Of a DNA stretch of 36,604 nt, positions 1 to 36,604 are shown one piece after another. Numbering within the stretch: position 1 is the first letter of the stretch; every line of letters begins with the position of its first letter. The position numbers and the translations under genes are program-made. The notes below the pieces were generated by a model, which saw only the letters and a list, made by a program, of their open reading frames with translations, had not been told where the DNA came from and did no database searches. Source of the stretch: a virus; the IMG/VR virus record IMGVR_UViG_3300027917_000012, positions 1 to 36,604 of that record; one strand, given 5' to 3'.

Positions 1-99
1 CCCCGTCATCGTGGAACTGGAGCGTGTCCCGAACCTGATCGGACGCTGCCCCGTTGTCGTCTCCAACCGGATCTCGCTGGACGAGTCCCGAGGCCAGTT
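1..99. repeat. Terminal overlap, copy 1 (identical to 36506-36604). Indicates circular closure or terminal redundancy of a 36,505-bp unit genome
   Basis: The first 99 nt (ccccgtcatcgtggaactgg...gaggccagtt) recur exactly as the last 99 nt of the window. Confidence 0.95.
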
Positions 100-1069
100 T
101 GACGGCATTCTCGGCATGTACCAGCAGCAGGCCAAGCTCATGGCGCTTGAGGTGCTGGCTGTGCAGAAGGGCGTGTTCCCTGACACTTGGCTTGTCGGCA
201 ACGCAGGCGAACAACCCAAGATCGTCAACACGGCGAACGGTTTGACTGGTGAGGTTGGTGTGGTGCGTGGCGGCACGCTGCGAGACATGCAGATGCAGCC
301 AGGGTTCATGACTAACCCGGCCATTGACCGGCTTGAGCGTGCCCAGCGTTTGACCGCTGGTATCCCTGCCGAGTTCGGCGGCGAATCCACCTCCAACATT
401 CGTACGGGTCGCCGCGGCGACGCTGTCCTGTCTGCCGTGGTGGACTTCACGGTCCAAGAGACGCAGAAGACGTTGGCTCGTGCCCTTGAGGAAGAGAACC
501 GGATCGCGATTGCTCAGTGCAAGGCGTACGCCGGGAACAAGCCTCGGTCGTTCTACGTCAGCATGGGCAAGGTCAAGGGCAAGGTTGACTACACCCCGAA
601 CAAGCACTTCACGACCGACGACAACGTCGTGTCCTATTCGCAGGCCGGTGCCGACATCAACAACCTTGTGATCGCTGGCGGTCAGCGTCTCGCGATGGGC
701 ACCATGTCCAAGGAAGCGTTCATGCGGATCGACCCTCTGGTTGAGGATGTCGAGAAGGAACGTGACGCTGTCGTGGCTGAGCAGCTTGAGCAGTCGCTGC
801 TGGCCGGGTTGCAGCAGCAAGCCGCTCAGGGCGCTCTGCCGCCGTCCGACCTGGCTCGCATCATGGAGTTGGTGAAGAACGATCAGGCTGACCTTGCCGA
901 AGCGGTTAGTCGTGTGCAGCGTGAGGCGCAGGAACGTCAGGCTGAGCAGGTTGAACCGGGGGCGCCTGAAGCGCAGCCGGGGATCGCTCAGCCGGGTGCC
1001 GGTGCTGAAGCTGGCGGCGGTGCCCCAGCAGGACCGCCTGATCTTCGTGCGCTACTAGGAGCGATGTAA
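2..1069 (+). CDS. Portal protein, C-terminal part (continues in-frame from 35823-36604 through the overlap)
   Basis: The frame of track ORF 11..1069 is open back to base 2 and matches the phase of the ORF that runs off the window end. The joined gene is 1752 nt = 583 aa. It lies directly after TerL. Ala/Gly/Pro/Gln-rich C-terminal tail. Confidence 0.75.
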   Translation, partial: PVIVELERVPNLIGRCPVVVSNRISLDESRGQFDGILGMYQQQAKLMALEVLAVQKGVFPDTWLVGNAGEQPKIVNTANGLTGEVGVVRGGTLRDMQMQPGFMTNPAIDRLERAQRLTAGIPAEFGGESTSNIRTGRRGDAVLSAVVDFTVQETQKTLARALEEENRIAIAQCKAYAGNKPRSFYVSMGKVKGKVDYTPNKHFTTDDNVVSYSQAGADINNLVIAGGQRLAMGTMSKEAFMRIDPLVEDVEKERDAVVAEQLEQSLLAGLQQQAAQGALPPSDLARIMELVKNDQADLAEAVSRVQREAQERQAEQVEPGAPEAQPGIAQPGAGAEAGGGAPAGPPDLRALLGAM

Positions 1070-1470
1070 TGCCACGTCGAGGTAGAGGACAGCAGGCTAC
1101 TCGGGTTGCTACCGGGCAGCAGTACGGGCAGGCGCAGGCGCAGGAGCAGGCGCAGGACATGATTCCGTTGCCGGAGATGGAGCAGCCGTCGCCTGCGACG
1201 ATGGCTCCTGGCTCTATGGCGTTCGCTGGCCGTTCGCAAATGCCGAACGAGCCGGTAACTGCGACGGGCGCTATGCCTGCTGCTACGCCTCGTACAGACT
1301 CGACGCAAGAATTCAAAGTACGACAGTTTCTTGCGGTCACGTCAGAACTTGTTAGTCAAGAAACAGCGTCGCCTTGGCTGCGGAACGCTTACCGGGTCGC
1401 TAAGTCGCAGGTGCGTGACACCGCACAGTTTGCCGACAAGGGGCTGATGCCAGGCGTCGAGGATCAGTAA
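1069..1470 (+). CDS. Hypothetical virion-module protein (133 aa, Gln/Ala/Pro-rich N-terminus)
   Basis: Track ORF. Its ATG overlaps the portal stop (TAATG) and its stop overlaps the next ATG (TAATG), so it is translationally coupled. Confidence 0.6.
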   Translation: MPRRGRGQQATRVATGQQYGQAQAQEQAQDMIPLPEMEQPSPATMAPGSMAFAGRSQMPNEPVTATGAMPAATPRTDSTQEFKVRQFLAVTSELVSQETASPWLRNAYRVAKSQVRDTAQFADKGLMPGVEDQ

Positions 1471-4400
1471 TGGGCTTCTTTGACAGGTTGTGGAACGGTG
1501 CGGTTGACACCGTTACTGGCCCTGCCGAGTTTGTTGTTGACGTAGTGTCGGCTGGCCGGTCTGCGGTTAGCGGCGATTTTGGCGGTGCAGCCGAAACGGT
1601 GTTCAACTCGGTGCAGGAAGACCTGCTCGGCCAGACGATCCAAGGTTTGTTTGGTGCCGAGGGTATCGGTGGCACGCTGATCGGTGCGTTGCCGGAAGAG
1701 ATCCGTGACCCGGCCCGCACGATCATTGATCCTGTGTTTGGGGCGTGGGATTGGACGGTGCAGGAGATTGTTGACCGCCCGTTGGGCACGTTGTTCACGG
1801 TCGTCAACGCTACGCATCAAAACGGCGTTAGCTCGCTGTTTGATCTTGAGACGTATGCGAAGGCGTGGGAAATCAACGACGCCCGCACGTTCGGTCAGGC
1901 GTTCGCAGCGAACCTGTACCGGATCGACCCGTTTGATGAGGACGAGTACAACGCAATCCAAGACGACCCGCTGTTCAACCTGATCTCGGGCACTGCTGAC
2001 TTTGTGCAGGAGTTCATTGATCCGGTCACGATTGTTGGCGGCACGGCGATCAAGGGTGCCCGTGGCGGTGCCGTGTTGGGGTCGTCGTCTCGATCAAAAG
2101 GTGCTGGCAAGCTGCTCAAGACCGATGAGTTGCTGGAGGGTGCTCAAGTTGGTAGGCGTGGCGCTATTGGCGCGCCTCGTGAGATCACGCGTGTGTACGG
2201 CGGCAGAACCGGTCTGCGTCCCGAGGAGATCCTTGGGCGTCGTGACGGCATCTTCAAGTACCTGACCAAGACCCAGGATCAGATTGACAAGCGGCAGGCT
2301 GTTCTTCGTAACCACACGCAGCAGCGTGCTATTGCGTTCGTGTCTAGCGACGAGTACCTGAACATCGAGAACACGATGGCGAAGCTGGAAAGCCCTGGCG
2401 AGCGTGCTGAGGCGTTCCGGCAGTTGGTTGGTCCGGCTGGCGCCAAAATGTCTCGTGAAGCGGTCGAGTTGTATGCGAACGGTGCGACGCCGTTGGCTCG
2501 TGCTCGGACGATGCGTGCGTTGTCTGGCGACATGTCGGTGTTGGAAGAGATCGCTTCTGATGCCAGCAGGTTGATGGAAATCATGCAGGGCGACAACTGG
2601 GCTGACATTGACTTGGCGTTGCGTCTTCCTCACATTGGCGGCGACGTTGCAGGTGCAGCAGAGTTCCGCAAGCTTGCTGAGCAGACCGACTGGTCTGTGA
2701 TGTCGCAGTTCCAAGACGCGTTGTTTGATTCGCAGCAAAGGCGTCTGACGTGGCATAACGGACGATATTTGGGTGATTACGACTCGTCTTTTGACCAGTT
2801 AGTTGACTTGGCGCTTGAGAACGACGACTTGGTGCGTGCCGGGTTGGAGTCGATCTTGGCTGTTAGCGACGACATGTACTTGAACAAGATGTCGTTGGCG
2901 AGTTTGCCGCAGATCAAGCAGTTGCCGTGGGGCACCCGTTTGAACGCTTTGCTGAAGAACCATCGTGAAGTGTTGGAGCAGGCTGGCCCGAACCGGTGGG
3001 TGATTAGCGAGTTCCATAACCCGCACACTGTTGGCAGCAGGCTTGGCGGCGTGTTTGGCAAGGGCATTCGTGTCGTTACTGAACGCACTCCGCAGACGCA
3101 CATCTTCTTTGATGACCCTGATTCGGTGACGCAGTTTGAGCGTGTGTTGACGCAGGCAAACCGGTTGAACGTAAACGGCACAGAGATTCTGAGCGCTCAA
3201 GAAGCAGCAAACCTTGTGTCGAACTTCTCTCGGTTGAAGCGTGCTGGCCGCATGGAAGATGTTAAGACGCTGTACAACGACACGGTTGAGCGGATCAACA
3301 ACCGGCTTGATAAAGCGTTGGCTGACAACGGCATGGGCGAACGGCTCGGTAAAGGCGAGGGACAGATTGACCCGCAGGGCCGGACGCTGACGGGTCAGTA
3401 CCGTAAGCAGAACGGGCAGTGGGGCCGGGAGGCTGAGAAGGCTGTTGGTGTTAGCGATGATGCTGGTGTGGTGACGACGCAACGTCTGATGGAAGACGGA
3501 ACGTACATGGTGATCCAGCATCGCATGTCGAAGTCGCAGGTAAAGAATTCTGCGGTGCAGCCTCGTTATGACGTGGTGCAGCGCAAGATTGAGTTGGCGC
3601 AGAAGCGGCAGGGGTCGCTGGTTGAGCAGGTGCCGGTTCGTATTGGTGACGTTGCTCGTGGCGTGGTCGGCAAGAGCAGTCAGTTGTTGGACACTCCGCA
3701 GCAGGCGTGGCGGTCCTCGATGTTGTTGACGCCGAAGTGGCCGATGCGTGTCGGGTTGGATGAGCAGTTGCGTGCGGCTGCTGTGCTTGGTGGCATCACG
3801 CAGCTAGGCAACCTTATTGGTGCGTTCCCTGAGTTGCGGCGTGCGTTTGCGTTGCACAACTTGGACAACATTGATGCTGCTACTGACGCGCAAGCGATCA
3901 CTGAGTTGTTGGCTGCACGGGTCGGCATGGAAGCCGGTGTTGATGACGCCTACGACATCTTCAAGGCGGCGACTGAGGCGAACCCTGACGCGATCAAGGA
4001 TGCGGTGTCGGAGTTGCGGCGACAGAAAGTGTTGTCTGCTCGTGACTTGAAGAACCGTAAGAGCAACATTCTGCGTCTCAGCAAGAACGCTGCGATCAAA
4101 GGCATCGGCGTTGGTGCGTTGATGGGCAATCCGCTTGTTGGCGCAGGGTACGGGTTTGTTGCGTTCATGGGTAAGCGTCGCCGGGTCAACGATGCGTTGC
4201 AGCGCAAAGCCGCACTCAACTACGCAGAGACGTTGCGGTTCGAGGGCGAGCGCATGTTGCGTGAAGCTGTCGGGCCGGAAGAATTGGCTGAGGCTCGCCG
4301 GATGATGGACGACGCTACGCACATCAAGAAATTGATTGATTCTGATGATGCGGCGGTTGGTGCGGCTGCTCTTGAGGCAAAGAACGCGTTTGATTCTGCT

Positions 4401-7010
4401 GAGAAGTTGATGGCTGATGCTGGGGTTCACGGGTTGAACATTGGCGGCGTGTCGTTCCGTAATGCGTTTGGTGATGACACCCGGTATCAGGAACAGATTC
4501 GGGCTGAGGTGTCGTCTAGCCGTTCGCAGTCTGCGTTGTTCTCGGGTGCTATTCGTGACGCTGAGCGGCAGCTTCGCCGGTTTGAAGATGTCAGCTACAC
4601 GGTGTTTGACGCTGTAAAGCGCGACGCTGACGGTGTTGCGATCAACGCTGTTGACATCAGTCGCGAGTGGGCGAACATGATGAACCGTTACACCAGCGGT
4701 GATCCTCGGTTCCTTGAGATCGTGTGGTCGAACGAGTCGTTGGCGGAGCGTGCTGCGGCGCTTGAAGAACTGTTGCGGCGAGACTCTGGTTTGTTGTCGG
4801 ACCTTACGTCTCGGCGTGTTGATGACTTTGCCGACGACGAGTTGATGTGGACGGCAGAGAACATTATTGCCGAGTACGACGACGTGCTGCCTGCTAACTA
4901 CTTCCCTGAACTGCGCGACAAGGCACGCATGGGTCAGAAGCCGTCGTGGAAAGAAGTCACTCGCAAACTCAACAGCGACGTGTCGCTAGGCGACGGCCAA
5001 ACCCTGCATAGCAAGATCGAAGCGATGCGCGAGTCCAGCCCTGGATTTGCTAAAGCGGTCGCTCCTGAACCTGTCTCGCACCAAGGCGCTGCCCGTCGAG
5101 GCATCGGCGAAAGCCTGTTCGGGTACACCGAGAACCTGTTCAAGATGTTCGGCACGTTGCCGACTGACGAACTGGCCCGTAACCCGTTCTTCCGTACTCG
5201 ATACGAGCGGGAACTGCGTCGTCGTGTGGCTGTGCTGGCAGACCCTGACGGCAGGGTGCGGATCTCGCAGAAGAACATTGACGACATTGAGCAGCAGGCT
5301 CGGGCGGCGGCGTTGAAGGAAGTGCGTGAGGTCATGTACGACCTTGCGGAGAACACTCGTATCAGCGAGATGGTCGGCAACTCGATGCCGTTCTTCAATG
5401 CTTGGCAAGAGGTGATCGGGCGCTGGGCAGGGTTCGCTGTTGAGAACCCGACGTTCGTTGGTAACGCTTTGCGCCTGTACCGCAAGCCGTGGGACGCTGA
5501 GGCGTTGGGTATCAGCGAGGTCACGGTTGAGAACCCTGACGGGTCCGAGGGTGCGACGTATCTGATGTTCCGACCGTTCGGTCCGGCTTACGATTCGGAC
5601 GGTAACGAGACGACGATCTTTGATGCGATGTCGCCCACGATGCGAAACTTGCTGATTCCTGAGATGTTGCGGGATCAGGACGCAACGGTTCGTTTCTCGA
5701 AGGAGGGGCTGAACACGATTATGCAAAGTCCTGCTCCTGGGTTCGGTCCGTTGATTACGATCCCGGTGCGAGAAGCGATCCTGGCCCGTCCTGGGTTGGA
5801 AGAAAGCTTCGGGTTTATGTTCCCGTTCGGGCACCCGGAAGGCGGGTTCTTCGAGCGTGCGATCAAGGGCAACGCTCCGACGTGGGCAAAGTCCGTGGAC
5901 GACTACTTCCGTGACTCGCAGACCCGTGAGCGTCTCGTGCAGCGCATGTTCCAAGACATCGTGACGCAGCGTGCTGAGGCAGGCGACCCGCTGGACTGGA
6001 GCAACGACATGGAAGTCAACGCTGCGATTGAGTTGGCGAACGACCGGGCACGCGATTTCTCGCTGTTCCGTGTCGCTGCCGGTTTCTTCTCTCCGACTTC
6101 TACGACGTTGTTGTCGCCGTACGAGCCGTTGGTGCAGGAAGCCCGCAGGCTTCAACGGGAGCACGGGACGCTTGAGGGCAACTCGATGTTCCTTGACCGG
6201 TACGGCGAAGACTTCTTTGCGTTGACGGCCCGCATGACAAGGCTGAACGATGGTGTGGCTGCGTCGATTGAGTCTGAAGAGTTGTACATGAAGCATCAGG
6301 ATCTGGTGCAGGCGCATCCTGAGATCGGTGCGTGGGTGACTGCCAGTTTGGGTGGCGCTGATGAGGAGTTTGCGTTCTCGCAGGCTGTGTATCGGCGTCA
6401 GATGAACATGGAGTTGGCTCCTGGCAGCGAGCAGACTCGTCGTGAACGTAAGACGCCGCTTGAGGCGATTGGTGATACGCAGGCCGAGTTGGGTTGGAAG
6501 AAGTACACGGAGCTTCAGGATTACAAGCGCAGCAAGCAGGAAGAGTCGATTGCTTTGGGCATGTCGGGGTCGATGAACGCATCGCATATGCGTCCGTTGG
6601 CGACGTACTTGCAGCAGGAGATCGATGCGTTGCGTGAGGAGCATCCTGCGTGGGCTGCACAGTACGACGATTACGGGAGGTCTACTCGTCGGATGGCTGC
6701 GATCGTTGACGGGTTCGTGGCCGGGTTGCAGGACGAGCAGTTGTTGTTGCGTCCGTCTACGCAGCATGTAATTGACTATTTCGAGTTGCGTATGTATGTG
6801 CAGCGTCGTTTGCAAGAACGTGAACAGCAGGGCGGTTCGGACAATCTGGACGCTGGTTCTAACGAGGACTTGTTGCTGTATTGGGAACAGTCAAAGGAAC
6901 AGATGAGCTATTTGCCTGAGTTCTCTGCGATCTACGACCGTTACTTTGAGCGCGATAGTCTTGATCGTGCGACGTTCGTTCCTGACGATGCTTTTGAAGG
7001 GTTGTTCTGA
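1470..7010 (+). CDS. Giant 1846-aa protein, predicted virion-internal or ejection protein (function unknown)
   Basis: Single uninterrupted 5.5-kb ORF between portal and capsid, coupled TAATG/TGATG at both ends. Looks largely helical. I saw no Walker, polymerase or nuclease motifs by eye. Confidence 0.85.
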   Translation: MGFFDRLWNGAVDTVTGPAEFVVDVVSAGRSAVSGDFGGAAETVFNSVQEDLLGQTIQGLFGAEGIGGTLIGALPEEIRDPARTIIDPVFGAWDWTVQEIVDRPLGTLFTVVNATHQNGVSSLFDLETYAKAWEINDARTFGQAFAANLYRIDPFDEDEYNAIQDDPLFNLISGTADFVQEFIDPVTIVGGTAIKGARGGAVLGSSSRSKGAGKLLKTDELLEGAQVGRRGAIGAPREITRVYGGRTGLRPEEILGRRDGIFKYLTKTQDQIDKRQAVLRNHTQQRAIAFVSSDEYLNIENTMAKLESPGERAEAFRQLVGPAGAKMSREAVELYANGATPLARARTMRALSGDMSVLEEIASDASRLMEIMQGDNWADIDLALRLPHIGGDVAGAAEFRKLAEQTDWSVMSQFQDALFDSQQRRLTWHNGRYLGDYDSSFDQLVDLALENDDLVRAGLESILAVSDDMYLNKMSLASLPQIKQLPWGTRLNALLKNHREVLEQAGPNRWVISEFHNPHTVGSRLGGVFGKGIRVVTERTPQTHIFFDDPDSVTQFERVLTQANRLNVNGTEILSAQEAANLVSNFSRLKRAGRMEDVKTLYNDTVERINNRLDKALADNGMGERLGKGEGQIDPQGRTLTGQYRKQNGQWGREAEKAVGVSDDAGVVTTQRLMEDGTYMVIQHRMSKSQVKNSAVQPRYDVVQRKIELAQKRQGSLVEQVPVRIGDVARGVVGKSSQLLDTPQQAWRSSMLLTPKWPMRVGLDEQLRAAAVLGGITQLGNLIGAFPELRRAFALHNLDNIDAATDAQAITELLAARVGMEAGVDDAYDIFKAATEANPDAIKDAVSELRRQKVLSARDLKNRKSNILRLSKNAAIKGIGVGALMGNPLVGAGYGFVAFMGKRRRVNDALQRKAALNYAETLRFEGERMLREAVGPEELAEARRMMDDATHIKKLIDSDDAAVGAAALEAKNAFDSAEKLMADAGVHGLNIGGVSFRNAFGDDTRYQEQIRAEVSSSRSQSALFSGAIRDAERQLRRFEDVSYTVFDAVKRDADGVAINAVDISREWANMMNRYTSGDPRFLEIVWSNESLAERAAALEELLRRDSGLLSDLTSRRVDDFADDELMWTAENIIAEYDDVLPANYFPELRDKARMGQKPSWKEVTRKLNSDVSLGDGQTLHSKIEAMRESSPGFAKAVAPEPVSHQGAARRGIGESLFGYTENLFKMFGTLPTDELARNPFFRTRYERELRRRVAVLADPDGRVRISQKNIDDIEQQARAAALKEVREVMYDLAENTRISEMVGNSMPFFNAWQEVIGRWAGFAVENPTFVGNALRLYRKPWDAEALGISEVTVENPDGSEGATYLMFRPFGPAYDSDGNETTIFDAMSPTMRNLLIPEMLRDQDATVRFSKEGLNTIMQSPAPGFGPLITIPVREAILARPGLEESFGFMFPFGHPEGGFFERAIKGNAPTWAKSVDDYFRDSQTRERLVQRMFQDIVTQRAEAGDPLDWSNDMEVNAAIELANDRARDFSLFRVAAGFFSPTSTTLLSPYEPLVQEARRLQREHGTLEGNSMFLDRYGEDFFALTARMTRLNDGVAASIESEELYMKHQDLVQAHPEIGAWVTASLGGADEEFAFSQAVYRRQMNMELAPGSEQTRRERKTPLEAIGDTQAELGWKKYTELQDYKRSKQEESIALGMSGSMNASHMRPLATYLQQEIDALREEHPAWAAQYDDYGRSTRRMAAIVDGFVAGLQDEQLLLRPSTQHVIDYFELRMYVQRRLQEREQQGGSDNLDAGSNEDLLLYWEQSKEQMSYLPEFSAIYDRYFERDSLDRATFVPDDAFEGLF

Positions 7011-7768
7011 TGTCTAATGGCACTTCTTACGCTCAGCGTGATGCGGCAGTAAGCCAGATTGCTGCGGGCATGGCTGGCGGCGTTACGGCAACCGTGCTGG
7101 GCTACGGCGACCCTGTGCGGACGATCACGGCTACTGGCATGGAAGGCCGTGGCGGTTTCCAGTTGCAGTACGGCGAAGAGCCAGAACCGATCACGGTTTC
7201 TGATGTAGCTGACGTGCTGTCTGGGCTGACCCCTCAAGACCAGACGTTGTTGGCTATTGACATGTTGGCGGTCGGTGTCTATGACGACATCAACTACATG
7301 TTTGATGACAACAACCAGATTGACCAGCAGTTCTTCGTGAAAGCGGTCAACAACGCTGTGTCTTTGGCGGCTACGTCTGCGGAGTACGGGCTAGACACGG
7401 ACTTCCTTGATGTGTTGCTGCGTAACTCTGACCGTACGCCGGAGGAGTTGACGGCGTTGTTTGCGGAGAAGAAGGCTGAGGCGCAGTCGGGCGGCGGGCG
7501 TGTCATCAACTACATTGATCCGGTTGCGTTGGTTGACGCTGCGAAGAAGGCTACGTCGTCGGTGACGGGCCGTATGGCGACCCCTGAGGAGTCGCAGGCG
7601 TTTGTGAAGATGATTCATGGGTTGCAGGCGTCGGGTGCGACTGGGATCAATGTGGGTGCTCGTGCTGAGGCGTTTGCTCGTGAGCAGGCTCCTGAGGAGG
7701 CTAAGGCAATGGATTACGCTGGTGCTGCTGGTGTGTTGATGCAGGCGTTGGGGATGCGAGGGCGATAA
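7010..7768 (+). CDS. Hypothetical virion-module protein (252 aa)
   Basis: Track ORF, with TGATG coupling upstream and TAATG coupling downstream. Confidence 0.7.
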   Translation: MSNGTSYAQRDAAVSQIAAGMAGGVTATVLGYGDPVRTITATGMEGRGGFQLQYGEEPEPITVSDVADVLSGLTPQDQTLLAIDMLAVGVYDDINYMFDDNNQIDQQFFVKAVNNAVSLAATSAEYGLDTDFLDVLLRNSDRTPEELTALFAEKKAEAQSGGGRVINYIDPVALVDAAKKATSSVTGRMATPEESQAFVKMIHGLQASGATGINVGARAEAFAREQAPEEAKAMDYAGAAGVLMQALGMRGR

Positions 7769-10347
7769 TGAGCGATGTAAGCGCGAATCAAGACACTTCG
7801 ACTTGGCAGAGATATGAAAACTATTTGGCTTTTGCGCTAGGCCTTGTTAATCGTCAAATTGACTCAATCAATCGCATTGTTGGGCGTCGACAATCAGACA
7901 TCGACTTTGTCAATCAGTACAAGGACCATCTAGCGGGCAAGTACGGCGACACTGAAGATCCTAGAGCGCTAAATGCGACAACTCTTGTTCAAGATATTCA
8001 GGAAATTGTTGCGGCTAATAACAACGTAACAGGGCAAAGACTGGTTGTTGCGGATTTCCTTGCAGGGCCGCAGGAAGTCAACCTTTTCGTTGATGACAAT
8101 CTTTTCCAAGGCAACCTTGATTTTAGAGGTGTTGCAGAAAAGGCAGCAGAAATAGGTGCACTTCGCACGCCGGGTTCTTTGCGACAGGCTATTGAAACTG
8201 TTGAGGAGTTTTATGAAGTTTCAAACTTAGATACGAGCGATGTGCGTGTGGTGCACTACCAACACAAACCGCGCACAGATGACTTGGATGCTGGCATTGA
8301 AGCAGTGGATCCCGGCCAGGACGTGCTTGAGGCCCACAGCGGCATCTACGCACCAGAAGACTTACTTGCTCAGTTGAGCGAGATAAAAAATCTGCTTAGT
8401 TCTGACGACCCAGAATTGCAGGTTCAAGGCTTTGCCCAATTTGACGACCAGTACAACTACCTGAGCATTGAAGACTTGGTCAAGGGCCAGCCGCCCGTTA
8501 CGGCAGATGAGCGCAATCGTGCTGCTATTGAGTCTGGTGTAGGGTCTGAATCAACTGCCAAGGTATTCAGCCAGTGGGATGCTGTACTCAGCAAGTGGGA
8601 TGCTATTTCGGCTCTTGAGCGTTCCCCTGAAGATGAAATTGCTGATGACCGGGTTCGTAGTTTTGAAACTGAAACAGGAACTCGGTTTCGTGAAAGAGGA
8701 GTTGCTGCTGCGCTTGAGCCGGAAACTGCAAGGCGTCCGGTGTTCCAGTTGCAGCCGTCAGACCGTCTCGACACGATGGGGCCACGCCCCGAGCTAACTC
8801 CAGACATCAAATCCGCTAACGCGCGAAATCGGATTCTTCGTGAGCAGCGTGAGTATGACGCAGAAGTAGAGCGACGGACACGTCTAGAAGAAGACCTTGC
8901 TGCTCGGCAGATGCGTTCGGACGCGATCTTTAGGACACGCTCTGTGCTTGATGAAAGGCTGGAAGAAGCGCGTCGGGCTGAGGAACTTGAAGATCGGCGA
9001 CGAGAGTTCATTTACAACTGGTCTGGGCAAGCGGCAGCGGCTGAGGCCCGTGCAGATGCGATTGATCGCGTTAGCGGGCCTGATGCTTTAGAACAAGCGC
9101 GTTCGATTGCTCGTAACCTTGGGGCTACTCCGTCTGCGGGACCGGCTGCGGCTCCTGCTGCGGCGGCTCCTACTGTTGACGAGCCTCCTCGGCGGATGAC
9201 CTATGAAGAGGAGTTAGCGTACATTAATTCGCTGCCTGCTGCCGGTGTGTCTGGTGCAGCGGTAGCTGCGGAGACTGTTTCGCCTGAGGTGGAGCAGGCG
9301 CGGCGTCTTGGGCCTACGCCTAGTGGCGTTACAACCGGCTCTGGAGACGACGACGAACCTACGCTAGTACGGACAGGGCCGACAGCAGCACAGATCCGTG
9401 ACGCGAACCAGGCAGAAGTCGAACTACTGCTCGCACAGCAGTTCGGCGGGTTTTCGTTCTTTCTCCAGAAGCATCGCAGCGACCTGCAAGTCGGCCTCAC
9501 CGCAGACGGCCAGGTAGTCGCAGCCGACGACCCCAACGCGGCGTCCGTCAAGAACATCCTTGATGTCATTGTTGACCAGGGGATCACGGCACCGACCCGT
9601 GTGCTCGGGCTGCTGGAGAACACCGAGTGGTGGAAGAAGACCGACGCCCGCATGCGCGAGTACGACGTGCTCACCGCGGACATGTCGGAACCGCAGAAAC
9701 TGGAGTACCTAGAGCCGGTTCTGGACACGTTGCGGGACGAGGCACAGTTCCTTGGATTCCAGTTGGACCCGACCCGTGCCCGTGACCTGGCTGAGCAGAT
9801 CACCCGCATGGGCGAGGAAGGCGACGCCGAGTACATCCGTGGCCTGTTGACCGCCGAGGAATCGTTCAACGCTGCCGAGGTGACTGCGTCAAGCTTTGCT
9901 GCGGCGCGTGATGAGATTGTAACGATGTCGAAGCGGTACTTCACGCCGATCAACGAGGCTGACGCAGCCGAGTTTGCTCAGGACATTTATGTCGGTACAA
10001 AGACGGCTGAGGGTGTGGAGCAGTACTTCCGTGAGATGGCTGCGAACAAGTTCCCGCAGTTGCAGAACTCGTTGAACGCCGGGATCACGCCTGAGCAGTA
10101 TTTCGCTCCGTACAAGTACGAGATCGAACGGATGCTGGACCGTCCCAACGTCGACCTGTACGAAGAGTTCGGTGATGTGATCCAGTTCATTCCTGATACG
10201 GGGACTGGTGAGGCTCGTCCGATGACGTTGGGCGAGGTGCGTAAGTATGTGCGTGGGTTGGATGAGTGGCAGCAGTCGTCGCAGGGTACGGATTCTGCGA
10301 GGGCGTTGGCGTTCTCGATCGGGCGCGTGTTTGGTGAGGTGGCCTGA
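7768..10347 (+). CDS. Large hypothetical virion-module protein (859 aa) with an AT-rich N-terminal module, a charged coiled-coil centre and an Ala/Pro linker
   Basis: Track ORF, coupled at both ends. There is a marked composition shift inside the ORF (see findings). Confidence 0.8.
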   Translation: MSDVSANQDTSTWQRYENYLAFALGLVNRQIDSINRIVGRRQSDIDFVNQYKDHLAGKYGDTEDPRALNATTLVQDIQEIVAANNNVTGQRLVVADFLAGPQEVNLFVDDNLFQGNLDFRGVAEKAAEIGALRTPGSLRQAIETVEEFYEVSNLDTSDVRVVHYQHKPRTDDLDAGIEAVDPGQDVLEAHSGIYAPEDLLAQLSEIKNLLSSDDPELQVQGFAQFDDQYNYLSIEDLVKGQPPVTADERNRAAIESGVGSESTAKVFSQWDAVLSKWDAISALERSPEDEIADDRVRSFETETGTRFRERGVAAALEPETARRPVFQLQPSDRLDTMGPRPELTPDIKSANARNRILREQREYDAEVERRTRLEEDLAARQMRSDAIFRTRSVLDERLEEARRAEELEDRRREFIYNWSGQAAAAEARADAIDRVSGPDALEQARSIARNLGATPSAGPAAAPAAAAPTVDEPPRRMTYEEELAYINSLPAAGVSGAAVAAETVSPEVEQARRLGPTPSGVTTGSGDDDEPTLVRTGPTAAQIRDANQAEVELLLAQQFGGFSFFLQKHRSDLQVGLTADGQVVAADDPNAASVKNILDVIVDQGITAPTRVLGLLENTEWWKKTDARMREYDVLTADMSEPQKLEYLEPVLDTLRDEAQFLGFQLDPTRARDLAEQITRMGEEGDAEYIRGLLTAEESFNAAEVTASSFAAARDEIVTMSKRYFTPINEADAAEFAQDIYVGTKTAEGVEQYFREMAANKFPQLQNSLNAGITPEQYFAPYKYEIERMLDRPNVDLYEEFGDVIQFIPDTGTGEARPMTLGEVRKYVRGLDEWQQSSQGTDSARALAFSIGRVFGEVA

Positions 10348-11237
10348 TGAGTGACATTCCCCCGATGGACGTGACCGAGGACGAGCTTGCGATTTCTGCT
10401 CAGGAAGAGCAGGACGCACGCGACGCCGTTGAGATCATCCGAGACACGCTGCGCCAGTACGGGTTGGAAGACCTGACTAGCGAGGCGTACAACATGCTGA
10501 TTGAGGGGTCGTCTACCGAAGCGGTCGTGCTGCGTCTGCGGGAATCGGAACGGTTCCGTGAACGGTTCTCAGGCATGGAACTACGGCGAGAAGCAGGATT
10601 GCCTGCGATCTCGCCTGCCGAGTACATCAGCCTTGAGCGCAGCTACAAGCAGACCCTGATGGCTGCTGGGATCCCTGAAGGGTTCTACGACTCGCCCGAC
10701 GACCTAGCGGCGTTCATCGGTAACGACGTGTCACCGAACGAGATGACGCAGCGCGTGTCGATGGCAGCGGCAGCGGTCCAGTCGGTTGACCCGAACCTGA
10801 AGACCCAGTTGCGGGATCTGTACGGGATCGGTGTTCAGAACGAGGGCGAGCTTATTGCGTACTTCTTGGACCCTGAGCGTGGCGTGAACGTGATCGAGCA
10901 GCGGTTGCAGATGGAAGCTGCCGGGTTGTCGTCTGCGGCGATGGGAACGCTGGGCGGCGGTTTTGAGCGGCAGACTGCTGAGCGGCTTGCTGATCTTGGT
11001 GTGCAGCGTCGTGAGATCACTGAGCGGCTCCAGGGGCAGCGTGGTTTGACGCAGCAGCTTCTCGGTGAGGAGCAGGCGGTGACGACTTCTGAGTTGGCCG
11101 CAGCCGAGTTCGGGCTGGATTCTGAAGCGACTGCCGAGGTGGCTCGTTTGCGTCAGGAACGGCAACAGCGTGGCCGCCGTCAGATGGGCACGCTGGTGAC
11201 TGGCGGCGGCGCTGCCGGTCTTGGTCGTGCCACTTGA
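10347..11237 (+). CDS. Hypothetical virion-module protein (296 aa, helical, acidic N-terminus)
   Basis: Track ORF. TGATG coupling to the upstream gene. Confidence 0.7.
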   Translation: MSDIPPMDVTEDELAISAQEEQDARDAVEIIRDTLRQYGLEDLTSEAYNMLIEGSSTEAVVLRLRESERFRERFSGMELRREAGLPAISPAEYISLERSYKQTLMAAGIPEGFYDSPDDLAAFIGNDVSPNEMTQRVSMAAAAVQSVDPNLKTQLRDLYGIGVQNEGELIAYFLDPERGVNVIEQRLQMEAAGLSSAAMGTLGGGFERQTAERLADLGVQRREITERLQGQRGLTQQLLGEEQAVTTSELAAAEFGLDSEATAEVARLRQERQQRGRRQMGTLVTGGGAAGLGRAT

Positions 11238-11264
11238 CGGGTTCTGTAAAGCGCACCTAACATC

Positions 11265-11307
11265 ATGGATGGATCGGCCCCCATACGGGGTGAGCTGTTC
11301 CATCCAT
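11265..11307 (+). promoter_or_regulatory. Compound stem-loop in the intergenic region upstream of the scaffold and capsid genes
   Basis: ATGGATGGA (11265-11273) pairs with TCCATCCAT (11299-11307). An inner CCCC-atac-GGGG hairpin lies at 11279-11290. No U-tract follows. Confidence 0.5.
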
Positions 11308-11357
11308 CCTCCGTCTGCATTCCACCGTTGTAGACGCGTATCGAAGGTGAGTGACAT

Positions 11358-11804
11358 ATGACAGATGAAATGCCCACCGAGGCTGAAGACTCTGTTAGCC
11401 AAGAATCGAAGCCAAACTGGCGACGTGAGCTAGAGGACCGGGCTAAGGCCGGGGACGAAGCTGTCGCACAGTTGGCGCAGTTGCAACGCGAGTTGTCGTT
11501 CCGAGATGCAGGTGTTGACCCAAGCTCAAAGCAGGGCCAGTACTTCATGCGGGGCTACGACGGCGAGATGACTGTGGACGCTATTCGTGCAGAAGCTGCC
11601 GAACTGGGCCTTACCGGACAGCCGGTGCAGGCGCAGCAACCCCAGATTGATTATGGGGCTGAGCAGCGGATCGCGATGGCGGCTGACGATGCTGGCCCTG
11701 TTACCAATCCTGAACTCGATACGTTGATTCGTCAGACGAAGAACCCTGACGAACTGCGAGAGTTGATGGAAGCGCACGGCCACACTTGGAACGCAGCAGT
11801 CTGA
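11358..11804 (+). CDS. Putative scaffolding protein (148 aa)
   Basis: Acidic, helical small protein immediately upstream of the major capsid gene. Assigned by position and composition only. Confidence 0.5.
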   Translation: MTDEMPTEAEDSVSQESKPNWRRELEDRAKAGDEAVAQLAQLQRELSFRDAGVDPSSKQGQYFMRGYDGEMTVDAIRAEAAELGLTGQPVQAQQPQIDYGAEQRIAMAADDAGPVTNPELDTLIRQTKNPDELRELMEAHGHTWNAAV

Positions 11805-11842
11805 TGTAGCTGAGGTGGGCCTGAGGGGAAAGGACCCCACTC

Positions 11843-12781
11843 ATGGCCTACACCCAGGCTTCTTCGGTGTCTTCGGATACCACTGCATTTGAACAGCTTG
11901 CCTACTTCGCGCTGCGTAGCCAGCCGATGTTCGAGATGGTTGCCGACGTTAAGTCGACCAACCAGTCGCACCCTGGCTCTGCTGTCCAGTTCAACATCTA
12001 CAACGATCTTGCTCAGGCCACTTCGGCTCTGACCGAGACTTCGGATGTGACCGCTGTTGCCCTTGGCGACTCGACCGTTACCGTGACCCTTGCCGAGTAC
12101 GGCAACGCTGTCACCACCACGGCGAAGCTTCGTGGCACCTCGTTCCTCAACGTGGATGCTGATGCTGCGAACATCATCGGTTACAACATGGCGAACTCGA
12201 TCGACAAGATCGTTCAGAGTGTCCTTGTTGGCGGCAGCAACGTCTCCTACGGCGGCGATGCCACCTCGACTGCGACCCTGGCTGCTGCCGACACCATTAC
12301 GGCGTCGCTCATCCGTCAGGCTGTCGCTGCGCTTCGTGGCGATTCGGCTCCGACGATGGAAGGCGGCGTGTACGTCGGCTTCATCCACCCGGACGTGTCG
12401 TACGACCTTCGTGAAGACACCGCTGTCACCGACGTGATCCAGTACCAGATCCGTCAGGACGGCTCCGGTGTCCGCATGGGCAGCATCGGCACCTTCGGCG
12501 GCGTGGACTTCATCGAGACTCCGCGTATCGACTTCACCGCTGACGGCGGCGCTTCCACCGTGGACGCCTACAACACCGTCATCTGCGGTAAGCAGGCGCT
12601 CGCCAAGGCTCACAGCCGTGGCGCTGGTTTCGGTGAGAACCCGTCCGTCGTGTTCGGTCCGGTGACCGACAGCCTCCGTCGTTTCCAGACGGTCGGCTGG
12701 TACCACCTCGTCGGTTACAGCCGTTTCCGTGAGGCTTCGCTCCAGCGGATCGAAACCTCGTCCAGCATCGGCGCTAACTGA
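11843..12781 (+). CDS. Major capsid protein (HK97 fold, resembles the N4-gp56 family)
   Basis: 312 aa. RBS ggaaagga upstream. The N-terminal pattern (FEQLAYFALRSQPMFEMVADV...HPGSAVQFNIYNDL) is typical of this capsid family as I recall it. It follows the scaffold candidate and is followed by a strong terminator. Confidence 0.75.
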   Translation: MAYTQASSVSSDTTAFEQLAYFALRSQPMFEMVADVKSTNQSHPGSAVQFNIYNDLAQATSALTETSDVTAVALGDSTVTVTLAEYGNAVTTTAKLRGTSFLNVDADAANIIGYNMANSIDKIVQSVLVGGSNVSYGGDATSTATLAAADTITASLIRQAVAALRGDSAPTMEGGVYVGFIHPDVSYDLREDTAVTDVIQYQIRQDGSGVRMGSIGTFGGVDFIETPRIDFTADGGASTVDAYNTVICGKQALAKAHSRGAGFGENPSVVFGPVTDSLRRFQTVGWYHLVGYSRFREASLQRIETSSSIGAN

Positions 12782-12807
12782 TAAGCGTTGATGGTGTAGT
12801 GTGAAGG

Positions 12808-12840
12808 GGGGTCGGGTGCGTGGCCCGACCCCTCTTTCTC
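12808..12840 (+). terminator. Rho-independent terminator or attenuator after the capsid gene
   Basis: GGGGTCGGG (12808-12816) pairs with CCCGACCCC (12824-12832), 7-nt loop, followed by tctttctc. Confidence 0.7.
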
Positions 12841-12856
12841 GTTGTCTGGAGTTGTT

Positions 12857-12934
12857 ATGCCTAAGGGTAAGCCGTACAGCAAAATCGGTAAGAAGGCTGC
12901 GAAGCCGATGCCTAAGAAGCGGAAGAAGAAGTAA
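12857..12934 (+). CDS. Candidate 25-aa lysine-rich micro-protein (MPKGKPYSKIGKKAAKPMPKKRKKK)
   Basis: Not in the track (<60 aa). GGAG lies 5 nt upstream of the ATG and its TAA overlaps the next ATG (TAATG). 12 of 25 residues are K/R. Confidence 0.4.
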   Translation: MPKGKPYSKIGKKAAKPMPKKRKKK

Positions 12935-13368
12935 TGGCTAGCGGAATGTACGGCATCACGTTCCTCAACGCTCTGAAGAACGATCTTGCCCTCGACCTGG
13001 ACGACACGACCGCTGACCGGTTTAAGGTCATGCTGGTTACGTCGTCTTACACCCCTGATTTCGGGACGCACGACTTCAAAGCGGATGTCACCAACGAGGT
13101 GGTTGGTACTGGTTACAGCGCTGGCGGCGAGTCGCTGACTTCGGTGACGTTGACGCAGTCGGGCGGCACGATCACGTTTGATGCTGATGACGTGACGTGG
13201 GCGTCTTCTACGATTACGGCTCGTGGCGCTGTGGTGTACGACGATTCGCTGGTGAACGACCCGTTGATTGCGTATATCGATTTTGGTGCGGACAAGTCGT
13301 CGTCTGCTGGCGACTTTGTGTTGTCGTTCAACGCGTCTGGCATTTTCACTCTTGATCTGACCCCGTGA
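12934..13368 (+). CDS. Conserved-looking virion protein (144 aa). Possible head decoration or head-tail adaptor
   Basis: Track ORF directly downstream of the capsid. Beta-rich sequence. The function is guessed from position. Confidence 0.6.
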   Translation: MASGMYGITFLNALKNDLALDLDDTTADRFKVMLVTSSYTPDFGTHDFKADVTNEVVGTGYSAGGESLTSVTLTQSGGTITFDADDVTWASSTITARGAVVYDDSLVNDPLIAYIDFGADKSSSAGDFVLSFNASGIFTLDLTP

Positions 13369-13377
13369 GGTTGATTC

Positions 13378-14415
13378 GTGGCTACTAACTTCCCTACTTC
13401 TGCTGATGACGCTACGACGGTTGGCGGCGACTCGCTGCCTGCTGCTGGTACGGCGCTGAGTGATTCGACGGAGGGTCATCCGTCGCATTCGGATCTGCAT
13501 GAGAACGTCGGTGACGCTGTCCAAGCGATCGAGGCGAAGGTTGGTACGGGGTCTTCAACGCCTGCTGCGAACACTGTGTTGACGGGTACTGCTTCGGGCA
13601 CGTCGGGTTGGGCGACGGTTGATACGGCCATGATTTCGGCTGATGCGGTGACCGGCGCAAAGATTGCTGACGACGCGATCGATTCGGAGCATTACACCGA
13701 CGGCTCGATCGACCGTGTGCATCTCGCTGCGGACATCATTGACGGCACGAAGCTGGCTGATGATGCGGTGGATTCTGAGCATTATGTGGACGGGTCGATT
13801 GACCGTGTGCATTTGGCTGCGGACATTGTTGACGGCACGAAGATTGCTGATGATTCGATCGATTCTGAGCATTACGTTGATGGCTCGATTGACACGGCGC
13901 ATCTTGCTGATGATGCGGTGACTGCTGCGAAGATTGCTGACGGCGCTGTCGGCAACGATCAGTTGATTGATGCTCCTACGTTTACTGGCATCACGTTGGG
14001 CGGTCAGGATCTTGGCGAGATCGAGACGTTCCCGGTCAACTGGACGAACCTGAGCGGCACGTTTGAAAGCGTTGGCGCTTACTACGCGTACATCAAGGAC
14101 ATGGTGTATGTGTCGATCGAGGCCGAGTTGAGCGCTTCGACTGGCATTGGTGACCTTCGTGTTGATCTACCGGTAGCTGGCTCTGACACTCATCAGGCCG
14201 CTAACGGCATGTTGCAGGTCCAGTTGTTTGATTCCGACACCAACAAGTACTACCAGGGCATGACTACTCCGGTTGATTCGAACACGGTGCAGATTCGTTA
14301 CAACATCGTGGATGGCAGCACGATCTTTGGTCAGCCGATTGGTTCGTCGGCCCCGTTTACTTGGGGCGATGGCGACAAGATCCTGATTACCGGGTTCTAT
14401 CGGGTCGGTAGTTGA
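13378..14415 (+). CDS. Tail fibre protein 1 (345 aa)
   Basis: GTG start with GAGG 7 nt upstream. N-terminus MATNFPTS...HSDLHENVGDAVQAIEAKVG is paralogous to the next fibre gene. Contains three 30-aa IADDAxDSEHYxDGSIDxxHLA repeats. Confidence 0.7.
   Translation: MATNFPTSADDATTVGGDSLPAAGTALSDSTEGHPSHSDLHENVGDAVQAIEAKVGTGSSTPAANTVLTGTASGTSGWATVDTAMISADAVTGAKIADDAIDSEHYTDGSIDRVHLAADIIDGTKLADDAVDSEHYVDGSIDRVHLAADIVDGTKIADDSIDSEHYVDGSIDTAHLADDAVTAAKIADGAVGNDQLIDAPTFTGITLGGQDLGEIETFPVNWTNLSGTFESVGAYYAYIKDMVYVSIEAELSASTGIGDLRVDLPVAGSDTHQAANGMLQVQLFDSDTNKYYQGMTTPVDSNTVQIRYNIVDGSTIFGQPIGSSAPFTWGDGDKILITGFYRVGS
13654..13965 (+). repeat. Tandem 90-bp (30-aa) coding repeats, about 3.4 copies, inside tail fibre 1
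   Basis: GAKIADDAIDSEHYTDGSIDRVHLAADIID / GTKLADDAVDSEHYVDGSIDRVHLAADIVD / GTKIADDSIDSEHYVDGSIDTAHLADDAVT, plus a partial copy. Confidence 0.85.
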
Positions 14416-14543
14416 TGAAAGTTACTGCTGAGGAGGTTGTGCAGGTGATCCGTGAACGGTTCCCCCTGCACTTTGAGATCGCCGTTCAGGCGGTGCAGAT
14501 TGCGAAGTTGTCGCAGCCGCAGGAGGCTGCTGAGGAAGACTGA
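14415..14543 (+). CDS. Small 42-aa ORF between the two fibre genes (MKVTAEEVVQVIRERFPLHFEIAVQAVQIAKLSQPQEAAEED)
   Basis: Not in the track. Its ATG overlaps the upstream TGA and its TGA overlaps the downstream ATG, so it exactly fills the gap. Confidence 0.5.
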   Translation: MKVTAEEVVQVIRERFPLHFEIAVQAVQIAKLSQPQEAAEED

Positions 14544-15223
14544 TGGCTACGAACTACCCAGGATCGTTGGATACCGGCACGGAGCAGCCGTCGCCGTTGT
14601 CTACGACGGAGATGGACGATGCTGGGTTCGAGCATGATGTTGTCCATACGAATCATTCCGGCGCGATTATTGCGTTGGAAACGAAGGTTGGTACTGGGTC
14701 TTCGACTGCTGTTGCTGATTCGGTGTTGGCTGGAACGGGTGCAGGCACGTCTAGTTGGACGACTGCTCCGTCGCTTACTGGCTTGACGATCAACGGCAAC
14801 GCAGTAGGCGAAGTTGAGACAGACTGGACGCCCTCGTTCGCTGCTGGCGTCACCGTCGGCAACGGCACCGTTTCCGGCACCTATCAGCGCGTAAATGAGT
14901 TTGTGATCGTTCAAGGCAGCTTTGTGCTCGGCAGCACCTCAGCAATCACCGGCGAAGTCCGAGTCGATCTGCCAGTCAATGCCGTCAACACGTTCGAGCT
15001 GTCCAACAGCACGTTTGTGCAAATCCTCGACACGTCAGCCAGCCGGTATTTCCGAGGCTCCGGCCGTGCCCAAAACGCCACCGAGGTGCGTTTGCGAGTG
15101 TTGATCGCTGAAACAGGCAGCAGCGACTACGTCTACGCTAAAGCGCTGAGCAGCAGCATCCCGATGACTTGGGCCAGCGGCGACCGGCTTGAATGGCTCT
15201 CCATCTACAGGACCGCATCATGA
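14543..15223 (+). CDS. Tail fibre protein 2 (226 aa)
   Basis: N-terminus MATNYPGSLD...HDVVHTNHSGAIIALETKVGTGSS is paralogous to fibre 1. The C-terminal halves also align loosely. Confidence 0.65.
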   Translation: MATNYPGSLDTGTEQPSPLSTTEMDDAGFEHDVVHTNHSGAIIALETKVGTGSSTAVADSVLAGTGAGTSSWTTAPSLTGLTINGNAVGEVETDWTPSFAAGVTVGNGTVSGTYQRVNEFVIVQGSFVLGSTSAITGEVRVDLPVNAVNTFELSNSTFVQILDTSASRYFRGSGRAQNATEVRLRVLIAETGSSDYVYAKALSSSIPMTWASGDRLEWLSIYRTAS

Positions 15224-15450
15224 TCGACCTAGCCGACGACCTCGACCCCGAAACCGTTCCCGACGAATGGTGGCTGGAACGGATGCGCCTGCACCGTAAC
15301 GCGCTTCTCGCCGCCTCAGACTGGACGCAGGCAGCCGACGACCCGACCGGCAACGCCGCCGCCTGGGCCACCTACCGGCAACAGCTCCGAGACGCGCCTG
15401 CCAACTGGACGCCCGGCCCGACCTGGATGCCACCAGCCTTGCCGTCATGA
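15220..15450 (+). CDS. Tail-fibre assembly chaperone-like protein (76 aa)
   Basis: ATGA overlap with fibre 2. The motif RLHRNALLAASDWTQAADDP...WATYRQQLRDAPANW resembles the Caudovirales tail-fibre assembly protein signature. Confidence 0.55.
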   Translation: MIDLADDLDPETVPDEWWLERMRLHRNALLAASDWTQAADDPTGNAAAWATYRQQLRDAPANWTPGPTWMPPALPS

Positions 15451-16283
15451 CCGCGTACCGGTCAACAAACACCTACCGTCAAGACCTCCTCAGGTACGAC
15501 GGCACGGTCATCGTCAACGTCACCGTCACCCCTGCCGTCATCGCAGGAACCTCCACAGCACCAGCAGTCACCGTCACCGAAGGCACGGGCGTTACCGTCA
15601 CGCCAGCAGCCATCGCAGCGACCTCGACAGCCCCTGCTGTCACCGTTAGCGAAGGCACCGGCGTCACCGTTAGCCCCGCTGTCATCGCGGCGACAGCGGC
15701 TCTGCCAGCGGTCACCGTTGAGATCCTGCTTGTCGTCTACGCCGACACGGTTACCAGCACCGCAGCCCTCCCCGCAGTCACGGTCACCGAAGGCACAGGC
15801 GTCACAGTCAACGCAGCGACTGTGTCCGGTTCTGGACTCATTCCAGAAGTCACAGTTAGCGAAGGCACCGGTGTCACGGTCACGCCAGCGGCTGTCGCAG
15901 CAACCTCCACGGTCCCCGACCCAACGATCACCGAGGGTGCGGGGGTCACGGTTGCTCGTCCGCAGATCGCAGCAACCAGCACAGTCCCGTCGCTAGACCT
16001 CTCGATGCGTTATGTACCAACCATTGAGAACATTCTGCCGCAGATCGACGTGGTCCCGTACCACACCAACGACCCTGCCCGTCGGCTGGCACGGTTCCGC
16101 ACGCCAGGTGCCCGTGGACGCAACATCTTTATTCTGACCAGCGGCGCAGTCACGACCCGTCAACCAGGCGATCCGACGTTGATTAGCCGCACGTTGCTGG
16201 GCGGGCACGAATCACCGACTGATCTAACATCAGAAGAGTTGGATGCGCTGGTTGGCGCTGGATACACCGTGGAGGTGCGCTGA
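15447..16283 (+). CDS. Repeat-containing tail or fibre-associated protein (278 aa)
   Basis: ATGA overlap upstream. About 6.5 tandem 24-aa repeats followed by a unique C-terminal domain. Confidence 0.6.
   Translation: MTAYRSTNTYRQDLLRYDGTVIVNVTVTPAVIAGTSTAPAVTVTEGTGVTVTPAAIAATSTAPAVTVSEGTGVTVSPAVIAATAALPAVTVEILLVVYADTVTSTAALPAVTVTEGTGVTVNAATVSGSGLIPEVTVSEGTGVTVTPAAVAATSTVPDPTITEGAGVTVARPQIAATSTVPSLDLSMRYVPTIENILPQIDVVPYHTNDPARRLARFRTPGARGRNIFILTSGAVTTRQPGDPTLISRTLLGGHESPTDLTSEELDALVGAGYTVEVR
15519..16000 (+). repeat. Tandem 72-bp (24-aa) coding repeats, about 6.5 copies
   Basis: Units such as VTVTPAVIAGTSTAPAVTVTEGTG / VTVTPAAIAATSTAPAVTVSEGTG / VTVNAATVSGSGLIPEVTVSEGTG / VTVTPAAVAATSTVPDPTITEGAG. 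One unit is disrupted (VEILLVVYADT). Confidence 0.85.
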
Positions 16284-16675
16284 TGCCAAGGTACGACTAC
16301 CGCTGCAAAGTGTGCGGCGCTGTTGAAGAAACGGTGCATGGGTTCAAGGAAGACCCTGAGATGCATTGTTTGGAGTGTGGCGCGGTGATGGGCCGCATGC
16401 TCGGCATGCCGTATGTGTCACCGTCAGCAGTCCCGTCACGCAACAACGTCATCGACCTAGAAGCGACGAAGCAGGCTGAGAAGGAGAAGGTGGCTGACAT
16501 GGACGCGTACAAGCGTCTGCGTAAGAACGGTGTGCAGCCGCCGTCGATCAATGGGTCCGCTCGGCTGGAAGCCAAAGCGGAAGAAAAGCATGAGGTAAAC
16601 TCCGGCAAGACGTTTGCGACCGCTACCGGTCGGAAGCGTGGCATGGGACTTGTGCGGGATGCGTTGGGTGAATAA
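16283..16675 (+). CDS. FmdB-family CxxC-CxxC zinc-ribbon protein (130 aa)
   Basis: N-terminus MPRYDYRCKVCGAVEETVHG...HCLECGAVMGR matches the FmdB-type zinc-ribbon pattern. Coupled at both ends. Confidence 0.65.
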   Translation: MPRYDYRCKVCGAVEETVHGFKEDPEMHCLECGAVMGRMLGMPYVSPSAVPSRNNVIDLEATKQAEKEKVADMDAYKRLRKNGVQPPSINGSARLEAKAEEKHEVNSGKTFATATGRKRGMGLVRDALGE

Positions 16676-17616
16676 TGACTGCTCAGACTTGGATTGACGA
16701 GACGCGTGACCTGCTTCTCACTGACTATGTAGAAGAGCAGGCGACGCTTGCCGCTGGGCTGGACGCAGATGCGTCGGATACGTCGGTGAGCTTTGCGTTG
16801 CCGTCAACGATCGTGCCCGGTGTGGTTCCCGGCGCAACGATCGAGGTCGGCACAGAGTTGATGTATGTGTTCTCGGTGTCGGATGCCGGGTTGGCGACGG
16901 TCAAACGTGGCTACAAAGGGTCGGAGGCTGCGGCACACTCAATCGGTGACCTTGTCACCGTGAACCCGAAGTTCCCTGCCTACCAGATCCTCGACGCGCT
17001 CAACCACGAGTTGCGTGACCTGTCGTCGCCGCAGCACGGCCTGTTCCAGATCAAGACCGTCGAGGTCACGTTCAACGCAGCCCAGGACGGCTACGACCTG
17101 ACCGGCGTCACCGACGACATCCTGTCGATCTACCAAGTCACCTACTCGGACCCTGGGTCGGAGGCGTCGGAGCCTGCGATCACCGAGTATGCGTTGCGCC
17201 GCGACCGCAACACGTCAGCGTTCCCGTCAGGCTACGGCCTGATCCTGCACTCGGATGCGTGGCCTGGCGAAACGGTGCGGGTCCTGTACAAGTGCGGGTT
17301 CGGCACCCTGACCGACGGCACCACAGCCCTGTCCACAACCGGGCTACACCCCGAGGCATATGACTTGCCTGCGCTGGGTGCAGCGTTGCGCCTGATGTCG
17401 TCGCGTCCGATCCGACGCGAGTTCCTCGATGAACAAGGGTCGTCTCGATCGGCTGAAGAGGTCGTGTCTGGTGCGATCTCGGCATCGATGCGTGACCTGC
17501 GTGCCCTGCGCCTTGACCGGATCAACGCAGAAACGACCCGCCTGTACAGCCAGTACCCGGCAACGTGGACCCGTTCGGGTGGTAGGACGCAGACTTCGAT
17601 CTATCGAGGGGTGTAG
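16675..17616 (+). CDS. Virion structural protein (313 aa). Possible tail adaptor or tubular protein
   Basis: Track ORF in the tail module. The function is inferred from position only. Confidence 0.55.
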   Translation: MTAQTWIDETRDLLLTDYVEEQATLAAGLDADASDTSVSFALPSTIVPGVVPGATIEVGTELMYVFSVSDAGLATVKRGYKGSEAAAHSIGDLVTVNPKFPAYQILDALNHELRDLSSPQHGLFQIKTVEVTFNAAQDGYDLTGVTDDILSIYQVTYSDPGSEASEPAITEYALRRDRNTSAFPSGYGLILHSDAWPGETVRVLYKCGFGTLTDGTTALSTTGLHPEAYDLPALGAALRLMSSRPIRREFLDEQGSSRSAEEVVSGAISASMRDLRALRLDRINAETTRLYSQYPATWTRSGGRTQTSIYRGV

Positions 17617-17618
17617 CG

Positions 17619-19472
17619 ATGGCGCACGCTGCGGAGCGACTGCCTGTCACGATTGACGGCAGGTCGTATTTGATCGAGACGGAAGGGTACAGTCGCACGA
17701 CTGTGCCGACTCTGCGTGAGCAGCGGGACACGTCGGGCGAGGCGGGCGAGCAGCGCCTGAATACCCAGTTTTGGGTGCGGTCGCAGACTGACTGGTCGTA
17801 CGGTGCCGGTCAGGAGTATTTCGATAACGACGATTCGGATCGTCGCCGGTTCTACACGTCGTCGGGCATTGACCCGTGGACGAAGGGCCAGGTGTCGTTG
17901 CTGCCTATCTGCGAGGACAAGGGCAACACGGGCGATGACGTGATTATGAAGGTGTTTACGAGCGGCAGCACGGACTACATGTATGTCGCTTCGGGCACCG
18001 ACCTGTACTACTCGCAAGATTTCGATACAGACACGCCAACGTGGACGCCGGTTACGGCTTTGGATACGCCAGAAACCATCACAGACTTCACGTCTGATGG
18101 CACGACCGTGTTCATTGCGTACGGTTCTGCACGCCACATGGCAGAAACCGACGTTGGAAGCACCGACCAACCGGATTCGCTGGGGTCGTCCGAGCCAGAC
18201 AAACTTCGATACGTCGGCGGCAGGCTAATCGAGCTAGACGGCAGCACAATCGAAGAGCTTGCCGCTAACGGCTCGGTGCTGGGATCTGCCACGTTCTCGC
18301 TGATCCACGGCAGCGTCTGGCAAGACGTGTGCGTCGGCCCTGTCGGCCTGTACGCAGCCGCCAACAGCAACGACACCGGCTCGCTCTACTTCCTTGCCGC
18401 CGGGTCTGACGGGGCGATCACAAGCCCGCAGCAGGTCGCTGATCTGCCTCGTGGCGAAACGATCAACGCCATCGAGTCGTACGGCGGTCTGCTCGTCATC
18501 GCGACTAGCAAGGGTTTGCGTGTCGCTGCGATGAACCAAGACGCAAGCGTTAGCTATGGACCCGTTATTGATAACGGTGGCGCTGCTTACTCGTTGGCTA
18601 CTGACGACCGGTTCGTGTGGTTCGGCACTGCTAACGGTCAGGTGTACCGGGCTGACCTGTCGGTGTTTACTGACACTCTGGTGCCAGCGTGGGCGACCGA
18701 TGTCGTGTCGACTGGTTCGACGCCTGGGAATGTGACGTGGGTGGCGCGTGTCGATGGCGAGACGTTCTTTGTGGATGCTGCGAACGGTGTGCAGGGCCAC
18801 GCTGCGTCGGGCGACCGGGTGGCGTCGGGCACGCTGACCGTTGGCGATGTGCGTTGGAACAGCCAGTTCGACAAGTCGCTGCGACAGGTCGAGGTGCGTG
18901 CGTCGCCTACGTTGGCGGTGACTGGCACTCGAACGTACGAGCAGGCTGGCGAAACCTATGACGACGCCGACCTCGTGTACGACGGTATTGCTACTCCGGT
19001 GCAGGGCACCATCAAAGTCACGTTCACGCCCGACACCGGCATTGACCTGAGCGTGTTGACGTTGACCGACCGGGCACCGCAGACGGTCGACTACAGCCTG
19101 TCTGACAAGTACACGGTCAAGTTCACGTTGGAACGCGACGGCACAGCTACGACCGCTGGCCCGAATCTGGAGTCGTGGCAGTTGTTGGCGTTCCCGGCCC
19201 CGACCCGTATTGACGAGATCGTGTTGCCGGTCGTGATGAAGAAACGTGTGGCGTCCTCGAGGGGGATGGGTGCTGCGGTGCAGCAGGATCCGCAGGGCGA
19301 GTACGACGCTTTGCGTGCGCTAATGACAGCGAAGCAAGTCGTGACGTATCAGGAAGGGTCGCGATCTGAGTCGGTGGTGATTGACCAGATGTCGATGTCT
19401 CCAGAGCATTTGTCGGCTGATGGCGACTGGTGGGAAGGCACCATGACACTCCGCATCCTGACTGTGCCGTAG
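17619..19472 (+). CDS. Large tail protein (617 aa). Possible nozzle, hub or tubular protein B-like
   Basis: Track ORF. Beta-rich sequence. The largest protein of the tail module. No motif-level identification. Confidence 0.55.
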   Translation: MAHAAERLPVTIDGRSYLIETEGYSRTTVPTLREQRDTSGEAGEQRLNTQFWVRSQTDWSYGAGQEYFDNDDSDRRRFYTSSGIDPWTKGQVSLLPICEDKGNTGDDVIMKVFTSGSTDYMYVASGTDLYYSQDFDTDTPTWTPVTALDTPETITDFTSDGTTVFIAYGSARHMAETDVGSTDQPDSLGSSEPDKLRYVGGRLIELDGSTIEELAANGSVLGSATFSLIHGSVWQDVCVGPVGLYAAANSNDTGSLYFLAAGSDGAITSPQQVADLPRGETINAIESYGGLLVIATSKGLRVAAMNQDASVSYGPVIDNGGAAYSLATDDRFVWFGTANGQVYRADLSVFTDTLVPAWATDVVSTGSTPGNVTWVARVDGETFFVDAANGVQGHAASGDRVASGTLTVGDVRWNSQFDKSLRQVEVRASPTLAVTGTRTYEQAGETYDDADLVYDGIATPVQGTIKVTFTPDTGIDLSVLTLTDRAPQTVDYSLSDKYTVKFTLERDGTATTAGPNLESWQLLAFPAPTRIDEIVLPVVMKKRVASSRGMGAAVQQDPQGEYDALRALMTAKQVVTYQEGSRSESVVIDQMSMSPEHLSADGDWWEGTMTLRILTVP

Positions 19473-19505
19473 AGTTATGCACAACACGACAGGGAGGTTG
19501 TGGAT

Positions 19506-20240
19506 ATGAAGAAGCTCGTGATCGACATTGAGACGAGTCCGAACCTTGCCTACATCTGGGGCCTGTGGAACCAGAACGTCGGTCTGAACCAGATCGAGAA
19601 GACTGGTTCGGTGATTTGTTTCGCTGCGAAGTGGCACGGCTCCAAGAAGGTGATGTTCTATTCGGATCATCATGACGGCCACGACGACATGGTGCTTGCC
19701 GCACACGAGCTACTGTCCGAGGCCGACGCTTTGATTCATTACAACGGCAAAGCGTTTGACGTGAAACATTTGCAGCGTGAGTTTTTGCTGGCCGGGTTTG
19801 GGCCTGCCGCCCCGCACGTTGACATTGACCTGCTGAAGACGGTCCGGTCGCAGTTCAAGTTTCCGTCCAACAAACTCACCCACGTCTCCGAAGCGCTCGG
19901 CATCGGCAAGAAGACCCCACACACCGGCTTTGATCTGTGGCGTGATTGCATGATGGGTGACGACAAAGCCTGGGCGTTGATGAAGAAGTACAACATTCAA
20001 GACGTGCGGCTCACAGAAGAGTTGTACGACCGTCTGCTGCCTTGGATCCCGAACCATCCGAACGTGGCGTTGGCTAACAACAAGCCGGACGTGTGTCCGC
20101 AGTGCGGCGGCGGTCCGCTTATATCGAACGGTGTGCGTGCTACGAAGTCGATGACGTACCGCAGGTTTCAGTGCATGGCTTGCGGCGCTTGGTCGAAGAA
20201 TCGTGTGGCTGAGCAGACTGCTCGACCTGATTATGTCTAA
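19506..20240 (+). CDS. RNase H-fold DEDDy 3'-5' exonuclease with a C-terminal zinc ribbon
   Basis: GGGAGG lies 9 nt upstream of ATG 19506. ExoI VIDIETSP, ExoII HYNGKAFDVKHL, ExoIII YNIQDVRLTEELY. C-terminal CPQCGG...CMACG. Confidence 0.7.
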   Translation: MKKLVIDIETSPNLAYIWGLWNQNVGLNQIEKTGSVICFAAKWHGSKKVMFYSDHHDGHDDMVLAAHELLSEADALIHYNGKAFDVKHLQREFLLAGFGPAAPHVDIDLLKTVRSQFKFPSNKLTHVSEALGIGKKTPHTGFDLWRDCMMGDDKAWALMKKYNIQDVRLTEELYDRLLPWIPNHPNVALANNKPDVCPQCGGGPLISNGVRATKSMTYRRFQCMACGAWSKNRVAEQTARPDYV

Positions 20241-20437
20241 CGCGCTTCTAACGCTCGCAGTCTGGCTTCGTGGTCGTTTAGCGTGTCCCGAACCCGATCA
20301 AAGTTCTCTTCGCCACGGGCCAGACGGACCTGGATGCTAATGAGGATCTTGCTGACCCATGCCATCCACGGCAGCAGCAGGATGCTGAGTATCGTTAGTA
20401 TTCCCGTCGCTGCGTCCACGGGATGAAACGGTAGCAC
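20237..20437 (-). CDS. Small membrane plus coiled-coil protein (66 aa, GTG start)
   Basis: Track ORF. One clear hydrophobic helix (GILTILSILLLPWMAWVSKILISI) followed by a charged helix. It overlaps the 3' end of the upstream ORF by about 100 nt in another frame. Confidence 0.45.
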   Translation of the reverse strand: MLPFHPVDAATGILTILSILLLPWMAWVSKILISIQVRLARGEENFDRVRDTLNDHEARLRALEAR

Positions 20438-20759
20438 ACCAAACCTGCATCAGTTCGGCTGCGAAGTCGGCGTCTAACACCGCTACCCGTCCGACCTGTC
20501 GGCCTTTCTCGGTGCGGCGATCGCCGTGGATCGCGAACAGCACCCACGGCTCATCCCCTGCGACTTTGCGGAGTTTGGGTATCCAGTCGAACAGTGCCCA
20601 GGTTTTGCGGAATTTGACTTCGACGGTGAATGGGCCGCACCAGATGTCGTGTGATTCTCGGGATGCTTCGGTGCGGTGAGCGTCAGGGAACCCTGCGTCT
20701 TGCAGTAGTGCGAGGATCTCGTTCTCGCCTGTGGTGCCTTTCTGCTTGGCTTTGCTCAT
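20337..20759 (-). CDS. PD-(D/E)xK nuclease, archaeal-Hjc-like Holliday junction resolvase candidate (140 aa from MSKAKQ)
   Basis: GGGAGGA RBS before ATG 20759. Pattern KGTTGENEILALLQDAGF...HDIW...VEVKFRK. The last 33 codons or so look non-protein-like and are overprinted by the next ORF. Confidence 0.5.
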   Translation of the reverse strand: MSKAKQKGTTGENEILALLQDAGFPDAHRTEASRESHDIWCGPFTVEVKFRKTWALFDWIPKLRKVAGDEPWVLFAIHGDRRTEKGRQVGRVAVLDADFAAELMQVWCATVSSRGRSDGNTNDTQHPAAAVDGMGQQDPH

Positions 20760-20775
20760 CTGGTAGTGTCCTCCC

Positions 20776-21975
20776 GTGCGGGCGTGGCGGCGGACCAGCA
20801 AAGCCCTGCTGGTGTTCTTCTACATTACAGCGTGGTTTGCGCCAGCAGCGCAGGCTTTGACGAGCGTCGCCCTAGGACCCGACCAGACCTATTACGACCA
20901 CGCCCTGACCCTGGACGGCGAGACGTTGCTGCATGTGACGTTTGATTCTGGTGTGGCTTGTGCCGAGTTCGATCACAGCACAATGATTGATCCGTGGCTG
21001 AGGTTGTTTGACGCCGACGGCAATATCGTGGCCGATGACGACGACGGCAACCACAACGAACAAGACAACTGCTACGGGTCAAAGCTGCATCTGACTCCGC
21101 CTGCTGGTGATTATGTACTCAGATTCCGAACGTACCAAGAGCAGTCTGGAGCATCTGTTCCAGAAGGCTCAGGAACCGTTGCCTGGTCTAGCGAGGGATA
21201 TTCCCCTCCAGCGACCACGACGACCACCTCGACTACGACGACATCGCCTACTACGACGACGACTACAACGACGACTACGACTACTACCGCAGCACCGACG
21301 ACGACGACAACGACTACGGTTGCGCCGACAACTACGACGACAGTCCCGGTGACTACGACGACGGAGGCTCCGCCATCTACCACTTCAACGACGACCACGA
21401 CGACTTCGACCACGGTGGCCCCGACGACCACGACGGTGCCGCCTACCACGACCAGTACGTCATTGCCGCCGACGACGACGATCCCGCCGACGACGACCTC
21501 AACGTCAACGTCTACTACTACGAGTACGACAACGACCCTGCTGCCTACGACGACCACATCGCCGCCTACCACGACAACCTCGCTGCCCCCCACGACAACG
21601 ATCCCCCCGACAACGACGACGACTCTCCTGCCGCCGCCTGACGACATCACCCCAGAAGTCATCGAGGACATCAACTACGAAGAGTTGTCAGACGATCAGA
21701 TCGGGCAGGTCGCAGAAGCGATCCAAGAAGCTGACGACGAAGTCAAAGAAGCGTTCGAAGCAGAAGTGGACATCTTCGCTGGCGCTACCGAGGAGTACGT
21801 CCCGGCTGGTAGCCGTGTGTCCGTTGAGGATCGTCGTGCGATCATTGCGGTACAATCTGCGGGTGTCGCTGTAGCAGCAGGTGCTGCGCGACCGAAGCCG
21901 CCTGCGCCTGTCACGCCAGGGTCGGCACCTACTACTGGAGGACCATCCCAAGGCTCTAGGAGTAGGAATGATTAA
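20776..21975 (+). CDS. Secreted protein: signal peptide, PPC-like (pre-peptidase C-terminal-like) domain, about 140-aa Thr/Pro linker, acidic C-terminal domain
   Basis: GTG start. MRAWRRTSKALLVFFYITAWFAPAAQA-LTS looks like a Sec signal with an AXA site. DPWLRLFDADGNIVADDDDG is PPC-like. Then a long poly-Thr tract. Confidence 0.7.
   Translation: MRAWRRTSKALLVFFYITAWFAPAAQALTSVALGPDQTYYDHALTLDGETLLHVTFDSGVACAEFDHSTMIDPWLRLFDADGNIVADDDDGNHNEQDNCYGSKLHLTPPAGDYVLRFRTYQEQSGASVPEGSGTVAWSSEGYSPPATTTTTSTTTTSPTTTTTTTTTTTTTAAPTTTTTTTVAPTTTTTVPVTTTTEAPPSTTSTTTTTTSTTVAPTTTTVPPTTTSTSLPPTTTIPPTTTSTSTSTTTSTTTTLLPTTTTSPPTTTTSLPPTTTIPPTTTTTLLPPPDDITPEVIEDINYEELSDDQIGQVAEAIQEADDEVKEAFEAEVDIFAGATEEYVPAGSRVSVEDRRAIIAVQSAGVAVAAGAARPKPPAPVTPGSAPTTGGPSQGSRSRND
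21211..21640 (+). repeat. Low-complexity (ACN/CCN)n tract encoding the poly-Thr/Pro linker
   Basis: Runs of acg/acc/act/aca codons with mixed synonymous usage, so the tract is coding and not a simple microsatellite. Confidence 0.85.
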
Positions 21976-22144
21976 ACGATTTGTGAAGGCGGTGCTGTTG
22001 GAGTCGTCTGCGCTGGCCTGGACGGTCGGCGGCGTCGGGCTGGTGCTGATTACGATGTCGGGCCGCACCCTTGAGTGGGGTCTGTGGATTGCTGGGGCGA
22101 GCTTGTTTGCTCACCTTGTGGGCGTGATCTTGAGCGACGACTGA
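21968..22144 (+). CDS. Small two-TM protein, holin or holin-accessory candidate (58 aa)
   Basis: Internal ATG of track ORF 21881..22144 with AGGAG upstream. MIKRFVKAVLLESSALAWTVGGVGLVLITMSGRTLEWGLWIAGASLFAHLVGVILSDD. Confidence 0.5.
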   Translation: MIKRFVKAVLLESSALAWTVGGVGLVLITMSGRTLEWGLWIAGASLFAHLVGVILSDD

Positions 22145-22159
22145 GCTAAGGTAGATACC

Positions 22160-22414
22160 ATGTTCTCTACCGTGCTACTCAAGGACTCAGCCGAACGTGC
22201 TGTCTCTACTTTTTGTCAAAGCCTTGTTGCTCTCGTCGGTACTTCTGGTGCTGGCCTGCTTAGCGTTGGTCTGGCAGACTCGGTAATGGCCTCTTTGGCT
22301 GCTGCTGCGCTGTCAGTCGTAAAATCCTATGCCGCTGTAAAGGGGCCAATCGGCGGCGCTAACCCGTCGATGGTCAACCTTGACGTGGCAACCGAAGCTG
22401 ACATGGACGACTGA
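22160..22414 (+). CDS. Holin (84 aa, resembles the r1t-type holins common in actinophages)
   Basis: LKDSAERAVSTFCQSLVALVG... N-terminal pattern plus hydrophobic helices. Lies immediately upstream of the endolysin and is coupled to it (TGATG). Confidence 0.6.
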   Translation: MFSTVLLKDSAERAVSTFCQSLVALVGTSGAGLLSVGLADSVMASLAAAALSVVKSYAAVKGPIGGANPSMVNLDVATEADMDD

Positions 22415-23040
22415 TGTCGCTTGACGCCAATTTGCGTGGGGTTCATCCGATTCTGGAGTTCCGTATCAGGGGCCTGCTGTCGGAGCCTGCGTTGAAGCGT
22501 TACGGGACGTACCCTGCCGTGCGGACGTACGCGAAGCAGAAGGCGCTACGGGACCGATACCTCCGAGGAGGCAATCTCGCAGCGTCGCCCGACCGTGTTC
22601 TGCGTACCGGCAAGAGCTTTCCGTATGCGTGGAAGCCTCGTGGGTCGTGGCATATGGAGCAGGCAGACGGGTACGGTCACGCTGTAGACTTGAAGCGTCC
22701 GGTCGGTGTGACTCGGGCGATGGCTGACCGTGCGGTCAAGCCGTACCTTGCTAAGTGGGGTTTGAAGCAGACTGTCAGCAGTGAGTGGTGGCATCTTCAG
22801 GCTCTTACAAGTTCGGGCTGGGTTGACGGCCCCTTACCAGAAAGCTCCGGCATGTTTCTGACCTACGACAGCAACACCGACGAATACCGAGTCGGTATCC
22901 CAGGCGAAGGCACCGCCGTCATCGACTCGCCCAATCATTGGCGAGAGGTGATCGCCAAGGGCCGCATGACCGGCGTGTACGAGTCGCCTCACATGGCTGC
23001 TCTGCTTGGTAAGATCCGTAAGGAAGCCAAGAAGAAATAG
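22414..23040 (+). CDS. Endolysin, zinc peptidase M15 (VanY / L-Ala-D-Glu peptidase-like), with a C-terminal extension
   Basis: SWHMEQADGYGHAVDL and SSEWWHLQ resemble the H..D / EWWH metal-ligand motifs of M15 peptidases. Located after the holins. Confidence 0.6.
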   Translation: MSLDANLRGVHPILEFRIRGLLSEPALKRYGTYPAVRTYAKQKALRDRYLRGGNLAASPDRVLRTGKSFPYAWKPRGSWHMEQADGYGHAVDLKRPVGVTRAMADRAVKPYLAKWGLKQTVSSEWWHLQALTSSGWVDGPLPESSGMFLTYDSNTDEYRVGIPGEGTAVIDSPNHWREVIAKGRMTGVYESPHMAALLGKIRKEAKKK

Positions 23041-23110
23041 TTGCGGGCATGGTGCGCAGGGAGATCCTGCGACGGGTTATGGTTTGGCCTGTTGAAACAC
23101 CCGCAATATG

Positions 23111-23146
23111 AAACCCCCCTGTTGAGCATTGCTCCAGGGGGGTTTT
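23111..23146. terminator. Bidirectional rho-independent terminator between the convergent late and middle operons
   Basis: AAACCCCCCTG (23111-23121) pairs with CAGGGGGGTTT (23135-23145), 13-nt loop, with A-run and T-run flanks. Confidence 0.8.
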
Positions 23147-23147
23147 C

Positions 23148-23363
23148 TTATTCTGGGAACATGTCGTCAACGGTGTCCGGCACAGCGAACCGGGCGCAGT
23201 TCTCAAGCGCGATCTCTGCGATTAGCTGCCACACAGCCCGTTCTTGGTTGATCGTTAGGTCGAGCCAGGGTTCGACGGTTGTTGCTGCGATGGGCACGTT
23301 GTCGAACTTGTCCCATCCGACCACGAGTAGTCCTGCGAAATCTTCGTCACCGTCGAAGTCCAT
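23148..23363 (-). CDS. Hypothetical acidic protein (71 aa)
   Basis: Track ORF. Its start abuts the upstream stop (TAAATG). Confidence 0.55.
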   Translation of the reverse strand: MDFDGDEDFAGLLVVGWDKFDNVPIAATTVEPWLDLTINQERAVWQLIAEIALENCARFAVPDTVDDMFPE

Positions 23364-23756
23364 TTACACAACATACCACTCAGGGTCAGCGGCTGGCTTC
23401 GTTAGTTTGAGCGGGCCGGTGCCGTAGGTGGGGCAGTGCGCGAAGTGTGGTTGTCGGTTGCCGTTGCGGTCGATGAGTGTGGGGCCGGAGCATTCGTGGC
23501 ATTGCATTTCGTTGCTGTCGTTGTCCCAGGATCGTTTGGGTCGTAGTCCTCGTGCCCGTGCCATGAGTGTGCCGAGCGGCGGCGGGAACTCGCGTCCTTC
23601 ACCGGCGTAGGCATCGAGCGCTTGGCGTACGAGGGTGGGGTGTAGGTCGCCTGCGTGTTGTGCCCATTCGTCTGCGGTCTGGGCGGTGATCTTCATCGCT
23701 GTGCCCCACAAGGTTTTTGCGTGGGCTACGAGGTCGGCTGCTTCGTGTCGTTTCAT
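23364..23756 (-). CDS. Hypothetical protein (130 aa) with a Cys/His cluster
   Basis: GGAGGAA RBS. The N-terminal helical part (W..A....T..W...L...V..AL...FPPPLGTL) is reminiscent of G39P-type helicase-loader domains, but this is weak. CHEC...HFAHC follows. Confidence 0.6.
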   Translation of the reverse strand: MKRHEAADLVAHAKTLWGTAMKITAQTADEWAQHAGDLHPTLVRQALDAYAGEGREFPPPLGTLMARARGLRPKRSWDNDSNEMQCHECSGPTLIDRNGNRQPHFAHCPTYGTGPLKLTKPAADPEWYVV

Positions 23757-23802
23757 CGTTCCTCCATTGTCTCTCTACCTCCAAAAGTGGTGTTTCCCCA
23801 GG

Positions 23803-23836
23803 TCACGCGCGTCATTTGACGCGTTCGTGACGCGTT
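23803..23836. promoter_or_regulatory. TGACGCG(TT) repeat cluster (possible operator) in a 78-nt intergenic region
   Basis: TGACGCGTT at 23817-23825 and 23828-23836 (11-bp phase), plus an inverted TGACGCG at 23808-23814. Confidence 0.35.
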
Positions 23837-24494
23837 AAGTGCACACCCAGTGTTGCCATCCGCCTTCGGGGGCGGCGAGTGCCAGCCATGCGCTGACCCA
23901 GATGTTTGCTGCGGGGTCGAACACGTCGGCCCCTGGCCTGCCTGCACGGTCGGCCCTGTCAGGCCAGTATCGAGTCAAATGTTGCATGAGTCCTGATGCG
24001 CTACTGTTGGGGTTCTTGGCGTCCGGTAGCCCTGCCGATTCGCATTGCATGATTCGGAGAAACCGATGAACGTCAGCATCGCCGCCGCCGAATGCAAAGA
24101 CTGCTTCTGTAACGGCTGGTCGCCAACGCTCCACGTTGTCCCAGAACACGGTGGGTGCCTGCGTTGTGGGTGCAGGCGGGATCGTTGTTGCCGGGACGGT
24201 TACTGTTGTGGACGTGGAGGGGATCGAACCCTCGTGACCCGCTGATGCAGTAGCCTCAGCAGCGAACCCGACGTTCACGCCCGTCTCCGACAATGTAGTC
24301 GATGAGGGCGGCACGGTCGTGGATGTCGGGGCCGTCGGTTTGGCGAGCGTAGGCTCGTAGTTCTGCGAGGTTGAGGTCGTGGACGGTAACGGGTCGTCCG
24401 CAGCGCATGCTGTCAGAAGCGTCAGGAGCGCCGCTGTTGCGTTCAAGACCCATCGCCGGTACCTGAGTCCATCTGTCGTCTCAGAAGCTCCCAT
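23835..24494 (-). CDS. Lipoprotein with an SLT-type lytic transglycosylase domain (219 aa)
   Basis: MGASETTDGLRYRRWVLNATAALLTLLTAC is a signal with an LTAC lipobox. An S/T/P linker follows, then IMQCESAGLPDAKNPNSSASGLMQH (ES...GLMQ signature). Confidence 0.65.
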   Translation of the reverse strand: MGASETTDGLRYRRWVLNATAALLTLLTACAADDPLPSTTSTSQNYEPTLAKPTAPTSTTVPPSSTTLSETGVNVGFAAEATASAGHEGSIPSTSTTVTVPATTIPPAPTTQAPTVFWDNVERWRPAVTEAVFAFGGGDADVHRFLRIMQCESAGLPDAKNPNSSASGLMQHLTRYWPDRADRAGRPGADVFDPAANIWVSAWLALAAPEGGWQHWVCT

Positions 24495-25174
24495 TGGCGC
24501 TCCTCGTCGTTCTGACGGGATTCCACGATCTCATCATCCCAGCACTCGTTGTTGAGCCACGTCGAAGCATGGAGAATGAACCCTGCTTCCACACGGCTGT
24601 CAAAGTCCCGGTACGTTCGCATAGCGTCCAGCAGGCGGTCATGACCGACCTTCTTCGCTGCTTTGGCATAAGCCCTCCTGGCTTCAGGCTTCCGCACCTT
24701 GCGTGGGTACTCGGCCCACCAGATGTCGAAGTCCTGTTGTTCGTTCGGTTGTTCATCCGCTTGCGGATGGACGATAGGAAATAAAGGTTCAGAACCACAT
24801 GGGTCTGGTTCTACTGGGTCTGGTTCAGGGGGAGACAAATTTGTCTCCGGGGGGGAGACACCGATGTCCTGGGGGGGTAGGACACCAGTGTCTCCCCTAA
24901 CACGCATCACCAAATACGTGTTGGAAGTCTGCGAACCGTTGTCTCGACTGCGTTCCGAGACACGAATCCACCCTTCGTCACGCAACTCCGCGATGCATCG
25001 CTGTACCGTCCGAGCAGACAGCCCGGTACGGTCACCGATGGTCGCTTTGCTAGGCCACGAAGTCTGGTGCTGGTTCGCAGCCTCGGCCAGCACAGCGTAG
25101 ACACACACTGCGCTGGCCGAGACGGTGCCAAGCATCCCGAGTGGGACGATGGCGAATGGGTGACTAACTGCCAC
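24443..25174 (-). CDS. Winged-HTH DNA-binding protein, replication-initiator or replisome-organizer-like (243 aa)
   Basis: GTG start after AAAGGGAGGAA. N-terminal wHTH (SKATIGDRTGLSARTVQRCIAELRDEGWI). C-terminal FDIWWAEYPRKVRKPEARRAY...STWLNNECWDDE pattern is common in phage replication proteins. Confidence 0.55.
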   Translation of the reverse strand: MAVSHPFAIVPLGMLGTVSASAVCVYAVLAEAANQHQTSWPSKATIGDRTGLSARTVQRCIAELRDEGWIRVSERSRDNGSQTSNTYLVMRVRGDTGVLPPQDIGVSPPETNLSPPEPDPVEPDPCGSEPLFPIVHPQADEQPNEQQDFDIWWAEYPRKVRKPEARRAYAKAAKKVGHDRLLDAMRTYRDFDSRVEAGFILHASTWLNNECWDDEIVESRQNDEERQWELLRRQMDSGTGDGS

Positions 25175-25322
25175 TTGGCAGTTCCTCCCTTTGGTAGATG
25201 CCGGTCAACAGGAACCGGCGTATCAACAACGAACGAGACACCCCGTCGTCCGCTGCGAGCTTGGTCAGGCGGTCGAGCACGTCTTTGGGTAGACGTAGCG
25301 TGACCGCAGTGTCATTGCTCAT
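25161..25322 (-). CDS. Ribbon-helix-helix (CopG/Arc-like) DNA-binding protein, 53 aa
   Basis: Not in the track. MSNDTAVTLRLPKDVLDRLTKLAADDGVSRSLLIRRFLLTGIYQREELPSGS. ATGA overlap with the upstream gene and a 14-nt overlap with the downstream GTG. Confidence 0.65.
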
Positions 25323-25537
25323 GCCTCAGCCCGCCGTTCCTCCTCGATCCAAGCTGCCACGTCTTGCAGGACATACTTGACGGAGCCACAAAGGCGGAAG
25401 CTGCGTGGACCCTGTCCTTTGGAGCGCCAGTTGGCGAGCGTGTGCACGTTAATGCCGATCAGTTCAGACAGTTCTTTAGGCGACACCATCTTAGGAATGC
25501 CATCAGGCCGCTTCTCGGCAGTGTTCGGTGTTTGCAT
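25319..25537 (-). CDS. Excisionase/MerR-like HTH DNA-binding protein (72 aa)
   Basis: VSPKELSELIGINVHTLANWRSKGQGPRSFRLCGSVKYVLQDVAAWIE matches the Xis/AlpA-type HTH pattern. Confidence 0.65.
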   Translation of the reverse strand: MQTPNTAEKRPDGIPKMVSPKELSELIGINVHTLANWRSKGQGPRSFRLCGSVKYVLQDVAAWIEEERRAEA

Positions 25538-25965
25538 CAGAACGGCTCCATCGAAGCGTTGTCGTATTGCTGCACCGTCGCACCTGGGAACGCAGCAGCA
25601 ACAGCCGCAGAGTTGTCACGAGGCGGCAGGATCTGCTGACCCAACCGGTACACCCCCATCTCCCACGTCTGCACCGTCTGGCCCTGCTTGTTCACATACG
25701 AACCGGCCTTGACCTTGCCACGCACCATCACCTTCGACCCCTTACCGGTCGCCTCAGCAATCGCACGACCCTCAGCATCAGAGTTGTCGTTGCGGTTCGG
25801 CCACACAGTCAAGCTGACCCACGTCGCAGGCTCATCCTTGCCGTTCGACAAAGCAACAGCCGACTCCCACAGCGTCTTCTCGACACCCTGCACGGTCACC
25901 GTCTTCGATTCCCAGTCGCGTCCGAGGTTGCCCTCGATGCTCTGGATCTGTCCATCATTCAGCAT
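25537..25965 (-). CDS. ssb: Single-stranded DNA-binding protein (142 aa from MLNDGQ)
   Basis: OB-fold pattern (IEGNLGRDWE...WVSLTVWPN...GKGSKVMVRGKVKAGSYVNKQGQTVQTWEM), a flexible tail and a C-terminal ...MEPF tip. 11-nt overlap with the upstream stop. Confidence 0.7.
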   Translation of the reverse strand: MLNDGQIQSIEGNLGRDWESKTVTVQGVEKTLWESAVALSNGKDEPATWVSLTVWPNRNDNSDAEGRAIAEATGKGSKVMVRGKVKAGSYVNKQGQTVQTWEMGVYRLGQQILPPRDNSAAVAAAFPGATVQQYDNASMEPF

Positions 25966-26377
25966 TGCTGTCTTCTTCCTTCGTTGCGAGTGCCTTGTCC
26001 AGCACATAGGTTTCCTGGCACCACAGTTCGAGGCCCAGCCCGATACGCATAGCGCACCGCTTCACCGCATCCGATACGGCGTTCTTCACGTTCAGGCCCT
26101 CGTTCTGACCGGGCCGTTCGCACTCCCCAACTTCATCAATGACCACGGTGTGTTGCCCGTCGATGTTGAACACCATCCGAAGCACCACACCCTGAGCCTG
26201 TCCGTCTGCCGACCTGATGATCTGGGTGATCTCCTGCGAGGGCGGCACACCGAGCTTGGCGATCAGCATCTGCTGAATGTCGGCATGCGACACATAGTCA
26301 GCGGCGAAGCCACCTGGCTTCTGCTTGATGTACGACTTCGGGATCCTCTTCGCGAGGGCTTGTAGTTGCGTGGTCAT
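25955..26377 (-). CDS. Rad52/Sak-like single-strand annealing protein (140 aa)
   Basis: GAGGAAAGGAAA RBS. KNAVSDAVKRCAMRIGLGLELW motif typical of the Rad52/Sak family. Neighbours are an exonuclease and SSB. Confidence 0.65.
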   Translation of the reverse strand: MTTQLQALAKRIPKSYIKQKPGGFAADYVSHADIQQMLIAKLGVPPSQEITQIIRSADGQAQGVVLRMVFNIDGQHTVVIDEVGECERPGQNEGLNVKNAVSDAVKRCAMRIGLGLELWCQETYVLDKALATKEEDSNAE

Positions 26378-26405
26378 AGGTTTCCTTTCCTCAGGGTTGT
26401 TTCTT

Positions 26406-26627
26406 TCACCACTCTTTTTCCCACACTGCGAACTGGTTCATGAAGATGTCCTCGTTCACGAACAAGTCCTGCACTGCGGTCTTGATGTCGGAGTTGACGA
26501 GAGCGATCCGCACGTTCGCAGCCAGATCAGAAATCTCGCACAACCGGTCGATGGTGTCATCGCTGTTGCCGCATCCGAACACGTTCGCCATCGTCGCAGT
26601 GATGTCAATGGTGCGTCGTGGATCCAT
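26406..26627 (-). CDS. Hypothetical acidic protein (73 aa) in an AT-rich island
   Basis: Track ORF. TAATG coupling to the exonuclease gene. Confidence 0.55.
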   Translation of the reverse strand: MDPRRTIDITATMANVFGCGNSDDTIDRLCEISDLAANVRIALVNSDIKTAVQDLFVNEDIFMNQFAVWEKEW

Positions 26628-27505
26628 TAGCGCTTGCTCCGTTCGATCATCTCGACCGGGACTTCATCTTCGGACAGGCTGCGGCACACGGTGTTGTACT
26701 GGCAGTAGGCGCAGTTCCAAGGCTTTGCGCCCTTCTGCTGGTACTCGGGCCGGTCATGCACTAGCACAAGTTCGCCGTGATCGTTCGGCACGAACGCCGG
26801 AGCGATCTGGTCCTTGGCGTAGTAGCGGGCTGCGTACTGGAAGTGACGCAACTCGTCCATTGCAATGTCGTACGGCGTCTGCCCGTTCCAGTAGTCGTTG
26901 GTTTCGTGCAGGCCGAAATGCCATTCCACCATGTCGCCAGCCTTGATGCCTGCCCGGTAGTCGCTTTCCTTCGCAACGTACACAATCAGAATCGAGTCGG
27001 CTTCGATGCCGAGCGCATACAGGGTCGCCTGTGCGACATGCTCACGCTTCGGCCCCTCGTCTTTGCCAGGGTACGGCCACGCCAGCTTGGCTGCGTACCC
27101 GCTGACCGTCTTGATCTCGACAATCGTCTGGATGCCGGAGCCGTTCTGCGTGATGATCCCATCGCAGTGACCGGACAGGCCAAACTCCTCGATGCCGTGC
27201 CCGACCTTCTTGGACACTTCGGTCAGGTCAATCGGCACCTCAGCCTCGAAATACCAGCCGTTGCCGTCGCAATCCAACGCGTCCTGAACGGACTTGTGGA
27301 TGGCGTTGCCGATCTCAAACGCCATGTAGGTCTGAGGCGAGAACTCCTCGGACTCCATTGCGTTGTGAGCGCTGAATGTGCGCTTGCGGATGCACGCACC
27401 CGCATCGGACACCCTGAACGGTGTGTTGAAAGCTGTGGGCTTCGGCCCTGCTTCGTCACGCAGACGGATCTGGTTGTCCATCCACTCTTTCTGTACGTCC
27501 AGCAT
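26627..27505 (-). CDS. PD-(D/E)xK exonuclease, Cas4/RecB-like, with a 4-Cys cluster (292 aa from MLDVQ)
   Basis: AAGGAGGG RBS before ATG 27505. GHCDGII...VEIKTVSGY nuclease core. N-terminal Cys (DAGACIRKR) plus C-terminal CAYCQYNTVC (C-x2-C-x5-C). Confidence 0.7.
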   Translation of the reverse strand: MLDVQKEWMDNQIRLRDEAGPKPTAFNTPFRVSDAGACIRKRTFSAHNAMESEEFSPQTYMAFEIGNAIHKSVQDALDCDGNGWYFEAEVPIDLTEVSKKVGHGIEEFGLSGHCDGIITQNGSGIQTIVEIKTVSGYAAKLAWPYPGKDEGPKREHVAQATLYALGIEADSILIVYVAKESDYRAGIKAGDMVEWHFGLHETNDYWNGQTPYDIAMDELRHFQYAARYYAKDQIAPAFVPNDHGELVLVHDRPEYQQKGAKPWNCAYCQYNTVCRSLSEDEVPVEMIERSKR

Positions 27506-27662
27506 TCTGGACCCTCCTTGTTTGGTTGAAGTGATCGTTGATTCGTTGACGCTGAGCGATCGCCGCACGGTCACGGCGGTCACGCAGCCATTGTTCATAC
27601 CACATGCTGCGGGCGATGCCGAACCCAACAACGGCACCGCCCACAGCCGCAGCAACGAGCAT
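27456..27662 (-). CDS. Small membrane protein candidate (68 aa)
   Basis: TGATG coupling to the upstream gene. N-terminal hydrophobic helix MLVAAAVGGAVVGFGIA. It overlaps the exonuclease start by about 50 nt. Confidence 0.4.
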   Translation of the reverse strand: MLVAAAVGGAVVGFGIARSMWYEQWLRDRRDRAAIAQRQRINDHFNQTRRVQNAGRTERVDGQPDPSA

Positions 27663-27937
27663 CAGAACGGCTCGTTGGCGAACAGCAAGTCGTGGTTCTC
27701 AAGCTGCTCAGCGTTGTACTCGTCCATCAACGCAGCCCGCTCGTGCGGGTCGTTGTGCTCCTCACCGTCATGCTCGACATGCCAATCGGTCACGTCGTGA
27801 GCAAGCTGCTTGCTCAAGTATTCGGCGTCCTCACGGGACAGACGGAACGTCGAGGTGCTGGCCTGTCGTCCGTCTTCGGTTTCGCTGGTGATCGTCACGA
27901 AGAACAGATCCCCGTGGCGGCTGGTGTGAATAAACAT
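27662..27937 (-). CDS. Small acidic protein (91 aa) ending in an SSB-like tip (...LLFANEPF)
   Basis: GGAGG 9 nt upstream of ATG 27937. Sequence MFIHTSRHGDLFFVTITSETEDG...EYNAEQLENHDLLFANEPF. Confidence 0.6.
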   Translation of the reverse strand: MFIHTSRHGDLFFVTITSETEDGRQASTSTFRLSREDAEYLSKQLAHDVTDWHVEHDGEEHNDPHERAALMDEYNAEQLENHDLLFANEPF

Positions 27938-27982
27938 TGGTATGTACCTCCAAGCACAGACTGTAACACGTTGTGTCACGGA

Positions 27983-28285
27983 TTAGGTGGGTTTGTCAAG
28001 ATTTCTTTGCCGACGACGCTCACGCTGCCGCTCATTCCGAGCCTCAAACCGGGCACGATGCCTGTCCTCAGGCGTCAAACCCGCATAAATCCCGTAGTCG
28101 TCCTCGTACCTCGGATGATCGCCCAGAATGTACTCACGACACTCCTCCAACACCGGACAAGCAGCACAAACAGCCTTCGCATCCTCGATGTCACGCAACG
28201 CCTTACCAGACGCAGCACCCTTCACCGGAAAGAAAAAGTTCGTGTCGTAGCCTCGGCACGCAGCGTCGACCATCCACTCCGTCAC
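27983..28285 (-). CDS. whiB: WhiB-family 4Fe-4S transcription factor (100 aa; alternative start 28273)
   Basis: C-x(n)-CAACPVLEEC Cys pattern, GIYAGLTPEDR turn and an Arg-rich C-terminus. Confidence 0.8.
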   Translation of the reverse strand: MTEWMVDAACRGYDTNFFFPVKGAASGKALRDIEDAKAVCAACPVLEECREYILGDHPRYEDDYGIYAGLTPEDRHRARFEARNERQRERRRQRNLDKPT

Positions 28286-28698
28286 TCCTCCATACCCCCA
28301 GCAATCAACGCAGCCGACAAATCCTCACACAACCCAGGCGGCAACGAAATCGTCGTCCCCGTCCGAGGATTGATGACTTGCCACTGCAACGCATCAGCAA
28401 ACGTCGTCTGCGGCTGATACCGCAACACAAACGTCCGCTCCCGAGCACGCTCCACAATCTCTGCCGCTGCCTCCCACATGTCGTCACCGGCACGATTCAC
28501 CAGATTCATGACCGTTGTATGGTCCCGGCCCAGCATCGACCCGATCTCCGGGTAGCTGTACCCCAGAATCCGTAGCGACACCGCCGCAACACGCCGAGCC
28601 TTCACCACAGGCGCATGCCTGTTCCCGCTCAACATGTCATCGAGATGCACCCTGCTGTACTCCGCAGACGCCTCCAACACCTCAGCGTCGTACATCAC
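28282..28698 (-). CDS. DnaA domain IV-like HTH protein (138 aa)
   Basis: APVVKARRVAAVSLRILGYSYPEIGSMLGRDHTTVMNLVNRA matches the DnaA C-terminal DNA-binding domain pattern (R..A.yL....S...IG...g.rDHtTV). Confidence 0.65.
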   Translation of the reverse strand: MMYDAEVLEASAEYSRVHLDDMLSGNRHAPVVKARRVAAVSLRILGYSYPEIGSMLGRDHTTVMNLVNRAGDDMWEAAAEIVERARERTFVLRYQPQTTFADALQWQVINPRTGTTISLPPGLCEDLSAALIAGGMEE

Positions 28699-28816
28699 GA
28701 GCCTCCCGCAGCACCTGCTTCACCCAATCCGACGGACGCTGATCCGAACGCAAATCACTCGACTGCTTCGGATGACGCAAAATTTCGTCATGCTGCATCG
28801 CAGTTTGTTCCTTCAT
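28682..28816 (-). CDS. Candidate 44-aa ORF (MKEQTAMQHDEILRHPKQSSDLRSDQRPSDWVKQVLREARDVRR)
   Basis: Not in the track. ATGA overlap with the upstream gene. It overlaps the downstream start. Confidence 0.35.
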   Translation of the reverse strand: MKEQTAMQHDEILRHPKQSSDLRSDQRPSDWVKQVLREARDVRR

Positions 28817-29007
28817 GGTTTCTTCCTCGTTCCAGGCGGCAAATGACAACCGCAGTCACACAACGGACGGGCCACCCGCACGTCGTCATTCCAAAGGCTG
28901 CCCCTGATGCATTCATAGCCAGCAGGCACCGGGCACTGGTGTGGTTTCTTCACAGTTCCCCCTTCGTTCTCCACACCATACGCACACCCTGTGACACCTG
29001 CAACCAT
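28813..29007 (-). CDS. Small Cys-rich protein (64 aa from MVAGVTGC...)
   Basis: Internal ATG of track ORF 28813..29250. The upstream part of that ORF covers the operator region and looks non-coding. Contains CPVPAGYEC...CDCGCH. Confidence 0.5.
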   Translation of the reverse strand: MVAGVTGCAYGVENEGGTVKKPHQCPVPAGYECIRGSLWNDDVRVARPLCDCGCHLPPGTRKKP

Positions 29008-29040
29008 TTCGATCAGGTAGAGCGATGAGGTGTAGCGATA

Positions 29041-29065
29041 GTGACGCCTTACGGCGTCACTTTTT
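29041..29065. promoter_or_regulatory. 8-bp inverted repeat GTGACGCC-ttac-GGCGTCAC plus T5. Operator-like, or a plus-strand terminator-like hairpin
   Basis: Read directly from the sequence. On the minus strand its arm overlaps a CACTAT -10-like hexamer (29038-29043) located about 30 nt upstream of ATG 29007. Confidence 0.45.
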
Positions 29066-29074
29066 CGCCGTCGG

Positions 29075-29120
29075 CGAACGCCCGTTCGGGCGAACATACG
29101 TTCGTGCGAACATATGTTCG
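29075..29120. promoter_or_regulatory. Three abutting LexA/SOS-box-like palindromes (CGAAC-N4-GTTCG) at a 16-bp phase
   Basis: CGAACGCCCGTTCG 29075-29088, CGAACATACGTTCG 29091-29104, and CGAACATATGTTCG 29107-29120 (a perfect 14-bp palindrome identical to the Bacillus Cheo-box consensus). Confidence 0.7.
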
Positions 29121-29154
29121 TTCCACAATGCGGAACGGTTCCACAATGCGGAAC
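29120..29154. promoter_or_regulatory. Two tandem GTTCC-N7-GGAAC dyads (18-bp direct repeat GTTCCACAATGCGGAACG)
   Basis: GTTCCACAATGCGGAAC at 29120-29136 and 29138-29154, contiguous with the SOS-box array. Confidence 0.6.
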
Positions 29155-29376
29155 AACCGCGGAGAGTAGTGGCCGGCTCTCACTCTGCGCGGTCGCGGCG
29201 TTGTGCGGGCGTCTCGTGCGTTCCGGCGTTGCGGGCGTATTCCGGCGCACGCGAAACGCCCGGAACGCTTAGGGGTGCGCTCCGGGCGTCTCCGGGGGTT
29301 CTAGGTTGTCGGGCGCTACGTCATCCGGTGAGAACCCATAGCACTAGAATCAGTAGCAGGAGCCACCCCAGGGGCG

Positions 29377-30192
29377 TCACCTGGGCGCATCCTTCCCCGT
29401 CGAAAAGCGCACGTTACCGGTTCCACCGGGCAGACAATGGGCGCACGTAGCGCACGCGCCCGCCGCGGTCTCGGGATCCACAAGGGGAACGCGCCCGGTG
29501 AGTTCCGGGCAACGCAACCCGCGACGCTCGCCCATTGCTTGCGCGAGTTCCGCAGTTTCGTCCCAACTGTCACCGGAGAACGCCAACCGGAGCCACGGGT
29601 GGCGGGCGATCGCTCGGCGCGCTGATTGCACGTTGTCGCGGTCGACTGACAGGAAGACGCTTAGCGTCTCCGGTGGGCGCCCGGTGGACGGTAGGCGGAA
29701 CCTATGCGCCCACTTGTGCGCTCGGGTGTAGACCCATCCGCGCACGTTCGGGCGCATCTCGTGCGCCCGGGCTATGGCTGTCGCGTGCGTCTCGTGCGCT
29801 AGTTCCCCGTCCCACTGCCACCGGAACAACGGCGCCCGGACGCCCGCTAGGCGTTGCGCCGCGGCCGATTCGTCCAGCAGTGCGGCGAACATCTCCGCTA
29901 GCTCATCTGGGCGGTTTTCGTAGGCCATGACCGCGGCGTAGTTGTCCGCCATCATCCGGCCTACGGCAGGAAAACGGCGATCGATTGCCGCGGCGTAGCA
30001 ACCGTGGCAAAAGTCGGTTTTGTGCGGTTCGCACGATTCACGCGCGAGGCCGAACGAATTAGGCACGGCTGCCCAGTCTCCTGACGGCTTTAGCCGGGCG
30101 TGCGTGCACGTTTTCCGGTTGGTCGAGAGACGCAACATAGGCGGCGCGCTTGTCACCGGGATGGTGCGGCGCTTGGTCCTAGTAGTCATCAT
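29377..30192 (-). CDS. Cys-rich metal-binding protein (271 aa from MMTTRTKRR). Resembles the 'gene product 88' phage family as I recall it
   Basis: Internal ATG with a 14-nt overlap on the upstream stop. CTHAR...C..H....FCHGCYAA...FRWQWDGEL...VRGWVYTRAHKW...CATCAHC. Confidence 0.55.
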   Translation of the reverse strand: MMTTRTKRRTIPVTSAPPMLRLSTNRKTCTHARLKPSGDWAAVPNSFGLARESCEPHKTDFCHGCYAAAIDRRFPAVGRMMADNYAAVMAYENRPDELAEMFAALLDESAAAQRLAGVRAPLFRWQWDGELAHETHATAIARAHEMRPNVRGWVYTRAHKWAHRFRLPSTGRPPETLSVFLSVDRDNVQSARRAIARHPWLRLAFSGDSWDETAELAQAMGERRGLRCPELTGRVPLVDPETAAGACATCAHCLPGGTGNVRFSTGKDAPR

Positions 30193-30436
30193 CCCACCTT
30201 TCACCTGCTGCGGTTGGGTCAAACCAACCGGGCGCAACGTCGGAATTGGCCCAGCGGGCGAGACTGTCGCGGGACTCGTACCGGTCCCACATTTGTTCTG
30301 CGTGGGCGTCGCAACGGGGGAACGCCCGCCCGAACCGTCCGGGGACCTCGTGGAACGCCACCGGACCGCGGCACGGTCCGGCGTTGGGGTGCCCATGCTC
30401 TAGGCAATCTTCCGGCAGTAGTTCGGGCGCGCTCAT
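30179..30436 (-). CDS. Small Cys/His-rich protein (85 aa)
   Basis: ATGA overlap upstream. CLEHGHPNAGPCRGP...FPRCDAH. Confidence 0.55.
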   Translation of the reverse strand: MSAPELLPEDCLEHGHPNAGPCRGPVAFHEVPGRFGRAFPRCDAHAEQMWDRYESRDSLARWANSDVAPGWFDPTAAGERWDDDY

Positions 30437-30702
30437 CGGTCCCACCCCAAAAACTCGGCGTCCGCGTGCATCGCGGCCACGGCGTCGACATCTTCGCCGA
30501 GAACGTCGAACAGTTCCGCGGCCAGGTGGGCGCGTGGGTCGTTGGAACGTTGGCAGGGTGGCCCGCCGAATAGCGTTCCGCATCCGTCATTCGCGAACGT
30601 GCGGCGGGCGTCGTCGTAGCTCGCGGCGTATCCGTCTTCTACGGCATCGTGCAAGCTGTCTACGTGCCACGGTTCCGCGCATCTCGGACAATAAATATCC
30701 AT
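30433..30702 (-). CDS. Small zinc-ribbon-like protein (89 aa)
   Basis: MDIYCPRCAEPWHVDSLHD...DGCGTLFGGPPC. Confidence 0.6.
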   Translation of the reverse strand: MDIYCPRCAEPWHVDSLHDAVEDGYAASYDDARRTFANDGCGTLFGGPPCQRSNDPRAHLAAELFDVLGEDVDAVAAMHADAEFLGWDR

Positions 30703-30791
30703 ATCTGGTTTTCTTTCTGGTTGGGTTGTTCCGGTCTAGTTACCGGGGCGAACGCGCCCACCGGCGTGGGCGGACGCGCTCGGCTCGGGAA

Positions 30792-31178
30792 CTAGAACGC
30801 TCCGCCCGGCATCGGTTCGGGGAATATGCAACCGGACGCCAACCGGGGGCGCACATAGTCCCCTAGCGTCCATCCGGCGCGATCCTCGCCCGATATGACC
30901 GCCCATACGCTCGCCCGGTAATGGTCTGCGCGTAGCGGTCCCATTGGACGCCGGGACACTGCCCAACCGGCAGGCAGATAGGCGGCGATCCGGTCTAGCT
31001 CAATAGCGGCGGCGCGTGGGTCATCTGGTAGGCGCACGCGGCACCGGTCCGGCATGCTCGGCGGTTCGCAATCGTGCCCGTGGTGCCATTCGTCGGCGTC
31101 CGGGCCATCCGTTAGGTCAAACTCGCGCCCGCAATCTAGGCACGTTATGTAACCCCATTCACTGCGTGCGGGCGTCAT
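30792..31178 (-). CDS. Zinc-ribbon N-terminal domain protein (128 aa from MTPARSEW)
   Basis: ATGA overlap upstream. ITCLDCGREFDL...WHHGHDC. Confidence 0.55.
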   Translation of the reverse strand: MTPARSEWGYITCLDCGREFDLTDGPDADEWHHGHDCEPPSMPDRCRVRLPDDPRAAAIELDRIAAYLPAGWAVSRRPMGPLRADHYRASVWAVISGEDRAGWTLGDYVRPRLASGCIFPEPMPGGAF

Positions 31179-31369
31179 CGGTTCTCGAACCTTTCTCGTG
31201 CGTCGGTGTCGTACGCCCATCGCACGGCGTCGGCGTGGGCTGTCTCACCGGTGAACCGGACAACGCAACGCCCGGACGGTTCGTGGATGACGCGAGCTAG
31301 GCACCCATCGGGCGATGACTCCGCCCGGTATCGGCCCACGCGTGCGTCGGTGTGCGTGTAGGTGGTCAT
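31175..31369 (-). CDS. Hypothetical protein (64 aa from MTTYTHTD)
   Basis: GAGGAAGG RBS. A CACTATCGG motif lies about 31 nt upstream of the ATG. Confidence 0.5.
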   Translation of the reverse strand: MTTYTHTDARVGRYRAESSPDGCLARVIHEPSGRCVVRFTGETAHADAVRWAYDTDARERFENR

Positions 31370-31382
31370 TCGTTGCCTTCCT

Positions 31383-31613
31383 CTAGGCGGTTGGGGTGTC
31401 CGATAGTGGGCGCACCGACTCCCAACGGTCCGCGTTGATAGTAAACGGTGCGACCAGTGCGCCACCTGGCTGGAGCGCCCGGCGCCACGGCGCCCGGTAG
31501 TACGCGAGCAAGTGCCGCGCCCGGTGCTTACGCCACCGGCGACGTTCCTCTCGCGTGGGGAATACGGCCGCGAGCAGTACGCCTGCAATAGCTGCCCAGA
31601 TTGGCGCAGTCAT
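31383..31613 (-). CDS. Small membrane protein (76 aa from MTAPIW)
   Basis: ATGA overlap upstream. N-terminal TM helix APIWAAIAGVLLAAVF, then an Arg-rich stretch. Confidence 0.5.
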   Translation of the reverse strand: MTAPIWAAIAGVLLAAVFPTREERRRWRKHRARHLLAYYRAPWRRALQPGGALVAPFTINADRWESVRPLSDTPTA

Positions 31614-31840
31614 CGCGACACCTTCCACCGGATCTCCCCCACGGTATTTCCGTTGGCATCGCGCAACGGTTGCGCGTGCGACTCGGGCGGCTGGTCCACG
31701 TCTAGCGCATGCTCAAGCACTGCACTCATTGCGCCTAGCGCGTCGACTGGTTCGGCTATTGCGGCATTGCCTAGTACGACGTGGGCGAATAGGTGAACGA
31801 TCGCCGGGCGTTCGGTTGGGCGGCTCATGCTGCCTACCAT
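31610..31840 (-). CDS. Hypothetical protein (76 aa; alternative start 31828)
   Basis: ATG 31840 overlaps the upstream TAG (ATGGTAG). Confidence 0.45.
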   Translation of the reverse strand: MVGSMSRPTERPAIVHLFAHVVLGNAAIAEPVDALGAMSAVLEHALDVDQPPESHAQPLRDANGNTVGEIRWKVSR

Positions 31841-32106
31841 TCGTCGTACGCGTCGGCGTGGAATGCCGCGCAGGCGTCCAGGTCCGCTTCTAGGCGCATC
31901 TCCGCGGCGGTCATCCGGACTTCGTCGTTTTCGGTGCGCTCCATCGCGTAGAGCGTGCAATCCGCCCAGAACTCCGCAGCTTCTTCGGGGGAATCCCCGA
32001 ATCGGTGATAGGTCGCGGCGGCGTGGCGCGGCATTGGTTCCATCGGGCGCGGCTCAACTGTCGCGAGATGCGCTAACGCCCGGGCGTGGTAATCGTCTAG
32101 GTGCAT
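31834..32106 (-). CDS. First early gene: acidic hypothetical protein (90 aa)
   Basis: Track ORF. It is the first minus-strand ORF downstream of the divergent control region. Confidence 0.55.
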   Translation of the reverse strand: MHLDDYHARALAHLATVEPRPMEPMPRHAAATYHRFGDSPEEAAEFWADCTLYAMERTENDEVRMTAAEMRLEADLDACAAFHADAYDEW

Positions 32107-32148
32107 GGCTGGTTCCTGTTCCGGCGGCTCGTTCGGCCACCTGGGGGA

Positions 32149-32170
32149 ACCTTAGCGCCTGAATGTGACA
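32149..32170 (-). promoter_or_regulatory. Candidate early promoter resembling the actinobacterial LexA-independent DNA-damage motif (TGTCR...-N8-TAnnnT)
   Basis: The minus strand reads TGTCACAT-TCAGGCGC-TAAGGT. The -10 lies about 43 nt upstream of ATG 32106. Single instance with a partial match. Confidence 0.25.
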
Positions 32171-32199
32171 CGCGCACGCCATCCGGGCCACTAGGTGCG

Positions 32200-32307
32200 C
32201 CGATAGTGGCACCGGCTCCTCGAGTCGCGCCCGATAGTGAACCCCACCGGCCCAAGGGCTCGCCCGCTCGACCATCGCACCCAACCGGCCCACGCCTGCC
32301 CGATAGC
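32200..32307 (-). promoter_or_regulatory. Three copies of the (C)ACTATCGG / CTATCGG motif (minus-strand reading), each near a CCGGTG element
   Basis: Plus-strand CCGATAGTG at 32200-32208 and 32231-32239, and CCGATAG at 32299-32305. CACCGG at 32210, 32245 and 32317. Further copies at 29036-29043, 31400-31408 and 32535-32542, and one on the opposite strand at 32606-32612. Confidence 0.45.
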
Positions 32308-32415
32308 AACTAGCGCCACCGGCGCTAGGCGCTAGCAAACAACCCAACCGCCCAGCGTGACAATCCCACCGGCACCCGCCCGGTATGTCTAGGCATAGGC
32401 GCCCGGTTCTAGTGG

Positions 32416-32493
32416 CGAACGTTTGTTCGGGCGTACAGGTGTTTGTGCGAACGTATGTTCGGGGCGAGGGTCCGAAAAGCGAACGTATGTTCG
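32416..32493. promoter_or_regulatory. Three LexA/SOS-box-like palindromes at an exact 32-bp phase
   Basis: CGAACGTTTGTTCG 32416-32429, CGAACGTATGTTCG 32448-32461, CGAACGTATGTTCG 32480-32493. Confidence 0.7.
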
Positions 32494-32544
32494 CAGTTAG
32501 GGGCCATAACGAACCGGTTAGGGGGTATCACGGTGCGATAGTAG

Positions 32545-32558
32545 ACGAACTTGTTCGT
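32545..32558. promoter_or_regulatory. Related dyad ACGAAC-TT-GTTCGT abutting a minus-strand TACTAT hexamer
   Basis: CGAAC-N2-GTTCG at 32546-32557. The TACTAT hexamer (minus strand) is at 32538-32543. Confidence 0.4.
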
Positions 32559-32610
32559 CCAGAACATGGGGGGATGTGCCGAGGCACATGCTATATAGGA
32601 ATATGCTATC

Positions 32611-32666
32611 GGTGGGTTGGGTGTTTTGGTTTGTTGGTGTGTGTGGGGTGGGGTGTTTTGGTTGGG
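32611..32666 (+). other. 56-nt tract composed only of G and T (C/A on the minus strand), with an internal 13-nt direct repeat
   Basis: ggtgggttgggtgttttggtttgttggtgtgtgtggggtggggtgttttggttggg. GGGTGTTTTGGTT occurs at 32618-32630 and 32651-32663. Preceded by an AT-rich island and followed by the hairpin GGGACC...GGTCCC (32664-32683). Confidence 0.8.
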
Positions 32667-32894
32667 ACCGTGCCCTGGGTCCCTCCGTCAGTTTAGGTTG
32701 ATCGCCTGCCAACGTTCTGCGGTGTGTGTTGGCTGGTCGTGCCCGCCCCGTCCCAGGGGCCGTCGTTTCTCGGGCACGACTCGGAGGCCCTTCTGACGGG
32801 CGACGCTCACGCGTGCAAGGCGTGGCCCCAACGGTTGACCGGGTTGGGGTGCCGGTTGGTGTAGTGTAGCAGGTGACTAGTTGGAGGTTGTGTC

Positions 32895-33062
32895 GTGTTG
32901 GCGGATTTGTTGCGTAGGTGTGGTGTGCAGAAGCCTGAGAAGCTTGTCGAGGCGTGGAGAAAGGGCGAGTTTGATGATTTGGATTGGGGTGAGGGTTCTG
33001 ATGTCCCGGTTGAAGCGGAGTGTGATCTCGAAAATCCGGAGTCGTGTGAGTCGTGCCAGTAG
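32895..33062 (+). CDS. Candidate first rightward gene: 55-aa acidic protein with a C-terminal Cys cluster
   Basis: Not in the track. GGAGG 7 nt upstream of GTG 32895. MLADLLRRCGVQKPEKLVEAWRKGEFDDLDWGEGSDVPVEAECDLENPESCESCQ. More protein-like than the overlapping track ORF 32881..33123. Confidence 0.45.
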   Translation: MLADLLRRCGVQKPEKLVEAWRKGEFDDLDWGEGSDVPVEAECDLENPESCESCQ

Positions 33063-33126
33063 CGCATGTGCTGTGGCTGATCCTCACTTGTGTATTTGTG
33101 ACCTTTGCGATTGTAGGGAGTAGCTG

Positions 33127-33282
33127 ATGGCTGCGAAGAAGGGTTTGTACGCGAACATTCACGCGAAGCGGAAGCGGATCAAGGCTGGTTCTGGTGAGCG
33201 GATGCGGAAGCCTGGGTCGAAGGGCGCTCCGACGGCTGCTGCGTTCAAGCGTTCTGCGAAGACTGCGAAGAAGCGTCGCTGA
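33127..33282 (+). CDS. Small highly basic protein (51 aa)
   Basis: Not in the track. GGGAG RBS. MAAKKGLYANIHAKRKRIKAGSGERMRKPGSKGAPTAAAFKRSAKTAKKRR (18 of 51 residues K/R). TGATG coupling downstream. Confidence 0.6.
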   Translation: MAAKKGLYANIHAKRKRIKAGSGERMRKPGSKGAPTAAAFKRSAKTAKKRR

Positions 33283-33566
33283 TGCCGAAGAAGCCTGATT
33301 CTCGTTTGAAGCGTGTCGGCGTTTCTGGCTACAACAAGCCGAAGCGCACGCCGAACCATCCGACCAAGAGCCATGTTGTTGTGGCGAAGGAAGGCGATCG
33401 TGTTAAGACGATTCGATTCGGCCAGCAGGGCGTGTCTGGTGCGGGCAAGAACCCGAAGACGGCTGCTCAGAAGGCGCGTCGTAAGTCGTTCAAGGCTCGT
33501 CATGCGAAGAACATTGCGAAGGGCAAGATGTCTGCTGCTTATTGGGCGAACAAGGTGAAGTGGTGA
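33282..33566 (+). CDS. Small basic protein (94 aa) of a family I recognise from diverse phages and giant viruses; function unknown
   Basis: KPKRTPNHPTKSHVVVAKEGDRVKTIRFGQQG...RRKSFKARHAKNIAKGKMSAAYWANKVKW pattern. Confidence 0.65.
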   Translation: MPKKPDSRLKRVGVSGYNKPKRTPNHPTKSHVVVAKEGDRVKTIRFGQQGVSGAGKNPKTAAQKARRKSFKARHAKNIAKGKMSAAYWANKVKW

Positions 33567-33856
33567 TGGCTCCTCCAAGAATGCCTCGTAGCCAACTGTC
33601 CGAGTCGGCCAAGTATTATCGGGACAACCCGAAAGCTCGCCGTAAGAAGGCTGCGACGGACAAGAAGGTGAACGCTCGGCCTGAGCAGCGCCGTAAGCGC
33701 ACCGAGTTGTCGAAGGCTCGCAGGCAGGCGAAGAAGCGTGGCGTGGATCTGCGTGGCAAGGACATGTCGCACACGAAAGATGGTCGGATGGTGCCAGAGA
33801 ACTCGTCGCGTAACCGTGCCCGTCAGGGTTCTAACGGCAAGTCCACGAAGAAGTAG
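33566..33856 (+). CDS. Small basic protein (96 aa from MAPPRMPRS)
   Basis: TGATG coupling upstream. SAKYYRDNPKARRKKAATDKKVNARPEQRRKRTELSKARRQAKKRG. Confidence 0.6.
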   Translation: MAPPRMPRSQLSESAKYYRDNPKARRKKAATDKKVNARPEQRRKRTELSKARRQAKKRGVDLRGKDMSHTKDGRMVPENSSRNRARQGSNGKSTKK

Positions 33857-33858
33857 CC

Positions 33859-35826
33859 ATGCCGTCTGGCAAGCACACTACACCGGAGCAGTGGGTCCAA
33901 TATTTGCTGATGCGCCGTGGCGGCGAGTCAATGCGACAGTCCGCAATCAAAGCAGGCGTCAACTACCACTCGGCACGCGACAACGAATCAGGACGCACCT
34001 CAACCCGTTCCTGGCTGCAAGCCAAAGAACAAGTCGACAAAATCGGCGTATCAAAGATCCCTACCTATGAGCACCTCGACCCAGCCGCACAAGAAGCACA
34101 TGACAACATCGAAGCATTTGCACTCCGTTACTTCGGAATCATTCTCCAACCCTGGCAAATCGAAGCAACCGAAAAAGTAAACGAACTCCTCAACACGCCA
34201 CAAGAGGAATACATCGTCATCAACGCACCCCCCGGCTCCGGCAAATCCACGTTTTTTGCGAAAGTGCTTCCGGCGTGGGCGACCGTCCGCAACCGTGCCC
34301 TACGAGGCATGATCGGTTCCTCCACTCAACGCCTAGCCGAGTGGTACACACGGCGGCTGCGTGCCGAGTTCGAACGTGAGCACGTTGCCCGTGCCGAACT
34401 GAACGACCAGAAGATCGGTATCGCCGTAGATGCCGTCCGCACCATGCAACAGGACTTTGGTGCGTTCAAGCCTGATGCGAAGGAAATATGGAGAGCCGAA
34501 GCCTTCACCATTTTGCAGCCCGACGACCAGCCCCTGTCACAGAAAGAACCTACCTGGTCAGCGTTTGGCATGGACTCTGGCTTCCTTGGTGGCCGTTTTG
34601 ACCTCGTGATCTGGGACGACGTGTGGGATCCACGCAAGATGCGTAACTCCGAATCCCGCTCCGACATGTACCGCTGGTGGGACGAAGTAGCAGAAACCCG
34701 ACTCGAACCGGGCGGTCTGTTAGTGTTGAACGGCCAGCGCATGTCGTCTGACGACATCTACCGGTACGCACTAGATAAGAAGGCCCCGCTTGACGAGGAC
34801 GAAATGGACTCGGTGGGGGAGGGCATGGTGCCAGAGGAGAACTCTGGACAGGCTTCCTCCTTGCCTAGTGAAACACTCTCCCCCACTGAGGAATCCAAGT
34901 ACCATCATTTGAAGTACAAGGTTCATTACGAGGACCGGTGCGACAACGACCACAGCTTGAACGCAAAGCCGTACCCTGAAGGGTGTCTGCTGTATCCGCG
35001 TCGTTTGCCGTGGAAGAAGATCCGGCATATCAAGGCGCAGACTCCTGACCGGTACGAGATCCTGTACCAGCAGGAAGACGCCGACCCGTCATCGGTGCTC
35101 GTTGACCCGATCTGGGTGTCGGGTGGCGAAGGCCGTGACGGTGTGCATCATGTTGGTTGTTGGGACAGCGACCGTGACTTGTGGGAGCTTCCGCAGTATT
35201 TGCCGTCTGATCCTGTAATTCTTGCTTCAGCGGACCCCAGCCCGTCAAACTTTTGGGCATTGCAATGCTGGGCATACGTTGAGGAAACAGAGTACCGGTA
35301 TTTGTTGGAGTCGTACCGGCGCAAGATGGATGCGCCCTCGTTCTTGGATTGGAACCATGACACGCAATCTTTTACCGGCATCGCAGAGGAGTGGTGGCAG
35401 ATATCGAACGATATGGGGCACCCGATCCAGTATTGGATTGTTGAAGCGAACGCGGCGCAGAAATTCATCCTCCAGTACGACCACTTCCGCAGGTGGGCGT
35501 CGACGAGGGGCGTGGAGCTTGTGCCGCATTACACGCACTCGAAAAACAAGGGCGACCCGAAGTATGGGGTGCAGATGCTGGCCCCCTTGTACAAAGCCGG
35601 ACGTGTACGGTTGCCGGGGAAGCAGAGGACTGCCGCACGTCCACACTCGCTACTTTTGGTAAACGAGGTCACGAAGTGGAACCCTGAGGGCACTGGTTCC
35701 CGCACGGACGATTGTGTTATGGCACAATGGTTCATGGAGCACAATCTTGAAAAGATTTACACTCCATCTGTTGAGGCGGTGCGGCAGTGGCGACCGTCGT
35801 GGCTTTCTGGAGACGCGCGCATATGA
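33859..35826 (+). CDS. terL: Terminase large subunit (655 aa) with an N-terminal HTH-like extension
   Basis: Walker A VINAPPGSGKST, Walker B-like FDLVIWDDVWD, nuclease-like C-terminal half, and a portal gene immediately downstream. N-terminal ESMRQSAIKAGVNYHSARD looks like an HTH. Confidence 0.8.
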   Translation: MPSGKHTTPEQWVQYLLMRRGGESMRQSAIKAGVNYHSARDNESGRTSTRSWLQAKEQVDKIGVSKIPTYEHLDPAAQEAHDNIEAFALRYFGIILQPWQIEATEKVNELLNTPQEEYIVINAPPGSGKSTFFAKVLPAWATVRNRALRGMIGSSTQRLAEWYTRRLRAEFEREHVARAELNDQKIGIAVDAVRTMQQDFGAFKPDAKEIWRAEAFTILQPDDQPLSQKEPTWSAFGMDSGFLGGRFDLVIWDDVWDPRKMRNSESRSDMYRWWDEVAETRLEPGGLLVLNGQRMSSDDIYRYALDKKAPLDEDEMDSVGEGMVPEENSGQASSLPSETLSPTEESKYHHLKYKVHYEDRCDNDHSLNAKPYPEGCLLYPRRLPWKKIRHIKAQTPDRYEILYQQEDADPSSVLVDPIWVSGGEGRDGVHHVGCWDSDRDLWELPQYLPSDPVILASADPSPSNFWALQCWAYVEETEYRYLLESYRRKMDAPSFLDWNHDTQSFTGIAEEWWQISNDMGHPIQYWIVEANAAQKFILQYDHFRRWASTRGVELVPHYTHSKNKGDPKYGVQMLAPLYKAGRVRLPGKQRTAARPHSLLLVNEVTKWNPEGTGSRTDDCVMAQWFMEHNLEKIYTPSVEAVRQWRPSWLSGDARI

Positions 35827-36604
35827 AGTCCGCTGAAGACATCGTTGACCTGTATTACAGCCGTTCGCAGAATCATGCGGGCGTCAAGGCGCGTATGCGT
35901 CACATCCGTGACCATTACAACGGCGACGTTGTCGTGCCGCTACCGGAGATTGACACTACTGAGTCGGCTGCGGTCGCGAACCTTCTTGCTCAGGGTCTGG
36001 ATCAGACGGCGATGCGTGTTGCGTCGGTCCTGCCGGACATTGTGTGCCCGCCTGCCGACGACACCTCCAAGCAGGCGCGCAAGCACGCACAGATCCGCCG
36101 CAAGGCCATGTTTGGTTGGTGGCAGAACTCAACGCTTGATCTTCAGCTAGCAAAACGTGCTCGCCATTTGATCGGGTATTCGCAGACTGTGACGCAGTTG
36201 CGGTTCGATCCGAAGAAAGGCGTGCCGACATGGCATACCCGTGACCCGCTGACCGCCTACCCGTCGAACCTGCGGGGCGTGGACGACATGAACCCAGCCG
36301 ACTGCGTGTTCGGCTACGAACGCACCTACGGCTGGATGCAAACCTTCTACCCCGAAGCCGCGCTGCGGTTTGCTGGTGGCGTGAAGGACTCACCGTATGA
36401 GAAGGACGAACCGATCGAGATGATCGAGTACGTCGACCATATGGAAACGGTGCTGGTCGGGTTGCGCAACCCGCACACCCAGGGTTACGCCAGCGACGAC
36501 ACCAGCCCCGTCATCGTGGAACTGGAGCGTGTCCCGAACCTGATCGGACGCTGCCCCGTTGTCGTCTCCAACCGGATCTCGCTGGACGAGTCCCGAGGCC
36601 AGTT
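35823..36604 (+). CDS. Portal protein, N-terminal part (open to the window end; continues at 2-1069)
   Basis: ATG 35823 overlaps the TerL stop (ATATGA). I translated all 260 codons to the window end and found no stop. It is absent from the supplied track because there is no in-window stop. Confidence 0.75.
   Translation, partial: MKSAEDIVDLYYSRSQNHAGVKARMRHIRDHYNGDVVVPLPEIDTTESAAVANLLAQGLDQTAMRVASVLPDIVCPPADDTSKQARKHAQIRRKAMFGWWQNSTLDLQLAKRARHLIGYSQTVTQLRFDPKKGVPTWHTRDPLTAYPSNLRGVDDMNPADCVFGYERTYGWMQTFYPEAALRFAGGVKDSPYEKDEPIEMIEYVDHMETVLVGLRNPHTQGYASDDTSPVIVELERVPNLIGRCPVVVSNRISLDESRGQ
36506..36604. repeat. Terminal overlap, copy 2 (identical to 1-99)
   Basis: Exact 99-nt identity with the window start. 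Confidence 0.95.

Follow-up and report, generated by a model that had tools for sequence, protein, structure and literature searches.

Phage promoters under LexA control have been described, for the most part in temperate phages of Proteobacteria and Firmicutes; it is likewise established that phages can carry LexA boxes and employ LexA as their repressor, as GIL01 does. In the Bacillus thuringiensis tectivirus GIL01, the promoter P1 has two adjacent LexA sites, dinBox1 and dinBox1b, at which LexA acts with the corepressor gp7 (PMC4551915). A second GIL01 protein, gp6, is reported to be a LexA homologue acting at phage promoters (PMC6182141), and tools that predict SOS-dependent prophages from their LexA boxes exist (PMC12527982). 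Repeated dyads of a different kind are found in origin iterons of the lambda-O type, which are 17–19-bp dyads repeated at a ∼18–23-bp phase inside the initiator gene.

On the bacterial side, operators of the actinobacterial lexA/division-inhibitor type include that of C. glutamicum lexA / divS-nrdR, and the extended actinobacterial/Gram-positive LexA operator consensus reads CGAACRNRYGTTCG. In the M. tuberculosis lexA-Rv2719c region, ChIP-seq and earlier work identified four SOS boxes, three of which act on Rv2719c, with the core consensus TCGAAC(N4)GTTCGA (PMC3381160). The phage element described here resembles this lexA / SOS division-inhibitor operator by its half-site (CGAACR), by its abutting 16-bp tandem and by the clustering of 3–4 boxes (PMC3381160). 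In contrast to the host operator, however, it is located upstream of replication/recombination genes, comprises three perfect cores with G/C rather than T/A flanks, and is fused to an unrelated pair of 17-bp dyads. It also recalls GIL01, as the complete phage genome has no recognisable integrase or classical CI-type repressor, as adjacent putative LexA sites lie at replication/regulation genes, with SOS boxes at both the early and the middle regions, and as we propose that a second factor acts with LexA. The two systems nevertheless differ: GIL01 has one good box and a half-site and its gp7 does not bind DNA, whereas the phage studied here has three perfect boxes and separate dyads for the presumed second factor; the host phylum and the virion type are different, and no gp6 homologue was identified.

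The window, i.e., the whole stretch of DNA analysed (36,604 nucleotides, IMG/VR record IMGVR_UViG_3300027917_000012), has a terminal overlap of 99 bp and hence represents a complete circular assembly of ∼36.5 kb. Its genome, from an uncultured phage, is actinophage-like, with a GC content of 59%, and the presence of WhiB and of a GP88 family protein provides an actinophage context. No nucleotide match to the window was found among the cultured phages of INPHARED, and protein matches to cultured phages are only 23–32% identical. The ORFs scanned in the complete genome included none that could be recognised as an integrase, a partition protein or a CI-type repressor. The cassette is intergenic. 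Upstream of it lies the GP88-family gene (29377-30396), which is followed by a terminator-like hairpin on the minus strand (29253..29292, an imperfect 16-bp inverted repeat, 88% complementary) that separates the early block from the cassette; the next operon lies on its other side. The first gene 3' of the cassette (28813..28953, minus strand) encodes a 46-aa Cys-rich protein. An earlier note on this DNA, made from the letters alone, had the downstream gene start at ATG 29007 after a gap of 369 bp; the start is most likely GTG 28953, which is served by the strong RBS GAAGGGGGA and from which the homologues in relatives align, so that the untranslated gap is ∼423 bp. The minus-strand genes that follow encode, in this order, a DnaA-C-like (DnaA-domain-IV-like) HTH protein (28282-28698, matching Bac_DnaA_C with E=5e-14), WhiB, a PD-(D/E)XK nuclease-like protein (Pfam match just under the curated cut-off), a Rad52-like protein, SSB, HTH_17, RHH and a 243-aa wHTH protein (O-like initiator).

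Direct reading of the sequence confirmed the three boxes that the earlier note had placed at 29075, 29091 and 29107. Box 1 (CGAACGCCCGTTCG, 29075..29088), box 2 (CGAACATACGTTCG, 29091..29104, 16 bp from box 1) and box 3 (CGAACATATGTTCG, 29107..29120) all have the perfect core CGAAC-N4-GTTCG and are separated by 2-bp spacers, which yields a 16-bp phase. Box 1 shows the inner purine/pyrimidine of host lexA-operator boxes, and box 3 is a perfect 14-bp palindrome whose last base is common to the first 17-mer. The perfect core is present six times in the window as compared to 0.12 expected, none of 100 shuffles reached this number, and all six copies are confined to two intergenic regions (29075-29120 and 32416-32493). 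Nor does the extended 17-mer dyad occur elsewhere within fewer than three mismatches. A chance origin is excluded. The second region is a sister operator whose perfect SOS boxes, at 32416, 32448 and 32480, follow one another at a 32-bp phase; it sits between the divergent early (minus strand) and packaging (plus strand) genes and is conserved in the relatives L086, L083 and L024. A palindrome found at 32544..32559, GACGAAC-TT-GTTCGTC, consists of SOS half-sites with an N2 spacer, which is replaced by N3 in L086 and by N4 in L084.

We then asked what might bind these boxes. Public collections were scanned with a two-box 16-bp pattern comprising 20 specified bases, for which far less than one chance match is expected per collection. 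Within 596 Gb of prokaryotic genomes the tandem was found at only 43 loci, ∼30 of which are named as Actinomycetota. A lexA homologue is located near the tandem in 26 of the 43 loci, its nearest end lying ∼50–450 bp away in 25 of them and 701 bp away in L199; Pfam analysis of three lexA-linked loci returned both Peptidase_S24 and LexA_DNA_bind in all three. In several tandem loci lexA is divergent from a gene encoding a LysM-domain protein, and in L166 the LysM gene is followed by nrdR: this is the lexA / Rv2719c (divS-nrdR) arrangement. The lexA-linked tandem spans Frankiales, Propionibacteriales, Micrococcales, Nitriliruptorales, Nanopelagicales and others. It is also present at 40 viral loci, in contigs whose GC content ranges from 0.32 to 0.69 and whose gene neighbourhoods are heterogeneous, a diversity more readily explained by a host factor than by a single phage protein.

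The bases around the core were compared next. The search pattern did not specify the base that follows CGAAC. As an independent check, a purine occupies this position in 93% of the host operator half-sites, in 12/12 half-sites of the window, in 60/60 of those of the relatives and in 97% of those of the other viral contigs. At position -1, T is present in 56% of the host operator half-sites, as opposed to 0/12 in the window and 3% in the relatives, G being preferred in the phage; the window boxes thus lack the textbook T/A flanks (TCGAAC...GTTCGA). However, the Nitriliruptorales lexA operators have G/C flanks like those of the phage, indicating that T/A flanks are not universal and that binding of LexA would still be possible. 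Neither the window nor any of seven relatives yielded a LexA homologue when searched with an HMM built from 26 actinobacterial LexA proteins (best E=2), and no regulator family was shared among 125 ORFs that flank the tandem boxes of 25 viral contigs and were surveyed with Pfam. As the tandem adjoins lexA, as the inner purine matches and as no phage LexA was found, the simplest binder would be host LexA. The reading of the three boxes as host LexA (SOS) operators, which the earlier note had suggested, is therefore well supported at the sequence level.

The same data bear on the spacing of the boxes. The earlier note had considered the 16-bp packing too tight for three independent LexA dimers on one face of the DNA. 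Because the tandem adjoins lexA in 26/43 loci, this packing is rather the natural lexA-region operator of many Actinomycetota and no anomaly. Furthermore, 16 bp correspond to ∼1.5 helical turns, so that, from B-DNA geometry, neighbouring dimers would lie on opposite faces and could occupy the array together, whereas the 32 bp of the early cluster correspond to ∼3 turns and would bring all the sites onto one face.

The two GTTCC-N7-GGAAC dyads reported in the earlier note at 29120 and 29138, abutting the boxes, were both found. Dyad A (GTTCCACAATGCGGAAC, 29120..29136) has its base 29120 in common with box 3, and dyad B, an identical copy, follows at an 18-bp phase (29138..29154). These are the two perfect copies of the motif in the window; elsewhere, the extended dyad is at least three mismatches off. 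The 17-mers are true 7-3-7 dyads with the family consensus GTTCCRC-N3-GYGGAAC, and the variants found in relatives (GTTCCGCATTGTGGAAC, GTTCCGTATCGTGGAAC, GTTCCGCATGCCGGAAC, GTTCCACTATGTGGAAC and others) have conserved arms and a variable centre. Two classes of replication elements were considered for these dyads and rejected. A DnaA box cluster (TTATCCACA-like 9-mers with a TCCACA core) gave a best alignment of 6/9, and in relatives the CACA is replaced while the arms GTTCC/GGAAC are kept. Lambda-O-type iterons are expected in at least three copies in or near the initiator gene: the window 17-mers look like the arrays of the L205-L208 ORFs at 18-bp phase, but they are present in two copies, 4 kb from the initiator gene, are intergenic and are always welded to SOS boxes.

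Relatives of the locus were identified both from the motif pattern and from their proteins. L005, L032, L038/L085, L067 and L024 retain the order [17-mer][1 bp][17-mer][box...][hairpin][conserved leader], and the spacing, 18/16/16 with the one-base overlap, is fixed in the window, in L005, L032, L038 and L067 and in the five cassettes that L172 carries within 8 kb. L172 is a phage-like contig with 65% GC, binned into a 'Flavobacteriales' MAG, which has only three early proteins in common with the window. In this contig the boxes are followed by the 17-mers and then by the gene, the reverse of the order in the window, and the polarity of the 17-mers relative to the boxes flips in L024 and L172. 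The cassette would therefore be a symmetric protein-binding unit working in either orientation. Such orientation independence is easier to reconcile with a roadblock or occlusion element than with a promoter, and the reversed order in L172 speaks against a model of simple promoter overlap. The fetched loci of L068-L081 contain nearly the same middle genes but neither boxes nor 17-mers nor hairpin. As these close relatives lack the boxes, and as L085 lacks the early cluster, control by SOS boxes is dispensable.

We propose that the 80-bp block 29075-29154 is a composite operator, flanked on one side by the terminator-like end of the early genes and on the other by the replication/recombination ('middle') operon. 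The three palindromes would bind the host SOS repressor LexA, mimicking the 16-bp tandem that adjoins lexA in Actinomycetota, and the two 17-bp dyads, joined by one shared base, would be bound by a second dimeric protein. LexA dimers and this second protein would then assemble into a nucleoprotein block of 80 bp at the operon entrance, with a sister block at the early region. As long as LexA is intact, the array would keep transcription out of the operon, either by occluding the promoter or by acting as a roadblock irrespective of orientation; cleavage of LexA, stimulated by RecA, would lift the block, and the phage genes for exonuclease, annealase, SSB and initiator would thereby be expressed in line with the DNA-damage state of the host. 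Because no promoter was located, the geometry of repression can only be inferred. By analogy with GIL01, the biological rationale would be SOS-coupled dormancy or timing. On the other hand, repression of both early and middle genes by LexA is difficult to explain in a phage that is purely lytic, and this phage looks lytic, its genome having no integrase, partition or repressor gene that we could find. Taken as a whole, we regard the composite LexA-gated operator as the probable explanation of the locus. A broader proposal, which we put forward as speculative and rather doubtful, is that the cassette (two dyads and 1–4 LexA boxes) is a portable, orientation-independent SOS-gated checkpoint, in which host LexA and the 17-mer partner would be the sole repressor of these integrase-less actinophages and would maintain in Actinomycetota a non-integrated carrier state resembling that of GIL01, with release upon DNA damage.

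A second dimeric protein is presumed to bind the 17-mers. The earlier note had envisaged layered control of the replication/recombination operon; with a second, different dyad type abutting the boxes this idea is reasonable, but none of the phage partners it named finds support. Relatives that have no cassette in their fetched loci possess an RHH protein that is 94–96% identical. L005, L024 and L038 retain the cassette, and the Xis-like HTH protein (HTH_17, 25319-25537) was detected in none of the three. The wHTH protein (24443-25174) is an O-like initiator whose gene has its own, different iterons. In architecture, its N-terminal region matches the L205-L208 ORFs, which carry GTTCC-N7-GGAAC arrays in their linker, a layout of lambda-O-type initiators with internal iterons; the linker DNA of the wHTH gene contains three GGAGACA-N4-TGTCTCC dyads (24831-24897). 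The replication origin is thus most likely in the iterons of the wHTH gene and not at 29.1 kb. More generally, the middle proteins RHH, WhiB, DnaA-C-like and wHTH are all present in cassette-less relatives, the first three often being 67–96% identical in L068-L081. The DnaA-C-like protein is only 27–28% identical in L024 and L038 despite nearly the same 17-mers, and 67–69% identical in relatives without 17-mers. No early protein is common to all the cassette-bearing genomes. The 17-mer binder may be a host factor or an undetected phage protein.

Other explanations have been weighed against the composite operator. The boxes could be operators for a phage-encoded dimeric regulator with LexA-like specificity, such as a small unannotated early protein, host LexA being irrelevant or a bystander. 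Early proteins without recognisable domains could indeed hide a DNA binder, but none of them is common to the box-bearing window, L024, L085 and L172; GIL01 gp6 offers the precedent of a LexA homologue, but no ORF here resembles LexA. The boxes come and go between close relatives as an immunity-type module would, and their flanks, with G enriched and T avoided at position -1, are unlike TCGAAC/GTTCGA. However, the identical tandem with its inner purine is present at chromosomal lexA and in 40 diverse viral contigs, and a perfect host-consensus core would attract host LexA anyway. We consider this regulator unlikely. It is also conceivable, but in our opinion quite improbable, that LexA binds the boxes but that their purpose is titration rather than repression: six sites on a replicating genome would constitute a LexA sink derepressing the host SOS regulon (RecA, cell-division inhibitor, polymerases) for the benefit of the phage. 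The sites are strictly intergenic, at operon boundaries, and always accompanied by 17-mers and hairpin, which points to cis-regulation, and relatives manage without boxes. What would suit a sink is that six perfect, high-information sites copying the operator of lexA and of the division-inhibitor gene are found in a genome without lysogeny genes, and that the cassette is used in either orientation relative to genes, with five copies in L172.

Finally, the 17-mers and/or the boxes could be iterons of a replication origin, recognised by the phage initiator or by DnaA, an interpretation to which we give very little credence. The 17-mer contains TTCCACA and a DnaA-domain-IV-like gene (the Bac_DnaA_C match) is located 260 bp downstream, but relatives do not keep the 'CACA' of this would-be DnaA box (ACGA, ATAA and GGCA are found in its place) and the DnaA-C-like protein is only 27–28% identical in L024 and L038, whose 17-mers are near-identical. 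Similarly, GTTCC-N7-GGAAC arrays at 18-bp phase inside the L205-L208 ORFs are placed as lambda-O-type origin iterons are, but the cassette has only two copies and no AT-rich unwinding element, and the O-like initiator gene has its own three iterons. SOS-box clusters do abut true DnaA-box clusters in other viral contigs (L023/L026, L007/L033, L012 and L031); against this, the five cassettes of L172 would imply five origins in 8 kb, which is implausible.

With the composite LexA-gated operator as the preferred reading, three aspects of the locus are new: what appears to be a phage copy of the 16-bp tandem lexA operator of the host, in triplicate and with perfect cores; the welding of this operator to another pair of dyads, giving a cassette of rigid geometry of which a related contig has as many as five copies; and its occurrence in a complete genome without recognisable lysogeny genes. 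This arrangement suggests that the phage ties its replication/recombination genes to the host SOS response. If LexA gates the early and middle genes, SOS-coupled dormancy or timing would extend to environmental actinophages that one would annotate as lytic, and the 17-mer partner would be a new co-regulator to look for. The recurrence of the 16-bp tandem near lexA across Actinomycetota removes the steric objection and provides a template for predicting SOS-dependent phages.

The sequence between the boxes and the first gene was searched for promoters and structured elements. The promoter scan returned no sigma-70-type promoter on either strand, and a hand search for TANNNT and ECF patterns revealed nothing conserved. 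An ECF-sigma promoter (GGAAC -35 with a CGTT/GTT -10 at 16–19 nt) was rejected: with both strands read, none of the four GGAAC has a GTT at such a distance. Directly 3' of the boxes on the gene strand is a hairpin or dyad with an 8-bp stem (29041..29060, minus strand, GTGACGCC-GTAA-GGCGTCAC), whose loop reads ttac between GTGACGCC and GGCGTCAC when displayed on the plus strand. The stem is 100% paired in six relatives, with one pair appearing as GC, CG or AU (compensatory changes). The earlier note had described this inverted repeat as overlapping a -10-like CACTAT about 30 nt before an ATG: the repeat is at these coordinates, but CACTAT is no recognisable -10 and the start is the GTG at 28953. 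The repeat behaves as a hairpin or dyad element rather than as a promoter hexamer. It does not combine a GC-rich stem with a U-run on the transcribed strand, as an intrinsic terminator would. A terminator on the plus strand was likewise rejected: the T-run, found only on that (non-gene) strand, is not conserved, L038 and L024 having none, and the scan made no call there.

The hairpin is followed by a conserved leader of 31 nt (TATCGCTACACCTCATCGCTCTACCTGATCG, 29010..29040, minus strand), which is almost invariant in relatives; 25 nt of it (GTCACTATCGCTACACCTCATCGCT) are identical in the window, L005 and L024. A conserved 22-mer of the leader retrieved only two loci in a metagenome scan, and a viral scan for the 17-mer and box with exact arms gave no match, from which we conclude that the cassette is rare. 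The Rfam search gave only a sub-threshold match, to P31 (27 bits, cut-off 40 bits). In the box-less relatives L068-L077, CACCTGYATGCC repeats occupy the same place as the leader, which is apparently homologous to them; leader and repeats are possible candidates for promoter or activator sites of the middle operon. The 5' leader is predicted to fold stably (z = -2.5).

The first and last 99 bp of the window (1-99 and 36506-36604) form an exact terminal overlap, which shows that the assembly is circular and complete, with a length of ~36.5 kb. The junction of the two ends is crossed by an open ORF that is at least 623 aa long. Among the genes of this assembly, none was recognised as coding for an integrase, a partition protein or a repressor. 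On the minus strand, three dyads are present at 24831-24897, in the linker-coding part of the O-like initiator gene 24443-25174, which encodes a wHTH (HTH_36) protein. The dyads (GGGGAGACA-ctgg-TGTCCTA, AGGACA-tcgg-TGTCTCC and GGAGACA-aatt-TGTCTCC) are spaced by ~23-25 bp, and their repetition is mirrored in the peptide that they encode (GVLPPQD/GVSPPE/LSPPE). As this layout is that of the lambda-O type, in which the origin lies inside the initiator gene, 24831-24897 is likely to be the phage origin. Arrays of three to six GTTCC-N7-GGAAC dyads, with a spacing of mostly 18-23 bp, were observed in four IMG/VR loci (L205-L208) within ORFs of 270-290 aa. These iterons encode repeated peptides, e.g. 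TVPDSG, and the ORFs that bear them resemble genes for replisome organisers or O-like initiators.

Across the phage family, the regulatory module forms a mosaic. The SOS boxes, the 17-mer dyads and the 8-bp-stem hairpin are all absent in L068-L077, relatives whose DnaA-C-like proteins are 67-69% identical; these relatives have instead 3-4 direct repeats CACCTG(T/C)ATGCC immediately 5' of the start codon, in the stretch that precedes the small Cys-rich gene by about 60-130 bp. In the window, the leader of the middle operon (28945-29065, minus strand) has an MFE of -40.8 kcal/mol (z = -2.5), and folding predicts, beyond the first hairpin, a second long stem in which UACACCU would pair with AUGGUGUG.

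The early regulatory region (32416-32700) comprises three SOS boxes at a 32-bp phase, two copies of the GTTAGGGG repeat and the palindrome GACGAAC-TT-GTTCGTC, whose spacer is N2 in the window, N3 in L086 and N4 in L084. A second palindrome, ATGTGCC-GA-GGCACAT (32574-32589), and a G/T-rich tract (about 32610-32670) are kept even in the box-less relatives L085 and L084. This regulatory region possibly serves as a packaging site or as one related to the ends. Four copies of the octamer CACTATCG (0.88 expected) are present in the window, at 29036-29043, 31401-31408, 32201-32208 and 32232-32239, all on the minus strand, on which the genes of the early/middle region lie; variants are found at about 32296-32305 and 32533-32542. 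The octamer is a candidate promoter or regulator motif that would be specific to the phage.

In unrelated viral contigs (GC 0.46-0.56), CGAAC-N4-GTTCG box clusters recurrently and directly adjoin clusters of canonical DnaA boxes, with up to four copies of TTATCCACA (L023, about 10124-10290; L026, about 4957-5120; L007/L033; L012, about 100-160; L031, about 3150-3300). Head-to-tail 16-mers of the GCGAACTTTAGTTCGA type, with nine copies in Treponema primitia (L180, 6046-6198) and three in a Treponema MAG (L194), form a tandem satellite that fits the search pattern but is unrelated to lexA. Five 17-mer/SOS-box cassettes and small phage-like genes were observed in a 65% GC contig (L172, CALKUW010000128.1, region 1249-7567) binned in an 'uncultured Flavobacteriales' MAG; the contig almost certainly belongs to an actinophage and was binned wrongly.

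Follow-up and report, generated by a model that had tools for sequence, protein, structure and literature searches.

Arrays of candidate LexA operators precede the leftward early genes of a repressor-less tailed phage and recur in other actinophages

The window analyzed here is the whole 36,604-bp stretch of the IMG/VR record IMGVR_UViG_3300027917_000012, a phage genome with a GC content of 59%. It carries six exact copies of the palindrome CGAAC-N4-GTTCG, which form cluster 1 (29075-29120) and cluster 2 (32416-32493), and both box-bearing non-coding regions precede leftward gene blocks. With moderate confidence, we read the six palindromes as operators for the host LexA, which would dampen the transcription of the leftward early, replication and recombination genes until the SOS response sets in. 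This arrangement suggests that the phage links its early program to the host SOS response.

That phages co-opt LexA is established, mainly from a few temperate Proteobacteria phages and from tectiviruses of Bacillus, whose switch promoters have one box or two. The arrays described here precede early, replication and recombination genes in phages without integrase or repressor, and they are a feature of at least 22 viral sequence groups, to which cultured Gordonia phages belong as well as aquatic actinophages that are abundant but uncultured. In the literature searched, which covered few subscription journals, no previous account of LexA-box arrays in actinophages came to light. New, therefore, are multi-box, lexA-like arrays in repressor-less tailed actinophages that are both widespread and exchangeable.

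The two termini of the record are bridged by a single ORF of 623 aa, and because this reading frame spans the end-to-start junction, the genome is regarded as complete and circularly permuted. A large terminase, a major head protein and a tail fibre were identified as tailed-phage genes; no tRNA genes were found in the genome. Neither an integrase nor a CI-like repressor was detected among the phage proteins scanned with Pfam and PHROGs, in agreement with an earlier reading made from the sequence only. The genes referred to throughout this study are the following (plus strand, rightward; minus strand, leftward).

About 32,900, through TerL and over the junction to about 23,040, plus strand: rightward genes, with head, tail-fibre and holin genes following the junction (Pfam/PHROGs)
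33859-35826, rightward: large terminase TerL
32,106 down to 23,148, minus strand: leftward genes as a whole
29377-32106, minus strand: leftward early genes 3' of cluster 2 (ORF list and Pfam)
29377-30396, minus strand: GP88/PF17338 protein (Pfam); the other early genes here are small and without assigned function
23148-28953, minus strand: leftward block 3' of cluster 1 (Pfam and PHROGs)
28282-28698, minus strand: DnaA-domain-IV-like HTH protein (PF08299, E = 4.8e-14)
27983-28285, minus strand: WhiB (PF02467)
26627-27655, minus strand: Cas4-type exonuclease (Pfam/PHROGs)
25955-26377, minus strand: Rad52-like protein (Pfam/PHROGs)
25537-26007, minus strand: SSB (Pfam/PHROGs)
24443-25174, minus strand: O-like replication initiator (HTH_36, E = 4e-09; phrog_270, E = 2e-35)
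Within 23148-28953, minus strand: SLT-domain protein (Pfam/PHROGs)
Within 23148-28953, minus strand: proteins of 46 aa and 55 aa

The sequence-only reading had taken WhiB as a pointer to an actinobacterial host. The gene is confirmed by its PF02467 match (E = 8.6e-17) and, because the phage carries it, the host is probably an actinobacterium. A scan of a genome collection for the host returned just two short, evidently mis-binned MAG contigs (Flavobacteriales and Gemmatimonadota). Megablast of the phage genome against 50,697 phage records gave no match, the best tblastn matches of TerL reach only 24-28% identity, and the phage has no cultured close relative.

In 100 dinucleotide-preserving shuffles of the genome, exact sites occur 0.12 times on average and never more than once, compared with six in the genome itself. 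None of them falls into the 33 kb of coding DNA; all six are located in two intergenic regions. LexA of Streptomyces venezuelae binds tCGAAC-N4-GNNCGa, as determined by ChIP-seq and SPR, and has two such sites at its own gene lexA and three at dnaE2 (PMC9380542); this agrees with the previous designation of CGAAC-N4-GTTCG as the Gram-positive/actinobacterial LexA core. The boxes and their neighboring elements are arranged as follows.

29036-29065: CGATAGTG element (minus-strand CACTATCGC, predicted -10), stem-loop GTGACGCC-TTAC-GGCGTCAC, T run
29075-29120: cluster 1, exact boxes CGAACGCCCGTTCG (29075), CGAACATACGTTCG (29091) and CGAACATATGTTCG (29107), back-to-back in a 16-bp register
29120-29154: palindrome GTTCCACAATGCGGAAC, two copies (consensus GTTCCRCAWTGYGGAAC), abutting the boxes of cluster 1
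32416-32429: LexA-type box 2a, CGAACGTTTGTTCG, exact match; kept in relatives L002 and L032, deleted in L001 and L137
32432-32445: decayed box CGTACAGGTGTTTG, two mismatches; fills the 16-bp register between 2a and 2b
32448-32461: LexA-type box 2b, CGAACGTATGTTCG, exact match; intact in all five array-keeping relatives
32480-32493: LexA-type box 2c, CGAACGTATGTTCG, exact match; intact in all four array-keeping relatives compared
32496-32532: imperfect palindrome GTTAG-N5-MTMAC, two copies (32496 and 32517), direct-repeat family D5; conserved in L001, L002, L032 and L137
32535-32557, minus strand: predicted leftward early promoter core, composed of the -10-like TACTATCGC (complement of 32535-32543) and the dyad CGAAC-TT-GTTCG (32546-32557)

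Cluster 2 was the array described by the sequence-only reading, and its three exact sites at 32416, 32448 and 32480 with a start-to-start distance of 32 bp were found as reported. The interpretation of this distance as a helical phasing that places all boxes on one DNA face by design does not hold, since the spacings in L001 and L032 are 15, 16 and 33 bp and the phasing is thus not conserved. Both relatives carry an intact box at the position homologous to the decayed box at 32432, so the exact 32-bp phasing is explained as a by-product of decay. The basic register of cluster 2 is 16 bp rather than 32 bp, which would place adjacent dimers roughly on opposite faces of the DNA. A further site at 32510 (CGAACCGGTTAGGG), formerly listed as degenerate, is only a half-site, its right arm having 4 of 5 mismatches, and it overlaps the different repeat GTTAG-N5-MTMAC. 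When the GTTAG repeats were in turn considered as TTAGG-N4-CCTAA sites, no match was obtained even at two mismatches, their spacing being off by one.

The second trio of exact sites (29075, 29091 and 29107), which had been missed before, is located in the intergenic region 28954-29376. In L032, L004, L061, L088 and L137 the arms of cluster 1 are conserved, while the spacers vary. The outer flanks of all six boxes are mostly G...G instead of the T...A of the 16-bp consensus; these flank positions are variable in cellular lexA promoters, too. The adjoining GTTCCRCAWTGYGGAAC palindrome (GTTCC-N7-GGAAC) is confined to the phage family, with 17 of the 160 tandem-box loci among the matches listed.

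We also searched for two back-to-back boxes, CGAAC-N4-GTTCG-NN-CGAAC-N4-GTTCG. In IMG/VR, this tandem pattern is found in 40 contigs that fall into 22 nucleotide-similarity groups, with a GC content of 32-69% and up to 12 boxes; one group consists of cultured Gordonia phages. The statement that such an array would be unusual in an actinophage has to be tempered accordingly. Two control palindromes in the same tandem format, CGTTC-N4-GAACG (same composition, arms swapped) and GCAAC-N4-GTTGC, were found in 0 contigs each.

In metagenome contigs, the same pattern occurs at no fewer than (at least) 120 loci. Eighteen of the 120 metagenome tandem-box contigs listed encode a LexA homologue (tblastn E 1e-30 to 4e-4), and in 17 of these 18 the boxes precede the aligned LexA part by 90-420 bp, a position in the lexA promoter; three metagenome contigs among the matches listed have four boxes before lexA. 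Contig L201 (GC 54%) contains a lexA-nrdR-nrdJ locus with the Pfam domains LexA_DNA_bind, Peptidase_S24, NrdR and class II RNR, which by its gene content is a typical actinobacterial lexA arrangement. Its lexA operator reads CGAACAAGTGTTCG-tg-CGAACGTATGTTCG, where the second box is identical to the phage boxes 2b and 2c and the tg linker matches the tg of cluster 1. As lexA promoters carry the same tandem boxes, the back-to-back 16-bp register is the native autoregulatory arrangement of LexA, and the comparison shows, at the level of sequence, that cluster 1 reproduces the lexA autoregulatory layout of the cellular, actinobacterial type. An ORF map of unrelated GC-rich contigs by naive greedy calling was too noisy for annotating array contexts.

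A terminase search of IMG/VR yielded 54 related loci with TerL identities of 67-98% and a GC content of 39-62%. Wherever relatives can be aligned, at both clusters, the arms of the boxes are conserved and the spacers vary freely. This pattern marks a site that a dimer recognizes and indicates that selection is on the box arms, not on the spacers. A box is present in 11 of the 33 relatives that have at least 1.5 kb upstream of TerL. About two thirds of the relatives lack it, and control by LexA, provided that it exists, is optional and does not characterize the family as a whole.

Several relatives carry a different array at the same position, between conserved flanks. L031, with 98% TerL identity, has three to four copies of GTTAGG-N4-CCTAAC, and in L030 the site TGTGAC-N4-GTCACA is found about ten times, likewise in the 16-bp register. 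L005 contains three CGAAC-N4-GTACG sites, and L006 has CCTCGAG repeats. In the sister phages L028 and L030, only approximately 540 bp of non-coding DNA have been exchanged, with flanks that are 82-96% identical. Among close relatives, the box module is gained, lost and exchanged.

Array swapping of such a kind usually reflects phage-encoded specificity, and a phage-encoded binder was therefore looked for. If one existed, the boxes would be operators of a dimeric regulator of the phage itself and their identity with the LexA core a matter of coincidence or mimicry. The swap of array types under a constant 5-N4-5 geometry and 16-bp register fits such a regulator, as do the interleaved palindrome types in L098, L102, L108 and L120, the operator-like TTAGG-N4-CCTAA triplets between divergent ORFs in prophage-like contigs of 38% GC, and the many small early ORFs without assigned function. 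However, Pfam and PHROGs revealed no Cro/CI-like or LexA-like domain in the early proteins, including the ORFs next to the boxes; the HTH-type matches are limited to the DnaA-domain-IV HTH, which is nearest to the boxes, WhiB, and the winged helix of the O-like initiator. Some small early ORFs are unassigned, and no flanking gene for a cognate HTH repressor was found. With E. coli LexA and the LexA of L201 as tblastn queries, no homologue was detected in the phage genome or in any viral locus. An all-against-all BLAST retrieved no neighboring protein common to the array-bearing lineages of the 22 groups, the largest cluster comprising eight loci. Furthermore, the exchange between L028 and L030 is confined to non-coding DNA, and L027 has kept its CGAAC sites though both array-adjoining genes specific for L028 are absent. 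Finally, the same kind of tandem boxes stands in cellular lexA promoters, and the control palindromes in tandem format were found in no contig. We therefore assign a phage-encoded regulator a low probability.

The swap of array types among relatives fits operators specific to an immunity group, whereas the recurrence of one core in 22 unrelated viral groups and in cellular lexA promoters does not. A universal box beside a family-specific GTTCCRCAWTGYGGAAC palindrome is what would be expected if a host factor reads the box and a family-specific factor reads its neighbor. The six boxes share with LexA operators the 14-bp core, the non-coding, promoter-proximal placement and the multi-box layout found at lexA; their placement relative to the predicted -10 elements is atypical for LexA operators.

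These -10 elements were derived from the octamer CGATAGTR, which occurs in five copies, on one strand and only between 29036 and 32543 (expected 0.97), and which reads CACTATCGS on the minus strand. A comparison with gene starts covered four of the five copies, all of which are located about 35-420 nt upstream of a leftward start. Three of the checked copies lie 35-100 nt before a leftward start with a ribosome-binding site; the copy at 32536 would have a leader of about 420 nt. The CACTATCGS elements are predicted to be the -10 regions of leftward promoters. A simple sigma-70 consensus scan was uninformative in this GC-rich DNA.

Next to the outermost of these elements, the CGAAC-N2-GTTCG dyad at 32546-32557 and the adjoining minus-strand TACTAT (32538-32543) are both present, as the sequence-only reading had noted. 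The dyad occupies the position of the LexA box in cellular lexA promoters (box, about 5 nt, TAnCRC). A 2-nt spacer is common to the present phage, L001 and L137, whereas the dyad of L002 has 3 nt and that of L031 has 4 nt; LexA-box geometry is given only in the L031 version. In the present phage the dyad behaves, by its appearance, like a stem-loop beside CGATAGTR, as found at 29036-29060, where the stem shows compensatory changes among relatives (GCC/GGC, ACC/GGT, CCC/GGG). The boxes of both clusters do not overlap the predicted -35/-10 regions of the CACTATCGS promoters, and neither cluster takes the classical occluding position, in which the sole dyad has an N2 spacer. Because the boxes miss the predicted core promoters, the gating of early transcription is something we infer. 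As a post hoc observation, the CACTATCGS-type element resembles the TAnCRC located about 5 nt past the boxes in cellular lexA promoters.

Under control by host LexA, the following course of events may be envisaged. In the undamaged cell, LexA dimers would occupy both clusters and leftward transcription would be dampened. Cluster 2 extends from about +37 to +114 relative to the outermost predicted leftward promoter, whose -10 is at 32535-32543, and would therefore be a roadblock within the leader. For the replication/recombination block, the predicted promoter has its -10 at 29036-29043, and cluster 1 occupies about -44 to -90 relative to it; this cluster abuts the two family-specific palindromes and would for this reason probably compete or cooperate with their binder. 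Upon DNA damage, RecA-stimulated cleavage of LexA would lift the block, after which the phage would express its early, replication and recombination genes in the manner of an SOS regulon. Boxes upstream of one promoter and downstream of another also have the geometry of an activator/repressor switch, which would suit a phage-encoded regulator, e.g., an early protein with a double role, as repressor of the outer early promoter and activator of the middle promoter.

The position of the boxes off the core promoters and their multiplicity, with up to 15 boxes within 14 kb in L220, would also be in line with a LexA sponge: replicating phage genomes, whose box number would grow with replication, would titrate LexA and switch on the SOS regulon of the host. 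The phage would benefit from host recombination, dNTP supply and division arrest, and its own genes would not be the target. Nevertheless, the boxes always lie within promoter-proximal cassettes just before gene starts instead of being scattered, and the present genome has only six of them, which leaves the sponge a slight chance. The cassette structure is most apparent in L220 and L155, where about ten copies of one cassette, placed directly ahead of early genes, are found within 14 kb. In it, DnaA-box-like repeats (two or three) are combined with two palindromes of the type GTTCC-N7-GGAAC, with CGAAC boxes numbering one to five, and with a GC-rich hairpin, and this layout identifies the box as part of a promoter-proximal regulatory unit.

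Iterons of the lambda type are tandem repeats with internal dyad symmetry. The phage shares with the lambda ori and its O protein both tandem dyad-symmetric repeats and an encoded O-like initiator, recognized by HTH_36 and phrog_270, and DnaA-box-like sequences, including the canonical TTATCCACA, adjoin the tandem boxes in 25 of the 160 loci among the matches listed. The arrays might thus be iterons of a replication origin for the O-like initiator (24443-25174), with DnaA assisting at the DnaA-box-like neighbors. In contrast to lambda, the boxes are neither in nor next to the initiator gene, nor do they co-vary with it. Two separate clusters lie 3.9 and 7.2 kb from this gene, which has internal repeats of its own at 24800-24897. 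Similarity in the winged-helix N-domain of the initiator does not predict the presence of boxes: L094 has boxes at an initiator identity of 41%, L138 has no boxes although its N-domain is 82% identical, and L134, with a 97% identical initiator, has no intergenic region at the position of cluster 1. This lack of co-variation led us to reject the O-like initiator as the binder of the boxes. Together with the occurrence of tandem boxes in lexA promoters, it makes an origin function of the arrays very improbable.

With LexA as the presumed reader of the boxes, several known systems invite comparison. The actinobacterial lexA operators agree in the 14-bp core, the back-to-back 16-bp register and two to four boxes per promoter, but the cellular sites are located about 5 nt upstream of TAnCRC, while the phage boxes lie off the promoter-overlapping position. 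Stoperators of the Cluster A mycobacteriophages are asymmetric sites for a phage-encoded repressor. The recurrence of boxes before many early genes in L220 and L155 is similar, whereas the sites described here are palindromes with the host LexA core.

In the Bacillus tectivirus GIL01, host LexA together with the phage protein gp7 controls the lytic switch (PMC4551915; PMC6950372). Both phages are without a classical repressor of their own and have boxes for host LexA in phage promoters, which in the present case are LexA-type by sequence. GIL01, however, has no tail, is a linear-plasmid prophage and possesses a co-factor by which LexA is stabilized on weak boxes, while the present phage is no such tectivirus but a tailed phage of 36.6 kb that encodes a large terminase and an O-like initiator. 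For the carrier or episomal state that had been proposed for it, the analogy with GIL01 is the only argument. Streptomyces tectiviruses have been scanned for LexA sites, and none were found (PMC6950372).

Host LexA sites also tie development to the SOS response in the CTX phage, at tum of coliphage 186 and at the antirepressor of SPC32H (PMC9437464). These phages differ in being temperate, infecting Proteobacteria and having one or two boxes at a single promoter, as compared with arrays of three to five boxes at several places in the lytic-looking actinophages studied here. For virulent phages without lysogeny functions, a role in postponing lytic development has been proposed for Spo0A sites (phi29) and CtrA sites (phages of Alphaproteobacteria) (PMC9437464). 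They resemble the present phage in having several sites for a global regulator of the host at their promoters; the regulator is a different one, and the signal is sporulation or the cell cycle there and would be DNA damage here.

Along this line, exchangeable operator cassettes, each wired to a different master regulator of the host, could make up the early control regions in this family and in further actinophages. We put this generalization forward tentatively and regard it as rather unlikely. CGAAC-N4-GTTCG would then stand for LexA and DNA damage. TGTGAC-N4-GTCACA (L030, L098 and L099), which is the CRP/GlxR consensus TGTGA-N6-TCACA, would stand for a CRP/GlxR-type regulator, the TTATCCACA/TTTCCACA boxes for DnaA, whose canonical boxes are found with many arrays, and GTTAGG-N4-CCTAAC perhaps for a dimer of the DtxR/IdeR type. 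Lytic phages without a repressor would swap such sensor modules by recombination within a few hundred non-coding bases.

If LexA binds the arrays, many actinophages considered strictly lytic would sense the DNA-damage state of their host. This would have a bearing on pseudolysogeny or delayed lysis under natural conditions, on the dynamics between viruses and hosts that UV drives in surface waters, and on the treatment of Mycobacteriales with phages and DNA-damaging antibiotics together.

Among the cultured representatives is Gordonia phage Marietta (MH669007), in which neither an integrase nor a repressor is annotated. This phage carries three perfect TCGAAC-N4-GTTCGA boxes in a divergent region of 658 bp, which heads a leftward block encoding WhiB, a helicase, Cas4, a RecA-like protein and DnaE. 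Pfam gave no match for the genes that flank these boxes. A fourth box is located about 150 bp upstream of the RecA-like gene, and there are no further boxes in the 64 kb of this genome.

Besides the LexA-type boxes (CGAAC-N4-GTTCG), the window has another recurrent element, the octamer CGATAGTR, of which five copies were counted versus 0.97 expected. Read on the minus strand as CACTATCGS, three of the four copies checked precede the start of a leftward gene by 35-100 nt. The element resembles TAnCRC, which lies 3' of the LexA boxes in promoters of cellular lexA genes. CGATAGTR/CACTATCGS is probably the -10 element of the early promoters. It is listed here together with the other features of the window.

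29036, 31401, 32201, 32232 and 32536, all on one strand: copies of CGATAGTR
29041-29060: stem-loop GTGACGCC-TTAC-GGCGTCAC
29120-29154: paired GTTCCRCAWTGYGGAAC palindromes, adjoining the boxes
32574-32589: perfect 16-bp palindrome ATGTGCCGAGGCACAT
32613-32680: about 70 nt of strongly G/T-rich sequence, preceding the rightward genes
33127-33856: genes directly before the terminase, for three short proteins of 51, 94 and 104 aa that are very basic and rich in Lys and Arg
32240-32380: four ACCCCACCGGCCCA-like repeats, non-coding, between the second box cluster and the first leftward gene
24800-24897: TGGGTCTGGTTC, present twice as a direct repeat, plus a 19-nt inverted repeat, within the gene of the O-like initiator

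Beside the first box cluster, the stem-loop shows compensatory base changes between relatives, and in the window a plus-strand T run comes after it; a terminator and a promoter-upstream structure are both candidate roles. The GTTCCRCAWTGYGGAAC palindromes recur, two at a time, in a cassette preceding early genes of the relatives L220 and L155, where it occurs about ten times in 14 kb and also comprises DnaA-box-like repeats ATTTCCACAG/TTATCCACA, at least one CGAAC box and a GC hairpin. A candidate binder of the DnaA-box-like repeats is the phage protein resembling DnaA domain IV (28282-28698).

On the rightward side of the control region, the palindrome ATGTGCCGAGGCACAT is nearly unchanged across all high-GC relatives compared and sits immediately to the right of the breakpoint at which the homology of the relatives resumes. 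Such a site could be the operator of a rightward promoter, or else a packaging signal. The G/T-rich tract is kept even in the 40%-GC relatives (L027-L030). Homologues of the basic proteins, with 35-98% identity, occur in many relatives spanning the GC range. A Pfam scan of the 94-aa and 104-aa proteins returned no match.

Toward the leftward genes, two relatives (L004 and L006) carry different short repeats in place of the ACCCCACCGGCCCA-like copies. The repeats of the initiator gene fall in its linker-encoding part and are a candidate internal origin in the style of lambda.

Further repeats and palindromes were found in relatives and other contigs:

L028, e.g., 5759-5840, 7128-7207, 7355-7442 and 7876-7953: repeated element of about 80 bp, between early genes
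L030, 7180-7500; L098, 14313-14437; L099, 102-190: TGTGAC-N4-GTCACA arrays in a 16-bp register
L031, 1836-1925; L029, near 8930; L054, near 8765: GTTAGG-N4-CCTAAC palindrome arrays
Marietta (MH669007), 48584-48597: fourth LexA-type box GCGAACATCTGTTCGG

The 80-bp element recurs between early genes of the low-GC relatives L027, L028 and L030, and may supply boundary sequences that favour mosaic recombination. The TGTGAC-N4-GTCACA sites fit the CRP/GlxR consensus TGTGA-N6-TCACA. In L030 they take the place of the CGAAC array, and in L098 they occur in alternation with CGAAC boxes. GTTAGG-N4-CCTAAC arrays are also present in 33 IMG/VR contigs (L103-L131), and at times their palindromes overlap CGAAC boxes (L120). 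In three prophage-like contigs of 38% GC (L104, L106 and L119), the same motif, TTAGG-N4-CCTAA, stands three times between divergently oriented ORFs, an operator-like layout of the classical kind. In the cultured Gordonia phage Marietta, the fourth box is located about 150 bp upstream of the phage-encoded RecA-like gene (gp66).
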